Shown: positions 1-64,000, counted from the stretch's first letter. The stretch is DNA of 64,000 bases from Alphaproteobacteria bacterium (GCA_021774775.1 JAJFIT010000249.1:4099-68098), one strand, 5' to 3'. Translations and numbers: made by a program. The notes: generated by a model not told the origin, from the sequence alone.

Positions 1-1
1 C

Positions 2-1114
2 GATGTGAAACCGCTTCTGGACGGTGAAAATCTAACTGTCGGGGCGCCGTTGCTAGCAAATCTGCACACCCGTTTGATGGACCGCGCGTTTGCGGGCCAG
101 CAGGTCGTTTCTGACAAGGACAATATTCTGCGCATGGGACAGGAAGTGCGCTCGCATTTTCACGGCCACTTGGGCCTTGTCGGCGTTAAGGACGAATACC
201 GGCCCTGGCATTGGGGGCCACGCACAGTTTATCCGCGCCTTGCAGGTGTTGATCGTTCCAACGGTGAAGTATTGGCCGCGACCGCGGGGGCCTCAGGTCT
301 CGTGACTTACATGCATCCGGTTGCGAAAAACCTTGACCCGTTTGATGACGGTAATCTGGGTAGTATTCCGCTTGAATTCGTTTCCGATGCCGTCCTGAGC
401 AAAACCCTTGGACTTGAGATTGTCTGCGCTTGGACCGACGAGCTGGGCACATCAGAGCTATGGTACCGGTTGCTAAACATCGGCAAGCCCGTTGTCGCGA
501 TGGCCGGAACCGACAGCTTTGCCGCGTTCCACCGCACGCCCGCAGCTGGTTCAGCGCGAGTGTACGCCGACATGGACGGTGCGAAACCAACCTGGGACAA
601 TGTGCTGGAAAAAACCAAGCGCGGGGAAAGTTTCGTCACCAACGCACCGGCACTGCTGTTCACTGTAGCCGATAATATTAAACCCGGCGGCGTTGTGCGC
701 TCCGGGTCGCGCAACTGGTCCATTAACCTCACATCAGCACTGGCAGTGGAAAAAGTTGAGGTCGTTGTCAACGGCGACGTGGTCTGGCGAAGTGACGGCA
801 TCAAAGACGGCGAGACCAAAACCTACAGCGGCACCGTTAATTTGCCTGAAGGCGGCTGGGTCGCCGCCCGAGCACACGGCGGCAGAATGGCGTGGCCGGG
901 CATGGACAGTTACCCATTTGCCCACTCATCGCCCATCTGGATTGACCGCATTGGCAGTACCGACCCGGCGGCCGAGGCGGCGGCGAAAGCAGACTTGCTG
1001 AATGCGCTTGATAGCGCTCGTGCCAGAGCAAAAAGCGCCTACGGCAACGCAAAAACAACAAGGTTCAACAACAGAATTGAACAGGCAATTCAAACATTGT
1101 CAGCGGGAAATTAG
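2..1114 (+). CDS. C-terminal part of a CehA/McbA-like (PHP-type) metallohydrolase; 5' end lies outside the window
   Basis: Frame is open from the window edge. Motifs YMHP, 'WYRLLNIG...AGTDS', 'G.SFVTNAP.L' and 'W..ARA.G...FAHSSPIW' are typical of the CehA/McbA family C-terminal half. Confidence 0.6.
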   Translation, partial: DVKPLLDGENLTVGAPLLANLHTRLMDRAFAGQQVVSDKDNILRMGQEVRSHFHGHLGLVGVKDEYRPWHWGPRTVYPRLAGVDRSNGEVLAATAGASGLVTYMHPVAKNLDPFDDGNLGSIPLEFVSDAVLSKTLGLEIVCAWTDELGTSELWYRLLNIGKPVVAMAGTDSFAAFHRTPAAGSARVYADMDGAKPTWDNVLEKTKRGESFVTNAPALLFTVADNIKPGGVVRSGSRNWSINLTSALAVEKVEVVVNGDVVWRSDGIKDGETKTYSGTVNLPEGGWVAARAHGGRMAWPGMDSYPFAHSSPIWIDRIGSTDPAAEAAAKADLLNALDSARARAKSAYGNAKTTRFNNRIEQAIQTLSAGN

Positions 1115-1260
1115 GACCGAAAACCCCCGAATTATAGTGGCGTGATCGCCGTTTAAGTTATTTTTCATTTGATTTTTCAAATAAAAAATCTACGCTCAGT
1201 ACCGGATCGAAGGCAAAAGGTTGCTTGATCGGGCATAGAATACTGGGACGGACATAGACA

Positions 1261-3411
1261 ATGGCGGAAAGATCATTTGCCAAAGAAGTGCAAAGCCTGA
1301 AACTCGGCGACGGGGCTGAGTTCAAGGGTGAGGGCATTCTTGCCGTCACCAAGGCGCTGCTCCAATCTGGCGTTTCATATGTGGGCGGCTATCAAGGTGC
1401 GCCCATATCACATCTGATGGACGTTCTTGCCGACGCCGAAGAAATCCTGACCGAGCTGGATATCCATTTCGAGGCCAGCGCATCGGAAGCCGCTGCTGCC
1501 GCAATGCTGGCGGCATCGGTTAACTATCCCCTGCGAGGAGCGGTCACCTGGAAATCAACCGTTGGGACAAATGTGGCTTCGGATGCGCTTGCCAGCGTTT
1601 CATCAAGTGGCGTTATGGGCGGCGCGCTGGTTATTGTCGGCGAGGATTACGGCGAAGGCTCGTCGATCATGCAGGAACGCACCCATGCATTTGCCATGAA
1701 ATCACAGATGTGGCTTCTGGACCCCCGGCCTAACCTGACATCTATCACCGAAATGGTCGAAAAAGGATTTGAGCTTTCCGAAGCATCAAGCACGCCGGTG
1801 ATGCTGGAACTGCGCATCCGGGCATGCCACGTGCACGGCTCGTTTAAAGCCAAAGACAATGTGCGGCCAGGCTTCAAGCTGCGCGATGCCATGGAAAACC
1901 CGGTCAGAGACTATGACCGGGTGGTGCTGCCACCCTCTAATTTCGTCCATGAAAAAGAAAAAGTTGAACAGCGCTGGCCTGCCGCGATCGACTTTATCCG
2001 CGAGAATAAATTAAACGAATTTTTCGGTGGCCATACAGCAAGCCACGGCATCATTGTTCAGGGCGGGCTCTATAACACCCTGATGCGGGCGTTGGCTATT
2101 CTGGGCCTGGCGGACCATTACGGTGAAACCGATATTCCGATCTACTGCCTGAATGTAACTTACCCGCTGCTAAACGGCGAAGTTGCCGGTTTCTGCGTCG
2201 ATAAAAAAGCAGTGTTGGTTGTCGAGGAAGGCCAGCCGGAATATCTGGAACAGGCCATATGCACCATCCTGCGCCGCGAAGACATTTCAACCAAGGTCCA
2301 CGGCAAGGACATGCTGCCGCTGGCGGGCGAATATACCGGTCAGGTTGTCTGTGACGGCGTAGGCAAATTCCTCCAGACTCATGCGCCCGAGCTAGTTGAA
2401 ACTGCTACCGTCATCGGTTCCTCGCTACCTGAAGACAGCCAAAAAACACTTTTTGAAACGGTACCGAACCGCCCGTCTGGGTTTTGCACCGGCTGCCCGG
2501 AACGGCCAGTGTTTACCGCCATGAAACTGGTCCAACGTCAACTGGGCAACATTCATGTCAGCTGCGATATCGGCTGCCATCTGTTTTCAATATTACCGCC
2601 GTTCAATATCGGCAACACCACCATGGGCTACGGCCTGGGGTGGTCCGGGGCCTCGGCCTTCAATACCGAGACAAGCCAGCGAACCATCTCGATAATGGGC
2701 GATGGCGGTTTTTGGCACAACGGCCTTACCAGCGGTGTTGGCAACGCCGTGTTCAACAAAAACGACAATATTCTTGTCATCGTCGACAATGGCTATAGTG
2801 CAGCCACAGGCGGCCAGGATATTCTGTCCTCGCGTGCCGAAAATAGCAGCAAAAGCACCAAAAACCCGATCAGTAAAGCCATCGCCGGGCTGGGTATCAG
2901 GTGGCAACGCACTGTCATCACATACGACATCGGCGCTATGATGCGCACGCTGACGGAGGCAATGACCACGCCGGAAAAAGGACCGAAGGTTATCATCGCG
3001 GAAAGCGAATGTATGCTGAACCGCGAACGCAGGGAGAAGCCGATCCGCAACCAGCGTATCACCGAAGGCAAGCGCATTGTACGCGCGCGTTTCGGGGTTG
3101 ATAGTGACACCTGTACCGGTGACCATGCCTGTATTCGCCTATCGGGCTGCCCGTCATTAACCATCAAAGACAACCCTGACCCACTACGCGAAGACCCAGT
3201 GGCATACGTTAATAACGACTGTGTTGGCTGCGGCGTGTGCGGCGAGGTATCCCATGCAGCGGTATTATGTCCGTCCTTTTACCGAGCGGATCTGGTTTAC
3301 AACCCGACAGTTTGGGACAGGTTCACCAACCGATTTCGCGGGTTGGTGATTGGCTTCCTGCAGCGCCGGGCAGACAAGCGCCGCGCCAAATTCTCGTTTG
3401 GGGACCTGTGA
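1261..3411 (+). CDS. iorA: Indolepyruvate ferredoxin oxidoreductase alpha subunit family
   Basis: GYQGAP N-terminal motif, FCTGCPERP, TPP-binding GDGGFWHNG..N, and C-terminal ferredoxin Cys clusters (CTGDHAC..., CVGCGVC). Confidence 0.9.
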   Translation: MAERSFAKEVQSLKLGDGAEFKGEGILAVTKALLQSGVSYVGGYQGAPISHLMDVLADAEEILTELDIHFEASASEAAAAAMLAASVNYPLRGAVTWKSTVGTNVASDALASVSSSGVMGGALVIVGEDYGEGSSIMQERTHAFAMKSQMWLLDPRPNLTSITEMVEKGFELSEASSTPVMLELRIRACHVHGSFKAKDNVRPGFKLRDAMENPVRDYDRVVLPPSNFVHEKEKVEQRWPAAIDFIRENKLNEFFGGHTASHGIIVQGGLYNTLMRALAILGLADHYGETDIPIYCLNVTYPLLNGEVAGFCVDKKAVLVVEEGQPEYLEQAICTILRREDISTKVHGKDMLPLAGEYTGQVVCDGVGKFLQTHAPELVETATVIGSSLPEDSQKTLFETVPNRPSGFCTGCPERPVFTAMKLVQRQLGNIHVSCDIGCHLFSILPPFNIGNTTMGYGLGWSGASAFNTETSQRTISIMGDGGFWHNGLTSGVGNAVFNKNDNILVIVDNGYSAATGGQDILSSRAENSSKSTKNPISKAIAGLGIRWQRTVITYDIGAMMRTLTEAMTTPEKGPKVIIAESECMLNRERREKPIRNQRITEGKRIVRARFGVDSDTCTGDHACIRLSGCPSLTIKDNPDPLREDPVAYVNNDCVGCGVCGEVSHAAVLCPSFYRADLVYNPTVWDRFTNRFRGLVIGFLQRRADKRRAKFSFGDL

Positions 3412-3413
3412 AC

Positions 3414-4967
3414 ATGGCAACCCTGTCGAGAGATAAACCGATCAATATTGCGATTATTGCCATGGGCGGCCAAGGCGGCGGCGTATTGTCCAAATGGATA
3501 CTTAATCTGGCGGACAGCCAAGGCTATATCGCGCAATATACTTCAGTTCCCGGCGTGGCGCAGCGAACCGGTGCCACCATCTATTACATCGAATTATTCC
3601 CGGCGCATCTGGCCGAGCAGGCAGGCAAGAAGCCCATTCTCGCGCTGACCCCGGTGCCCGGTGACGTGGATATTGTTATTGCTTCTGAAATGATCGAAGC
3701 TGGCCGCGCGCTGATGCGCGGCTTTGTGGACGGCAATACCAGCTTCATCGCATCCAACCATCGGGATTATGCCATTTTCGAAAAACAGGAAATGGGCGAC
3801 GGACGCAGGCCGGTAGACGAGATCAACAGCCTGGCCCAAGAAACCGCCCGCGAATTTATCTGTTTCAATATGGACGCAGCGGCGCGCTCGGTTGGTTCGG
3901 TTATCAGTTCGGTGCTGTTCGGCGCACTGGCTGGTTCTGGTGCCCTGCCCTTTAAACGCGCTGATTTTGAAGCAACAATTGCCGCTAGCAAAAAGGCGGT
4001 TCAGGCCAACCTTAAAGGCTTTGAACTGGGTTTCGAAACGGCGACGGAAGAACAGGTAACCAACAACTCGCCTGTGGAAAAACCCGAGCCCGCGCAGACC
4101 TATGCAACGACTGTTGCAAAGCTGATGGTCCGTATGGAATGTGAATTTCCGCCTCATGCGCACTTCTATATACGCGAGGGCTTGAAAAAGCTGGTCGACT
4201 TCGAAAATACCGATTATGCGACCCTGTATCTGGACCGATTGGCGCAGATCTACAAAACCGATAAACAAACAGGTGGCAGCGGCAAAAAATGGCGGTTAAC
4301 AACCGAGAGCGCACGCTATCTTGCACTGGCCATGGCATACGATGATGTGATGCGTGTCGCTGATCTCAAAACCAGGTCAGATCGCTTCGACAGGTTTCGC
4401 AATGAGGTGAAGGCAGAGCCGGACCAGATTGTTCATGTATCGGAATTCATGCATCCGCGGCTCGAGGAAATCGCCGAAATTTTACCGATCCGATTGGGGC
4501 AATTCATGCTGTCGAGCAAAGCAGTGAGAAAAATAAGCGGTCTTTTCTTCAACAAAGGCCGCCGGATTTCAACCACCAAGCTTGGCGGGTTCGTCCTGCT
4601 ATATGCGATGGGTCGCATGTCCTGGCTGCGCGGGTATAGCCTGCGACTTTTGCGCGAAAACCAGCGAATTGAAAGCTGGCTTGTCGCCATCGAAGATGCT
4701 GCACAACGAGATTATGCTTTGGCGATTGAGATCGCTGGCCTGCAACGGTTGATCAAAGGCTACGGCGACACCCACGCGCGCGGACTGCACCGCTATTCGG
4801 TAATCATGAACGTCTATGACAAGATCAAAGATGGTGCAGATGCTGCGGAGGCCATTGCCCGCCTGAAAGCTGCGGCCCTGAAAGACGAAGAAGGAGTAGC
4901 TTTCGCCGAAGCGCTCTACACGATCGTCGGCGACGGGACCCAACCCAGCACCAACCTCCATGTTTAG
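3414..4967 (+). CDS. iorB: Indolepyruvate oxidoreductase beta subunit family (long form with C-terminal extension)
   Basis: ATG 2 nt after the iorA stop. Motifs AMGGQGGGVL, VPGVAQRTGAT, MAYDDVMRVADLK and LIKGYGDTH. Confidence 0.85.
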   Translation: MATLSRDKPINIAIIAMGGQGGGVLSKWILNLADSQGYIAQYTSVPGVAQRTGATIYYIELFPAHLAEQAGKKPILALTPVPGDVDIVIASEMIEAGRALMRGFVDGNTSFIASNHRDYAIFEKQEMGDGRRPVDEINSLAQETAREFICFNMDAAARSVGSVISSVLFGALAGSGALPFKRADFEATIAASKKAVQANLKGFELGFETATEEQVTNNSPVEKPEPAQTYATTVAKLMVRMECEFPPHAHFYIREGLKKLVDFENTDYATLYLDRLAQIYKTDKQTGGSGKKWRLTTESARYLALAMAYDDVMRVADLKTRSDRFDRFRNEVKAEPDQIVHVSEFMHPRLEEIAEILPIRLGQFMLSSKAVRKISGLFFNKGRRISTTKLGGFVLLYAMGRMSWLRGYSLRLLRENQRIESWLVAIEDAAQRDYALAIEIAGLQRLIKGYGDTHARGLHRYSVIMNVYDKIKDGADAAEAIARLKAAALKDEEGVAFAEALYTIVGDGTQPSTNLHV

Positions 4968-5013
4968 CCGTTAATCCCCGCCCAATAAGTCACCCCGAAA
5001 AGAAACGAGGACA

Positions 5014-5511
5014 ATGACCATTTTAGCCAACCAAACCGAGCCAACGCCCAAAGGTACAGATTTTAGTCTGGATGACTATCCGCTCTACAATTTGAACCGG
5101 ACCTCGGCCACCTACGGCAACGAAATGTCCACCGCCTTACAAACCATTGGGATGGACCAAACCCAATGGCGCATACTGGGTATTCTGGGCGACAAGAATA
5201 ACAGCACCGTCTCGGAAATAGCCCGGCGAGGCGTGATTAAAATTTCCACCGTAACCCGGATGTTGGAACGCATGGAGCGTGACAACCTGCTGTCGCGCAC
5301 GCCGTGGGAAAAAGACAAGCGCATCGTGCGCGTATCACTGACCGCCGAAGGCCGCTGCGCACTGGAAGCGGCCCTTGTCATATGGGCAAATATCCACGCC
5401 GCAGCTACACAAGGCATAAGTGAACGTGACATGGCTGTCTTCACCAATACACTGAAGAGAATCCGCGAAAACCTGGACCGTAACCCCTATAGTCAAAAAT
5501 CGGGGCAATAG
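5014..5511 (+). CDS. MarR family transcriptional regulator
   Basis: 165 aa. 'QWRIL..L', HTH 'SEIA...STVTRMLERME', and 'DKR...V.LT.EG'. Confidence 0.9.
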   Translation: MTILANQTEPTPKGTDFSLDDYPLYNLNRTSATYGNEMSTALQTIGMDQTQWRILGILGDKNNSTVSEIARRGVIKISTVTRMLERMERDNLLSRTPWEKDKRIVRVSLTAEGRCALEAALVIWANIHAAATQGISERDMAVFTNTLKRIRENLDRNPYSQKSGQ

Positions 5512-5770
5512 AGCAATGTGGAAGCCGAAAGCGCACATCAGGTTTGAAACATCAACAAAGACATGACCGAGCAATGCCGAGACAAAAACAGCGCCGCGCT
5601 GGCACCCGTATACGTAGGAAAGCTGACGCGGCAATCCCTTGTGCTTAACCTCATCGAGGCCTTTCGTTGCTTTTTAATTTATCTATAAATAAAACTCTAG
5701 ACAGAAATCCCCTCTCCACACCATATATAAATAAAGGGCTTATTCTATCGAAAACGTAAAAATAATAGTC

Positions 5771-5805
5771 TTGACTAAATTTAGTTTATATATAAATTAA
5801 ATTTA
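5771..5805 (+). promoter_or_regulatory. Candidate sigma70 promoter overlapped by a ~30-bp AT-rich palindrome (putative MarR operator)
   Basis: TTGACT at 5771-5776 runs into the near-perfect inverted repeat TAAATTTAGTTTATATATAAATTAAATTTA (5776-5805), just upstream of the marR at 5831. Confidence 0.55.
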
Positions 5806-5830
5806 ACTTCACTAAACTAGGGCGCAACCA

Positions 5831-6316
5831 ATGGCTGTTGAAAATCGGGGAAATACTGCTGTTAAAAGCTGGTTGGCTTTGCTGACAGCCGCCAATGCGA
5901 TCAAAAAAGATATTGATACCCGGCTGCGGGCGCAATTTGATATGTCAATCTCTCGCTTTGATGTCCTGTCGGCGCTCGACCGCAGCAAGCGCAACGGCCT
6001 GCGAGCCGGACAACTGTCTCGGCAACTTTTTGTCAGCGACGGAAATACCACGCAGGTGATGTCCAAACTTGTCAAGGAAGGGTTGGTTTTGCGTCGACCC
6101 GACAGCCAGGATGCGCGTGCTATCAACTATTCACTTTCCGACGAAGGCAAGCATTTGTTCGACCGTATGGCAGTAGCACACGAAATCTGGATTCGGACAA
6201 TTTTTGACGAGCTTCCCGATCAAAAACAATTGGAACTCAGCGATATTCTAACGCTGCTGAAACCTGAAATGGTCGATGGCCACAAATTGCCAAGGGATGA
6301 GAAAATACATGTCTGA
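5831..6316 (+). CDS. MarR family transcriptional regulator (first gene of the acyl-CoA dehydrogenase/RidA/monooxygenase operon)
   Basis: 'RFDVLSAL', '[13 protein letters not shown]' and 'DAR....LSDEG' motifs. The stop overlaps the start of the next gene. Confidence 0.9.
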
Positions 6317-7502
6317 TTTCAGCTATCTGGATTGGCCTTTTTTTGAGGACGCTCACCGCGCCCTCGCTCGCGACCTGGACGCTTGGGCAATAACCACATT
6401 ACCGGGCATACTGGATCAAGACGGCGATCATTCTGATGTCGCTGGCACCTGCCGCCACCTTGTTGCGTCCCTTGGCGCCGGAGGGTGGCTAAAATACGCA
6501 GTGCCCGGCGACTATGGCGGCATATATCCCAAATTGGATGTGCGCTCGCTTTGCATCATCCGCGAAACACTGGCGCGCCACTCGGGCCTGGCTGATTTCG
6601 CCTTTGCCATGCAGGGGCTTGGGTCTGGTGCAATCAGCAATTATGGCTCTCCCGAGTTGAAACAGGCCTATCTGCCTGCTGTTGCCAGCGGCGAGAAAAT
6701 TGCAGCCTTTGCCCTATCAGAGCCTGATGCGGGCTCTGATGTTTCGGCCATATCCACGACCCTTAGACAGGACGGTGATATCTATATCGCGAGCGGTGAA
6801 AAAACCTGGATTTCCAACGGCGGCATTGCCGACTTCTACACTTTATTTGCGCGCAGCGCAGACAGTGAAGGCCAAATCTCAGCAATCGTTATTGATGCCA
6901 ACACGCCGGGCCTCTCGGTCACTGAAACCATTGATGTTATCGCGCCTCATCCGCTAGCGCGACTTACGTTTGACAAATGTGCCATTCCAACGGCCAACAT
7001 CATCGGCGAAGTCGGCAAGGGTATGCGAACAGCCCTGGGCACCCTCGATATTTTCAGGTCAACCGTCGGCGCGGCGGCACTGGGTTTTGCACGTCGCGCC
7101 CTGGACGAAGCAACTGACCGCGCCCTCTCCCGCAAGATGTTCGGCCAAACTTTGGCAGACATGCCAATTGCGCAGGCACAGTTTGCCGAGATGGCGATGG
7201 ATGTGGACGCGTCAGCGCTGCTGGTTTACCGATCTGCCTGGACTAAGGATGTCAAAAAAACCCGGGTTACGCGCGAAGCTGCAATGGCCAAACTTTTTGC
7301 CACCGACCAAAGCCAGCAAGTTATCGACAAAGCGCTTCAAATGTTTGGAGCGCTGGGAGTTTGCAAAGGCATGAAAGTGGAAGAATTGTACCGCGAAATT
7401 CGCGCTCTTCGTATCTATGAAGGCGCATCGGACGTGCAGAAAATTGTGATCGCGCGCCAGCATCTCAACAATCACAGAAACGGAACAGCCAACAATGTTT
7501 GA
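6309..7502 (+). CDS. Acyl-CoA dehydrogenase family protein
   Basis: [21 protein letters not shown] and [14 protein letters not shown] motifs. ATG at 6309 overlaps the marR stop. Confidence 0.92.
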
Positions 7503-7890
7503 CACCCTGCAACCGGATGGTTGGCCGCGGCCCAAAGGCTACGCAAACGGCATTAAGGCGACAGGCACCATAGTGTTCACCGCGGGCGTCATTGGCTGGA
7601 ACGATCAGGAAATTTTCGAGCACACTGACCTGGTTGGTCAGCTGAGGCAGATACTACTCAGCACCAAAGCAATTCTGGCCGAGGCAGATGCGGGTCCGGA
7701 GCATATCGTTCGTATGACCTGGTATATATGCGACCGCACTGAATACGCCAGCCAACTGGCGGAAATTGGTACTGTGTGGCGCGAGATTATGGGCCGGGTG
7801 TTTCCTTGTATGACTTGTGTTCAGGTGGCCGGCCTGATCGAAGCTGCCGCGCGCATTGAAATTGAAACAACAGCGATTGTTCCGGACTAA
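7495..7890 (+). CDS. RidA/YjgF family enamine deaminase
   Basis: 131 aa. '[11 protein letters not shown]' start and 'V.V..L.....IEIE..A' C-terminus. Confidence 0.88.
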
Positions 7891-7957
7891 GAAGCCAAAA
7901 CTTATCGACTCTGCCAACAGGGGTCCGGTAAATAACGGCATTTGAGAAGGCGAAAAG

Positions 7958-10303
7958 ATGAAAATTTCAGTCATAGGTGGGGGGCCGGGCGGTCTGTATT
8001 TTGCGTTGCTGACCAAAAAACGACGCCCTGACATTGAGATTGAGTTGTTTGAACAAAATCGGGCCGATGACACTTTTGGTTTCGGCGTGGTTTTTTCCGA
8101 TGAAACTCTTGATGAGTTTTTAAGCGCTGACGCAGAATCCTACGAAATGATCCGTGATCACTTTGCCTATTGGACCGATATGGTTATCGAACGCGGCGGC
8201 GAACGCTTTGTTATTGGCGGCAACGGTTTTGCTGGCTGCAATCGCATGACATTGCTGAGTCTACTGCAAAAACGATGCGCAGAAGTTGGCGTTAAGCTGA
8301 ATTTCAATGCGCGGATCGACATGGACAATTTCGATACGCAGTTTCAGGGGGCGGACCTGATTGTGGATGCTGGCGGGATCAACAGCCCAGTACGCGCCAA
8401 ATACGGTAAGGAATTTGGTGTTGAAATCACCGAAATGCGTAACAAGTTTACCTGGCTTGGCTCGTCCTGCCCGCTAGATGGCTTTACCTTCTTTTTTAAG
8501 CAAACCGAAAACGGCCATTTCTGCGCCCACACCTACCAGTATGAAGCAGGCCATTCCACATGGGTGATTGAAACAACCCCCGAATGCTGGCAAGCAAGCG
8601 GCTTTTCAGACATGAGCGAGGAAGAAAGCGCGCGTGCGCTGGAGGCTGTTTTCAAAGACGAATTAAAGGGCCACTCATTTGAAACCAATCGGTCTCTGTG
8701 GCGCAATTTCCCGACCATCAAATGCAACAAGTGGCACCACAAAAACATCGTTCTTCTGGGCGACTGCAAAGCCACCGCTCACTGGTCCATTGGTTCAGGC
8801 ACCAAACTGGCGATGGAATGTGCGGCATCGCTTTCTGGCGCGGTTATCAGACACGGCGACACAGTTGAAAGGGTATTCTCCGACTATGAAGCGGAGCGGC
8901 GCACCCCGGTAGAAATCACTCAGCATAACGCCGAAGTATCGCTGCGCTGGTTCGAAAATATGCCGCTGCACTGGCAAAAGTCGGGCTATGCTTTTGCTTT
9001 TTCCTGCATGTCGAGGGCCAAATCAATTGACTGGGACAATCTTGCATTGCGTGATCCGGCTTTTCGGGAAAAATGCGAAACGGAATTTTACCAGCGCTAT
9101 AACGCCACAAGCGCATTTAACGTCGGCGATGAGCGCCCCACACCCATGTTTACGCCGTTTCGGTTGCGCGGTATGACGCTGGCAAACCGGGTGGCGATGG
9201 CACCGATGGCTCAGTATTGTGCCGAGGACGGCCTGCCGAGCCAATGGCACTTTTCTCATTATACCTCACGGGCAGTTGGTGGCACCGGACTGATTTTCAC
9301 TGAGATGACCTGCCCGACACCAGACGCGCGCATTACCGACGGCTGCACTGGCATCTGGAGCGAGGAACAACAGCTGGCATGGAAAGATATCGTCGATTTT
9401 ATCCACGACAATTCTGCCGCAAAAATTGCACTGCAACTGGGCCATGCCGGGCGCAAGGGCTCAACCAAAACGCCAGACGACGCCATGGACCAACCAAAAA
9501 ATAGCGACAATTGGCCGATTTACTCCGCTTCACCGATCCCTTATATCGACGGCACTTCGGACATACCCGTTGAGCTGGAGCGGGCTAAAATGACTAGAAT
9601 AACAGCCGATTTTGTTGCTGCGGCCAAGCGGGGCGATGCTGCAGGTTTTGATATGCTCGAGATGCACGCAGCCCACGGCTACCTGCTAGCCAGCTTCCTG
9701 TCTCCCCTGACCAACCAGCGAACCGATGAGTACGGCGGCACTGTTGAGAACCGACTGCGCTATCCGCTGGAAGTTTTCACCGCCATGCGCGCAGTCTGGC
9801 CCGAAGAAAAACCCATGTCGGTTCGGCTGTCAGCAAGCGACTGGGCGAAAGGCGGCATGAGCCTGGAGAATATTGTGGTGATCGCCAAAGCCTTTAAGGC
9901 AGCGGGCGCAGACATCATTCATGTGTCGTCCGGCGAAACGGTAAAATGGCAAAAACCGGTTTGGGGCCGCATGTGGCAAACGCCCTTTGCCGAGCATATC
10001 AAGCATGCAGCAGACGTGCCCACCATCGCCGTTGGAGACATCACACTGCCAGCCCAGATTAATACCATCATTGCCGACGGGCGGGCCGACTTGTGTGCGC
10101 TGGGTCGCCCGCATCTGAATGATGCATTTTTTACCCGAAAAGCGGCAGGCCACTACGGCGTAAAAAACCAAGACTGGCCAACCCAGCTATACTCCGGCCA
10201 TTACCAACTGTACCGGGAAGCTGAAAAAGACAACGAGAAAACTGTCGACCTATCGGAAAAAGCCCGGCCGAACCGGCGTCACTATCGCAGAGCATCCGAG
10301 TAA
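7958..10303 (+). CDS. Bifunctional aryl-CoA monooxygenase/reductase (anthraniloyl-CoA monooxygenase AbmA / salicylyl-CoA 5-hydroxylase family)
   Basis: N-terminal FAD monooxygenase (GGGPGGL, DTFGFGVVFSD, GD...TAH.SIGSGTKLAME) fused to an Old Yellow Enzyme domain (NR..MAPM.QY, QLGHAGRK, HAAHGYLL..FLSP..N.RTD.YGG). Confidence 0.88.
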   Translation: MKISVIGGGPGGLYFALLTKKRRPDIEIELFEQNRADDTFGFGVVFSDETLDEFLSADAESYEMIRDHFAYWTDMVIERGGERFVIGGNGFAGCNRMTLLSLLQKRCAEVGVKLNFNARIDMDNFDTQFQGADLIVDAGGINSPVRAKYGKEFGVEITEMRNKFTWLGSSCPLDGFTFFFKQTENGHFCAHTYQYEAGHSTWVIETTPECWQASGFSDMSEEESARALEAVFKDELKGHSFETNRSLWRNFPTIKCNKWHHKNIVLLGDCKATAHWSIGSGTKLAMECAASLSGAVIRHGDTVERVFSDYEAERRTPVEITQHNAEVSLRWFENMPLHWQKSGYAFAFSCMSRAKSIDWDNLALRDPAFREKCETEFYQRYNATSAFNVGDERPTPMFTPFRLRGMTLANRVAMAPMAQYCAEDGLPSQWHFSHYTSRAVGGTGLIFTEMTCPTPDARITDGCTGIWSEEQQLAWKDIVDFIHDNSAAKIALQLGHAGRKGSTKTPDDAMDQPKNSDNWPIYSASPIPYIDGTSDIPVELERAKMTRITADFVAAAKRGDAAGFDMLEMHAAHGYLLASFLSPLTNQRTDEYGGTVENRLRYPLEVFTAMRAVWPEEKPMSVRLSASDWAKGGMSLENIVVIAKAFKAAGADIIHVSSGETVKWQKPVWGRMWQTPFAEHIKHAADVPTIAVGDITLPAQINTIIADGRADLCALGRPHLNDAFFTRKAAGHYGVKNQDWPTQLYSGHYQLYREAEKDNEKTVDLSEKARPNRRHYRRASE

Positions 10304-10378
10304 CAATCCTCACAAAATACCTACAATCTACATTCTGTTTTGACCTACTATCAAAACGAAAATTTAGATGGTGTCTAT

Positions 10379-10463
10379 GCTCAGGACCTATTAATTCAGG
10401 GGATTCCCGAATGAGATAAATTATGATTCATTCATTATATGGTGGATTTAATAAGTCCTGAGC
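10379..10463. mobile_element. MITE-like miniature element / IS remnant with 16-bp terminal inverted repeats
   Basis: GCTCAGGACCTATTAA (10379-10394) and TTAATAAGTCCTGAGC (10448-10463) match at 15/16. The AT-rich interior has no ORF, and the element lies between convergent genes. Confidence 0.5.
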
Positions 10464-10551
10464 CTAATATCTAATTCCGCCAAAATTCTCTTTACTGGTT
10501 AAAATTTGCATCGCCGGGACGGCAAGTAATAACGTTTCCAGTCTGTCCCTG

Positions 10552-12114
10552 TTACCACCAAGCGGCGTAAAACGCGATGAGGATCAACACAGTCGCCAAC
10601 GACGCGACGTTGAAGCTTCTGGAAGTTGAAAAGTCGATCTCTTTAAGATCAACGATCTCTGCGTGCTCCTGCTTTTTACCCATCAGCGAAATGCCCACTG
10701 CCAGCGCAGTGCACAAAAGAAAAACAATGCCAACCCTGTCCATGAACGGCAGCTCCGGCCACCACATCCAGAAAGCCCCGGACAGAATGAAGGATCCCAA
10801 TGCCGCGGCAAGCGCTCCCTTCGCGGTTGCCCCTTTCCAAAATAGGCCAAGCAGGAACAATACAACGATACCCGGCGTAAAGAAGCCGGTGAACTCCTGA
10901 ATATATTGGAAGGCCTGATCGAATTTACCAAGGAGCGGTTGCGCTGTAGCCATGGCGATAATTATCGCAGACAGGGCAACGATGCGGCCGACCGAGACGA
11001 GCTTTTTGTCATCAGCTTCAGGCTTGAAATGGTGATACAGATCCATGGTGAAAATCGTCGAAATGCTATTCATCATCGAACCAAGCGATGACAAGATCGC
11101 TGCAATAAGCGCTGCAAACACGAGCCCCTTAATGCCCACTGGTACCAGTTTCATCATTTCAGGATAAGCCTGATCCGGTGCACTCAGGTCGGGTGCCAGT
11201 ACCACGGCCGCGATGCCAGGCAGCACCACAAACAACGGCATGATCAGCTTCAGACCCACCGCCATCATGATGCCTTTTTGCGCTTCGCCGATTGACTTGG
11301 CCGCCAGCGCGCGCTGAATAATATATTGGTTACACCCCCAATAGGAAATATTCATAATCCACATGCCGCCAACCAACACAGACAGACCCGGCAGACTGGC
11401 GTAATGCGGGTTGTCCGGCGACAGGATCATATCAAATTTTTCCGGAACTTTTGCAGACAGCTCGGCAAAGCCCGCGAGCGCACCGTTGCCGCCGCTAACC
11501 TGATCAAGCGCTAACCATGTGACAATCAGGCCGCCCATAACCAGCAGCAGCACCTGGATAATATCGGTCATGGCAACGGCCTTCAGTCCACCGTAGAGCG
11601 AATAAGCAGTTGCAAAACCACCCAGCAGCAACAGACCGTAGACCAGATCAAGCCCGGTGATGGTGTTTATCGCCAGTGCGCCAAGCCATAAAATAGCGGT
11701 GAGGTTGACAAAAACATAAAGCCCGATCCAAAAGGTCGCCATTACCATGCGAACGCTGTGATCATAGCGCTGTTCCAAATATTGCGGCATGGTGTAGATG
11801 CCCTGACGCAGGAAAATAGGCAGGAAATATTTACCAACGATGATCAGGGTAATCGCTGCCATCCATTCATAACTGGCGATACCCAGACCCAGCGCAAAGC
11901 CCGATCCTGACATGCCAATTATTTGCTCGGCCGAAATATTGGCGGCAATCAGCGAGGCGCCAATGGCCCACCAGGGCAGCGCTTTGCCGGCAAGGAAATA
12001 GTCTTTGGTGTCCTTGGCATGACCGGCCTTTTCGCGGCTGACCCACTGGGCCAAACCAATTATGGCAACCGCATATACTGCGATTACTGCAAAATCTACT
12101 CCTGATAGTTCCAC
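10552..12114 (-). CDS. Sodium:solute symporter, SglT-like sodium/glucose-galactose cotransporter
   Basis: DYFLAGK.LPWWAIGASLIAANISAEQIIGMSGSG, NQYIIQRALAA and about 14 hydrophobic segments. Confidence 0.92.
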   Translation of the reverse strand: MELSGVDFAVIAVYAVAIIGLAQWVSREKAGHAKDTKDYFLAGKALPWWAIGASLIAANISAEQIIGMSGSGFALGLGIASYEWMAAITLIIVGKYFLPIFLRQGIYTMPQYLEQRYDHSVRMVMATFWIGLYVFVNLTAILWLGALAINTITGLDLVYGLLLLGGFATAYSLYGGLKAVAMTDIIQVLLLVMGGLIVTWLALDQVSGGNGALAGFAELSAKVPEKFDMILSPDNPHYASLPGLSVLVGGMWIMNISYWGCNQYIIQRALAAKSIGEAQKGIMMAVGLKLIMPLFVVLPGIAAVVLAPDLSAPDQAYPEMMKLVPVGIKGLVFAALIAAILSSLGSMMNSISTIFTMDLYHHFKPEADDKKLVSVGRIVALSAIIIAMATAQPLLGKFDQAFQYIQEFTGFFTPGIVVLFLLGLFWKGATAKGALAAALGSFILSGAFWMWWPELPFMDRVGIVFLLCTALAVGISLMGKKQEHAEIVDLKEIDFSTSRSFNVASLATVLILIAFYAAWW

Positions 12115-12316
12115 GAAATATTCCCCTTTAACTTCAATTTCTTATCACATGAACACTGGTCTCGGCGGCGATCACCCCATGTCCCTTCGATCAACAGTTT
12201 GCAAAACATCCAACACTGAAATTCGACATCAATCTGGAAGCAGCATCAACAGGCTGCCACTCGAAGGCTACTATTTGGATGATCCATCGATCCCTTTGCT
12301 CAATCTGAAAACGAAA

Positions 12317-13816
12317 CTATTCGGCGACAGGGCAGTATTTTTTCAAATAGTCCCCATGTGACGGCATATGATACACAAGATACTTGATGGATTTTTCTAT
12401 CTCAGACACTTCTTTGCTTAGACTGTCCTGGTCCAGCACGTCCGCTAGCGGATTATAACCATCCGGTGCAATGCCCTGACCCAACATAACAGCGGTCCAA
12501 CTTGTCGAGGTGAACAGTTCATCTTCTTCCCGAAAAATCTGTCCGTTCCATTTAAAAAGATCGATCTTCTCCTGAAGCGTGTCAGGGATACTCATGGTCC
12601 GGCAGTGATTCCAAAATTCGCTGTCGTCGCGCTGCGTAGCATTGTAATGCAGGACCAAAAAATCCCTAATCCGATTGTATTCTTTTAGGGTAAGCCGATT
12701 ATAGGTTTTCCGTTGAACGTCCGAGACGCCTTTCAGGGAGAAGGTAGCCAAAAGCTTGGCGACGCCGGTGCTGATCAGGTGGATAGAGGTCGACTCCAAA
12801 GGCTCCATAAAACCTGAGGCGAGGCCAATAGCGACAACATTCTTGTTCCAGAATTTTTTCCGGTGACCCGTTACAAAACGCAGTAACTTTGGGTCAGCAA
12901 GAGGGGGTCCATCCAGATTACTCATCAGAATATCCTGAGCTTCCTGATCTTCCATAAAACCTGAGCAGTAGACATGTCCGTTGCCAAGCCGGTGCTGCAG
13001 GGGAACACGCCACTGCCAGCCGGCAGAATGGGCAGTGGAACGAGTATACGGCAGCGGGTCCTCGAGCTGTTCACAAGGGACAGCCCAAGCACGGTCACAG
13101 GGCAGCCAGTGGGTCCAGTCTTCATACCCCGTTTTCAATGCCTGTTCGATCAAAAGACCACGAAAGCCGGTGCAGTCAATAAAAAAATCGCCTTCAATGG
13201 TCTGGCCGTCTTTAAGTAAAAGACTTTCCACATCGCCGGTTTCATTATTCAGGGAAACAGTGTCCACCATTCCCTCAATCCGCTCCACACCGCGTTTTTC
13301 AGAAAAGTGTCGCAGAAATTCTGCATATTTGATTGCATCCAAGTGATAGGCATAATTGATCGGCGGCAGGTCGTCCCGCCCGCTATCCTCTGAACGACCA
13401 AACTTGCGATACTGGGCTGCAATAGTTTCAGCATTGAACATAAATAGAGGACGAGGGTCACCGCTCTTGCGGTATTTCATCCAGATATGGTGAAAAGCAA
13501 CGCCGTCAATCTGGTAACCATAATCGCCAAACGGGTGGAAATAGCTGTCATTCTGCTTGCCCCAGTTGACGAATTGGATACCTAGTTTGAACGTGCCGCC
13601 CACATAAGACAGCATCTCCGCTTCATCGATCCCCAACATTTCGTTGAACTGGACAAAGGGTGGGATGGTTGCTTCGCCAACACCAACGGTTGCAATTGCA
13701 TCAGATTCAACAAGAACGACCCGCGCCTCCTGGGCTTGGGCAAACTTCGCGAATGCTGCTGCAGACATCCACCCTGCAGTGCCGCCACCAACGATTACAA
13801 TTGTTTTGATTGCCAT
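12317..13816 (-). CDS. Tryptophan halogenase family flavin-dependent enzyme
   Basis: GGGTAGW, VGVGEATIP, TFKLGI.F (catalytic Lys position), WQWRVP (WxWxIP-like) and F.EPLEST. Confidence 0.9.
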   Translation of the reverse strand: MAIKTIVIVGGGTAGWMSAAAFAKFAQAQEARVVLVESDAIATVGVGEATIPPFVQFNEMLGIDEAEMLSYVGGTFKLGIQFVNWGKQNDSYFHPFGDYGYQIDGVAFHHIWMKYRKSGDPRPLFMFNAETIAAQYRKFGRSEDSGRDDLPPINYAYHLDAIKYAEFLRHFSEKRGVERIEGMVDTVSLNNETGDVESLLLKDGQTIEGDFFIDCTGFRGLLIEQALKTGYEDWTHWLPCDRAWAVPCEQLEDPLPYTRSTAHSAGWQWRVPLQHRLGNGHVYCSGFMEDQEAQDILMSNLDGPPLADPKLLRFVTGHRKKFWNKNVVAIGLASGFMEPLESTSIHLISTGVAKLLATFSLKGVSDVQRKTYNRLTLKEYNRIRDFLVLHYNATQRDDSEFWNHCRTMSIPDTLQEKIDLFKWNGQIFREEDELFTSTSWTAVMLGQGIAPDGYNPLADVLDQDSLSKEVSEIEKSIKYLVYHMPSHGDYLKKYCPVAE

Positions 13817-14016
13817 GCTTACGCTCCAATTAAACGAAACCTATACAGGCCGACGGTGCCTATCAAGTGTCCGCCAGCGCTCAAGCAAAAATTCCGGTCA
13901 AGGCACAACACCGGCTAAGAATGCGGCACTCCCTCTCGGGGGCGTCGCAAGCTCGAGGTGCACGCCCAGGTTACAGTCTGCTCGGCTCAGTACCAACAAT
14001 ATTTCGCTGTGATTTG

Positions 14017-14050
14017 GGTGAGCCCGGTCAAGATTAGACCAAGGCTCACC
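14017..14050 (-). terminator. Stem-loop downstream of the TonB receptor (terminator or mRNA-stabilising hairpin)
   Basis: GGTGAGCC-cGGTC...GACC-aa-GGCTCACC inverted repeat ending 8 nt after the receptor stop. The U-tract is weak. Confidence 0.45.
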
Positions 14051-14058
14051 GTATTTCT

Positions 14059-17000
14059 CTAGAAGTTGAAGCGTGCCAGGAAGGTGAAGCGCCTATCGTT
14101 TCTAAAGGAGGTTCGAGGCAACCTCGTGCCATCAAAGTCGATAAGCTGGGTTGTTCTGGTAACTTCATCCAGAAGGTTTACTGCCTGAATTCCCACCTTG
14201 ACGTTATCGGTAACGCTATAGAAAATCGAGCCGTCAAGCTGACCGGTAGATTCGCCGAAGATTGGCGAGAATGGGAAAATGTCATCCCGCGTGGTCAACA
14301 AGAAATCGGACCGCCAGTTGTATGCCAACCTTGCAGAAAACTTCGAGTCTTCATAAAACCCTGTCAGATTGTAGGTGTGTTTGGAAATGCCGGGGAAACC
14401 CAAAGTATCCGCAAACGCTGATCGCCTAACATCATTTTCCGGTGCGCCAAGATCGCCAGGGTCAACATAGGTGTAGGTTCCCTGCATGCCGAGGTTTTTC
14501 AAAGGTCCGGGCAGGAAGTCAAAGGTTTGTTGATACCCTATTTCAAGGCCTTTAATAGTGGCACTATCCTGATTGGTAGGACCATCAATGCGCACTTCTG
14601 CTGTTGTACCACCATCACTGGTGAATTGCCGCAAAGTCGAACTATCAGTTATCAGTCCACTGATATCTTTCAGGAAGAAAGAGGCAGTAAGTGAGCCAAC
14701 TCTACTGAAATACCATTCAACAGAAAGATCATAATTCCATGCGGTAATTGGCCTCAAAAGTCTATTGCCAGTTCGCAAGGCAAAGAGCGTACCTGTCTCC
14801 AGCGTACCTGCCGATTCCAAGGTGCCGAGATTGCCCCCAATGACACCACCAGTTCTGAAATCTGCCAGATCAGGGCGCGAAATCCCTTTAGAAATGGCGC
14901 CCCGAATGAGCAAGTCTTCGGTTAAGCCCACTTTAATATTAAAGCTCGGCAGCCAGTGTTCAAACTCGATATCTGAACTGTCGTCAATCAGTTCACCGGT
15001 GAAGCCTGCTACAAATTCCGCCTGCCTTTGGGGTGACAGGTCACAGAAAGGCGGCAGCACCGCGTTAGGATCACCGCCCGGCGGCTGTTGACAACTCGTC
15101 GTGGCATCCGGCGCATTTTCCGCGAGCGGGAACTGAACTTCACCCGCTGTCTGGATTATGGTTTTCACATAACGCAAGCCAATGTTGCCCTCAATGGCGA
15201 GGCCGTCACCTGGCGCATTGTCGGTGCCAAAATCAACGCGAGCATAAAAGGCCTGTGTTTCCTCAGAAACATCGGAAATTTCACCCGGCAAATAGATGGT
15301 CCCATCAACTAGCCCAGAACGTGAACCCACTGGGCCCCATGTTTCTGCTATACGCGCACCAAAGGCATCAATGATGCCTTCCGCCTGACTTTGTACGATG
15401 CCTGCTGCGTAATCCGCGACCAGGTTGTCACCCCCCCAGAAGAAGCCCGTTCCGCCTGGAACCGGAATATCAGTGTTGCCGCGCTGGAAGTCCTCGAAAG
15501 GTGATCGCAAATTATTGACGCCCTGAGAAGCCGGATTACTGGCGTAAACCGGATTTTTGGGCGTGTCTGTCCATGTCCAGGCATTCGACAGGTTACCCCA
15601 GTTACCAAAATTATTGTCGCGGGTAACACGGTTGCGGTCTGACCAACGCGCACCAAACTTGACCTTCTTGAAGAAACCGCCTTCATTCAGGTCATAGTCA
15701 AAGTCCGCCCGGAAACTGGTCATGTCACCTTCGTTATCGATGAAGCTATCAATCAGAAACCAATTGTAGAAACGATCCGCATTGCTGAAATGACTTGCGC
15801 TGTCTGCACCGAGCGGAGCTCTGAATTCAATGTTAGGCGTTTGCCCATCACCCATATCCAGGAATATGTCGGAACGACCAATCATAGAGGAAATAATCCC
15901 GTCCTCCGTGCGCTTCGACTCAACTCGCTGTGCTTCAAAGTTAATATGAAGACGGTCAGTTGGAGACCATTGAATATCCAGCGAGTAATCCTCTGTGACT
16001 GAATTGTCGGCGCGCTGGAAGCGGCCAAATTCAGTAGGAACGCCGTCTTGAATATCGCAGGGCTGGTCTGGCCCGCTAAAGACAGGGAATTCGCCTGTTG
16101 GCGTGTCAAACGTGCCTGGAACACAGTTGTTGAAACCGTGCCACGCCGTCTGCGAAAGTACACCCGACTGGAAAACACCATTCTGGTCAAAGTTCCACGG
16201 ATTGCCCGCAGGCTGTACCGGGAACAAGGCATCGTCATTAACAAGAGCCAGGATTGAATGCTCATCAACAAACAAGTCGGCTTCAGCCCTCAGGTATTCC
16301 GCGGTAACCAGGAGATTCTTGTCGCTATTCTCCCACTGCGCAACAGCTGAGAAAGCATTTCGGTCTCTTTCATAGCCGGTTGTCCGCACGCCCGCGCCTT
16401 TTGGCACCACGACAGAACCGGTAGGCGGGAAGTTTGTTGCGTCAAATCCGGTGTCATCACCCACACCGCCCGAGTTTACCGATCTGGCCCGGACACAAGG
16501 CCCGTCTAATGTAGCAGCCCGAAAACACGGGTCGGTTATTTGCGAAGCATCTGACTGCGTAATCAGCTCTGACGTAGAGAAGCCAAGCTGAAGGCCAAAA
16601 CGCCCGGAAGAACTTTCCCAAGTGTTTGCCGCCAAAACGGAAAAGCCCGGAGACCACTCTTCAGCAAGGTCACCGTAGTTAGCCTCAATAGTCCCTGCGA
16701 TGCGGAGACCATCTTCATCAAGGGGCTTACGGGTAACAAGATCAACTGTGCCTGAAATGGCCCCTTCAATCATATCCGCCGATGTCGCCTTGAAAACCTG
16801 TACAGCACCCAGAAGTTCGGGCGAGACATCGTTGAAGCTCAACAAACGACCGCCTGTTGCTGAAAACACATCTCGTCCATTCAGTTCAGACCGCACAAAC
16901 GGCAGACCACGGATAACAATATCAGCCCCTTCGACTGAGAAACGATCCGGATCACTGGATTTTTTGAAACGGCCAATATTAACACCCGGGACACGCTGCA

Positions 17001-17253
17001 GCGCTTCTGCCACTGAACGGTCAGCAAGCGCGCCTATGTCTTCCGCTGTTATTGCATCAATAAAGGTGTCAGCATTTTCTTTCAAAGACTGCGCGCTGCT
17101 GAGGGATGCTTTAATACCTGTAACAACGATCTCTTCCAGGCTCTCTTCTTCATCCGCGCTGTCCGCGTCTTGCGCGGCTGCAGACGCAGTCGCTGCCATT
17201 ATAACAGACATAGTGCAGGCCAGCGTCCTGTTACCGTATTTTTGAATTTTCAC
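14059..17253 (-). CDS. TonB-dependent receptor (carbohydrate uptake type)
   Basis: Signal peptide, TonB box EEIVVTG, plug 'DAITAEDIG.L.D.SVAEALQRVPGV', and C-terminal 'NLLDE...RFTFLARFNF' ending in Phe. Confidence 0.95.
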   Translation of the reverse strand: MKIQKYGNRTLACTMSVIMAATASAAAQDADSADEEESLEEIVVTGIKASLSSAQSLKENADTFIDAITAEDIGALADRSVAEALQRVPGVNIGRFKKSSDPDRFSVEGADIVIRGLPFVRSELNGRDVFSATGGRLLSFNDVSPELLGAVQVFKATSADMIEGAISGTVDLVTRKPLDEDGLRIAGTIEANYGDLAEEWSPGFSVLAANTWESSSGRFGLQLGFSTSELITQSDASQITDPCFRAATLDGPCVRARSVNSGGVGDDTGFDATNFPPTGSVVVPKGAGVRTTGYERDRNAFSAVAQWENSDKNLLVTAEYLRAEADLFVDEHSILALVNDDALFPVQPAGNPWNFDQNGVFQSGVLSQTAWHGFNNCVPGTFDTPTGEFPVFSGPDQPCDIQDGVPTEFGRFQRADNSVTEDYSLDIQWSPTDRLHINFEAQRVESKRTEDGIISSMIGRSDIFLDMGDGQTPNIEFRAPLGADSASHFSNADRFYNWFLIDSFIDNEGDMTSFRADFDYDLNEGGFFKKVKFGARWSDRNRVTRDNNFGNWGNLSNAWTWTDTPKNPVYASNPASQGVNNLRSPFEDFQRGNTDIPVPGGTGFFWGGDNLVADYAAGIVQSQAEGIIDAFGARIAETWGPVGSRSGLVDGTIYLPGEISDVSEETQAFYARVDFGTDNAPGDGLAIEGNIGLRYVKTIIQTAGEVQFPLAENAPDATTSCQQPPGGDPNAVLPPFCDLSPQRQAEFVAGFTGELIDDSSDIEFEHWLPSFNIKVGLTEDLLIRGAISKGISRPDLADFRTGGVIGGNLGTLESAGTLETGTLFALRTGNRLLRPITAWNYDLSVEWYFSRVGSLTASFFLKDISGLITDSSTLRQFTSDGGTTAEVRIDGPTNQDSATIKGLEIGYQQTFDFLPGPLKNLGMQGTYTYVDPGDLGAPENDVRRSAFADTLGFPGISKHTYNLTGFYEDSKFSARLAYNWRSDFLLTTRDDIFPFSPIFGESTGQLDGSIFYSVTDNVKVGIQAVNLLDEVTRTTQLIDFDGTRLPRTSFRNDRRFTFLARFNF

Positions 17254-17345
17254 AGTCTCTCCCCTAGAGTTGGATTATTAGCTCAATGCACAACAACTTC
17301 CCCAGTAAAAAAGTTGCTGAAACATTAAATTTGTTAAAGCTAAAA

Positions 17346-17361
17346 ATGTAAGCGCTTTCAT
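17346..17361. promoter_or_regulatory. LacI-family operator copy 1 (ATGTAAGCGCTTTCAT)
   Basis: One mismatch from the perfect palindrome. Lies upstream of the TonB receptor and has the LacI-type central AGCGCT. Confidence 0.75.
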
Positions 17362-17537
17362 TCAGCTAATATCTTTTCGCACAACAGGTCAACACTATTT
17401 TTACAAAAAGGTTATTTTCTTTCAATTTTGTGTCTTTTTTGCCAATAACGCAGTATACGGTGGAATAATTATGCTAACTTCGGTGCGTTATTGGCACCAC
17501 CGGTGTTGACGGGGTGGCGTGAACTGAGTAAGATTTT

Positions 17538-17551
17538 TGTAAGCGCTTACA
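17538..17551. promoter_or_regulatory. LacI-family operator copy 2 (TGTAAGCGCTTACA)
   Basis: Perfect 14-bp palindrome about 50 bp upstream of the GH1 start. Confidence 0.8.
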
Positions 17552-17599
17552 GTGATCGAATACGCGATCTATATCTAATCTTTGGTGGTTTGATTTTTT

Positions 17600-18934
17600 A
17601 TGAATATAACGGTTCCCAAAACTTCTCGGCTACGCAGCAAAGACTTTGTCTTTGGCGTGGCAACGGCTGCGTTTCAGATTGAGGGCGCTGCAGACAGCCG
17701 ACTGGAAAGTATCTGGGATCGGTTTTGCGCCACCCCTGGCATGATTCGCGATGGGTCCAACGGACTGGTCGCATGCGACCACTACAATCGCTGGCGGGAA
17801 GATGTTGACCTTATCGAACAGCTAGGTGTCGACGCTTACCGATTTTCTTTGTCCTGGCCACGTGTCATCGACCAAAATGGTCACTTGAATAAGGTCGGCA
17901 TTACCTTTTACCTAAATCTTCTCGACCGGTTAAACGCAAAAGGTATCAAGCCTTTTGTTACATTTTATCACTGGGATCTGCCGCAGCACCTGCAGGACGC
18001 CGGTGGTTGGTTAAACCGTAATACAGCATTTAAATTCAGGGATTATGTTGATTTAGTATCAAAGGCGTTTGGCGACCGGGTGTTTTCATACGCAACATTG
18101 AACGAGCCTTATTGCTCCGCCTATCTCGGCTATGAAATTGGCATTCACGCACCAGGGATAACCGGTGCACAGCACGGGAAAAAAGCGGCTCACCATTTGC
18201 TCCTGGCACACGGTATGGCAATGGAAGTGCTGGCAAGAAACTGCCCAGATTCGTTGAATGGCATCGTGTTGAATTTCAGTCCTTGCTACAGCAAAACCAC
18301 TAAACCCGAAGACATTGAAGCAGCGAGACTCGCGGATGTATTCCTAAATCAGTGGTACATTGCGCCGATCCTAAACGCGCAATATCCGGACTTGCTGGCA
18401 TCATTACCTGATGATCACAAACCGGACATTCGCGACGGCGATATGAAACTCATTTCGCATGCGATAGATTTTCTTGGTGTGAATTATTACACCCGTGAGT
18501 TTTTTCAAGAGGGCTCACCGTCCGGTTTCCAGCAAGCAGAAAATCTGGAAGGACAAAAAACCGATATGGGGTGGGAAGTTTTCCCACAAGGCCTGACAGA
18601 TCTATTGGTTTCATTGACAACAGATTACAATTTGCCACCAGTTTACATAACCGAAAACGGTGCCGCCATGCCGGATATCGTGGAAAACGGTATGGTTATG
18701 GATACTGAGCGGCTAGCCTACTATCAAAGCCATTTGCAAGCGCTCGATGCCGCTATCGAGCAGGGCGTTGCTATTGAGGGATATTTCGCCTGGAGTTTGC
18801 TCGATAATTTTGAATGGGCGGAGGGCTATGCAAAGCGGTTTGGCATTGTCCATGTAGATTATGAAACGCAAAAGCGGACGGTGAAAGCCAGCGGCAAGGC
18901 ATTTGGTAAATTTCTAAAGCAAAGAGCGGCATAA
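17600..18934 (+). CDS. GH1 beta-glucosidase
   Basis: F.FGVATAAFQIEG, DHYNRW.ED, catalytic TLNEP and ITENG, and WSLLDNFEWAEGY.KRFG. Confidence 0.95.
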   Translation: MNITVPKTSRLRSKDFVFGVATAAFQIEGAADSRLESIWDRFCATPGMIRDGSNGLVACDHYNRWREDVDLIEQLGVDAYRFSLSWPRVIDQNGHLNKVGITFYLNLLDRLNAKGIKPFVTFYHWDLPQHLQDAGGWLNRNTAFKFRDYVDLVSKAFGDRVFSYATLNEPYCSAYLGYEIGIHAPGITGAQHGKKAAHHLLLAHGMAMEVLARNCPDSLNGIVLNFSPCYSKTTKPEDIEAARLADVFLNQWYIAPILNAQYPDLLASLPDDHKPDIRDGDMKLISHAIDFLGVNYYTREFFQEGSPSGFQQAENLEGQKTDMGWEVFPQGLTDLLVSLTTDYNLPPVYITENGAAMPDIVENGMVMDTERLAYYQSHLQALDAAIEQGVAIEGYFAWSLLDNFEWAEGYAKRFGIVHVDYETQKRTVKASGKAFGKFLKQRAA

Positions 18935-18961
18935 AAGACAGTAAATCATCGGGGGGATACG

Positions 18962-20359
18962 ATGTTAAGCGTGAGAGAGAAGATTGCCTACGGGCTTGGC
19001 GATACGGCAAGCAACATTGTTTTCCAAACCGTGATAACCTTTATAGCTTTTTTTTACACTGATATATACGGCCTTTCACCGGCGATTGTCGGTGTCCTAT
19101 TGTTATCCGTTCGTATTTTTGATGCAGTAACCGATCCCCTAATGGGTGTATTGACAGATCGAACTCAGACAAAACACGGCAAGTTCCGGCCTTATATTCT
19201 CTGGCTTGCTTTACCCTTTGGCGTGATCACTGTAGCAACATTTACCACACCAGATTTTTCCGAAAATGGAAAAATTATCTATGCCTTTGTAACCTATGCT
19301 TTGCTGATGGCTGTCTACACCGCGATTAATATCCCCTACTCAGCGTTGGGCGGCGTGTTAACCGACAAACCCGAAGAACGAGTTTCTGTACAGAGCTACC
19401 GCTTTGTTTTCGGCATGCTTGGCGGTTTGATTGTTGGCAGCATGACCCTGCCCTTGGTGGCATATTTTGGTGATGGTAATAACGCCAAAGGCTACCAACT
19501 CACGATGGTTACGCTAAGTGTGTTTGCCGTCGTCATGTTTTTGCTTTGCTTTGCTGGCACCAGGGAACGTGTTGTTCCACCGCCGACTAAGGGTCGAAAA
19601 CTGCGGGAGGATTTCAAGTCATTATGGCAAAATGACCAATGGCGCATCCTGAGTCTCGCGGTTTTTTTCCTCCTGACAGGGATGGTGGCACGGGCAACAC
19701 TCGCCACATATTATGTGAAATATTATATGGGCCTGCCGGATTTCATTACGATCTTTGTAACGGTGGGTCTGGTCGGCAGCATCATCGGCACAGCCCTTTC
19801 GGCTCCCCTTGCAAGACATGTGTGTAAAGTTAAGGCTTATATCTGGCTGCAAATAATATCTGCCATTCTGTGTGCGATCAGCTTCTTCATCCCCGGCGAC
19901 GAGGTATTTCTGACAACAGCCGTCTTCTTTGTCTGGAGCTTGATGTTGCAGATGGCGACGCCACTGTTGTGGGCGAAAATGGCTGATGTTGTTGATTATG
20001 GCCACTGGAAAACCGGCATTCGGATTACCGGATCGGTCTATTCCACGATCGTCTTCTTTCTTAAATTAGGCGTCGCCGTTGGTGGCAGCGTCGCATTGTG
20101 GTTGTTGGCCTATTATGGATTTGAGGCTGACGCAGCCCCAAGTGATACAACCCGCGAAGGCATAAAAGTTTTGTTCACGCTTTTCCCAATCGTCTTTTTC
20201 CTGATTGTTGCAGCAATAATGCAAAAGTACCGTCTGACTGACAGCCTTGTAAAAAGCATACATGACGAGTTACAAGAACAGATGGGAGAATCTGGCTCCA
20301 GTCCTCAAATTGGCTCTGGTCCTCAAAATATCCCCGGACCTCAAACGGAAAATACTTAG
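18962..20359 (+). CDS. Glycoside-pentoside-hexuronide (GPH/MelB-like) MFS symporter
   Basis: EKIAYGLGD.ASN, DAVTDPLMG...DRT.T.HGKFRPY, NIPYSAL and ADVVDYG.WKTG.R. Confidence 0.92.
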   Translation: MLSVREKIAYGLGDTASNIVFQTVITFIAFFYTDIYGLSPAIVGVLLLSVRIFDAVTDPLMGVLTDRTQTKHGKFRPYILWLALPFGVITVATFTTPDFSENGKIIYAFVTYALLMAVYTAINIPYSALGGVLTDKPEERVSVQSYRFVFGMLGGLIVGSMTLPLVAYFGDGNNAKGYQLTMVTLSVFAVVMFLLCFAGTRERVVPPPTKGRKLREDFKSLWQNDQWRILSLAVFFLLTGMVARATLATYYVKYYMGLPDFITIFVTVGLVGSIIGTALSAPLARHVCKVKAYIWLQIISAILCAISFFIPGDEVFLTTAVFFVWSLMLQMATPLLWAKMADVVDYGHWKTGIRITGSVYSTIVFFLKLGVAVGGSVALWLLAYYGFEADAAPSDTTREGIKVLFTLFPIVFFLIVAAIMQKYRLTDSLVKSIHDELQEQMGESGSSPQIGSGPQNIPGPQTENT

Positions 20360-20365
20360 CGCCCA

Positions 20366-21367
20366 ATGGCTACAATATACGAAGTATCAAAACTGGCGGG
20401 CGTCTCTCTTGCCACAATTTCTCGGGTCATCAACGGCACGGGAAAGGTTAGCGAAAAAACCAGCAAGAAAGTAAGAGATGCGATCCGGACGCTGGACTAT
20501 CGCCCCAGTTCGGCGGCGAAATCATTGGCGTCCAATCGATCCGACAGTATCGGCGTTCTGGTTTCCGAGTTTCACGGGCCCTTTTACGGCGCCATGATGA
20601 GCGGGATCGAATCTGAGTTACGTGCCAAAGGCAAACACGGTATTTTCGCAGCGGGCCATAGCGACGAGGCCAGCGAGAAAGAGGGGATCGAATTCCTGAT
20701 CAATCGAAGCTGTGATGCTTTAATCCTGCATGTAGAGGCCGTATCAGACGCCTATCTGATCGAGTTAAGCAAAGGCAGGGTGCCGTTTGTTCTTATCAAT
20801 CGTTTCATTCCTGAACTCAGTGATATCTGTATCAGCCTAAACAATGATTTAGGTGGTTATTTGTCAGCGCGCGCGATGCTTGATAGCGGTCACACGCACA
20901 TTGCCTATGTCTCCGGACCTTTTTGGAAAAATGACAGTAGCGAACGACTTCAAGGTTTCAGACGCGCGCTGGAAAAGGCTTCAGTACCATTTGATGCAGA
21001 CCTTCTTTTTGAGGGAGATTATCACGAAGAAAGCGGGCGGGAAGCCTTGCTGAGTTTTTCCAAAACCCACAAGCGGTTCACAGCTGTTGCCTGTGCCAAC
21101 GATGAAATGGCATCAGGGGTCTATAAAGCCGCCCGTGAACTGGGCCTGAGTTTGCCGGAAGACCTTTCGGTGATTGGGTTTGATCACTCAATTTTCGCCA
21201 GCTATCTGTACCCGCAATTGTCTTCAGTGAATTACCCCATTGGGCGTATGGGGAAAATGGCAGCGCGGCTTGTTCTACGTAATATTTACAAGGCAACTAT
21301 CAAAGACATCAAACATGAATTTGAGCCCGAACTGGTGTCGCACGGTTCAATCGCACAGCCAAAGTAA
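20366..21367 (+). CDS. LacI family transcriptional regulator
   Basis: MATIYEVSKLAGVSLATISRVIN HTH, 'Y.PS..A.SL' hinge and 'P.DLSVIGFD'. Confidence 0.95.
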   Translation: MATIYEVSKLAGVSLATISRVINGTGKVSEKTSKKVRDAIRTLDYRPSSAAKSLASNRSDSIGVLVSEFHGPFYGAMMSGIESELRAKGKHGIFAAGHSDEASEKEGIEFLINRSCDALILHVEAVSDAYLIELSKGRVPFVLINRFIPELSDICISLNNDLGGYLSARAMLDSGHTHIAYVSGPFWKNDSSERLQGFRRALEKASVPFDADLLFEGDYHEESGREALLSFSKTHKRFTAVACANDEMASGVYKAARELGLSLPEDLSVIGFDHSIFASYLYPQLSSVNYPIGRMGKMAARLVLRNIYKATIKDIKHEFEPELVSHGSIAQPK

Positions 21368-21405
21368 CTGTCAGGCAACAAAAGATGCGACCGCACAGCA
21401 GTGGC

Positions 21406-22218
21406 CTATTTCTGTTGCCAGACCTTAACCCAGTCAATTTCATACCGTGTTGGAAATGCGTTTTCGTCCACACCCTTTTGCCCGCCCCAGTCGCCGCCAA
21501 CAGCCAAGTTTAGAATGACATGAAACGATTGGTCGAACGGCCATTCCGCAGTGCCGTCTGCTTTTTCTCGCAGAATTTCAAAATATTGTTTACCGTCAAT
21601 AAACCAGCGCAAGCTTTCCCTGGTCCACTCAACAGCAAATTCGTGAAACTCTGTACTGATGGTGGGCACATAAATTTCGCCACCTTTTTGTGTGCCAAGC
21701 TTACCGTTGAAGGCTTCGGTGTGGATTGTGCCGTGCAAATAACCAGGGCGGTGGCCCACATGCTCCATGATGTCAATCTCACCGGACTTCGGCCACGGAC
21801 CAAAGCTATTGGTATCCGGCAACATCCAAAACGCTGGCCACGTGCCCACACCTTTGGGAATTTTGGCCCGCATCGCTATCTTTCCGGCCTGCCACCCTTT
21901 CATCTTTTGGGATGTGATTTTTGCCGATGTATAGCCACCATCATTGACAGCTTCGATGATCAATTTGCTGTCTTCAATGCGCAGATTTTCCGAATTTCCG
22001 GTGTAGGTTTGTAGCTCGTTATTGCCGAAACCGCACAACGTAGGGCAGCCATTTCCCTCGACTATAACCCATGATTTTGTGTCGAGCGCCTCATCAGATT
22101 TAAATTCATCGGCCCAAACCAGCGACCAGCCCTCGTCCTCGCAACTGAAGGCAGCAACATTGAAGTTCACACAAGTTCCAAGTAACAAAGCTCCAAGAAC
22201 TGTTTTACTGAAATGCAT
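21406..22218 (-). CDS. GH16 endo-beta-1,3-glucanase (laminarinase-like), secreted
   Basis: Signal peptide, W.LVWADEF, WPAFWM, catalytic GEIDIME and ILNLAVGG.W. Confidence 0.93.
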   Translation of the reverse strand: MHFSKTVLGALLLGTCVNFNVAAFSCEDEGWSLVWADEFKSDEALDTKSWVIVEGNGCPTLCGFGNNELQTYTGNSENLRIEDSKLIIEAVNDGGYTSAKITSQKMKGWQAGKIAMRAKIPKGVGTWPAFWMLPDTNSFGPWPKSGEIDIMEHVGHRPGYLHGTIHTEAFNGKLGTQKGGEIYVPTISTEFHEFAVEWTRESLRWFIDGKQYFEILREKADGTAEWPFDQSFHVILNLAVGGDWGGQKGVDENAFPTRYEIDWVKVWQQK

Positions 22219-22314
22219 TACTCATTCCCTTCATTAAAGTCAGTGTCGTTATCGCAGTTTCGTCGATAATGCGTTGGACTTATAAATATATGTCCTCACC
22301 TGCAGACACCAAAC

Positions 22315-24912
22315 CTATGGGCATTGGTGAGTCGTATCTTGCTGTTTGCTCACTTCTATATTTGCTACTGATATCACGGCGGTGCTTTCCGTACTCAGCG
22401 CAAATGGACGGGTAATCGCCTCTAAGGTATCGCCGTCCTCAGCCAAACACCGGAGCTTGAGGGCTATTGGCTGCCAGCCTTTACCCACCAACTGATTAAA
22501 CCGGGATGTGATGTCCACCGTTCGCATGCAGTTTTCACCGCAAGCCATCTGCAAATTCATTTTACCACTCATCAGCCGTTCAACATTAACGTCAAAGCGG
22601 ATAGTGCCTTCCGCTTCCAGGATGCCAGAAAAATCATAGGTTGTTTCTGGGCCGTCGGCCTCAATGAACATCGTGGCCATTTTTTGGCCGGCCCAGGTAG
22701 CCTTGAGGGCATCTTCCTGCACATTCATATCAGTGGTTGTCAAAACGGCGGCCTGACTGGGAAGTGAAGCATAGGCACCGCTCAATAGAATGGTTGATTG
22801 TTCATCGCTCACCCATATTTGCCAGGGCGCCTGGGGCCTTCCAGCGTATATTGGAAAACTGTCCACATCTGCTTTCGCGACGCCCTCGATATCTTCTGGC
22901 AATACGGCCAGGCTGACGCCCGGTGCCGCATAGGAAAGCCCATAGCCCAATTTGAACAAGGGGTCATACCCAGGGTGGTGCGGGTTTAGAACATCCTGTA
23001 GTGGCGCTTTTGGCCAGGAAAATGACAGACTGCCTTTAAAATCATAACGCGGGTTGTTTTGAGCGTCCGCGACCAACACGTCTGCAACACCGACGCCTTC
23101 ACTGCCGGGCAACCAAGCCGCGACAAACGCGTCTGAGGCATTTAATTCAGGGTTCACCCACATGGGCCTTCCGGACAAAAATACACTGACAACCGGGATA
23201 TTTTCGGCCTTCAATTTACGCAACAATTTAAGCGAGGACTTGTGGATCGGTTGAAACTCCAGTGTATCACGGTCGCCTTGAAACTCGGCGTAGGGGTCTT
23301 CTCCAAAAACCACCACTGCAACGTCAGGGCGTGTTACATATGAACCGCCGACAGACAACTCAATCTGACCGCCAATGGCGCTGACCGCGCTTTTCAAGCC
23401 GTCAACAATTGAGGTTCCACCCGGGAAGTCTGAATTGACGTTGCCTGTTCCTTGCCATGTGATAGTCCAACCACCCGACTGTTTGCCAATGTCATCTGCG
23501 CCGCCCCCGGCAACCAATATTTTTTGACCGGCTTTAAGAGGCAATAAGCGGCCTTCATTTTTCAGCAGTACCAGCGATTGACGAACCGCGCGCCGCGCTA
23601 CATCGCGGTGAGCGGCACTGCCAATTATACCCGACTTTCCTGCAATCCCCCGGTCAGACGGACGGCCCTTGTCAAAAAGGCCTGCGCGCATTTTTACTCG
23701 CAGAATCCGGCCAACGGCATCATTCAGGCGCTCCATCGTGATGTCGCCAGCCTTCACCTGCGCCACAGTATTTGTGTAAAACTCTTTCCAGTCGGTTGGC
23801 ACCATAATCATATCAACTCCGGCGTTGATCGACGCAGCACATGACGCGTTGGTACAGCCGGGCAATTGGCCGTGCCCGTTCCAGTCGCCGACAACAAAAC
23901 CATCCATTGCCATTTGACCCTTCAGGACGTCAGTTAACAGATATCGGCTGCCGTGGATTTTCTCACCGTTCCAGCTGGAAAAGCTTGCCATGGCTGTTTG
24001 CACACCCGCCTCAATTGCCGGCACATACCCAGCAGCGTGAATGTCTCGCAGTTCAGCTTCCGAAACTTTGGCATTGCCTTGGTCATCCCCGTTTTCTGTG
24101 CCGCCGTCACCGAGGAAATGTTTCGCCGTTGCAACCACGTGATTGGCGTCCAGAAATTCGTCTGTGCCTGGCACGCCTTGCAGGCCGTACACCATTTCTT
24201 TAGCGTAAGTCTTTATCAGCGCAGGGTCTTCGCTGTAGCCTTCATAGGATCGGCCCCAGCGGTCATTTTGCACAACTGCCAGTGTTGGTGCGAAGGTCCA
24301 GTCGATGCCGGTAACCCGTGTTTCGCGCGCCGTCACATTACCAATTTCACGCATCAACGCCGGATTGTGGGTGGCACCCAGTCCAATATTGTGCGGGAAA
24401 ATGGTTGCGCCAATGACATTGTTGTGGCCGTGGACGGCGTCACTGCCCCAAATGATTGGTATTGCTACTTTACCATCGGACGTATCGATGGATGCGTCAT
24501 AGTAGGCGTCAGCCAAATCAAGCCATTCCTGCGGTGTTGCGTACTTGTTGCGATTTGGCATTGACCCACCGCCATTTAACACCGAGCCCAGGTGAAATTT
24601 TTTTACGTCTTCCGGCGTTGTTACCTTGATCTCGCCCTGGATCAATTGCCCAACTTTTTCTTCTATCGTCATACGCGCCAGAAGAGCCTGTATTTTCTCT
24701 CTCATCGCGGTATTCGGTGTAAGTGGACTTTGCGCGGCCGGCCAAGCACCCGCACCCAGGTAGCCTACCTTGGCTTGGGTCTGCTCGGTGTTACTCGCAG
24801 CATCTTGGTCCGAAGACTGCTGCTGGTCCGGGCTTTCTGCACACGCAGAGAACACCAGTATCGCACTCACTGCGACAGTTTTAAAAATGGGCCGTTTCAT
24901 CATTTTTTGCAT
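22315..24912 (-). CDS. GH3 beta-glucosidase / glucan exo-beta-glucosidase, probable lipoprotein
   Basis: Lipobox-like FSAC, DAVHGHNNV, RWGRSYEGYSED, AKHFLGDGGT, nucleophile VGDWNG, and a C-terminal accessory domain. Confidence 0.93.
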   Translation of the reverse strand: MQKMMKRPIFKTVAVSAILVFSACAESPDQQQSSDQDAASNTEQTQAKVGYLGAGAWPAAQSPLTPNTAMREKIQALLARMTIEEKVGQLIQGEIKVTTPEDVKKFHLGSVLNGGGSMPNRNKYATPQEWLDLADAYYDASIDTSDGKVAIPIIWGSDAVHGHNNVIGATIFPHNIGLGATHNPALMREIGNVTARETRVTGIDWTFAPTLAVVQNDRWGRSYEGYSEDPALIKTYAKEMVYGLQGVPGTDEFLDANHVVATAKHFLGDGGTENGDDQGNAKVSEAELRDIHAAGYVPAIEAGVQTAMASFSSWNGEKIHGSRYLLTDVLKGQMAMDGFVVGDWNGHGQLPGCTNASCAASINAGVDMIMVPTDWKEFYTNTVAQVKAGDITMERLNDAVGRILRVKMRAGLFDKGRPSDRGIAGKSGIIGSAAHRDVARRAVRQSLVLLKNEGRLLPLKAGQKILVAGGGADDIGKQSGGWTITWQGTGNVNSDFPGGTSIVDGLKSAVSAIGGQIELSVGGSYVTRPDVAVVVFGEDPYAEFQGDRDTLEFQPIHKSSLKLLRKLKAENIPVVSVFLSGRPMWVNPELNASDAFVAAWLPGSEGVGVADVLVADAQNNPRYDFKGSLSFSWPKAPLQDVLNPHHPGYDPLFKLGYGLSYAAPGVSLAVLPEDIEGVAKADVDSFPIYAGRPQAPWQIWVSDEQSTILLSGAYASLPSQAAVLTTTDMNVQEDALKATWAGQKMATMFIEADGPETTYDFSGILEAEGTIRFDVNVERLMSGKMNLQMACGENCMRTVDITSRFNQLVGKGWQPIALKLRCLAEDGDTLEAITRPFALSTESTAVISVANIEVSKQQDTTHQCP

Positions 24913-25060
24913 TCTTAAAATTCTCTCAGCTTCAACGGGTTATTTCTAAAAATTCATAGATAGATCAGACTTCTGCCGCTCAAAAAAGCAGCTGCTTCTT
25001 AACTACAGCACTCCATTACAGTCCCAGTATCCACAATTTCATTAGCTCGCACAATGTTAA

Positions 25061-25076
25061 ATGTAAGCGCTTACAT
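25061..25076. promoter_or_regulatory. LacI-family operator copy 3 (ATGTAAGCGCTTACAT)
   Basis: Perfect 16-bp palindrome about 150 bp upstream of the GH3 start. Confidence 0.8.
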
Positions 25077-25252
25077 ATTATGCACAGGCTGGATAACTAG
25101 TCCATTGCTTTTATTAAGAAAGTGTAGCCCCCAATTGGGCAAGCTTTCGGCACAATGTGAATAATTGCCTGTAAACCCCCAATAAATGTTGGAGGTGTTC
25201 TGTCTCCAGTTTCGTTTTCAATACATTCGCAATCACAACAAACAGAGCGATA

Positions 25253-27682
25253 ATGGCTGGTGTCGCACATAGGGCTGCAGTTTTTTTGGACCGACGCCGT
25301 CTTACGGTGATCGGTATTGCAACTTTACTTACAGTAGCAAGCCTCATCGCCGCCAAAAACTTGCAAGTCTCCACGAAGCTGGAGGCTCTGATGCCCGAGG
25401 GAGCGGCGAGTGTCCTAACACTCAACAATGCACTTGAAAAAGCAGGCAGCTTCGCCTCAATCCAGGTGGTGATAGAAGGGGAGGACAAGCACGCGATCAA
25501 ATCCGCGCTGTTTATCCTCGAAGCTGTCGTTCGCCCGCTTCCCTGGAGTGAAAGCGTCCAGTATTTCGAAGATATTTCAATCCTCGAACAGCACAAACTG
25601 TTACAGCTGGACGTAGGTGAGCTTGAGAAGGTCGAAATGGCGGTCGAGCAGAAAATGCTGGTGGCCACAGCGGACACATTTGAAAAAAACACCGGGATTC
25701 CCATACGCATAACACTGACCGGCGAAAGAGCATCGGTCAGTAGCGACGGCAAACCAAACGACAGCCTGCACTCAAGCCTTTCGGAAACGATTGAAACCAA
25801 GCGCTTGTTTGCCTCGCAGAATGGTCGCGCTCAAGCGCTCGTCATCTGGCCAAAGCCAGGACATGAGGGACTGTCTGAGGCAAAATTAATGATCGCTGAT
25901 GTCGCCAATATAATACAGGCGCTAGACCTGAACGCTCCGCAAGACGGGCTCCGGGTTGGCATTGCCGGGCGGATCAGCAACAAGGTAACCCAATATGATG
26001 CAGTTTTGCGCGATGTATCGGTTGGCCTGGGCTCGTCGATTGGTCTGATCATGCTACTGTTGGCGGCCCATTACCGCCGCGTGTCGGCGCTGATGCTCAT
26101 TATGCTGCCTCTGCTCTGCGGTATCGTCTGGACACTTGGGCTAACGGCGTTGGCTATTGGCGGTTTGAACCTTATTACCATTTTCCTCGCACTGATTTTA
26201 TTTGGCCTCGGCATAGATTTCGGTATCCATAATATGAGCCGCTACTCGGAAGCTCGCAGCGGGGGCCTCAGTCATATCGAGGCGTTGACACTGATTATTG
26301 GACATACCGGCAAGGCATCACTTTGTGCGGCGCTGACAACGTCGCTTGGTTTCCTGTCATTGTTGTTCACTGAGTTTCGCGCGTTCCGCGAATTCGGGTT
26401 TATTGCCGGCAGTGGTGTGCTGCTGATTCTGCTCGCGATGTATACTGTTTTCCCCGCACTTTTATCTTTGCTACAAGGTAGAATGCGCTGGCAGCCGACT
26501 AGCCGAGCCAAAGCTTCGAGAAAGACCTATTGGCTTGCGGGAAGAAACAAATCCTTCCCCACAGTGATCGCCGCTTTACTTATAGTGATAGCAGCTGGAA
26601 TGTTGGCTTTCGGCATCGAATTCGAACGCAATTTCCGCAACATTCAGGCAGACAAATCGCCGGACCAACAATGGGCCACCGCAGTTTCAAAGAGCATTTT
26701 CAGAGGTGGTCACGATAGGGCTGTGTTGGTGGTGGGTACCTTGGAAGAAGTCGAAGCGATTGAGACCTATTTTAAGAACTATGTTGCACAAGACACAGAA
26801 ACTCCCACCATTTCCAAAATCGTTAGCCTGCGAAATTTTATTCCCAATCCCACTGTGCAAGCCGAGCGCCTCGAGGTGATAAACCGTATGTGGGAAACCC
26901 TGGGTGAAGGCGGACCCTTGCCCGACGACTTGGCGGACAAAACCCAGTATCTACAGATTGATGAGTTAAAACCAGATGAGTTACCGCCTGCGATGCGGCG
27001 CGTATTTATCGGGAACGAAGATAAACCCGGTTATTTGATGTATATCTATAATTCTGTCTCCATGGATGATGCCTATTTAGCAAGACAATTTTATGAGGAC
27101 GCCGCTGCTTTCACCGTGAATGGCACCACCTACTTTCCGGCATCGGAAGCGTTCATTTTTGTCGAAATGCTGGCGCTGATGAAGTCAGATGCTGTGCGGG
27201 CTGTTGTTTTGGTTCTGGTGGTCACGACTGCGATGATTTTTGCTTTCACGCGCTCAACAATTGGTACGATACAGATTCTAACTCCCACCTTAGCCGGGCT
27301 AACAATTACTCTGGCTGTGATGGCACTCGTCGATCTCAGGCTGTCTATCATCAATATGGTTATTTTGCCGTCGCTGATCGGCATTTCGGTCGACAACGGC
27401 ATCCATATTTTTGAACGCTTTCGTAACACAGGTGAACACATTGCTGAGGTCATGGCCACAACCGGTCGCGCGGCAACGATAACAACCCTGACAACGCTTG
27501 TAGGTTTCGGTGGCCTGGTTTCCGCCTCAATGGGTGGGTTGAGGTCGATGGGGTATCTTGCGCTGATTGGATTTAGCATCTGCCTCGTAATGACATGGTT
27601 ACTGCTGCCAGCGTTGTTGCAACTGCGCCGCCCCTCAAACACGGACGGGCACATCACATCAAGGAAGGCAAAACCGGTATGA
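25253..27682 (+). CDS. MMPL/RND family lipid transporter (HpnN-like)
   Basis: Duplicated 1+5 TM architecture with 'GLGIDFGIH...RY.E' and 'GISVDNGIHI.ERF' motifs. Confidence 0.85.
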   Translation: MAGVAHRAAVFLDRRRLTVIGIATLLTVASLIAAKNLQVSTKLEALMPEGAASVLTLNNALEKAGSFASIQVVIEGEDKHAIKSALFILEAVVRPLPWSESVQYFEDISILEQHKLLQLDVGELEKVEMAVEQKMLVATADTFEKNTGIPIRITLTGERASVSSDGKPNDSLHSSLSETIETKRLFASQNGRAQALVIWPKPGHEGLSEAKLMIADVANIIQALDLNAPQDGLRVGIAGRISNKVTQYDAVLRDVSVGLGSSIGLIMLLLAAHYRRVSALMLIMLPLLCGIVWTLGLTALAIGGLNLITIFLALILFGLGIDFGIHNMSRYSEARSGGLSHIEALTLIIGHTGKASLCAALTTSLGFLSLLFTEFRAFREFGFIAGSGVLLILLAMYTVFPALLSLLQGRMRWQPTSRAKASRKTYWLAGRNKSFPTVIAALLIVIAAGMLAFGIEFERNFRNIQADKSPDQQWATAVSKSIFRGGHDRAVLVVGTLEEVEAIETYFKNYVAQDTETPTISKIVSLRNFIPNPTVQAERLEVINRMWETLGEGGPLPDDLADKTQYLQIDELKPDELPPAMRRVFIGNEDKPGYLMYIYNSVSMDDAYLARQFYEDAAAFTVNGTTYFPASEAFIFVEMLALMKSDAVRAVVLVLVVTTAMIFAFTRSTIGTIQILTPTLAGLTITLAVMALVDLRLSIINMVILPSLIGISVDNGIHIFERFRNTGEHIAEVMATTGRAATITTLTTLVGFGGLVSASMGGLRSMGYLALIGFSICLVMTWLLLPALLQLRRPSNTDGHITSRKAKPV

Positions 27683-28413
27683 TCAAAGACCTGCTGATCG
27701 TCGCGGCTGGCATGGGAACGCGCCTGAAAGCCAAAGGGGATCTGAAGCCGCTGGTTGAGCTCGCGGGCAAACCCCTGATCGAACATGCGCTGGAGGCTGC
27801 TTTTGCTGCCGGTCTGACACAGGCCACCATAGTTGTTGGATACAATGGCGCTATTTTGCGTGAATTTTTGAAAGGTTTGTCGCGGACTCGTGGTTGGCCA
27901 ATCCAGGTAATAGAGAATCCGGATTATCAGCTGGCGAACGGGCTTTCCGTTCTGAAGGCAAAGGGGCACATTGAGGGCCGATTTTGCCTCGCCATGTGTG
28001 ACCATTTTGTCGAACCATCACTATACAAAACATTGATGACCTATCCACTGGCCAAAGATGAAATTGGGCTTGCAGTAGATACCCGCCTCGACAACCGCTT
28101 TGTGGATCTGGACGACGTTACCAAGGTGCGATTGCGCGGCAACAGAATACTGTCCATTGGGAAAGAATTGAAAGTTTTCAATGGGTATGACACCGGTGTT
28201 TTTGCTGCTGGACCGGCGCTTTTCGACGCAATTGAAAATTACAGCAAACAAGCGGGCGACTTTTCCATATCCGGCGGCATGGAGTTTCTCGCTGGTCGAG
28301 GCAGGGCAATTGCCGTGGATGTTAGCGATAGCTTCTGGATCGATGTTGATTGCCCGGACATGCATGACCTGGCAACGGAGTGGTTAGCCTCTAACCGGAG
28401 CGGAGCTGCCTGA
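27679..28413 (+). CDS. Sugar/choline-phosphate nucleotidyltransferase (IPCT/LicC-like; probable inositol-1-phosphate cytidylyltransferase)
   Basis: AAGMGTRL....KPL, 'N.DY...NG.S', 'MCDH', 'D.TKV', 'DTGVF' and 'W.DVD'. The ATG overlaps the MMPL stop (ATGA). Confidence 0.8.
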   Translation: MIKDLLIVAAGMGTRLKAKGDLKPLVELAGKPLIEHALEAAFAAGLTQATIVVGYNGAILREFLKGLSRTRGWPIQVIENPDYQLANGLSVLKAKGHIEGRFCLAMCDHFVEPSLYKTLMTYPLAKDEIGLAVDTRLDNRFVDLDDVTKVRLRGNRILSIGKELKVFNGYDTGVFAAGPALFDAIENYSKQAGDFSISGGMEFLAGRGRAIAVDVSDSFWIDVDCPDMHDLATEWLASNRSGAA

Positions 28414-29851
28414 ATAACTGCTTGTCCAACGGCGTTAGCCCCAGAAACCTGACCAGCAATATATTAAGCGTAATAGCCAGAATAATTGCCGCCCCTATCC
28501 CCCATGACCCGGACACCGAACCAGATGACTTGATGGCGACTAGACACGCGCCAATGGTACCTGCCAAAACCAGTGGCCGTATATAGCCAAAACTGAGCAC
28601 ATTGATCGCAAGCTGTCGCTTGAGGTTGAACAGGCGCATCGTAGCCAGGAACACCATCGCCACCAGAAAACCGAGTGCGGCACCGGGCGCGCCCCACATT
28701 GTTGCAAAGCTGTATATCGCAGCCACTTCAACCGCAAGGGCCACCAGAACAAGTTTGGGTGGAACGGTTGGGCGTGCATAAACGAGCGGTGTTTCAGTAA
28801 GCGCAAAACTGCCATCAATTAGTTCCGCCAATAGTAGAAATGTCAAAACTGCCGCACCCACAGCAAATTCAGGCCCGAACAAGCTCAAAATCTCCGCACC
28901 AAATATCAGCAATGGCACGGTCAGGGCGAGCTGCAAGGTGAAGACCCAGCGGCATATGCTGGCAAGCTTGGTAGCGATCGCTGTCTTTTCTGCGGCATGA
29001 TGCAGTTTTGCCAGCACCGGCGACAGCATGGGTTCGAACAATTGATGAATTTTGTGGGGCACCGTCACAATCTGCTGCGCCATATAATAAACACCGGTTG
29101 CACCGTGGCCAACAACAAGTGACAGCACCAGTATATCCAGCCGCCTGAACATCATCGTGCCGACATCCGTAATCCCGACGGCCATGCTTCGACGAGGAAC
29201 AGCCACCAAGCGCTGCCAACTAGTCCCAGCGAAAAAGAGATTTTTGAGTGTAAACACATGGTTTAGACCCAAGACTATTCCGGCTGCCGCGGCCATTACA
29301 GAAACAGCGTAAGCTGACAGCAAACCAACTTCACCAGCACCGGCAAAATACAAAAGGACTGCAGCGATGAGGAAGGACCAAGGTTCCATCACACATCTGG
29401 CTATTACTTCCCAGCGGATGACCCGCCTGAAGCGGATAGCAGCGCCCGCCACTTCAGCAAAAACAATACCGGGGATAGCGCCGTACAGCAGTAGTGGCAT
29501 TTGAAGGTCAGGAAACAAGATTGGCCAAACAAGGGCCAATGAAACGGACATCAGGGCGGCAAGCCCCAAAGAGACGGCAAGAGCCGCGATCAATGTCTGG
29601 TCCGGATCACGCCCTTCTTTTTCGTCCTCGCTCATCAAATCCAGTAAGCTGCGTTTAAGGCCAAGAACTGCGACAGCCGCCAATATTTCTGTAATGGCAG
29701 CAACCTGGCCAAGTAAACCCAGTGGTACCGCACCGTATAAATGCCCGGCGGTAATCATCAGAATCAAGCGGGCAATCATACGGCCGCCAAAACCGCCTAG
29801 CGATGCAAGCGCTCCCCGCAGAATATCCTTGATATCTTCGATATTACCCAT
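28391..29851 (-). CDS. Wzx/MOP-superfamily oligosaccharide or lipid flippase
   Basis: About 12-14 TM segments, with 'RRLDIL.L......G.Y..AQ' and 'IL.LFGPEF..GA..L..L' motifs. Confidence 0.8.
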   Translation of the reverse strand: MGNIEDIKDILRGALASLGGFGGRMIARLILMITAGHLYGAVPLGLLGQVAAITEILAAVAVLGLKRSLLDLMSEDEKEGRDPDQTLIAALAVSLGLAALMSVSLALVWPILFPDLQMPLLLYGAIPGIVFAEVAGAAIRFRRVIRWEVIARCVMEPWSFLIAAVLLYFAGAGEVGLLSAYAVSVMAAAAGIVLGLNHVFTLKNLFFAGTSWQRLVAVPRRSMAVGITDVGTMMFRRLDILVLSLVVGHGATGVYYMAQQIVTVPHKIHQLFEPMLSPVLAKLHHAAEKTAIATKLASICRWVFTLQLALTVPLLIFGAEILSLFGPEFAVGAAVLTFLLLAELIDGSFALTETPLVYARPTVPPKLVLVALAVEVAAIYSFATMWGAPGAALGFLVAMVFLATMRLFNLKRQLAINVLSFGYIRPLVLAGTIGACLVAIKSSGSVSGSWGIGAAIILAITLNILLVRFLGLTPLDKQLFRQLRSG

Positions 29852-29863
29852 ACGTCAGGGAGC

Positions 29864-30760
29864 CTAACCGGACCTGATAGAATGGACCAGTTGTTTCTCG
29901 TGGCGCCATTCAGCGATCATTAAAATGATAAGCACCAGATTGAGCACAATAAGCTCAAAGGCAAAATAATATTGCGGCGCACCAGCAAGACAAAACAGAA
30001 AGATCAGAAGCGTCCGATTGTTTGCATTCAAAAGGCTCCAGCTTTTTACCATTGAAGCGGTTTGTTCAACCGAAAGAACGGCAAGTTGCGTATCGCCTTT
30101 GAATTGTCTTAGCGCGCTATCAAAACCATAATCACCGCCTGCAACAAGTTTCTGTGCTAGATCGTAACTACCTGCTAAAAAAGACTTTTTTCCATTAATC
30201 TTAAGCAAATTGTCAGAAGATTCTGCGCGGTCCACGCCCTTCATACGGCGCTGGTATTTTTGCCGCCGCTCCTCATAGCCCGCAGCCTGAACCGCGTGAG
30301 ATAACCCGGCTCCAATAACAAGCCACCAAATATTGAGGCCAAAGCCATCGCCGATAAGGTTTAGTGCCAGGGCAATATAAACGGCGGCATATACCAAATG
30401 GTCACAGATGCCGTCGATCACTCGGCCAAAGGCGCTGGAGGTGCCGGTGGCACGCGCGAGTCGTCCGTCAGCCCCGTCGAGAATGTGCCAGCACACCATC
30501 AACAGGAAGCCTATTATCACAAATATGATGTTTGGAACTTGTGTGTAGGCAGCTGCAGCCAGCAGTCCACACGCGAGACCTGCAAACGATACGACATTCG
30601 CGCTCACGCCCAGCTTGATGCCAAGCCGGACCACCTTGTCAGACAACGGGTGGATGACGGTGCGGTTAGTCAGCTCTTCGATCTCTATCGGCCGCCCATA
30701 GTCAATAGATGGCGCCGGCCCGCCCATTGGTTCATTGATCGCTTGGTCCATGCCGTCCAC
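29864..30760 (-). CDS. CDP-alcohol phosphotransferase (DIPPS/BEPIP-synthase-like)
   Basis: Signature DGADGRLARATGTSS.FGR.IDG.CD and 'ANVVS' N-terminal motif. Confidence 0.9.
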   Translation of the reverse strand: MDGMDQAINEPMGGPAPSIDYGRPIEIEELTNRTVIHPLSDKVVRLGIKLGVSANVVSFAGLACGLLAAAAYTQVPNIIFVIIGFLLMVCWHILDGADGRLARATGTSSAFGRVIDGICDHLVYAAVYIALALNLIGDGFGLNIWWLVIGAGLSHAVQAAGYEERRQKYQRRMKGVDRAESSDNLLKINGKKSFLAGSYDLAQKLVAGGDYGFDSALRQFKGDTQLAVLSVEQTASMVKSWSLLNANNRTLLIFLFCLAGAPQYYFAFELIVLNLVLIILMIAEWRHEKQLVHSIRSG

Positions 30761-30853
30761 CTGCTATTTCGGGAAACCCCGCAGCCTTGCAATATAAGTA
30801 TTGTTAGCGGCTGCGAGGTTCTTGGGGGATAGAGAATTCTGTTTGAGCCAAGT

Positions 30854-32017
30854 TTAACTCGCTACCGCAATTTTTGCTCGTACGTCGCTCACCGGCACCG
30901 CTTTCACGGATGCACCCTCGATGAAAGCTTCCGTCATCAACCGGGCAACGTCGTCTGTATGTTGCACGGGTGGGTGCTTGCAGAAGAAAGCCGAAGGACC
31001 TTCAATGACTCCGCCTTGGCCACGATCAAGCGCAACTTTTGCGCAGCGGATCGTATCGATCGCCACGCCCGCAGAATTTGGCGAGTCTTCAACCGACAGC
31101 CGCATTTCCAGGTTCATCGGCACGTCTCCAAACAAGCGTCCCTCCATCCGCAGAAAACAAACCTTGTTATCGTTTTGCCAGGCAACATAGTCACTAGGGC
31201 CAACATGAATATTTTCGTCCGCAATGCGGCTGGCTGCAACCGATTGAACTGCCTCGGTTTTCGATGTTTTCTTTGAGGCAAGTCGGTCCTGGTTTTTCAT
31301 GTTGAGAAAATCAGTATTGCCGCCAGTATTAAGCTGATAGGTGCGGTCCATCGCAACGCCGCGCTTGGCAAACAAATCCGTCAGAATCCGGTGCACAATC
31401 GTGGCCCCCAGCTGGGCTTTGATGTCATCACCAATAATAGGTACGCCTGCCTTTTCAAAACGTTCAGCCCATACCGGATTGCTGGCAATAAACACCGGGA
31501 TGTTGTTGACAAATGCAACACCTGCTTCAAGGGCGCATTCCGCGTAGAATTCTGATGCCTCCTGGCTGCCAACTGGCAGATAGTTCATCACAACATCAAC
31601 GCCTGCCTCTCTAAATTCACGTACAACGTCCGCCTTGTTAGGCTCCGGTGCGCTGAGGGGCAGGAAGCGGCGGTCATCCGGGTATGCGGCCATATGATCA
31701 GAATAACCGTCCAGCGAGCGACCCATCTTAACAATCACATCCTGTTTTGGAATGTCCGCATGGAAAACTGTGGTGCAGTTTGGCGCTGCAAACACAGCGT
31801 CTGCTACATCGCGCCCTACTTTGCGCTTGTCTATGTCATATGCAGTAACAATCCTGATATCTGAAGGCTTGTAGCCGCCGAGATCATGATGCATCAGTCC
31901 CGCAGCATCCGTATCACTTTCATCGCTGTAGTAATAAATTCCCTGTATCAACGAGCTGGCACAGTTACCGAGCCCGATAACGGCGATATTGATGGTTCTA
32001 CTAGTTGTTTTTGGCAT
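30854..32017 (-). CDS. ino1: myo-Inositol-1-phosphate synthase
   Basis: G.GNCASSL.QG, NYLPVGS, GDDIKAQ.GATI.HR, YQLN.GGNTDFLNM, SKK.SKT and DSPNSAG. ATG at 32017 follows a GGAG RBS. Confidence 0.95.
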   Translation of the reverse strand: MPKTTSRTINIAVIGLGNCASSLIQGIYYYSDESDTDAAGLMHHDLGGYKPSDIRIVTAYDIDKRKVGRDVADAVFAAPNCTTVFHADIPKQDVIVKMGRSLDGYSDHMAAYPDDRRFLPLSAPEPNKADVVREFREAGVDVVMNYLPVGSQEASEFYAECALEAGVAFVNNIPVFIASNPVWAERFEKAGVPIIGDDIKAQLGATIVHRILTDLFAKRGVAMDRTYQLNTGGNTDFLNMKNQDRLASKKTSKTEAVQSVAASRIADENIHVGPSDYVAWQNDNKVCFLRMEGRLFGDVPMNLEMRLSVEDSPNSAGVAIDTIRCAKVALDRGQGGVIEGPSAFFCKHPPVQHTDDVARLMTEAFIEGASVKAVPVSDVRAKIAVAS

Positions 32018-32150
32018 TTTTTTCTCCAAGCCGAACGATATGCATTGGTTGGGTGACGGAGTGGAACGGAGAAGCCCTCCAAAAAAAGTTAAAAAACTTC
32101 ATGCCCCGATGTCGCTTTTCATGTTCCCAGCTATCAGCTACTCTTTGAGC

Positions 32151-32723
32151 ATGCTCGACGGATTGGAAAAAAATAATACACCTGCAACAGATGCTTCTGT
32201 AGGTGGTCGCACGCTCGAAGACTTGTTTCGCGCGCAGCGCCCTGCCCTGATCCGTTATACAATGGCCAAAGTTCGCAATGAGGCAGAGGCAGAGGAAATT
32301 GTCCAGGAAGCCTTTATCCGCTTCCAGGGAAAATATGATGCCGAGGTTATAGCTTCGCCGGCAGCATTACTGGCACGAATAGCAGCAAACCTTGTCATTG
32401 ACCGGGTGCGAGAGCGCGACGCCCGCGCTGCGCGCGAAGACGTCTGGGGTAAACTTAATACTGAAGGCTCAGGCGATCTTTCAGAATCTCGTTTGGGTGT
32501 CGACCCGGCGCGCACGTTAGATGCCAAGCAACAGATTGAAGCAGCCCTAAGCGTATTGGAAAAGTTGCCGGACAAAACCCGCAGGATTTTTATGCTACAT
32601 CGTTTCGAAGGACTGACCCACGCTGAGATTGTCGAGCAAACCGGCATTCCTAAAAGCACCGTAGAAAAGCATATGATCCGTGCGATCAAGGAACTTGCGC
32701 CTCTAAGAGAAGAATACCGATGA
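32151..32723 (+). CDS. ECF sigma factor (FecI-like)
   Basis: AEEIVQEAF, 'IA.NL..D..R' and region 4 'LP...R.IF.L.RFEGLT..EI....GI..STVEKH..RA'. Start codon uncertain. Confidence 0.9.
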   Translation: MLDGLEKNNTPATDASVGGRTLEDLFRAQRPALIRYTMAKVRNEAEAEEIVQEAFIRFQGKYDAEVIASPAALLARIAANLVIDRVRERDARAAREDVWGKLNTEGSGDLSESRLGVDPARTLDAKQQIEAALSVLEKLPDKTRRIFMLHRFEGLTHAEIVEQTGIPKSTVEKHMIRAIKELAPLREEYR

Positions 32724-32786
32724 TGATGCACCACAATTTATCGGAGGTGTCATGCGGGCCGCACCGTTTACCAAGCAGTTACAAGA

Positions 32787-33818
32787 GTGAAGAGCATGAC
32801 TGAGTATGGAAAAAATAACGTTACGCCGGAAGTCTTGGACACGGCAGCAGCGTGGCACGTTCGCCTGAATGCGGGAGACGTAACTGACCACGACATCGAG
32901 CAGCATATGGACTGGTTGCTCGCAGAGCCTGCGCATGCCGACGCATTTGAGCGTATTGCTGCGACAATGCGCGACGCTGGCATGTTTGAACAAGCCGCGC
33001 GCGCTGCTTTCGCTGAGAACCTCAACCAGCCAGGTAGGGCGGGTAAGTCTCACGCCGCGTTAAGCGATTTTATCAAGGGATGGTCTTGGCCACAATGGTC
33101 AGTTGCAGCAGCGGTCGCCGCCACACTCATGTTTACCGTTTTAGTGCCCGGGTCAGGATTGCTGCAGCCCTCCGCCTCGACCCAAATCTATGCGGCAACC
33201 AGCGGCGGTATTGAAAGTGTCAAACTCTCAGATGGATCAACGGTATCACTTTTTGGCGGCAGTGAACTTGCGGTCACCATGAAAAACCACGAGCGGTCGC
33301 TCACACTGACAAAAGGCCGTGCCTTCTTCGACGTAGCCAAAGATACCTCAAAGCCGTTTATTGTATCGGCTGGCACCCGACAGGTTACGGTTGTGGGTAC
33401 TCGTTTTGAAGTCATTCTGGGCGAAGGCTTTGAACAAGTTGCCGTTAATGAAGGGATAGTATCCGTTGATACTGTTCAAGATAAAAACCAGCGGCCAGTG
33501 TTGATTGAACCTGGCACCATTGCAACATACAAGACGGGCAATATTTCGCCCGATATTGCAGAAGTTTCTGCTGCCGCAATCGGAACATGGACCGAGGGAG
33601 TGCTGTCGTTTGACAACCAGTCTTTGACCAAAGTCGTTGCCTCAATCCAGCAGATATTCCCCGAAAAAACACTTCGGCTTGGTGACGAAAAGCTGAACGA
33701 CATCACATTTTCAGGTACGCTTGTCGTATCCGAACCTGAAACCATGATGCGTCAGCTTGGTATGTTCCTGAATTTGAAACTGGTTGTTTCCAGCGATGAA
33801 ATTCTTTTGCTTCCGTAG
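32787..33818 (+). CDS. FecR family anti-sigma/transmembrane sensor
   Basis: 'AAAWHVRL', 'WL.A.P.H..AF', one TM segment, 'L.DGS.V.L', 'G.AFFDV.KD...PF.V', 'V.GT.F.V' and 'W..G.L.F'. Confidence 0.92.
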   Translation: MKSMTEYGKNNVTPEVLDTAAAWHVRLNAGDVTDHDIEQHMDWLLAEPAHADAFERIAATMRDAGMFEQAARAAFAENLNQPGRAGKSHAALSDFIKGWSWPQWSVAAAVAATLMFTVLVPGSGLLQPSASTQIYAATSGGIESVKLSDGSTVSLFGGSELAVTMKNHERSLTLTKGRAFFDVAKDTSKPFIVSAGTRQVTVVGTRFEVILGEGFEQVAVNEGIVSVDTVQDKNQRPVLIEPGTIATYKTGNISPDIAEVSAAAIGTWTEGVLSFDNQSLTKVVASIQQIFPEKTLRLGDEKLNDITFSGTLVVSEPETMMRQLGMFLNLKLVVSSDEILLLP

Positions 33819-33819
33819 G

Positions 33820-36357
33820 ATGATTGTAGGGCGATTGGGGAATAAAATATTACATTTTTGGGGTCTTGGCACCGCACTAATCCTTTGCGTCTGCGCGGCG
33901 AGCCAGCCAGCTTGGAGCCAGTCCAGGTTTTTTGTGATTGAACGCCAGCCGCTTCAAAGCGCGCTCATTGAGTTTGCCGAGCAGGCACAGCTTTCGATTA
34001 ACTTCTCCAATTTCGACTTAACCGGCATTCAAACGGCGGGTAGTTCCCGCAATGTTTCCAAAAGCGTTGTCATGCGCCAGTTATTGGAAGGCACCGGGTT
34101 CGGGTTTCGCTTTATCGACAACAATTCGGTCGAGCTGTTCAAATTGCCTCTTGCCCGCGCAGCCGTTGACAATAAACAGAACCAAATCAACCCAATAGGC
34201 GAGGCAAGAATTGAGGAACTTGTGGTCACGGCGATCAAACGGTCGACAACAAGTTTTGATCTTCCTGTCAGCGTGAGCGGGGTTTCATCTATCGCCCTCG
34301 AGGACCTTGGTGCTTACGATTTTCAAACACTGGTTCCGCATCTTGCAGGTGTGTCGACAACCAATCTGGGGCCAGGCCGCAACAAAATTTTTGTCCGCGG
34401 GCTATCAGACGGGCCTTTTGCTGACCGCACTCAGGCCGTTGTCGGCGTTTACATTGACGAAGCGCCAATTAACTTCAGTGACACCAACCCGGATATCCGG
34501 CTTTATGATGCCGAGCGCGTGGAGCTAATCCGCGGGCCACAGGGCACGCTATACGGCGCTGGCTCATTGGGCGGCATCTACAAAATTGTAACCAACAAAC
34601 CTGTCCTTGACGAAACGTCTGGCCGCGCACGGGCGTCCTTTTCCCACACCGAAGGCGGCGGCGAGAACGGACTGGTGGATGTCGTTTTCAACACGCCGTT
34701 GGTGCGCGATAAAGTTGGGTTCCGCTTCGCAGGCTACACAAATATCAAGAATGGATACATCGATGACGTGGCGCTTGGGCTGTCGAATGTGAACGACCTG
34801 TCCATTTACGGTGGCCGGACAGCCTTGCGATGGAAAGCGAGCAATGATTGGGTGATTGACGGTGCTCTCAACATCCAGTCAATTCGCTACGACGACTCGC
34901 AGTATTTTGACCGCAGCCTTGGCCGCAACAAACGAGCGAAGCAGTTGCAGGAGCCCTATGATGACGATTTTATCCAGGCCAGCCTGACGATTAAGGGACG
35001 CCTGGGCAATGCGCTGCTAACCAGCGCAACTGCCCTTGTCGACCGGACTATCAAAGATACGTCTGACGCATCCATTGGCACCGACTTTATAGGTGACATT
35101 ACCGCTATTGAGGCTGACTTGCTGGCATCAAGCGATCTGGGTCGCTTCGGCGGGGCGGAAGATTTTTTCGAACTGTCCCCCACTGGCGCAGCTGGATTTT
35201 TCACCCGCGATGACATTCTGACGATAAGTCACGAAACACGGCTGCAGTCCGAAAATGCAGGGCGATTTAACTGGCTTCTTGGTGTCTTTTATCTGGACCG
35301 TCAGCAAGACTCTGAAAGAGTTCTCGGCCTTAGGTTCGATGAAAACGAAGCTCGTATAGCCTTTGCGGAGGACCGGCGCGACAAAACCGATGATATTGCT
35401 GTCTTCGGCGAAACAATATGGGACATGAACAAAGGCTTGAGCTTGACGGCAGGCCTACGCTTCTCACACAGCACATTCAAGCTGAATTATATGTCCTCGC
35501 TCGCGACCGACGGCAGTGAACTTATCGTCGAAGACAGCAAAACCACCAACAAGGTGATTCCCAAAATAGCTCTGCGATACGAATGGTCACCTGACGTTCA
35601 AACCTACCTGCAAGTTTCGGTAGGATACCGGGTTGGGGGCATCAATATCAATACGCCCCTGAGTGCATTGCAAGCTGGAGACCCTGACCTTGAATTCGAG
35701 GAGAGTGTGCCGCGCGACTTTCAATCGGATACACTCGTCAACTATGAAGCCGGCATCAAGTCCTATTGGTTTGACCGGCGGCTGTCGCTCAATCTTTCCG
35801 CCTTCTATGTGCGCTGGTTTGACATTCAATCAGATCAAATCAACGCCGATGGCTTCCCGTTTGTCACCAATGTGGGCAGCGCACGCAATCTTGGTTATGA
35901 AGTTGAGTTTGCGGCTAACTTGTTCAAGGGATTCGAGCTACGCGGCTCCTTTTTCTGGAACGATTCTGAACTTCTGGATGACAATCCGTTCCTCGGTGCA
36001 AATGCTGGCGACCGGTTACCCACAATACCTGAAAACACCGTAAGTATGGCAGCGCTTTACCAGTTTGACACCGGCCCTGACTGGCGAACCACCATATCCG
36101 CCAATTACGCCTATATCGGGGCTTCAGCTCTACGTTTTGACGAAGACACATCGCCGCAAATGGGTGATTACGGCCTTTTGAATGCCTCGGTTCAGATCGC
36201 CAGCGACATATGGAAAATTGGCTTTTATGCCGATAACCTTACCGACACGAAAGCCAATACTTTCTCGTTCGGCAACAATTTCACCATTGACGTGGATGAA
36301 CAGGTAACCCCGCCGCGTCCGCGAACTTTCGGTGTTTTTGTCGAACGTAAATTCTAG
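33820..36357 (+). CDS. TonB-dependent transducer (receptor with N-terminal STN signalling domain)
   Basis: 'F.I..QPL..AL..FA.QA' STN domain, EELVVTA TonB box, 'ERVE..RGPQGTLYGAGSLGG' and C-terminal 'RPRTFG....RKF'. Confidence 0.93.
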   Translation: MIVGRLGNKILHFWGLGTALILCVCAASQPAWSQSRFFVIERQPLQSALIEFAEQAQLSINFSNFDLTGIQTAGSSRNVSKSVVMRQLLEGTGFGFRFIDNNSVELFKLPLARAAVDNKQNQINPIGEARIEELVVTAIKRSTTSFDLPVSVSGVSSIALEDLGAYDFQTLVPHLAGVSTTNLGPGRNKIFVRGLSDGPFADRTQAVVGVYIDEAPINFSDTNPDIRLYDAERVELIRGPQGTLYGAGSLGGIYKIVTNKPVLDETSGRARASFSHTEGGGENGLVDVVFNTPLVRDKVGFRFAGYTNIKNGYIDDVALGLSNVNDLSIYGGRTALRWKASNDWVIDGALNIQSIRYDDSQYFDRSLGRNKRAKQLQEPYDDDFIQASLTIKGRLGNALLTSATALVDRTIKDTSDASIGTDFIGDITAIEADLLASSDLGRFGGAEDFFELSPTGAAGFFTRDDILTISHETRLQSENAGRFNWLLGVFYLDRQQDSERVLGLRFDENEARIAFAEDRRDKTDDIAVFGETIWDMNKGLSLTAGLRFSHSTFKLNYMSSLATDGSELIVEDSKTTNKVIPKIALRYEWSPDVQTYLQVSVGYRVGGININTPLSALQAGDPDLEFEESVPRDFQSDTLVNYEAGIKSYWFDRRLSLNLSAFYVRWFDIQSDQINADGFPFVTNVGSARNLGYEVEFAANLFKGFELRGSFFWNDSELLDDNPFLGANAGDRLPTIPENTVSMAALYQFDTGPDWRTTISANYAYIGASALRFDEDTSPQMGDYGLLNASVQIASDIWKIGFYADNLTDTKANTFSFGNNFTIDVDEQVTPPRPRTFGVFVERKF

Positions 36358-36460
36358 CGCATTGCTCAGAAAATATTCTATTTTTTCAATTGGATAATGG
36401 AGGCTACCTGCCTCCTGTTTCGTCTTTCTATCATAACAGGAAAGATTGGATGTTTCTTAC

Positions 36461-37324
36461 ATGGCGCGCCCTACCGCTTTCAAAAATCTGCTGGTTCTTA
36501 CATCACTGGCCGCTCTTTCGAATGAAACATTTGCGCGCGACGAATCCGGCACCGGAATGCTCAATGCCACAATTGAAAACATCCAGGATGGTTTCGACCT
36601 CCTCATTCCCGATGACTTGAAACTCGAAGACCTAAAGGTCCGCTTCGGTGCTGGATTTGGAACATTACCGGACTATGTCGGCGCAAAAAACTACCGCACC
36701 AAGGCCGTGCCCCTGATTGATATTCGCTATGGCCGACGTTGGCGACTTTCCAATCGACGACTGAGCTACAATGCAATTTTAGCCGGTCGGTGGACGGTAG
36801 GTCCGTTTATCAAGCAGAAGTCCGGCAGGCGCGAGACCCGAAGCCCGGTTCTGGCAGGATTGAGCGACATCGACAGCACCTTTCAAATTGGCACCTTTGC
36901 CAAATATAAAACCAAAAGAATGCTGTTTAATGCTGAATACCGACATGCTCTTGGCGCAAGCCAAGGCGACAGCCTGCGCGTCACCTTCGGCCACGGTATT
37001 TTCAAATCCGGGAGATTTTCTGCGGCCGCCACGGCAAGCGCAAAATGGCTCTCCGGCACCGCAATGCAAACGAATTTTGGCATCACTACAACACAATCAC
37101 TTAACTCAACAGCAGGATTGCAGGTATATACTCCCCGTTCGGGTGTGTCAGAAGCATCGGTCAGTCTTTACGGTCGCTTTCAGATTGACGAGCGCACCCG
37201 TCTCGTTGGTTTAGCGAGCTACGGGAGACTGTTGGGTGCTTCAGCAGATAGCCCACTGGTAGCAGACAGTGTGGGCGCTGTTGATCAGTTGAAACTCGGC
37301 ATTGGTTTCACGGTCGATTTTTAG
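36461..37324 (+). CDS. MipA/OmpV family outer-membrane protein
   Basis: 'G.G....PDY.GA..Y....VP', 'MQT.FG', 'Y.RL.G.ADSPLV' and a terminal Phe. Confidence 0.8.
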   Translation: MARPTAFKNLLVLTSLAALSNETFARDESGTGMLNATIENIQDGFDLLIPDDLKLEDLKVRFGAGFGTLPDYVGAKNYRTKAVPLIDIRYGRRWRLSNRRLSYNAILAGRWTVGPFIKQKSGRRETRSPVLAGLSDIDSTFQIGTFAKYKTKRMLFNAEYRHALGASQGDSLRVTFGHGIFKSGRFSAAATASAKWLSGTAMQTNFGITTTQSLNSTAGLQVYTPRSGVSEASVSLYGRFQIDERTRLVGLASYGRLLGASADSPLVADSVGAVDQLKLGIGFTVDF

Positions 37325-37325
37325 C

Positions 37326-38375
37326 TTATCGCCGAGTACGTCGACGGTTCTTACGTTCTTTCCCAATCAGAATTTCTTCCAACAGCGCGGTACCACTTAT
37401 AGAATAACGCTCGTTTTCCACGTCAAAGTTCATCTTGTATTTTGCTAGCCGCCTGTACCGCGATATGTCAGCCAGTAACCCCGCCACCAACCTCTCAATG
37501 CCGCTCAATTGGTCTTTGATCAGAAAAGTTTCGAGTTCGGTGGTGATTGTAATTGCCCCGGTACCGGCACCACCATCAAAGGTCAGGCCGCCCGCGCCAT
37601 CAAGCCGAACCACAATATCGCGGAGCTTTTCCGGTGCGCCAAATCGAGGCACCAGTATGATCTCGGTTCTGGACCCACCGGAAGGTGTTTCGAAATGATG
37701 AATAATGGGCGCAAACGCGCCTTCGCTCTCAATCGGCGTGACACGGACCCAGCGCCTCAATACGCGCGCGAGTGGGACGCGCTGTATCACATGCAGGCCA
37801 TATCCTTTTCCATGCCCAAGGAGCCGCCATTCACCGCCCGGACCCGGTCCGCCAATTTCCGGGCCTGCTCGCCAGCGGGCAAATGACCGCACTATGGGCG
37901 CATAAAGCGTGATTTGAGGCAGGCTCAGATCATTATCTTTCGGGACCAACTCTATCAATTCATGTTTAGCGTTGAAAAGTACATCAACCTCTGCCGCTGT
38001 ATTGTGAAGCCGCAGCATATAACCGGGATGAGCTCCCTCAAGTTCGTGTTGAAAAATTGCCAACTTCGGTTCGTTTTTTGAAAATGACCACCCATCTCGC
38101 CCCCGGCCATTCTTTATGATAACGGCCGGTTCATCCGGCAGTTTCAGCGAAGCAACCATTAATCCGTGATGCTTACTGATCGGCAAGTTGGTTATCAGGA
38201 ATTGGCTTGTAAGCAGCGCGCCTGTGTCGAAATAAAACTGCTGCTCCCAATATTCAGCATAGCCTCGCTCGTCCGACAATATTGGTGCGATAGAGCCTGG
38301 CTGGGCGCTCGCGGGCATACAGACGCTAAATAATGCAAAGATTGATAGAAAGCTTTGCCGCCCCAACTGTACCAT
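37326..38375 (-). CDS. Secreted hypothetical protein, possibly AttH/lipocalin-like beta-barrel
   Basis: Signal peptide (ASA-Q). 'YAEYWEQQFYF..G' resembles the E-W-W-Y-F start of AttH/CrtC-like folds. Weak assignment. Confidence 0.45.
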   Translation of the reverse strand: MVQLGRQSFLSIFALFSVCMPASAQPGSIAPILSDERGYAEYWEQQFYFDTGALLTSQFLITNLPISKHHGLMVASLKLPDEPAVIIKNGRGRDGWSFSKNEPKLAIFQHELEGAHPGYMLRLHNTAAEVDVLFNAKHELIELVPKDNDLSLPQITLYAPIVRSFARWRAGPEIGGPGPGGEWRLLGHGKGYGLHVIQRVPLARVLRRWVRVTPIESEGAFAPIIHHFETPSGGSRTEIILVPRFGAPEKLRDIVVRLDGAGGLTFDGGAGTGAITITTELETFLIKDQLSGIERLVAGLLADISRYRRLAKYKMNFDVENERYSISGTALLEEILIGKERKNRRRTRR

Positions 38376-38749
38376 CGCTATTTTATCTCCGTTCGGTTTC
38401 GTCTCTTGAACGGATAACTGGACTTTCCACCTCCACTATTTTGCTTACTCTTACCCTATGTTTACTAGGTGTGTAATCTCATGAGGTTGTTCGCAGAATA
38501 GGCCAATTTGGCCGCGGTTGGCACTGCAGCACGGCTTTGGTGGTGAGGTCCGCAATATCCTTTTCGGCGTTTAAGGGGCGGTAATGGTGCGTATAGTGTT
38601 TCTCTTTCTCAAATGTGCTCCACGGAAAGGCAAGGGGACACCAGTGCTTCCTGCACAGTTTGCCCATCGGTGTATGACGGTGCAAAGCGTGTGGCGAGAA
38701 GCTGCACAACGAACACAAATTGGTCAAGCTGATCATCTCAGTCAATGAA

Positions 38750-38791
38750 TTTATTGAGGGAGATTGGCGATTTTATTGAGGGAGGTTGGCG
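38750..38791. repeat. Tandem 20-bp direct repeat abutting the tRNA 3' end
   Basis: TTTATTGAGGGAGATTGGCG (38750-38769) and TTTATTGAGGGAGGTTGGCG (38772-38791) are 19/20 identical. Confidence 0.8.
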
Positions 38792-38831
38792 CACCCGAGA
38801 GGATTCGAACCTCTGGCCTCTGCCTTCGGAG
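38787..38831 (-). repeat. 3' half of tRNA-Arg(CCG): att-site duplication marking the island boundary (not an intact tRNA)
   Basis: The minus strand reads CTCCGAAGGCAGAGGCCAGAGGTTCGAATCCTCTCGGGTGCGCCA: anticodon loop with CCG, T-arm GTTCGAATC and 3' CCA. The D-arm and 5' acceptor strand are absent. Confidence 0.9.
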
Positions 38832-39111
38832 CGCAATTCGAAATCACTCATACAAGCAATTTCAATGACTTACGGTCCGTGGAAGATCATAGAATTTCAT
38901 AGAAGGGCACAATGGTGCATGTGTGTGTAAGGTCTGCGTGTCAGTTGCGTGTTAGTCGTGTCGCAAATCATTCAAAGGCATCAGCCCCACGCCAAAAAAT
39001 CAAAAAGATCCCCACATCACCGGGCGCACACCGTTTATCTAACGTACAACGTCTATCTATATGCATAGGCATTAGCTATAGTCTTATTTAAGTTATAGTC
39101 AGAAAATTTCA

Positions 39112-41061
39112 GTGTTTAAAATGGTGTTAAGTGGGGTAGGATCGTTGGAAATTGAATTAAACAATGCTGTAGATAAGAGTTTAGTATCTGACAAGAGAGT
39201 TTCTATAAAGCCAATTTTGAAATGGGCCGGAGGTAAAACACAACTTCTCCCTGAACTCATTGAAAAAATGCCAGCCAGCTACAATAAGTACATTGAGCCT
39301 TTTTTCGGTGGCGGTGCTTTATTCTTTCATTCGCAGCCATCAACCGCAATCCTAGCAGATATAAATCCTGAATTAGCAAACCTATATGAGGTGGTGAAAT
39401 CCAATCCGTCCAAAATCATTGACCTGCTCAAAACATATGAAAATACAGAAGACTTTTTTTATGACCTCAGAAGTGAAGTCAGAGAGTCCTTGTCAAAAGA
39501 AGAGCAAGCTGCGCGGACTCTCTATTTGAACAAAACCTGTTTCAACGGTTTGTATAGGGTCAATAAAAGAGGCCATTTTAATACACCTTATGGTAGATAT
39601 CAAAAGCCAAACATAATTAATGAGAAAGGAATTCTGGCAGCATCGAAAGCGCTTGAGAGTGCCGTATTTGAAAATCTTTCTTACAAAGAATCCCTTAAGA
39701 AACATGCAAGGTCAGGAGACTTTGTTTTCTTAGACCCTCCATACCTTCCAATAGGTAAATATGAAGACTTTAAGCGCTATACAAAAGAGGGTTTTTATGA
39801 GGAAGACCATATTGAGCTTGCAGAAGAAGTAAGACGTTTATCTGAGTTGGGGTGCCATGTTATCTTAACAAATTCGAATTCACCTTTGATATATGATTTA
39901 TACAACGATTTTGATATTACGGTTGTCCAGACCCGAAGATATATAAACAGCAATGCCACTAAACGTACTGGTGAAGACGTAATCATCTCTGCTCCGCCTA
40001 AGAGGCGTGAGCTGATAAATATGGGCCTCAAGTCTCTTCCCGCTCAAGTTAGCAAGTACCCAGCTACTAGGTATATGGGAAGCAAGCAATCCTTATTAAA
40101 GCAGATTGCAAGTGCAACACAATCATTTGAATTTGAAACTGTATTGGATTTGTTTTCCGGAACAGGTGTCGTCGGGTATATGTTCAAGGCACTAGGAAAG
40201 AAGGTCATATCAAATGACTATATGACAATGAATTCTACTGTATCTAATGCGATAATAACCAATTCAAAGGTAAAACTATCAAAGAAAGATATATCAATCT
40301 TGCTGTCTACTTCATCGAGCCATGATGAATTCATTTCCGAGACTTTTAAGGGCATATATTACACAGATGAAGAAAATTCTTTCATTGATAAGGTAAGGGG
40401 AAATATTGGCAACCTTAAAGGAAGCATGAAGCAGGACCTAGCGATGAGTGCTTTGATAAGGGCATGCGTTAAGAAAAGGCCGAGGGGGATTTTTACATAC
40501 ACTGGCTTTAGGTATAATGATGGCCGGAAAGACCTGAAGATGTCTTTTGAAGAGCAATTTTTAGCTGCAATTGAAGCATTAAACAACGCTGTTTTTGATA
40601 ATGGTTTCTCTCATAAATCCCACAATAAAGATTCAATGAATATCAATACGAAGGCGGATCTTGTTTACATTGATCCTCCTTATTATAGCCCTGCTTCAGA
40701 CAATGAATATGTTAGAAGGTATCACTTTGTCGAAGGGTTATCGAGAGGCTGGAAAGATGTTGAAATGCAGTGGGAGACCAAAACCAAAAAATTTAAAAAC
40801 TACCCTACACCTTTCAGCACTAGAAATGGAGCCTACGATGCTTTCGACAAATTGTTTGAAAAGCATAAAGACAGTATTCTCGTTATTTCTTATTCCTCGA
40901 ACTCCTTCCCCACGAAAGATGAAATGTTAAGTCTTTTATCAAAGTACAAACCAGAAGTAGAAGTAGTTGCAATTGACTATACGTACAGTATTGGCAATCA
41001 AGGTCATAAAGTGAATGATAACAAGAACCGAGTACAGGAATACATATTTATAGGGCATTGA
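39112..41061 (+). CDS. Tandem double N6-adenine DNA methyltransferase (Dam/D12-class domain fused to a FokI-like domain)
   Basis: Domain 1: KWAGGK, EPFFGGG, DPPY. Domain 2: RYMGSK, DLFSGTG, DPPY. The real start may be TTG at 39145. Confidence 0.9.
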   Translation: MFKMVLSGVGSLEIELNNAVDKSLVSDKRVSIKPILKWAGGKTQLLPELIEKMPASYNKYIEPFFGGGALFFHSQPSTAILADINPELANLYEVVKSNPSKIIDLLKTYENTEDFFYDLRSEVRESLSKEEQAARTLYLNKTCFNGLYRVNKRGHFNTPYGRYQKPNIINEKGILAASKALESAVFENLSYKESLKKHARSGDFVFLDPPYLPIGKYEDFKRYTKEGFYEEDHIELAEEVRRLSELGCHVILTNSNSPLIYDLYNDFDITVVQTRRYINSNATKRTGEDVIISAPPKRRELINMGLKSLPAQVSKYPATRYMGSKQSLLKQIASATQSFEFETVLDLFSGTGVVGYMFKALGKKVISNDYMTMNSTVSNAIITNSKVKLSKKDISILLSTSSSHDEFISETFKGIYYTDEENSFIDKVRGNIGNLKGSMKQDLAMSALIRACVKKRPRGIFTYTGFRYNDGRKDLKMSFEEQFLAAIEALNNAVFDNGFSHKSHNKDSMNINTKADLVYIDPPYYSPASDNEYVRRYHFVEGLSRGWKDVEMQWETKTKKFKNYPTPFSTRNGAYDAFDKLFEKHKDSILVISYSSNSFPTKDEMLSLLSKYKPEVEVVAIDYTYSIGNQGHKVNDNKNRVQEYIFIGH

Positions 41062-42638
41062 TTATGAGCGATACAAATTGTGACAAATTCTATAATAGAT
41101 ACAGTGATGCAGGGTTCTACTTCCCATCATCAGTTTTAAGTTCATATGCACTGTCCTTACACACGAAACCATTTGTAATACTCTCTGGAATTAGTGGGAC
41201 GGGTAAAACAAAAATTGCTCAATTGTTTCATACGCCAGCAAACCCAAGTAAAAAAATAGAAGCCGCTGAAGAAGCGGGCAGGAATACTTCAAAGTTAATT
41301 ATCAAAGTCCCAGCAATTTTTGATCGGTTTAATTTTCCACAAGAATTATTGCCGGAAATATTATCTCAAGCAGAATTAGATGCCTTTAACGAAAAGGCCG
41401 AAAAATTTCGTCTACGTGGTGATGGAGGAAATTTCTCTGAGACATATGTTTTGGATATTGAAGATGCTCATGGTGGCTTTCAGGTCGCCATTTATGGTCA
41501 AAGGGCTAGTAGTCCACTAATTCGAGGAAGATTTTACAAGAGCAGTCGTGATGCTGAAAGCCCTGAATATGATGCAAGGACGCACTTGAAAAAACATTAT
41601 TCTGTGGGAGACGTTCTGGGGCTAGAAAGCATTGGAGAAAGAAAATTTAAAATTGTTTCTCTTAATGAGGAAACTGTTATTGCCGAAAAACAAGAGCAAG
41701 ACCTTAACACGATTGAACGACAATGCTTTATCCCAGTCCGAAGTGATTGGACAGATAACAGTGAGCTATTTGGTTTTTACAATTTAATCGAACAAAAATA
41801 TCATGTTCCCCAATTTTTGGATTTCTTGCTAACCGCAATCAATAATCCAGAATACCCATTCTTTGTTTTATTAGATGAAATGAATCTATCGAAGGTTGAA
41901 CACTATTTTAGTGATATTTTGAGCTGCTTAGAGAGTAGGGTTGAAACTAGAGATGGGTTACATCAAGAAAAAGTAGTTTTATATAGCGGCTCTAGCCAGC
42001 TTTATACTGATTCAGACGATTATGAACATATTCCCAACGCTATAGAGATACCTACAAACCTTTTTATAACTGGTACCGTTAATATTGATGAGAGCACATA
42101 TATGTTTAGCCCTAAAGTATTGGATAGGGCTAATGTAATACAGTTTAATGAAGTCGATCTTGAATCGTATGGTGGTGGTGAAGTTGAAAAAGGTGATTCC
42201 TTTAAGTTAAAAAAATTCCCCGATTTTATGGATACTAAACTGGCTCTAAAAAAGCACTATGGTGATTTATCAGATGACATTAAAAATCATTTGGTAGCCG
42301 TAAATAATATTCTCAAATCATATCATTTGCATTTTGGTTATCGCACAGCCAATGAAGTCGCATTATACATTCTCTCTGCTATGAATCACATTGATGATGG
42401 TATGGATACACAACTGCAAGCCCTTGATATCCAGTTTATTCAAAAAATATTCCCCAAGTTGAATGGCGGATACGCAGCCTTAGAGGCTCCCCTTAAAGAA
42501 GTGTTGTTGTATTTATCTGTAGAGAAAGATATCGCTAATATTGTTGCAGATAAAACGTCATTTCCTAAAACGATCAATAAACTTCAAAAAATGTACAACA
42601 CACTTTCAGTGAGTGGGTACTCCAGCTTTATAGATTAA
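41058..42638 (+). CDS. McrB-like AAA+ GTPase (NxD type) with an internal inserted domain
   Basis: Walker A GISGTGKT, 'VRSDWTD...L.G', Walker B LLDEMNL..VE.YFS and GTVNIDE...FSPKVLDRAN. About 160 aa are inserted after Walker A. Confidence 0.88.
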   Translation: MIMSDTNCDKFYNRYSDAGFYFPSSVLSSYALSLHTKPFVILSGISGTGKTKIAQLFHTPANPSKKIEAAEEAGRNTSKLIIKVPAIFDRFNFPQELLPEILSQAELDAFNEKAEKFRLRGDGGNFSETYVLDIEDAHGGFQVAIYGQRASSPLIRGRFYKSSRDAESPEYDARTHLKKHYSVGDVLGLESIGERKFKIVSLNEETVIAEKQEQDLNTIERQCFIPVRSDWTDNSELFGFYNLIEQKYHVPQFLDFLLTAINNPEYPFFVLLDEMNLSKVEHYFSDILSCLESRVETRDGLHQEKVVLYSGSSQLYTDSDDYEHIPNAIEIPTNLFITGTVNIDESTYMFSPKVLDRANVIQFNEVDLESYGGGEVEKGDSFKLKKFPDFMDTKLALKKHYGDLSDDIKNHLVAVNNILKSYHLHFGYRTANEVALYILSAMNHIDDGMDTQLQALDIQFIQKIFPKLNGGYAALEAPLKEVLLYLSVEKDIANIVADKTSFPKTINKLQKMYNTLSVSGYSSFID

Positions 42639-42639
42639 A

Positions 42640-44232
42640 ATGAAAATATATAAGGATGATTTAAGGCAAGAATTGATAGGTGGCGCGCTGTTTGAAAACA
42701 AGAAGTATTATCTTGATTTTGAGAGTGCCAGTGAAGAAGAAATTGCGAGTGAAATTAAATCCTCAAAGTTGACACAATTTATAAATTGGCAGAAGGGGAA
42801 TAGGTACGCTACTTTAACTATCATTAATTTTATTGGTAATATTTATTTTTTTTCAGATACTTACGACGTTAAGAGCCAAAAATTTTTAACTGATTTATCT
42901 GGTGCAGAACAATTCCAAAAAATATTGGAAGATATTAGAGAGCTGTCTAAAGACATTATATTCACATATAGCTCTCCCTCTTTTGTTTTACGACAAGTCA
43001 ATTATAAAGATGCTAATCCCTCACTGCTTTTGATGTTTAATTATTTCAAGAGAATACTTTTGTATTGGGGACATAACATAAACTTGCAGTCTGATCTGCA
43101 AAAAGTAATGGCTAACCCAAATTTTCAATATTCAATAAAGTATGAAACGGATCGTATTGAAAAAATAAAAAGAATTGATGGGAAGACACTGCGTGCGATC
43201 CTGAGCGAGAATAAACACTATACTGAAGTAAGCGAAGCCCATGCTGCTCTGATTAATCTGCCATTAACTCAAGCAATATCTCAAGGGTCTTCTATGCATT
43301 ATCTCCCCTCTAAGGCTTTGATGAGAAAAAAATATTTGAGTTACGATACCATAGAAAATCGGTTTATAAAGTTCCTTATTGAATACATTGAGAATATTGC
43401 ATTTAGACTGAATGCGATTAGTGACCTGCCAGCAGGTGTTATTGAAGAAAAAGAACAAATTTTATCTTTCTGTAGATCAATACTTAGAGAACCTTTTTTT
43501 AGGGACATTAGTCCTATGAGATTAATGCCGTTAAATTCAACTATTCTTCAGAGCCGTTCAGGGTATCGGGAAATCTTATTACATTTCACTCGGAGTCGTT
43601 TCGGCATTAAGCATATTTTTGAAGATTTTGAACAAGACTCAATGTCTATTGATTTGAAAAAAATATCGGACCTGTATGAATATTGGGTGTTTTATAAGAT
43701 AGTAAAATCTTTCTTGGGCGACCAAATTATTATCGAAGAGCAAGATGCTGTGATGAAAGATGGTGAAGTTTCTTACGGTGTCTGTTTTAAAAATGAATAC
43801 ATTTCAATTTATTATAACTCAACTGAGTCAAGGTCTAGAAAATCTGCATATAGCGTTGCCTTAAGACCGGACACGACAGTTGTTGTGCGTAAGGATCAAA
43901 AGGTTTTAAAATTTGTTTTTGACGCCAAATACAAAGTTAAAAATAAGGATGGAGAGGATGAGATAGAGCGGCAAATTAAATCAGAAGATTTATACAAAAT
44001 GCATACATATCTTGATGCTATAGAAGATTGCGTATTTGCAGTCGCCGTATACCCTGGCAGCGAATTTAGTTTTTACGAGAGGGATATTAAATCTCCAATT
44101 AGGCGAACCGTGGGATCTATAGATTCATTTGAGGGTGTGGGAGCAATTCCTCTAGTTCCTGAAGATAAAACTCTTAATGATCAATTTGATAATTTCATGA
44201 AAGCTATAAAAGATAAATTTGGATTTATTTGA
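42640..44232 (+). CDS. McrC-like restriction nuclease (DUF2357 + PD-(D/E)XK domain)
   Basis: 'SYDT.ENRF.K', 'LYEYWVF', 'LRPD', 'FDAKYK' and 'DL.KMH.Y.DAI'. Confidence 0.88.
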   Translation: MKIYKDDLRQELIGGALFENKKYYLDFESASEEEIASEIKSSKLTQFINWQKGNRYATLTIINFIGNIYFFSDTYDVKSQKFLTDLSGAEQFQKILEDIRELSKDIIFTYSSPSFVLRQVNYKDANPSLLLMFNYFKRILLYWGHNINLQSDLQKVMANPNFQYSIKYETDRIEKIKRIDGKTLRAILSENKHYTEVSEAHAALINLPLTQAISQGSSMHYLPSKALMRKKYLSYDTIENRFIKFLIEYIENIAFRLNAISDLPAGVIEEKEQILSFCRSILREPFFRDISPMRLMPLNSTILQSRSGYREILLHFTRSRFGIKHIFEDFEQDSMSIDLKKISDLYEYWVFYKIVKSFLGDQIIIEEQDAVMKDGEVSYGVCFKNEYISIYYNSTESRSRKSAYSVALRPDTTVVVRKDQKVLKFVFDAKYKVKNKDGEDEIERQIKSEDLYKMHTYLDAIEDCVFAVAVYPGSEFSFYERDIKSPIRRTVGSIDSFEGVGAIPLVPEDKTLNDQFDNFMKAIKDKFGFI

Positions 44233-44371
44233 TGGTACTTACCAAATAAATAACCTTGTGGAAACACTAGCCTATGAACAAGGTATTTAGTTTCAATTTA
44301 CGTAATCTGATTTAAATAACTTCCTTGAAAGCAATACAGCAGGCGTCTCCAAACAGGGGGCTTAGTTCCCA

Positions 44372-45949
44372 CTAGAGCTTTGCATATTGCAATCCGACTT
44401 CCTTCCTCTTGTGCAATGGATATGGTTCCATTTTTGACTTCTGCACCATGTCCGACTGCTCATAGAACGGTTTAGTGCGCAACTTCACCGGTCGCTTGTT
44501 GGTGTGGATCAACAACGCTTCGTCGCCACGCATTTGGATAATTTCGCTCTCATTGAGGAGATTTTCTTCGCGGTAGATCGTCTGATCGCCTTGTTCAATC
44601 GGTTTCTGCACTTTACCCAGTCGTCGCTCAAGTGCCTTGGCTGTATCGAGCCCTACGCCCGGCAAATAGATTTGTGTACCGAATCCATCTTGAATGGTCT
44701 CGGCACCCTTATCGCCATATCGGCTTTCCAATTGAGCCCGAGACTGCAGAAACGCCCAGATTGCCACGCGATTCTTGCGTGCCGTCGTCGCATAAATATC
44801 AAAGTCTGGGATAGTTAAATGTCCGAACTCGTCAAGCAACAAATAGACGGGTAGGTTGTTGGGATCGAGACTTGAAAGCAGTGTGTTGAACAATTCCGTG
44901 TAAAAGAGATTCAGGATGAAGCTATAAAAACGTAGGTCTTGCTGACGAGCTTTGAGAAAAAACGCTGTTTTCCGTCGCTGTAAATTGCCAAGATCAAAAC
45001 TGCTTGTTTGCGTAAGGCGGGCGATGTCGGGGTTGCCGACGGCGTCCAATCCGACTGTGGCCGTGCTCAAGAAGGACAAAACCGTCCGTTCGTTGCCTGC
45101 TAAAAACCCTCTATAGTCGCTGTACGTTGAGAGGTCTTCAAGCGTGCTCTCCACAACAAACTGATCGAGCCGTCCGCCGTCCTTCAGGTGTGCGTCAAAG
45201 CTGTTGAGAAGATGTAACACGTTGGCGAGGTTAAGGTGCTCCGGTTCGCCGCGATTGCGTAGACACTGTATCATTATTCTAATAATTTTTTCCGCGCCAG
45301 CCGACCAAAATTGACCGTCATCACTATCAAGCGACGAACGCACAATGAGATGTGCGACCTGTGCGATATCGGTATACCCATTGGCATTTTCTAACGGGTT
45401 ATACGTCTCGCCAACGCTCGTATCCATGAGGTTGAGAACCTTGATGTCGAAACCTTTTTGGGCAAGATACCCACTCGTCTGCGCGTATATCTCTCCCGAG
45501 GTATCGCTGATAACAAGAGAGCAGTCATCTAGTGTGTAGATGTTTGGCATGACGAAAATAGAGGACTTGCCGCTTCCCATACCGCCAACAGCAAGTACAC
45601 TTTGCATAGATACTTTTTCTGAGAGTCGTACACTTTTTCCATCCACAAGAAATCCCTGCGTGCCCGTATCAAAAAATCGCCATTTTTCAAACCACCCCAT
45701 AAAGCGGGCACTCGGCTTTTTCTGAGACAGCACCCATTGTACGGTCGCAACACCTCCACGCCCGACACCAGATAGAAACGACCACATCACGGAAAATATT
45801 GATGCGCCGGTCGCATAGGAAATAAGAAACAGCACCAGCAGGCCAGCCACTACCCAGCCAATACCTTCTTCGCTGTCAATAGCACCAAGCGCAAATAGTA
45901 CCGTAAGTGCGAGTATCATTCCGAGAAACGTCTTTTGCGCTGTGTGCAT
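44372..45949 (-). CDS. VirD4/TraG-type type IV coupling protein
   Basis: N-terminal TM segments, Walker A GGMGSGKS..FV.PN, 'D..GE.Y', 'YNPL', 'FW...A', Walker B LLDEFG and 'Q...QL...YG'. Confidence 0.88.
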   Translation of the reverse strand: MHTAQKTFLGMILALTVLFALGAIDSEEGIGWVVAGLLVLFLISYATGASIFSVMWSFLSGVGRGGVATVQWVLSQKKPSARFMGWFEKWRFFDTGTQGFLVDGKSVRLSEKVSMQSVLAVGGMGSGKSSIFVMPNIYTLDDCSLVISDTSGEIYAQTSGYLAQKGFDIKVLNLMDTSVGETYNPLENANGYTDIAQVAHLIVRSSLDSDDGQFWSAGAEKIIRIMIQCLRNRGEPEHLNLANVLHLLNSFDAHLKDGGRLDQFVVESTLEDLSTYSDYRGFLAGNERTVLSFLSTATVGLDAVGNPDIARLTQTSSFDLGNLQRRKTAFFLKARQQDLRFYSFILNLFYTELFNTLLSSLDPNNLPVYLLLDEFGHLTIPDFDIYATTARKNRVAIWAFLQSRAQLESRYGDKGAETIQDGFGTQIYLPGVGLDTAKALERRLGKVQKPIEQGDQTIYREENLLNESEIIQMRGDEALLIHTNKRPVKLRTKPFYEQSDMVQKSKMEPYPLHKRKEVGLQYAKL

Positions 45950-46845
45950 TATTGACCTCCTTCGATTTCAAAGCTATTGGCTTCTCGCGTTACTTCATGA
46001 AGCAATCGACTTCGGTGGTCATCTGCAAGCGTCTCTCGTCTTTCTGTGAACTGTCCGAAACGAGTCTGCGCATCTGAAAATGCGTCAAATAGCCCCAATG
46101 TTTTGAGCCGATACCGTCGTCCCGTATCGGCGTTTTCTATCCCCCAGGTATTTCCACGCCGATAGAATGAGAGCCCGTCGGTTTCAAGTCGTATCGTTGC
46201 ATCGTCTTGGGAATGTGATTGTTCAAGTGCCCGAAACACAGAGTCCCGTACTTGTTCGGTCTGGGTTGCCGATTGCCCCGTACGCCGTGCCGCTTCGTAA
46301 CCCGATGTAGAGACGCGGGCGCGATCTGTCCGCGCTTCACCTCGTCTATGCAAGCGTTCCCCGATCAGTTCTGGGTATCGCTCCACCTTGTAATCCTCCA
46401 GATCACACACGATGGTACGAAGCTCTGCCTTGCTCAATCGCACGCGTTGCTCACTCTTAACCTCGTTTGCACTCAGCATGAGGTGAATATGCGTATAGTC
46501 GGTGTCACTATGGACACACCCGAATGCAAGTTGGTTCGGTGCCCGCCTCGTAAGATACTGCTCCGCAAGGTCATGCAGGATTTCAGTCTGTTTTTCTTTT
46601 GAGAGGTGGGGCTGATGCTCCAAAACGATAATTTCGTGATACGCATGATTACCGCCCGACCGCATCGGCAAAAAACGGTTATTGTTTTCAAACTCTTTGG
46701 CAATCTGCATCCAGTTGCCACTCTCCGGCAGCGCAAAAAGATTGCGGGTAAGGACGGCATGTTCGTCAAGTCCTTCCCTCACAAAGTAGGCGATCAATTG
46801 GCGGAACGCGGGAGACTTCTTACGGCTCATGGATTTAACTATCAT
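45949..46845 (-). CDS. Relaxase/mobilisation nuclease (MOB_P-like HUH)
   Basis: N-terminal 'QLIAY' (catalytic Tyr), 'YHEII', and HUH motif 'VHSDTDYTHIHLMLSAN'. Confidence 0.85.
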   Translation of the reverse strand: MIVKSMSRKKSPAFRQLIAYFVREGLDEHAVLTRNLFALPESGNWMQIAKEFENNNRFLPMRSGGNHAYHEIIVLEHQPHLSKEKQTEILHDLAEQYLTRRAPNQLAFGCVHSDTDYTHIHLMLSANEVKSEQRVRLSKAELRTIVCDLEDYKVERYPELIGERLHRRGEARTDRARVSTSGYEAARRTGQSATQTEQVRDSVFRALEQSHSQDDATIRLETDGLSFYRRGNTWGIENADTGRRYRLKTLGLFDAFSDAQTRFGQFTERRETLADDHRSRLLHEVTREANSFEIEGGQ

Positions 46846-47248
46846 CTTCCGCCTTCCATGGTCGTGAGACAAACTCCTCTACCGATGCCTCAAGCTGTGC
46901 CAGTTGTTTCATCAACTCCGCCGGGCGCCGTAATCGTCCCCACCCATTTGTCTCGCGTGCGACCTGATTGACATTGTTGCCGATCCTATGGATCGCAATG
47001 TATAGCGTAGCAATCTGTTTCTCGATTGCTTTAGATGGCACAAAACGCTGGTTTCTATAGGCACACGACTGAGCCCAAATCTGCGCAAATACGCTTCTAC
47101 CGTTTTGCTTCGCGAGAGCTGTAATGTCGCGATGTTCCTGTTTGGTCAGCGTGCCGTATATCCGGCGTTTGCCATCCTCTCTAAAACGCTGCCAATACGC
47201 TTTGCGGTACTGGCGTCGTTTTTCTTCGCGCGTGCGATCATCAACCAT
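46835..47248 (-). CDS. mobC: MobC relaxosome accessory protein
   Basis: RHH-like N-terminus and the MobC signature 'RIGNNVNQVAR'. Overlaps the relaxase start. Confidence 0.85.
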   Translation of the reverse strand: MVDDRTREEKRRQYRKAYWQRFREDGKRRIYGTLTKQEHRDITALAKQNGRSVFAQIWAQSCAYRNQRFVPSKAIEKQIATLYIAIHRIGNNVNQVARETNGWGRLRRPAELMKQLAQLEASVEEFVSRPWKAEDDS

Positions 47249-47261
47249 GATGGTCGCCTCG

Positions 47262-47340
47262 TGCGACAGGGGGTTCGGGGGCTCGCCCCCGACAAGAGTG
47301 CATTCTGTGTCCCGCCGCAGACATGCAATCTTGCTCGATA
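47262..47340. other. Candidate oriT
   Basis: Lies immediately upstream of mobC. The minus strand has the inverted repeat CAAGATTGCATGTCTG...CAGAATGCACTCTTG followed by the GC hairpin TCGGGGGCGAGCCCCCGA. Confidence 0.55.
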
Positions 47341-47368
47341 TCTATATATCGACATTTGTTCCCAACGG

Positions 47369-47611
47369 TCATCGTCGTCCTTTCCGTTTTGAACGCCCGA
47401 CAACCAATAAAAGAAGACACAGAACAACAATACCGAGGATGTGAAAAGGAACATATAGACTGGGCACCAGCCCAGCCAACACCGCCAAGCCACCACCAAT
47501 GAGGATGAGCTTGATACCGCCCGCATGCCATTGAATAACAATGGCTAAGCCCCCTAACATGATTAGGATTGTAGCGATTGCTATAAGCGTTTCTGAAAGC
47601 ATAAAGGTCAT
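47369..47611 (-). CDS. Small membrane protein (~80 aa, 3 TM)
   Basis: Almost fully hydrophobic with a basic C-terminal tail. Starts 5 nt after the upstream stop. Confidence 0.6.
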   Translation of the reverse strand: MTFMLSETLIAIATILIMLGGLAIVIQWHAGGIKLILIGGGLAVLAGLVPSLYVPFHILGIVVLCLLLLVVGRSKRKGRR

Positions 47612-47616
47612 GGCAT

Positions 47617-47856
47617 TTACTCTTCCCACATCCCTTTTTTCCGCCCGTCAAACTCAAGCCAAAAGACAGCCAGAAACGTGATCAGGATTGCCATCACAGA
47701 AATACCAAACGACGTGCGTATGGCCAATCCCAGACCAACGGCAAGTGAAAGCATAATCGCGGCGGATGTGAACGAGCGCATAATCAACAAGAGCACACCC
47801 ATGATGGATAGACCGGTCGTGAACAAGAATATCACTGTGAAGTTTATGGAGGTCAT
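47617..47856 (-). CDS. Small membrane protein (79 aa, 2-3 TM)
   Basis: Hydrophobic. ATGA overlap with the upstream vWA-like gene and a GGAGG RBS. Confidence 0.65.
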   Translation of the reverse strand: MTSINFTVIFLFTTGLSIMGVLLLIMRSFTSAAIMLSLAVGLGLAIRTSFGISVMAILITFLAVFWLEFDGRKKGMWEE

Positions 47857-48605
47857 GACAAGCCCTCCACCCGCGCTCCGGAACTTTCAAAGTATCGCTG
47901 CCAGAAGGTTCGGTGCATTGCTACCTGATGGCGGACAGCCTGCTCGTTTCTAAGGTACACCACCCGTACCGCAACGCCCTCAAGAGTGGTGGACACCTGC
48001 CGAGCAAATACGCTCCTATGAAATTGCTCATATTGTTGTGCACCGTCACGGTATTGCGAATATGCCGTGGTGTTTTCAAGCATGTCACTTATGATAATCA
48101 ACCTGCGCCTGCCGACCGACGATGCAAATGTCGGAAGCTCGGCAATTGCTTTGATAGTTTGGAGAATGGGCGACTGTGGCGACTGCGCGGGTTCTTCAAG
48201 CATTGCCGTCGCGCTAGCAAGCGGTAAACCGAAGCCCGCTTCAAAGTCGCGCATAAAAAACTTTTTATTATCATAGAGCCAGTGTGCATCACTGCCATCA
48301 GGCGGACGGCAGAGGGACAGGATTGGCTTAAGCGGTGAAGGAACGGTTTCCTCAATCGGAATAATGGTCAACCGCTCTCCAGTGGCAAGCGAAGCCAGTA
48401 CGCGGTCCATCTCGATTCTAAACCGAACCCTTTGCGCGGGTGTTAGCGGATCAGTGCGATCCACTGCCACCATGGTATGCGCGTCAGCACTGCACACCGC
48501 ACTGGAGTCTGATTCCTTGAGCGTCACACTTAGATATGTGCCGGTCGCCATCCCGACGCCCACGGCACCGATGAGAAAAACCCCCGCGATGTTTTGCCAA
48601 CTCAT
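47853..48605 (-). CDS. Membrane-anchored vWA-like domain protein
   Basis: N-terminal TM segment, 'VAVDRTD' (DxT/S MIDAS-like), 'SPILQTI' and 'LIIISDMLEN'. Confidence 0.6.
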   Translation of the reverse strand: MSWQNIAGVFLIGAVGVGMATGTYLSVTLKESDSSAVCSADAHTMVAVDRTDPLTPAQRVRFRIEMDRVLASLATGERLTIIPIEETVPSPLKPILSLCRPPDGSDAHWLYDNKKFFMRDFEAGFGLPLASATAMLEEPAQSPQSPILQTIKAIAELPTFASSVGRRRLIIISDMLENTTAYSQYRDGAQQYEQFHRSVFARQVSTTLEGVAVRVVYLRNEQAVRHQVAMHRTFWQRYFESSGARVEGLS

Positions 48606-50020
48606 GACGCCCTCCGTTCTATTTCCGGGAAGGTACCGTCATCAGGAACATGCACCCGATCATCAAGAATATGGGCGATGTCCCGTTCGGCAGTACGGTG
48701 GAGCTCTTCAAGCGCATGGAGTGCTTCATTGCGTTTCTCTGCGACGACTACCTTGATCGTTGCCCGGCGTTCATGAAGCGCGTCGGAACTGCACCCAAGA
48801 TCAGTATTGAGCGAAACGCGTTCGGTGAAATATGCGGGAACATCTTGCGTGCGTATCCGCACATTTTCTTCGCGGTATGAAGTGATAAGCTCATTGCACA
48901 GGCGACTGATTTGTACAGCGCGGTCTTCGCAGTATCGGGCACAAAGCATCGCGACGTTAATCAAAGCATTCGCCTTGGCTGCCCGCTTATCAAGTTGTTT
49001 CAGTGCGTCGTCAATTTCGTCTGTTGCGTAGGCAACCACACTTTCCACATCCCGAACCTGACGGCGCTTGAGATTTTCAAGCGCCAGAGCCGTTTTGTGA
49101 TATTGGCGAGTAATGGCACCATATTTTGGATAGGGATCGTCCAAGACCCGATACCCATCAATCACGGTCAAGAATGCGGCAAAAATCCCAAGTCCGAACA
49201 AGAACACGGCGTCGGCGCTCTCTGTTATATTAAAAAGTCCCGCCGACATGTGTTGACCGGCGAGCCAAACAGCATTTTCGAGATCAATGCCAAGCGCGAT
49301 GCGGTAGTGCGCGACATAAAGATTCAAGAAGAGAAGCCACGCACACCCAAACATCAGTCCCGCAACTGCTCGCCGTCGGTACGCAGAATCAATGTGGTGG
49401 AGATGACGACACGCATGGATACCAACCATAAGCGCGGGCCCAATATTTATGACGCTGATCAGAAACGCCTGCCACCAGCCACCAAGCAATCCACGGGCAT
49501 CATGTTCGCCGAGAATGCCTCCACTGAAAATGACTTCAGCACCAAAAAGCACAAACAGTAGCCCCCATCCCAAGAGCGGGAACTCCGGGTATTTTGCGCT
49601 TCGGTGACCAAGCCGATGCGTTGTTTGGAACTGGGTAAGTTCGTTTCGAGCGGAATCAACTGACTGCCGAGACGCACCTCGTTCTGCGTTGCCTTGCGCC
49701 CGATAGTTAGTCAGTTCGTGGTGTGCAACAACATTCGGTTTAGCGATGTCCAGATCAGAAAAGGCGTACTCAGGTTGGTTAAATTTTTCATCACACCGGC
49801 GCAGTTCTCCTTCGATATGCTGGCGCACACCGGTGATCGCATTCTTCGATGCATTGAGTATTTTTTGCTGTGAAGCATTCAGATCGACATCTTCGACTCT
49901 GGGTCTATCGACTTCACCATCAACCCGACCTGACTTGGCGACACTGTTTTTGCTGGGAAGGCGATATCGCCATCCCAGAATTGCATGCTGGAATGCATGC
50001 CAGATATTTCTAAATGACAT
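48602..50020 (-). CDS. Hypothetical membrane protein with four central TM segments flanked by long helical/coiled-coil regions
   Basis: 472 aa with a TM block at about aa 150-290. 'DDPYPKYG' and 'YREEN..R....P.YF' motifs. ATGA overlap with the vWA-like gene. Confidence 0.7.
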   Translation of the reverse strand: MSFRNIWHAFQHAILGWRYRLPSKNSVAKSGRVDGEVDRPRVEDVDLNASQQKILNASKNAITGVRQHIEGELRRCDEKFNQPEYAFSDLDIAKPNVVAHHELTNYRAQGNAERGASRQSVDSARNELTQFQTTHRLGHRSAKYPEFPLLGWGLLFVLFGAEVIFSGGILGEHDARGLLGGWWQAFLISVINIGPALMVGIHACRHLHHIDSAYRRRAVAGLMFGCAWLLFLNLYVAHYRIALGIDLENAVWLAGQHMSAGLFNITESADAVFLFGLGIFAAFLTVIDGYRVLDDPYPKYGAITRQYHKTALALENLKRRQVRDVESVVAYATDEIDDALKQLDKRAAKANALINVAMLCARYCEDRAVQISRLCNELITSYREENVRIRTQDVPAYFTERVSLNTDLGCSSDALHERRATIKVVVAEKRNEALHALEELHRTAERDIAHILDDRVHVPDDGTFPEIERRAS

Positions 50021-50092
50021 TGGATACTCCTTTGTTGAAATAATAGTAAGAGTGCTTTGCCAAAAACCGTTTCAATGCTGTTTGATGATAGG

Positions 50093-50380
50093 TCATGGGC
50101 TGTATTTTCCGATGACGGACAGCACTTCTTCACCTGAAGACAGGTGGAGAGCACGAAGAGCAAGGGCTTCAAGATGCACTACGTCAAACGTTGTGCAGCC
50201 ATCGCGTTTTGGGTTTGTACGCCTACAGGCGTTAATCGCGGCAATGAAATTGCCCTTCAGGAAAAATCGCACTGCGTGATGGAATGCTGTCCAAGCAATA
50301 TTCGGGTCTCTAAAACGCCATTCGTGCGTCTTGCGAACTGCTCGTTGTAGTTCCATGATCGGATTGATTTTGGTCGCCAT
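50093..50380 (-). CDS. Hypothetical protein (~95 aa)
   Basis: ATG preceded by a GGAGG RBS. First gene of the leftward operon. Confidence 0.5.
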   Translation of the reverse strand: MATKINPIMELQRAVRKTHEWRFRDPNIAWTAFHHAVRFFLKGNFIAAINACRRTNPKRDGCTTFDVVHLEALALRALHLSSGEEVLSVIGKYSP

Positions 50381-50466
50381 AACAGCCTCCGCTTCCTGTG
50401 AGGAAAGCGAAGCCACGATGCTCATGGAGCAGATTGACGCTACTTATGGTTGTGATACAATCTGAG

Positions 50467-50550
50467 TAACGTCTCGGTGGCAATCTTTCCTCGGTATGTG
50501 TTGCCCCTAGGCGGGGGACGTTGGGCCTCCATGCCCTTCGTCCCTTTTTT
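50467..50550 (+). ncRNA. Candidate cis-antisense small RNA
   Basis: Upstream TTGACG-16nt-TACAAT (50434-50461) with an extended -10 TG. Internal GGCAA/TTGCC stem and a terminal hairpin GGGACGttGGGC-ctccat-GCCCttCGTCCC followed by T6. Confidence 0.5.
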
Positions 50551-50555
50551 ATGCC

Positions 50556-50620
50556 TGACTTTTGATCAAGAGTCAATACTTGCCATATGATGCCATATCA
50601 TGTTGCCATATCATGTTGCC
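50556..50620. promoter_or_regulatory. Leftward promoter region with a 20-bp palindrome and tandem TGCCATATSA repeats
   Basis: TGACTTTTGATCAAGAGTCA palindrome at 50556-50575 and minus-strand TTGACT-17-CATAAA. Repeats TGCCATATGA TGCCATATCA TGT TGCCATATCA TGT TGCC at 50581-50620. Confidence 0.55.
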
Positions 50621-50716
50621 GATACATGGAAATAAGAAACACCGCGACGGGAAAATTCTCCGTAAAGAATTCGCCTTTCTCGACCTATCGGCGTGAGTCA
50701 ATGAAGTAAAGGGATC

Positions 50717-51424
50717 TCAACCTTGAGCGATATACTCAAGACACATAAAGGGCGGCGTAGCTGCATTGCCCTGCTCAAAAATCTCATCGATACGCGCAAT
50801 GGCAAGACCAGCTTTTCTTCCAATAGCGGACATAGTGGTGAGCGACCGATGAAAGTCCTCGAAAGATATAGCTGCGCTGGCTCGCTTAGCTGAATCTGGA
50901 TATACGTTCACGGTATAGGAATGACAGTCTATGTTGTAGTCTGCTTGCGAAAGATGCATATCGAAGGTTGAGAATGAACAGTCACGAAAACAGGGATGGG
51001 AATCGACTATCATTAGCGTGCCCCCGTCTGAAAGGCTGTCTTTTGCATCAGCAAGCATTTGGACCGCAAGTTCGTTTGATGACACAGTCACTAGGACTAG
51101 CACGAGAATAATCAGGTCAAATTTCTTGTGAAACTCAGAGCAACTCTGTACTCCCCATTCGAATTCCTCAAAATTAAGATTGGGCGCAGCATGTCGCGCA
51201 TCTGCAGCCATTATTGCGGAATGTGATTTATCAAGCCCTCGCACTTGGCTTGCCAATGTGGCCATGCCTGCAGCAAAATCCCCATTGCCACACCCAATCT
51301 CCAGAATACGGTTTGGCGCTAATGCCGAGACACGTTTATTCAAGAAGGGATACAGGCAATTATACTTAATGTCCCCGTGAATACCGTAGTACGATGGGGG
51401 AATTCGTCGGATTGGACTTCCCAT
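50717..51424 (-). CDS. Class I SAM-dependent methyltransferase (small-molecule type)
   Basis: Motif I ILEIGCGNG, 'GLD.S', 'FDLI', 'L..GG.L', 'HPCF' and 'FHRSL'. No DPPY/NPPY or PC motif. Confidence 0.85.
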   Translation of the reverse strand: MGSPIRRIPPSYYGIHGDIKYNCLYPFLNKRVSALAPNRILEIGCGNGDFAAGMATLASQVRGLDKSHSAIMAADARHAAPNLNFEEFEWGVQSCSEFHKKFDLIILVLVLVTVSSNELAVQMLADAKDSLSDGGTLMIVDSHPCFRDCSFSTFDMHLSQADYNIDCHSYTVNVYPDSAKRASAAISFEDFHRSLTTMSAIGRKAGLAIARIDEIFEQGNAATPPFMCLEYIAQG

Positions 51425-52074
51425 TACTGATTATCACGTCGACGAATAAGTGCGACAACAATGTAAACAACAGGCGTATCTACAGCAGCAATAAATAGTT
51501 TCACCAGATATTGGCCGACCATCATGCCAAAGAGTACGCTCCATGGGAAAACGCCACCAAACCCCAGCGACAAAAAGAGTACAGTATCAATCGCCTGACT
51601 AACTGCTGTGGATAGATTGTTGCGCAACCACAAATGCTTGCCGTTAGTCATCTGTCTAATCTTTGAGAACAACAGCACATCATTAAGTTGGGCTACAAAG
51701 TATGTGATAATCGCCGCTACGACCAACCGTGGTGTTAGACCCAACACTTCTTCATATTTTGCTTCATTGGGCGCGAAGAACTCTGCAGGAGGCAAATAGA
51801 TAGCCAAGGCGACTAAAACACCTGTAATCACGTATGCAATCAATCCGATTTTTACAATTTTCTTTGCTTCGTCTTTACCCCATATTTCACCAACGATGTC
51901 GGTGCAGGGGAAAAGAAATGCATAGACCACTGCGCCAGCAACAAAAGTTAAGCCCGCAACATCAACTACTTTGTATGAAAGCAATAAAGAAATCGGAATA
52001 CATGCAAAAAAGATGGCCTTAATTGCGTCCAAAACATATGAGTGCTCACGTAGACCTTCATATTCAGGCTGCAT
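51424..52074 (-). CDS. Queuosine precursor transporter (YhhQ/QPTR, VUT family)
   Basis: 'F..TDIVGEIWGK..A...V..G', 'R...A.I..Y.VAQL.DV..F', 'HLWLRNNLST.VSQ.IDT.LF' and 'K...A..DTP..Y'. TAATG overlap with the methyltransferase start. Confidence 0.9.
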   Translation of the reverse strand: MQPEYEGLREHSYVLDAIKAIFFACIPISLLLSYKVVDVAGLTFVAGAVVYAFLFPCTDIVGEIWGKDEAKKIVKIGLIAYVITGVLVALAIYLPPAEFFAPNEAKYEEVLGLTPRLVVAAIITYFVAQLNDVLLFSKIRQMTNGKHLWLRNNLSTAVSQAIDTVLFLSLGFGGVFPWSVLFGMMVGQYLVKLFIAAVDTPVVYIVVALIRRRDNQ

Positions 52075-53128
52075 TTCGGCAATCTCCTTCACCAAGTCTC
52101 TGTAAAATACCTTCGCACAAAGCGATTTTTTCGTTGTCTCGTGCAGACGCCTTTAAATCCTCTATGAGCTTGACTACCTCAGCCTTCACTAAGGATTGGC
52201 CCACCTCAGCCAAAGGGATAACCAACCGCCTGCCGTCGTCAGCATCCACGCTCGTATTAAATGAAGGGGCTTGGCCATTTTCGGGTAGAACCACGATTTG
52301 GTTTTCCCCCGGTTGAAACAGGTAGGTCTTAACTTTGAATACCTCTAAGCACCCTTGGCCTGATTGGTGATGCCGCTCGAACCGTTCTATAGAATACTCA
52401 GCATCTTCCAATGCTCGTGTGATAACACGGCGTGCACGACGAGAACTTTCATCTGCCAGATGCCCTTCAACAAACTCTTCATTCGGAAAGAAATAGAGTA
52501 AGCTGATCCCCCTCTTTAGGGCGTCTGCAAGTATACTGTCCACTCGCTCTTTGAGAGCCACATTGACAGTGTTGGTGTCGAACTCAATAAGCGTATTCAT
52601 CGAGAACACTAAACAAACACTGTTGTGTGCAAGTTTACGCAAGAAGCTGTCTAACGCATTAATGGTCGCTGATCTATTGTCCAAATCAATTGTGGTCACC
52701 ATGTCGAAATTAACTTTGGATTGCCCTCCCTCTAGATCGGACACGCCATCGGCTTCAAAGCCGCTTACCAGAAACTCCGCTGCTGCTCTTGCCACATGAG
52801 GATTTGAGGTTTCCAGATGGTAATCTTTCAAGATTTCTTCAATTGGTCGCTTTGTCTCTGACTCGGAATAGGCAAATTTATACAATCTGACCAACGCCCG
52901 TGCCCACGAAAGATATTGTCGACCGTCTGGTTTTTTTCCACCTTGATCGCTCCAAGTATTATCTTCCTCCCGCGTCCAGCGTGCGCTATCAGTCAAGGCA
53001 TAACTGCCATTTAGAACAGCACTGACTACGTTTGGAGATACCCCTGCTCGTGCAGCCAAATCACTTTGGGAACGCCAAAGTAGGTTTTGACATTCAAATA
53101 GTGCCCGCACTAACCTCGTTTGCGCCAT
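52064..53128 (-). CDS. XRE-like HTH protein with an uncharacterised C-terminal domain
   Basis: 'SQSDLAARAGVSPNVVSAVLNG' HTH. Start chosen at MAQTR (GAAGGG upstream). The 3' end overlaps the transporter start. Confidence 0.7.
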   Translation of the reverse strand: MAQTRLVRALFECQNLLWRSQSDLAARAGVSPNVVSAVLNGSYALTDSARWTREEDNTWSDQGGKKPDGRQYLSWARALVRLYKFAYSESETKRPIEEILKDYHLETSNPHVARAAAEFLVSGFEADGVSDLEGGQSKVNFDMVTTIDLDNRSATINALDSFLRKLAHNSVCLVFSMNTLIEFDTNTVNVALKERVDSILADALKRGISLLYFFPNEEFVEGHLADESSRRARRVITRALEDAEYSIERFERHHQSGQGCLEVFKVKTYLFQPGENQIVVLPENGQAPSFNTSVDADDGRRLVIPLAEVGQSLVKAEVVKLIEDLKASARDNEKIALCEGILQRLGEGDCRNAA

Positions 53129-53244
53129 TTTTACCAACCCTTCAATATTTATCCATATTTCAAATGCCATACTATGACTACGAAAGCCAGTAGTCAAATC
53201 ACGTGTTATGGTGTAAATAATGATCAGCAGGAGATAGGTTTGCA

Positions 53245-54444
53245 CTAATTATCTCTGTGCTCCACAGGTACATGCGGAAACGTATTTGCAGATAGCGGCC
53301 TCGAAGGCGAACCATCAATCATCATTTTGAGATAGATGTGATAATTGGCTTGTCCCATTAAATCTTCCTGACCGATATCAGGATAAAACTCACGTGCCAA
53401 TATAGGCGCGTCCTTCGCCCCCACACGAAATGCTATTAGCGTCCCCACATTCCCCAACACCGCCAAACGGATACTTTCAGGCACTTGATGCATATGCTGA
53501 TTAGACAGAACCAAGGCTACTTTCGTTTTACGTAATTCCGATACAGCATCAGCGAAGCTATCGATGGCCATATTTTGAAACTCATCAACAAACAGGTGAA
53601 ATGGCACTCGTTCATGTTCTGGCTGATCTGCCCTACTGAAAGCCGCCAGCGTCAGCATGGTGACAAGCAGACCACCAAGCAGTGAAGAAGCGTCCTCGCC
53701 GATACGTCCTTTGGCCACGTTAATAATCAAAATTCTCCGCTCGTCCATAATCCGCCGAAATGAAATCGGTTTCTTTGGTTCCGTAAGGACACGATAGAGC
53801 ATAGGGTCTGAGAGAAATGCTCCCACTTTGTTCACCACCGGCCCCAGCGCACTTGGCCGGTTAAACCCACCGGCTACAAAGTCTCGTTCCCAGAATAGAC
53901 GCACCTGTGGATTGTCTATTTGTCCGACTACCGTCGCCCGAAACTGTTTATCTAAAAGCAGACGTGGAATGTCTGCCAGCGTTGCATGAGGAATGTCCAA
54001 AAGCGCTAACAGCGCATTGCGGAAAATGTGCTCCATGTTAACGCCCCAGCTGTTGCCACCACCCCACTGTTTTTTAAAGACTTCCAAAATGCCAGAGGCA
54101 ACCAGCGGACGCTTTTGAGGAGAAACCGGGCGGATTGGGTTATAGCCATACGGCTGTTCTGTATCTGGTGCATTGAGGTAGATAAGGTCATTTTGGCGGT
54201 GTGCTGGAATGGAGGCTGCAATACGGTCGGCACTGTCGCCGTGAGGGTCGATATACGCCAGCCCGCGACCAGCTCGCACATCCTGCATTATGAGGTTTTC
54301 TATAAGGGTCGTTTTACCCGCACCTGTCTTCCCAATGCAGTAAACGTGACTGTGCCGGTCGGCTTGTTTGATGCCAAACTTAATACCCTGATTACGGAAG
54401 TTAGTGCGGGCGAAATATGAGACTTCGTTATGTTGTGAAAGCAT
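53245..54444 (-). CDS. Soluble TraD/TrwB/HerA-like P-loop ATPase (T4SS DNA-binding-domain protein)
   Basis: 'DR..H.Y.IGKTGAGKT', 'IDPHGD', 'LFVDEFQN', 'SE.RK', 'A.LGNVGT.I.FRVG..DA'. No TM anchor. Confidence 0.85.
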   Translation of the reverse strand: MLSQHNEVSYFARTNFRNQGIKFGIKQADRHSHVYCIGKTGAGKTTLIENLIMQDVRAGRGLAYIDPHGDSADRIAASIPAHRQNDLIYLNAPDTEQPYGYNPIRPVSPQKRPLVASGILEVFKKQWGGGNSWGVNMEHIFRNALLALLDIPHATLADIPRLLLDKQFRATVVGQIDNPQVRLFWERDFVAGGFNRPSALGPVVNKVGAFLSDPMLYRVLTEPKKPISFRRIMDERRILIINVAKGRIGEDASSLLGGLLVTMLTLAAFSRADQPEHERVPFHLFVDEFQNMAIDSFADAVSELRKTKVALVLSNQHMHQVPESIRLAVLGNVGTLIAFRVGAKDAPILAREFYPDIGQEDLMGQANYHIYLKMMIDGSPSRPLSANTFPHVPVEHRDN

Positions 54445-54582
54445 AACGTCTATTGTCTATGGAGCATTTTGCTTAGCTAGGCTATCGATTTTGACTAAAT
54501 CTTGCTCAGCCATTTCTCGTTTTGATTGGGCGGATTACACGTTATAATGGTCGTAAGCATTAATTAAGAGCGATCTACAATC

Positions 54583-55764
54583 ATGACCTCAAAAACACCT
54601 GACGAAGAGCACCTAGGGAAATATACTCCCAACAAACCTCATAAGGACAATTGGAAAAAGACGGCGGGTGCATACATCACGGTTGTTTTTGAAGAGGATG
54701 ACGAAACGCCATCAGGCGTCGATATCCATACCCAACCATATCTAAAAAATCGGATAAAAGTCCGGCTCTCGTGGGTGAAAGAAAGTGACGAGATCAAAGA
54801 AATCGAGATCAAGAAGTTTAAGCACTATAAAAATGATGGTTGGAAAGAAGATCACGACGAGTGGGGCTATGGAGGCATAAAGTTAAAGCCAGTAACGACC
54901 GGACTAATCTTAGAGTTTTTGCGAACAATTACATCCCTCGACATCAATGAAATTAAACAGCGACGCATGAGTCTGAATGTTGAGGGTGATCTCCCGCTCG
55001 ACGATCAGATGAAACGGCAGTTGCGCACATACCTTTCAAAATCAGGTGGTCGTGAGTTCATCCAAGAATTACTAAGCACCGGATTTTTGCAGGCAGGCGA
55101 CATCGTCAATACGAGCTTTCGCAGAGAGCAACTCGAACAATTTGAGCGCATGCTCAGCGATCCCGACACCTTGAAGGCTTATGCGCGCAGTCAGGGTGTG
55201 TCAGAGACAAAAGAAGAAGGGATTTGGCAACGCTTTTTTGAACAGAACCAGTGGATCTTTGGATACGGTCTGGACTACAGATTTCAAGGATTGCTTCAAT
55301 CTCAGCCGTCAATGTCGTCTGGTGAGGCGGATGGGAGCGACTATGTCATCAGTGATTTTCTTCTCGGTGACAGCCAGTTTATGGTGTTCGTGGAGATCAA
55401 AAAACCAAGCACCCTACTCTTTACTGGGACTCAGAACCGTGCACGGAGTTGGCGTTTGTCTTCTGACCTCTTTGATTCTGTTTCGCAGATATTAGAACAA
55501 AAGGCGGGCGGACAAAGTTTTTATGAAGCAGGTGACAAGTTCAACAACGCTGGCCAAAAAATTGTCCAGCGTCCACATGACTCCAAAGTTCTTCTGATTA
55601 TCGGAAGTTGGGATCAAATAACGCAGGACAATGAGAAAGTTCAGGACACCAAGCGCCGTACGCTTGAGTTGTTCCGGCGAGACTCCCGAAATGTTGAAAT
55701 ACTAACCTATGATGAACTGCTCGACCGAGCTCGCTTCATTGTTGAGCACTCATCCGGACAGTGA
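54583..55764 (+). CDS. sduA: Shedu anti-phage nuclease (DUF4263)
   Basis: 'E..WQ.FFE.N.WIFG', 'DFL', 'VEIKKP.T.L', 'SQIL.QK', 'IIG' and 'ELFRR..RNVEILTYDEL..RA.FIV'. Confidence 0.85.
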   Translation: MTSKTPDEEHLGKYTPNKPHKDNWKKTAGAYITVVFEEDDETPSGVDIHTQPYLKNRIKVRLSWVKESDEIKEIEIKKFKHYKNDGWKEDHDEWGYGGIKLKPVTTGLILEFLRTITSLDINEIKQRRMSLNVEGDLPLDDQMKRQLRTYLSKSGGREFIQELLSTGFLQAGDIVNTSFRREQLEQFERMLSDPDTLKAYARSQGVSETKEEGIWQRFFEQNQWIFGYGLDYRFQGLLQSQPSMSSGEADGSDYVISDFLLGDSQFMVFVEIKKPSTLLFTGTQNRARSWRLSSDLFDSVSQILEQKAGGQSFYEAGDKFNNAGQKIVQRPHDSKVLLIIGSWDQITQDNEKVQDTKRRTLELFRRDSRNVEILTYDELLDRARFIVEHSSGQ

Positions 55765-55780
55765 TACGCAGTGGGGGGTG

Positions 55781-57544
55781 TTATTGTAACCGCAGTAGTT
55801 GCCTGAGCATTTGTAACGATGCCTCTGGACATGGGAATATCTTTTGCCAATCGAGGTTCCGTAATTCATCCCGCCACCGGAGCAATGTTTGATAGTCAGA
55901 GTAAAATGACTCAATTTTCCCATTTTTTCCTTGTTTTATAAGGGTATTTTTGAGTTCGTAATTTTGATTTTGACTTGTTGTCACTAATTCGGGGTTCTGG
56001 GGTCTAATTTCACCATTTCGCCTTTGTTTTCTGCCATTCTTATGGGGTTCGTAATCTCGATTGAGGCGTGGCATCCAATACATCAAATACTGGCTCGCAG
56101 CCGTATACTCATGTACGATTTTACGCCTATCTTGTTTCAAGTTTGCAAAGAGAATTTTTATCAATAGTTGCCGCTCTTCCGTTGTTCCATTCTGATAGAT
56201 GTCTTTCGCCTGAAATGCCAACAAATGCAGTAGCTCGCGTAATTCTCCGTATTCGCCTTCTTGGTCGCTGGTTACTTTTAAGGACGCCGTCAGTGCGTCT
56301 TCCTCATTGGTCAACTCGTTAATTTTCCGATCACAGTATTCTGCCGGAGCATCCTTGTTGATCTTGGCTTCATAATATTTATCCTTCTTGTTTCTGACAG
56401 AAATAAGAAGTTTCTCCAGACGTGGGATATCATCTTTACAATCCTGACTAATTTGAGCCTCCTGCTCTTTCAGCCCGGCTTGTATTTCGGCTAGCACATC
56501 CTTGTTTTTCGGCGCAATGAGATCAAAGGTGGGGAACAACTGCTCTTCAACCCGCTCCTGTCTCATACAGGTCTTATGCGGGCAATGGCGAGAATTACCA
56601 TGGTTATAGCAGTGACCATAATAATGTCCCTTCTTGAGATACCACGTTACCAGCCCTCCACAACCGATACATCGGATTTTGCCCTTGAAGACTGGATTAT
56701 GCTTCGAGAAGTATGGTGTTTTGATTGGACGTTGTAGTTTCCGCTGTACCGTATCAAAGAGCCGTTTACTAATAAGCGGTTCATGTTTGCCGGGGTAGAG
56801 TGTTCCGTTCCAGCGAATCTTGCCGTAGTAAAAAGGATCGGTCAAAAGAACATGGGTTTTGCTGGTTGATATCTTGTTGCCTGCTCTGGTTCTCAGCCCT
56901 TCTTTATAAAGTTTGTCTACCAGTCGGCTAATCGAATAATCTCCGGTGGCATACCGCTCAAACATAAACCGTATGTACTTGGCGACTGGCTTATCAATGA
57001 CATGGATTTTATGTCCTTTCTCACCAGTTGTCTTGTATCCCAGTGGCGGTTTTGTCGGTAGCCAGCCATGCTTAATTTTCGTCTCTTGTCCCGCTTTGAC
57101 TTTTTCGGACAATAGGCGCACGTAAAACTCAGCAACGGCAACTTTCATGCGCCATATGAACCACTCATGAGATTTCGAATTTTTGTGAAGAACGCAACCT
57201 TCCTTGACCAGATGGATTTGATTACGTTCATCGTTTAATAGCCATGCATCGATACCAGTTACGTCAGAAAAATTTCGGGTCAGACGATCTGTCGTTTCTA
57301 CAATGATGACCCTGATTCCGTTTCTACGGACATAGACCATCATTTGATTGAAAATCTTGCGCTTCTGCTTTCCAGCCGCGCTTTCTGCAATGCGGTATCC
57401 TTTCCGAATGTCAATGCCGGTTTTCTCTGCGTAAGCGTCTAATGAGTCATCTTGAGCGTCAAGGGAGTATCCGGTCTCCTCCTGTTCTTTAGACGAAACG
57501 CGAGCGAGTTTAACACCCGGTGTTTTGGGAATATTGGTATCCAT
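55781..57544 (-). CDS. Large serine recombinase (resolvase + recombinase + zinc-ribbon/coiled-coil domains)
   Basis: Catalytic ARVSS.EQ...GYSL.AQ, 'ESA', 'DRLTRN', 'P.GY', 'PFYYG', 'HEPLIS..LF..VQ' and 'C.GCG' zinc ribbon. Confidence 0.93.
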   Translation of the reverse strand: MDTNIPKTPGVKLARVSSKEQEETGYSLDAQDDSLDAYAEKTGIDIRKGYRIAESAAGKQKRKIFNQMMVYVRRNGIRVIIVETTDRLTRNFSDVTGIDAWLLNDERNQIHLVKEGCVLHKNSKSHEWFIWRMKVAVAEFYVRLLSEKVKAGQETKIKHGWLPTKPPLGYKTTGEKGHKIHVIDKPVAKYIRFMFERYATGDYSISRLVDKLYKEGLRTRAGNKISTSKTHVLLTDPFYYGKIRWNGTLYPGKHEPLISKRLFDTVQRKLQRPIKTPYFSKHNPVFKGKIRCIGCGGLVTWYLKKGHYYGHCYNHGNSRHCPHKTCMRQERVEEQLFPTFDLIAPKNKDVLAEIQAGLKEQEAQISQDCKDDIPRLEKLLISVRNKKDKYYEAKINKDAPAEYCDRKINELTNEEDALTASLKVTSDQEGEYGELRELLHLLAFQAKDIYQNGTTEERQLLIKILFANLKQDRRKIVHEYTAASQYLMYWMPRLNRDYEPHKNGRKQRRNGEIRPQNPELVTTSQNQNYELKNTLIKQGKNGKIESFYSDYQTLLRWRDELRNLDWQKIFPCPEASLQMLRQLLRLQ

Positions 57545-57650
57545 TGAATACGTGATTAAAGCGCTGTTATCTCAAACAACGGGCTTTGAATTCATAATAA
57601 GGTATGTTCTCTGTCAGCGCGAATCTCTGAAGTGGGCAACTCTTCATGTC

Positions 57651-57815
57651 TTATTTTCTCTTCACCATCCTTCGCGCAATTTTGATCATGGTGAAGTAAT
57701 ATTTCATAACCTCGTTGGCGATCTCCTCAACTTCTTCTTCGGTATATTCTTTCAATCCACCGTATGGTTCATGAAGTCGCTTAAATGCCTCAATCCGTTC
57801 TTTTGATAATTTCAT
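57651..57815 (-). CDS. Small 54-aa protein upstream of the recombinase (not in the ORF track)
   Basis: Manual translation: MKLSKERIEAFKRLHEPYGGLKEYTEEEVEEIANEVMKYYFTMIKIARRMVKRK. Begins 8 nt after the ATPase stop. Confidence 0.6.
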   Translation of the reverse strand: MKLSKERIEAFKRLHEPYGGLKEYTEEEVEEIANEVMKYYFTMIKIARRMVKRK

Positions 57816-57823
57816 AGAGGAGA

Positions 57824-59077
57824 TCAATTGGATTCCGTGGGTACCCCCCTGTTGATATCACTGTCCGCCACCAGCTCGGGATCAGCAGGAAAGATATATT
57901 TACGCCGTTTGTTGTGCGGGTCATGTTCTTCGATAATGAGTCCCGCAATTTCTAACATCGGGAGTATCTGTTGGCGCAGTTGGGCGGCATCCATCATACG
58001 TCCGTACACATGGTAATGCTCGGACAGCACTTCGGTGCGCAAGAGCCCAACCGTGCGTCCGTTATAGTTCTTTTGCTTGTCTCGCCATGCAGGCAGGATC
58101 ACATCTTTGTAGAGTTGATAAACATAAGGGGGGAGATTGAGTTCTTGGGCGGGCGCAACGGCCTCCCAGAGGGCAAATGCTTCTGCAAAGTCGTCAGGGT
58201 GCGTGGTGATGGTAGTACCGTCTCGATCACGCCACCAGAGGTTCAAAAGGGCAAACGCTTTCATCAGTGAAATAAAGCGTTTTATGTCCCGTTGCGCTCG
58301 TGGACGGAGTGTCTTGCTCGTACCGAGAAAGACACGCTCTATCTCGGATTTCAGTTTTGGTTCAATACGGATGTGTTTGATTCCGGCAGCCTTGATCGCG
58401 CCAATCCGCACACGGAGCGCGTTACGTCCGTCATCGTTTTCCAGCTTCGCAAGATACCTGGCATCGTCCATTTCTCGCTTGATCGTCTCGCCAACACTGT
58501 CTTTGATCTTCATCTGACTGATATCGGGAGAGAGCAAAAACATTCTCGTGGCTTCTTGCTCATTAATGCGTAATTGCGCGGTTGAAAAAATAATAGATGG
58601 ATAGCCCTTCAACAACACATCCTTGGTGCGCAACCCCTGCTTTTGGCTCTTGTCAGTGATCTTGATGTTGATGGTTTTAGCATCATGCGAGAGCAGTGGT
58701 CTGAGACGTGCCAGAAGCTCTGTATGAGGCATGTCCAAGAAGGTCAAAATCCGCCTTGATAGATCGACGACAATCCGTCCTTTCTTCGTTTTGTCTGGTA
58801 TGCCAACCTCGTGAAAAAAGGCGGTCGGAGAACAGTAACCCAACTGCACGACGTCTTCTTTCGGAAAGAGTTTGCCTATCTCAATCGGAATGTAACTTTT
58901 GCCGGTCGAAGAGGGTGCGTTGTAGCTGATATTAAATTGATCCTCCTCGCTATACGCCGAAAGCGCACAGAGAAACGTCACCAGCTTATTAGTACGGTCG
59001 TGTTTGATAGTGAGGTCGAGAACTTGGGCGAGCCGGTCTGAGGTCATCGGCTCAAACTTGAGGGAAGGTGTAGACAT
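57824..59077 (-). CDS. P-loop AAA-type ATPase/helicase-like protein with a C-terminal winged helix
   Basis: Walker A APSSTGKS, 'SPTAFFH', 'LRPLLS.D', 'TR...LSPD.S', 'R..RD' and a C-terminal 'L..LE.AGLI' wHTH-like segment. Confidence 0.65.
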   Translation of the reverse strand: MSTPSLKFEPMTSDRLAQVLDLTIKHDRTNKLVTFLCALSAYSEEDQFNISYNAPSSTGKSYIPIEIGKLFPKEDVVQLGYCSPTAFFHEVGIPDKTKKGRIVVDLSRRILTFLDMPHTELLARLRPLLSHDAKTINIKITDKSQKQGLRTKDVLLKGYPSIIFSTAQLRINEQEATRMFLLSPDISQMKIKDSVGETIKREMDDARYLAKLENDDGRNALRVRIGAIKAAGIKHIRIEPKLKSEIERVFLGTSKTLRPRAQRDIKRFISLMKAFALLNLWWRDRDGTTITTHPDDFAEAFALWEAVAPAQELNLPPYVYQLYKDVILPAWRDKQKNYNGRTVGLLRTEVLSEHYHVYGRMMDAAQLRQQILPMLEIAGLIIEEHDPHNKRRKYIFPADPELVADSDINRGVPTESN

Positions 59078-59467
59078 ACCTGTTTGTTGTTAACGAATAT
59101 GCCATTGAGCATAGATGTAGGGGGCACAGGGTCGAGGCTACCAGAAAGGGCTACCCATCTGTACCCACCGGCGCACCCGCTCCAACAGTCATGAATGGTA
59201 TAAATCAATCACAGGCAAAATAATCAGACCGACTTTACGTTCTGTGTTCGATTACAGACCGCGCTTTTTTATACATACTCGATATCCTTGCATCACTGCA
59301 CCGCATACAGATATTTTTGTCTCACTGTCACCTACTTCTAGGTCGGCAAACGCACATTATAAATACTCGGAAGCTCTTGAGGTTACAGAGCCGTACCGCC
59401 CGACATATACGCAGTGAGATGTAGAGAAGTTCTTGTCCCCAGAGTGCCGAGGTAACACTCAGCACAT

Positions 59468-59986
59468 ATGCACAATAAAACCTCGCAGGAACGAAAGTTT
59501 CTTGCTCTTTTTCCCACCTACTGCGGTGTCGGCTATGCCGTGGCTCGTGACGCCGATAGTTTTTCTGCGTGGGGACTAAGAAAGGCGGTTGGTGACGACG
59601 CCAACAAGATCGCTATTCGCAAGTTTGTACGCCTTCTCAATCGTCATAAGCCAACCGATATTATTCTCGAAGATATCCCTAAAGACGCAGAACACAAGCG
59701 TTCCCGTGTCGCCGCCCTCATTATCTCGATGTCGCAGATCGCCATGAGCCAAGGGTGCACGGTGTACTTCTACACCCGCGCGCAGATACGCGATGCCTTC
59801 CACATGCACGGTGCCTTCACCAAACATGAAATTGCCGAAGTCATTGGCACCATCATGCCCGAGTTGACGCACGCGATACCTCCAAAGCGAAGGGTGTGGG
59901 AGACAGACCCGCCTGCGATGTCATTTTTCTGCGCTGCCTCGCTTGCACTCACACACTTCCACTTTGAACAAACACCTACAGGGTAA
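59468..59986 (+). CDS. RuvC-fold protein with degenerate catalytic residues
   Basis: 'LALFPTYCGVGYAV' (cf. GIDPG...GY.V), 'P..IILED', 'TK.EIA' and a C-terminal 'FFCAASLAL' (cf. D..DA.A.A). Confidence 0.55.
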   Translation: MHNKTSQERKFLALFPTYCGVGYAVARDADSFSAWGLRKAVGDDANKIAIRKFVRLLNRHKPTDIILEDIPKDAEHKRSRVAALIISMSQIAMSQGCTVYFYTRAQIRDAFHMHGAFTKHEIAEVIGTIMPELTHAIPPKRRVWETDPPAMSFFCAASLALTHFHFEQTPTG

Positions 59987-60080
59987 AAAAACGCCTCTCT
60001 CCTGATGGGGAGCAGGGAGAAGCCCTGAGCATCCGCTCTCGGCTTCACATCTGTTCCATCATCAAAGAAGAGGTTACAAA

Positions 60081-60971
60081 ATGAAACCATCAGCAATCTA
60101 TGAACGTGTCACCAACCAGATCATTACGGAGTTGGAGGCGGGTACAGTGCCGTGGGTCAAACCATGGAAGACAAACGAGGAGCATATGCTTCCGCACAAT
60201 GCCGTCTCATGCCGTCCCTATAGTGGGGTCAATGTGCTCCTGTTGTGGTGTGCCGCCGAAGAGCGAAACTATACCCGCGCTGGATGGCTCACCTTCAAAC
60301 AGGCTCGTGCGCTTGATGCCTGTGTCCGCAAGGGCGAAAAAGGCACGCACATCGTGTTTGTCAAAAAACGTGAGGTATCAGACGATGATGCCGACCACGA
60401 CGAAGATACAAAAACAATATCAGTTATCCGATCCTATGTGGTCTTCAATCTGTGTCAGATTGAGGGGCTGCCGGAGGCATATCAGACGGTAGAAGACGAT
60501 CTGCCTGCGCATGAGCGGATAGAGGCAATCGAAGCGTTTGTTTCGGCACTCGGTATTGATATTGCCCACGGCGGGGCGAGGGCTGCGTATAATCCACGGC
60601 ATGATACTATCGTGATGCCAACCCTCTCAAGCTTCGAAGCGAGAGAGCACTATTATGCAACCCTCTTCCATGAACTCGGCCACGCCACAGGACACCGAAA
60701 ACGGCTCGCTCGTGACCTGTGTGGACGTTTTGGTAGCGAGGCGTATGCAGCGGAAGAACTCGTTGCAGAACTCACTTCTGCCTACCTCAGTGCCACCTTC
60801 GGCATTGAGGGACAGCTTCGCCATGCCAGTTATATCGAAAGCTGGCTCACACTCTTCAGGCAAGACAGCCGTGCCATCTTCACGGCTGCGGGTCAGGCGC
60901 ACCGCGCAATGATCTACCTGCTACAAGCAGCGGATGTTCCACTCTTTGAGGATCACGCACAAACCAGATGA
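60081..60971 (+). CDS. ardC: ArdC-family antirestriction/ssDNA-binding protein with a zincin-like domain
   Basis: 'Y..VT..II..LE.G..PW.KPW', 'YSG.N...LW', 'WLTFKQA', 'VRKGEKG', 'VFN..Q', HELGHATGH and 'YA.EELVAEL'. Confidence 0.93.
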   Translation: MKPSAIYERVTNQIITELEAGTVPWVKPWKTNEEHMLPHNAVSCRPYSGVNVLLLWCAAEERNYTRAGWLTFKQARALDACVRKGEKGTHIVFVKKREVSDDDADHDEDTKTISVIRSYVVFNLCQIEGLPEAYQTVEDDLPAHERIEAIEAFVSALGIDIAHGGARAAYNPRHDTIVMPTLSSFEAREHYYATLFHELGHATGHRKRLARDLCGRFGSEAYAAEELVAELTSAYLSATFGIEGQLRHASYIESWLTLFRQDSRAIFTAAGQAHRAMIYLLQAADVPLFEDHAQTR

Positions 60972-60991
60972 GAGTATCCACACTGTTCTTC

Positions 60992-61020
60992 AAGCCCCAT
61001 GATTTTCCATGGGGCTTTTT
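60992..61020 (+). terminator. Rho-independent terminator after ardC
   Basis: AAGCCCCATG-attttc-CATGGGGCTT followed by a T-tract. Confidence 0.8.
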
Positions 61021-61038
61021 CTATGTCAGAAGGTGGGC

Positions 61039-61083
61039 GGCGCTGAGGGGTTCTTTGACAGATTTGAGATAGACCTCAGCGCC
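61039..61083 (-). terminator. Inverted repeat downstream of the lipoprotein operon
   Basis: GGCGCTGAGG...CCTCAGCGCC 10-bp arms around a long loop. Confidence 0.4.
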
Positions 61084-61119
61084 TACGGCTCAGTAGAACT
61101 CAGCCGATCAGTATAATTT

Positions 61120-61716
61120 TTATAAACCAGCCCCGGGCGCAATAGGGCCCAATTCCTCTTGGCGAAGTTTGGATTTTTGACGCAGTGCATCTTCCATTCC
61201 GGGGGTCATCGCACCACCGGTCAGATTGGCCGCAGCATCTTTTGCAGCCTTGGCAATCTCCTGCGGTGGGATCATCACTTTGACGCAAAAACGGACATCA
61301 TCGTCCATAAACCGAGTGTCCTGCACATAGGCCATCTGGGTTAATCGACTACTAACCAGACTGAGATCGATGACGTTTCTATCAATTCCCTCAAAGGTCG
61401 ATTGCTGACTGGAGCCACCGACAGTATCAAGCTCCTCACGGTATATCTTGATCATTGCTTTGACCGTGTCATGCGCCTGCCGACCGATTTCTGCGCGCGC
61501 CAAGGTCGCCGCCTTGTCTTTCAGCACGTCCATACTGCTGCCACGCCTTTTCAAACAGGTAATGGCCTCCCCGAATATAGGAGACGCAAACACCCAATTG
61601 CTCTGCGACGTGCCGGAAGGCGCTGTGGGTGCTGATGCAATGTCCTCTTTTGGCTTGGATGAACAGCCAACAAGCACTACCGATATAACGGCAACCAAAT
61701 ACATACTGTTTTTCAT
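61120..61716 (-). CDS. Lipoprotein, LPP20-like
   Basis: Lipobox LVGC. 'A...ARAEI.RQ....VK' resembles LPP20-type helices. Confidence 0.6.
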   Translation of the reverse strand: MKNSMYLVAVISVVLVGCSSKPKEDIASAPTAPSGTSQSNWVFASPIFGEAITCLKRRGSSMDVLKDKAATLARAEIGRQAHDTVKAMIKIYREELDTVGGSSQQSTFEGIDRNVIDLSLVSSRLTQMAYVQDTRFMDDDVRFCVKVMIPPQEIAKAAKDAAANLTGGAMTPGMEDALRQKSKLRQEELGPIAPGAGL

Positions 61717-61760
61717 AACAACATCCTTCCTAAAACTTGTTCAAATACCAACATCAGAAT

Positions 61761-62300
61761 TCACATCTCCACCGCCATCACATCCACAACCGGCACTTTA
61801 ACTTGCCCGGTACAGGTGATCTTGGTTGTTCCTGCCTCGGACGCCTGACGCTCGCACTGCGGTTTGCCGACCACTTGCGCAATGCCAACCAATTTGTTGA
61901 TGGTCTCGTCCTTAAAGTCCTCATAGGCAGCGGTCTGTGTTCCGTTACCCCATTCCTTACGAACCAACTCGGTTTTGGCGGCTACAAAGACACCGTTGAC
62001 CTCTTCGATGGCTTCTTTAATCATTCGTGCCCGCGCTTCACCAAGCACGCGGTCATAAGCTTCCAGACCACCGCCAACATAGGTGCCGTTACCTTCAACC
62101 ACACGCGACATGCGTCGCCCTTTCGCGTCCGTTTTGTACCGAACTTCAAAGCGGTGGCTTCCCAATTGTCGCTCGGTTACAAACACACCGGTGGTTGCAA
62201 GTGGAATGACCACCGAGGGTCTGGATTGGTTACCAGAAGCGCAGGAAGCAAGGCATAGCGACAGAAGTGCCAATCCAAGGTATGCACCGCATGGGGTCAC
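61761..62300 (-). CDS. Hypothetical lipoprotein
   Basis: Lipobox LASC. GTGA overlap with the upstream gene. Confidence 0.6.
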   Translation of the reverse strand: MTPCGAYLGLALLSLCLASCASGNQSRPSVVIPLATTGVFVTERQLGSHRFEVRYKTDAKGRRMSRVVEGNGTYVGGGLEAYDRVLGEARARMIKEAIEEVNGVFVAAKTELVRKEWGNGTQTAAYEDFKDETINKLVGIAQVVGKPQCERQASEAGTTKITCTGQVKVPVVDVMAVEM

Positions 62301-63160
62301 TTGCTGATCTGCCGTTCGAACGCTCGTTGCTGTTCCACCCGCTTCTCAATCCGGGTGAGCGCATCCAGATACAGGTCTTCGCGGAGATCAAACTGATTGG
62401 CGTCACGGTACTGCGTAAACGCCTGTTCAAAATCACCGCGCATTTCATACAGGACACCCATGTTATAGAGGGCGGCAGCACGGCCTTTGCCGTCGATGGT
62501 TCCGTCTGCGACTTGGCGAAAAATGGAAAGAGCTTGGTCCAGACGACCTTTCTGGGCGTAGGTAACGCCGAGCGCAAGATCATCATTCCCGTTTTCCTTG
62601 AACCGGAATGTGACCCGTTCCGCGTGCGGGGAGATATCCCGCATGATGCGTGTGGCAAGGGTCTTCAAAAGCATTGTGTCGATGGCGTGTTCAGCCAGTG
62701 CGTAAGCGCGTGCCTCGCTTGGGCCATTTGGGGAAAAATACTGCCGCTCAAAACTTTCGGTATAGGCATCAGCAACGGTGCCACTACGGGTGCGAAGCTC
62801 GTAGTTTACCGTGACGCTCTTTTGCTGCTTGTAATAATAGGTGTAGTGGGTTCTGCCTTTTTTATCGGTCCAGCTATCCATCCAACTGTCCGTCTGTAAG
62901 CGGCTCCAATGGAGCGAGCCGCCGAGGACGCCTTGTGCGCCGCGATCAACAACTCGTATATGGCCCGCGTCTACTATCGCGCCCTTGAGCAACGTCGTGA
63001 TCGACATGCCGGATGAGCGACCATAGTTGGCTTCAAAAGGACGCACCGTCACTGAAGAGACAGTAGTGCCTTTATATGCTGGCATATCAACCAGACCAGA
63101 CACTGTGGGGCTGCTGCACGCGCAAAGCGCCATACAGACAAAGATGAAGCTGAATTTCAC
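62297..63160 (-). CDS. Lipoprotein with C-terminal TPR repeats
   Basis: Lipobox LCAC. TPR patterns 'LGVTYAQKGRLDQAL..F' and 'ALYNMGVLYEMRGDFEQA...Y'. Confidence 0.7.
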   Translation of the reverse strand: MKFSFIFVCMALCACSSPTVSGLVDMPAYKGTTVSSVTVRPFEANYGRSSGMSITTLLKGAIVDAGHIRVVDRGAQGVLGGSLHWSRLQTDSWMDSWTDKKGRTHYTYYYKQQKSVTVNYELRTRSGTVADAYTESFERQYFSPNGPSEARAYALAEHAIDTMLLKTLATRIMRDISPHAERVTFRFKENGNDDLALGVTYAQKGRLDQALSIFRQVADGTIDGKGRAAALYNMGVLYEMRGDFEQAFTQYRDANQFDLREDLYLDALTRIEKRVEQQRAFERQISK

Positions 63161-63544
63161 AGACTGCCTCCCCCAATCACAAAGATATGTTCAAGGAAAA
63201 CAGATTAGCCCTTGAACAGTTTGACCAAAGTGTTCAGCAGGCCTCAGGGGTATTTAACGATATAAAGCAGTAACTTAGGTCAATTGAGCAAATTACATGC
63301 TTCGCTGGCCAAATTGATAAGCAAAAGAACTAGCCTTCACGCTCCACCGCTTCTACGGCAGCGCTAAGAGAACTATAGGAGCCTTTGTAGTATTCCCCGT
63401 CTCGGAATATACGAAACTTTGCGGAGCCGAGCATTTGATCCTCTCGCTCAATCTCAAATTTACATCGTTTACCGTAGATAGTTTCGACGATCACTTTCTT
63501 TGCCACTGTTTGCTTCCTTTCTGTGGGTTGTTAAAAACTAAAAG

Positions 63545-64000
63545 CTAAAACTTTCGCCAAAACCGACCTGCAATTTCCCGTTCTTCGGGACCGGTGGCAT
63601 CTGCGTAAATGGCAGTGGTGCGCAAATGGGTGTGCCCAAGCCATTTTTGAAGGATATTGAGGGGGACGCCAGATTGTAGAGCTGATACTCCCATGCTGTG
63701 TCGTAATCCCTTGGGGCTAGCATGTTTGCCCTCAATACCCGCTTTTTCCATGACCTGTTTAATACGTACCCATCCAGTTGTTCGACTCCACGGCCACAAC
63801 GCCTTATCTGCCTCGTTAGGTGAGCGTTGCGACCTTTTAATGCAGTGAACATCATCTAGGGCTAGCAATACTTCTGACGGTACGGGAACAGCTCGATATT
63901 GACCTCTCCGGCGTTTTTTCAGACATTCAAAAACGATGACACTGGCATCGAAGTCTATTCGGGCTGGAGAGAGAGCCAACACTTCGGAAATACGAGCGCC
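63545..64000 (-). CDS. Tyrosine recombinase (Xer/Int family), 5' end outside the window
   Basis: GARISE at the window edge, 'LKKR', 'KGLRH', 'WLGH' and catalytic Tyr in 'TTAIYA'. Confidence 0.9.
   Translation of the reverse strand, partial: GARISEVLALSPARIDFDASVIVFECLKKRRRGQYRAVPVPSEVLLALDDVHCIKRSQRSPNEADKALWPWSRTTGWVRIKQVMEKAGIEGKHASPKGLRHSMGVSALQSGVPLNILQKWLGHTHLRTTAIYADATGPEEREIAGRFWRKF

What the first reader, a model, noticed from the sequence alone, without database searches (positions are those of the whole stretch)
50717..53128. Island-borne operon: HTH regulator + queuosine-precursor transporter + small-molecule methyltransferase (candidate undescribed system)
Seen: three same-strand genes whose ends overlap (the HTH 3' end overlaps the transporter start, and TAATG couples transporter to methyltransferase). 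They sit as cargo between mobilisation genes in a defence-rich island, with no tgt, queA/C/D/E/F or dpdA gene in the window. Established: YhhQ/QPTR proteins import preQ0/preQ1; they usually lie near Q-salvage or dpd genes; many phages put 7-deazaguanines in their DNA to escape restriction; methylated 7-deazaguanines occur in phage DNA and in pyrrolopyrimidine natural products. Inference: the module may transport and methylate a 7-deazapurine or related base. It could starve or poison phage DNA hypermodification (complementing the neighbouring McrBC-like and Shedu nucleases), detoxify a pyrrolopyrimidine antibiotic, or make a signal read by the HTH protein. I know of no described system with this gene trio.
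Basis: partly seen in the sequence, partly recalled or inferred. Interest (0 to 1): 0.8.

Follow-up and report, generated by a model that had tools for sequence, protein, structure and literature searches.

The report
Island-borne deazaguanine transporter-methyltransferase-regulator cassette
A mobile genomic island carries three tightly linked foreign genes (a queuosine-precursor-type transporter, a small-molecule-type methyltransferase and a one-off DNA-binding protein) that likely move and methylate a modified guanine base under their own control, but no second copy of the trio was found and its purpose is untested.

Summary
Three overlapping minus-strand genes (HTH 354 aa, QPTR/YhhQ 216 aa, class I methyltransferase 235 aa) lie in a 30-kb element bounded by a 50-bp repeat of the tRNA-Arg 3' end. 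The host has tgt, queA and queC on other contigs, and 0 of 36 same-family genomes carry a QPTR, so this is acquired cargo, not housekeeping salvage. A sigma70-like promoter overlapped by a perfect inverted repeat suggests autorepression. No second copy of the trio was found: the HTH protein has no relative among 1.84 billion representatives, and the best full-length-type relatives of the methyltransferase and transporter are 30-32% and 48% identical. The architecture does recur without homology: 7 of 11 hand-picked plasmid QPTR loci have an HTH/S24 regulator, mostly with QueF, QueC or a methyltransferase, and 5 lie at the head of transfer operons. In related elements the same slot holds defence-type genes in 3 of 10 loci. 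Best reading (0.35): a self-regulated deazaguanine transport-and-methylation cassette serving the element. Rivals: chance cargo (0.25), anti-phage (0.2), detoxification (0.12). Substrate and phenotype are untested.

The parts
52064..53128 (-). XRE-type HTH protein, 354 aa, with an orphan alpha/beta C-terminal region (candidate ligand-binding repressor); a longer 393-aa start at 53245 is possible
   Evidence: weak HTH hits only; no relative; folds low-confidence
51424..52074 (-). QPTR/YhhQ (Vut_1, TIGR00697) transporter, 216 aa, intact
   Evidence: best relative 48%; tree
50717..51424 (-). Class I SAM-dependent methyltransferase, 235 aa, small-molecule type (3g5l/3bkw/ToxA-like group)
53169..53197 (-). 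sigma70-like promoter (9 of 12 consensus matches, 17-nt spacer) upstream of the HTH ATG
   Evidence: joint chance with the inverted repeat about 1%
53175..53196 (.). Perfect 7-bp inverted repeat with 8-bp spacer over the -35 box and spacer: candidate operator; single copy in the window
53245..54444 (-). VirD4/TraD-like ATPase of a serine-recombinase element; defines the cargo slot (context)
54583..55764 (+). Shedu SduA (context)
55781..57544 (-). Large serine recombinase (context)
44372..50425 (-). T4CP-relaxase-MobC-ORF250-ORF472-ORF110 mobilisation module; present in G009 without the trio (context)
39112..44232 (+). Dam-like methyltransferase, AAA (McrB-like) and McrC-like nuclease block (context)
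38786..38835 (.). att repeat: 50-bp copy of the tRNA-Arg(CCG) 3' end; the partner copy lies about 4.8 kb beyond the window end

Best explanation
The three genes sit as foreign cargo in an integrated mobile element and likely form one self-repressed operon whose transporter likely carries a 7-deazaguanine-type base (preQ0/preQ1 or a relative) and whose methyltransferase likely N-methylates it, which would make or clear the ligand that the HTH protein is predicted to read. Shown: gene layout, coupling, families, island bounds, absence of QPTR from kin. Inferred: co-transcription, autorepression at the inverted repeat, substrate, direction of transport, ligand sensing. It would work like the regulator-QPTR-tailoring-enzyme cassettes at the head of plasmid transfer operons, serving the element (sensing or signalling) rather than host tRNA, but it was assembled from other lineages of parts.
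For: Overlapping stop/start codons and shared low GC3. Promoter plus overlapping inverted repeat in 0.96% of 5000 shuffles of the 116-nt spacer. Host needs no salvage: tgt, queA, queC present, QueF over cut-off in 29 of 31 genus members, QPTR in 0 of 36 family members. Of 11 plasmid QPTR loci viewed (hand-picked from 39 records), 7 have an HTH/S24 regulator within two genes, 4 a class I methyltransferase within two genes, 4 an adjacent QueF/QueC/T-fold gene, and 5 lie beside traY/trbC; one has regulator, QPTR, QueC and methyltransferase in a row. Here the trio follows a VirD4-like gene. A Phycisphaeraceae genome has a second QPTR coupled to a methyltransferase in a mobile region, besides another QPTR on a different contig. 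The methyltransferase profile's best solved matches are 3g5l, 3bkw and ToxA.
Against: No homologous trio found (tandem-motif scans 0 hits). The plasmid cassettes are not relatives by descent: their transporters fall in another part of the tree and most have an N-terminal extension; their regulators show no BLAST match to this HTH protein and their methyltransferases match only in the SAM-binding core. In unselected samples a methyltransferase adjoins QPTR rarely: 2 of 80 genome loci, 0 of 80 metagenome loci, 0 of 5 viral loci, 2 of 18 same-order loci, about what chance would give (my estimate 2-3%, not computed). Promoter-like sites in the region are at chance level overall (9 against 7.0 +/- 3.0), and the candidate operator has no second copy near transfer genes. 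The ligand-binding role of the C-terminal domain rests on position only.
Confidence: 0.35

Rival explanations
1. Chance cargo: three orphan genes collected in an island hotspot. The transporter at most gives spare queuosine salvage; the methyltransferase acts on an unrelated compound.
For: No second copy of the trio, nor a homologous pair beyond family level; adjacency rate near chance in unselected loci; all three on long branches or without relatives.
Against: Both junctions overlap, composition is shared, all frames are intact with no variants in four runs of one study, a promoter-operator precedes them, and the same architecture recurs on plasmids.
Confidence: 0.25
2. Anti-phage system: the cassette methylates or removes preQ0/preQ1 so that phage DpdA cannot protect its DNA, or feeds it a poisoned base, re-exposing the phage to the island's restriction block and Shedu.
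For: In 10 loci of related VirD4-like/recombinase elements, 5 carry PADLOC-matching genes and 3 have them in the same downstream slot (type I R-M, Gabija, Uma2/PDC-S03) (hand-picked ORFs scanned). Shedu and an R-M-like block share the island. Phage YhhQ proteins are 37-42% identical, about as close as cellular ones. Many phages have DpdA without synthesis genes and may rely on host or imported precursors (PMC6884629, passages).
Against: No PADLOC match for HTH or transporter; the methyltransferase hit (mad2) is a generic SAM-core match also given by a cyclopropane synthase. An importer raises the precursor pool. 7 of 10 slots hold no recognised defence gene directly downstream. No recurrence next to defence genes could be shown.
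Confidence: 0.2
3. Detoxification: the regulator senses a toxic purine-like compound from biofilm neighbours (pyrrolopyrimidine or azapteridine), the transporter moves it and the methyltransferase inactivates it.
For: Repressor + transporter + modifying enzyme is a common resistance layout (own knowledge); ToxA is among the best profile hits; the family may carry other purines (PMC5372724, section heading and passages); the DNA occurs in biofilm metagenomes of one study.
Against: No characterised QPTR is reported as an exporter in the passages read; such resistance modules would be expected to have relatives, and none was found.
Confidence: 0.12
4. Makes a methylated 7-deazaguanine for insertion into host tRNA or DNA.
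For: Host has tgt; methyl-preQ1 exists in phage DNA.
Against: No DpdA in the genome as assembled; the known preQ1 methylase DpdM is a different fold and is proposed to act on DNA.
Confidence: 0.08

Closest known systems
QPTR/YhhQ (COG1738, PF02592, TIGR00697) queuosine-precursor importers
   Same: The transporter passes both family cut-offs over nearly the whole model.
   Different: No Q gene or Rfam riboswitch beside it; foreign to a lineage that makes Q itself; coupled to a methyltransferase and a regulator; long branch, at most 48% identical to anything found.
Plasmid HTH/S24 regulator - QPTR - QueF/QueC/methyltransferase cassettes (Serratia, Vibrio, Legionella, Piscirickettsia, Spartinivicinus plasmids); no paper found
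   Same: Regulator + QPTR + small tailoring enzyme on a mobile element, next to transfer genes.
   Different: Other QPTR clade, other regulator family, methyltransferases alike only in the SAM core: analogous, not homologous.
Bacterial dpd islands and phage DpdA-YhhQ modules
   Same: Accessory YhhQ on mobile DNA (about 9% of dpd islands, PMC12235509 passages); phage YhhQ 37-42% identical.
   Different: No DpdA or dpd genes here.
DpdM, phage dPreQ1 methyltransferase
   Same: Precedent for methylating a 7-deazaguanine.
   Different: DUF3109 with CxxxCxxCC, acts on DNA; this protein is a Rossmann class I enzyme.
ToxA and the 3g5l/3bkw group of small-molecule methyltransferases
   Same: Best profile matches (the profile includes four relatives). 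That ToxA N-methylates a GTP-derived heterocycle is recalled.
   Different: The window protein alone matches no solved enzyme better than E 4.5e-5; no toxoflavin genes nearby.

Membership tests
QPTR/YhhQ | Match to PF02592/TIGR00697 above cut-off | tested here: met
   164 and 175 bits
QPTR/YhhQ | Imports preQ0, preQ1 or queuine | not testable with these tools
   needs a complementation assay
Housekeeping Q salvage locus | Vertical presence in kin, or linkage to Q genes or a preQ1 riboswitch | tested here: not met
   0 of 36 family genomes; no Rfam hit at gathering score; Q genes on other contigs
Class I SAM methyltransferase | Motif I E/DxGxGxG, acidic residue after strand 2, Pfam match | tested here: met
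   (E42, G44, G46, G48, D65, D103 invariant)
DpdM | DUF3109 with CxxxCxxCC | tested here: not met
   sequence and families against the description
Dpd DNA-modification system | DpdA present | tested here: not met
   caveat: genome 83.6% complete
Catalogued anti-phage system (PADLOC 2.0) | Specific profile matches for the components | tested here: not met
   none for HTH and QPTR, generic SAM-core hit for the methyltransferase
Anti-phage system (any) | Located in a defence-cargo slot | tested here: inconclusive
   3 of 10 related loci have defence-type genes in that slot
Plasmid regulator-QPTR-enzyme cassette | Architecture: HTH + QPTR + small enzyme beside transfer genes | tested here: met
   against 37-40, 138-140
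Plasmid regulator-QPTR-enzyme cassette | Common descent of parts (QPTR clade, S24-type regulator) | tested here: not met
TrmB-like (HTH + PLD-like effector domain) regulator | PLD-like C-terminal fold | tested here: inconclusive
   top rows MITD1 and TrmBL2 at E about 0.1 with a pLDDT-47 model, not repeated with the domain model (pLDDT 39)
tRNA-targeting integrative mobilisable element | att repeats, integrase, relaxase, coupling protein | tested here: met
   (the 371-aa ORF beside the tRNA read as a tyrosine integrase by eye, not scanned)

The most novel reading that the evidence does not exclude
Mobile elements have repeatedly and independently joined an HTH regulator, a QPTR transporter and a deazaguanine-tailoring enzyme (QueF, QueC or a methyltransferase) to run a nucleobase-derived signal, or anti-phage decoy, from the queuosine precursor pool; this trio is a methylating version with a new ligand-binding domain and a first class I deazaguanine methyltransferase.
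Probability: 0.2. Interest if true: 0.85.

Novelty: new variant of a known kind. Interest (0 to 1): 0.45.

Why it matters
In the passages I read, QPTR proteins appear only as feeders of tRNA or DNA modification. A QPTR coupled to a methyltransferase and a regulator, in a host that makes queuosine itself and has no DpdA, points to another use of 7-deazaguanines: as signals or decoys for mobile elements. The three genes are small and each step has a standard assay. Its weight is limited by being a single instance; the commoner plasmid cassettes found along the way may be the better entry point.

Tried and rejected
Homologue searches: the HTH protein found only itself (C-terminal domain in 0 of 400 class genomes); methyltransferase 4 weak relatives, 1 plasmid hit with no QPTR annotated nearby, 19 viral loci matching the SAM core only; no longer or fused QPTR form (weak evidence). 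Tandem-motif scans (QPTR WLRNN to methyltransferase motif I, 301-361 nt): 0 in viral contigs for both leucine codon classes, 0 in metagenomes for one class; the pattern recovered both known cases among 110 loci but is narrow. A by-eye likeness between the HTH protein and the 377-aa ORF upstream of the Phycisphaeraceae QPTR was rejected. Origin in Patescibacteria cassettes: 49 of 401 genomes have QPTR over cut-off; in 57 loci two motif scans gave 4 hits, none a methyltransferase coupled to QPTR; no full profile scan of these loci was done. In 28 further viral QPTR loci 2 motif hits: one false, one not inspected. Structure: two single-sequence models of low confidence, fold searches inconclusive. 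No Atlas result was obtained. No RNA holder listed. No joints showing excision in four contig sets. The tree is the quick one, without bootstrap, and lacks the phage YhhQ proteins and loci fetched later. Literature searches found no description of this trio or of the plasmid cassettes; the library lacks most subscription papers, and I opened no supplements, which may bear on this (for example the QPTR network tables of PMC11570991 and PMC11130926).

Full report
Observation. The transporter is a clear QPTR/YhhQ. The third gene is a class I SAM methyltransferase with intact motif I. The first has a weak XRE-type helix-turn-helix at residues 20-46, below the Pfam cut-off, followed by about 300 residues with no credible family match. 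Upstream of the ATG at 53128 a sigma70-like promoter is overlapped by a perfect 7-bp inverted repeat; both together arise in 0.96% of 5000 shuffles of that spacer, though each alone is common (17% and 10%) and I looked at this spot after noticing it. This favours the 354-aa start and autorepression (inference). The 393-aa start coupled to the upstream ATPase remains possible.

Context. A tRNA-Arg(CCG) lies 4.8 kb beyond the window; 50 bp of its 3' end are repeated at 38786-38835, and an integrase-like ORF abuts the tRNA (read by eye). A same-genus genome (G022) follows the host sequence up to about 350 bases before the repeat and then has other genes. The element is thus about 30 kb. It holds a methyltransferase-AAA-nuclease block, a T4CP-relaxase-MobC module, the trio, a VirD4-like ATPase, Shedu, a serine recombinase and ArdC. 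G009 has the relaxase module without the trio, so the trio more likely came with the VirD4-like/recombinase unit (inference). That ATPase has relatives in 10 of 400 class genomes. I fetched 10 of the 11 places; 5 carry PADLOC-matching genes among the ORFs I chose to scan (type I R-M and Sir2-HerA; Gabija and PDC-S31; CBASS twice; Uma2), 3 of them directly downstream of the ATPase, where the trio lies.

Host need. The genome has tgt, queA and queC. QueF was not found in it (83.6% complete) but passes the cut-off in 29 of 31 genus members. QPTR is in 0 of 36 same-family genomes and 15 of 24 genomes of other families of the order. In a quick tree of 123 QPTRs the window protein sits on a long branch with two metagenomic proteins of unknown context (support 95), away from the order's own QPTRs, which group with Sphingomonas proteins (from this I infer an alphaproteobacterial host). 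No DpdA was found.

Conservation. The HTH protein matched only itself among 1.84 billion representatives. The methyltransferase had 4 relatives, 30-40% identical, over 40-85% of its length. The best QPTR relative is 48% identical. Among 191 other QPTR loci held, 7 have a methyltransferase within 150 nt; 3 of these are plasmid loci I had picked, and 4 of the 7 were in the profile used to search. In the unselected sets the counts are 2 of 80, 0 of 80, 0 of 5 and 2 of 18. Only one of these (L008, Phycisphaeraceae) has the same coupled order; it is a second QPTR in its genome, lies among integrase- and transposase-like ORFs (read by eye), is not sister to the window protein, and its upstream ORF is not detectably related to the HTH protein. 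Motif scans for the tandem arrangement gave nothing. So no second copy of the trio was found.

Analogues. QPTR relatives occur on 39 plasmid records. I viewed 11, chosen as proteobacterial. One had no annotation in the stretch and two looked chromosomal. Seven have an HTH or S24 regulator within two genes; the partner enzyme is QueF, QueC plus a methyltransferase, a short QueF-like or T-fold protein, a methyltransferase on the opposite strand or none; five lie at the head of a tra or trb operon. An eighth has folE, an SDR, QPTR and an O-methyltransferase. Earlier AI notes of this scan report similar cassettes; I treat them as leads. These cassettes share the architecture but not the ancestry of the trio. 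Interchange of QueF, QueC and methyltransferases behind a QPTR is the main ground for thinking that the methyltransferase here acts on a deazaguanine; it is an analogy.

Chemistry. A five-sequence profile matches 3g5l, 3bkw and ToxA best; the window protein alone gives only weak generic hits. The known preQ1 methylase DpdM is a different, metal-binding fold proposed to act on DNA (10.1101/2023.04.13.536721, passages). QPTR substrates differ between members: preQ0/preQ1 in E. coli, queuine in Chlamydia (PMC11130926 and PMC11570991, passages), and the family is described as heterogeneous (PMC5372724, passages). Phage YhhQ proteins are 37-42% identical to this one, no closer than cellular ones; phages with YhhQ are noted in PMC6884629 (passages). 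The fold of the HTH protein's C-terminal part is unresolved: a weak PLD/TrmB-like hint from one poor model was not repeated with a second.

Verdict. A real, intact, probably autoregulated three-gene cassette on a well-bounded integrative element. Most likely it transports and methylates a deazaguanine-type base for the element's own sensing or signalling (0.35); chance cargo (0.25), anti-phage action (0.2), detoxification (0.12) and base modification (0.08) remain open. I found no description in the eight literature searches listed under Tried and rejected. Interest 0.45: odd and easy to test, but a single instance with no functional evidence.

Noticed in passing
L106-L109, L331-L333 (plasmids of Vibrio, Legionella, Spartinivicinus, Serratia, Piscirickettsia): Recurrent HTH/S24 regulator - QPTR - QueF/QueC/T-fold/methyltransferase cassette, often at the head of tra/trb operons; no paper found. 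Possibly of more interest than the present locus.
   Followed up: partly
window 53245-59986; L215-L224: A family of alphaproteobacterial elements with a VirD4-like ATPase and a large serine recombinase carries varied defence cargo (type I R-M, Sir2-HerA, Gabija, CBASS, Shedu); unannotated ORFs in the same slots (L217:9430-10641, L218, L222) are candidate defence genes.
   Followed up: partly
window 47853-50425; L225:8308-10855: Three genes without a family (110, 472 and 250 aa) precede mobC-relaxase-T4CP and are conserved in order in G009; the 472-aa membrane protein has relatives in 3 of 300 order genomes.
   Followed up: partly
window 50556-50615: A 12-bp-arm palindrome and three 13-nt direct repeats between the methyltransferase and ORF110: possible operator, or boundary of the nested element.
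   Followed up: no
window 39112-44232: A two-domain adenine methyltransferase precedes the McrB/McrC-like pair, so the block looks like a self-protecting R-M system (LlaJI-like; label recalled) rather than modification-dependent McrBC; GC 34-38%.
   Followed up: no
L259:2249-3656, L267:2860-4240, L268:2917-4277: In three Patescibacteria loci QPTR overlaps a downstream gene that looks like a CofE-type gamma-glutamyl ligase (label by eye, not scanned).
   Followed up: no
L008:3912-7307: Phycisphaeraceae mobile region with two ORFs without a family (257 and 377 aa), a QPTR and a coupled ToxA-like methyltransferase.
   Followed up: partly
L103:2800-6533: Methylobacterium plasmid operon: hypothetical, folE, SDR, QPTR, O-methyltransferase; suggests a pterin or deazapurine product.
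   Followed up: no
window 61120-63160: Three minus-strand genes with lipoprotein-like N-termini (one with TPR repeats) inside the island.
   Followed up: no
L225:3783-7973: A 1396-aa protein with an AAA_16 domain is the cargo beside the related relaxase module in G009; no PADLOC match.
   Followed up: no
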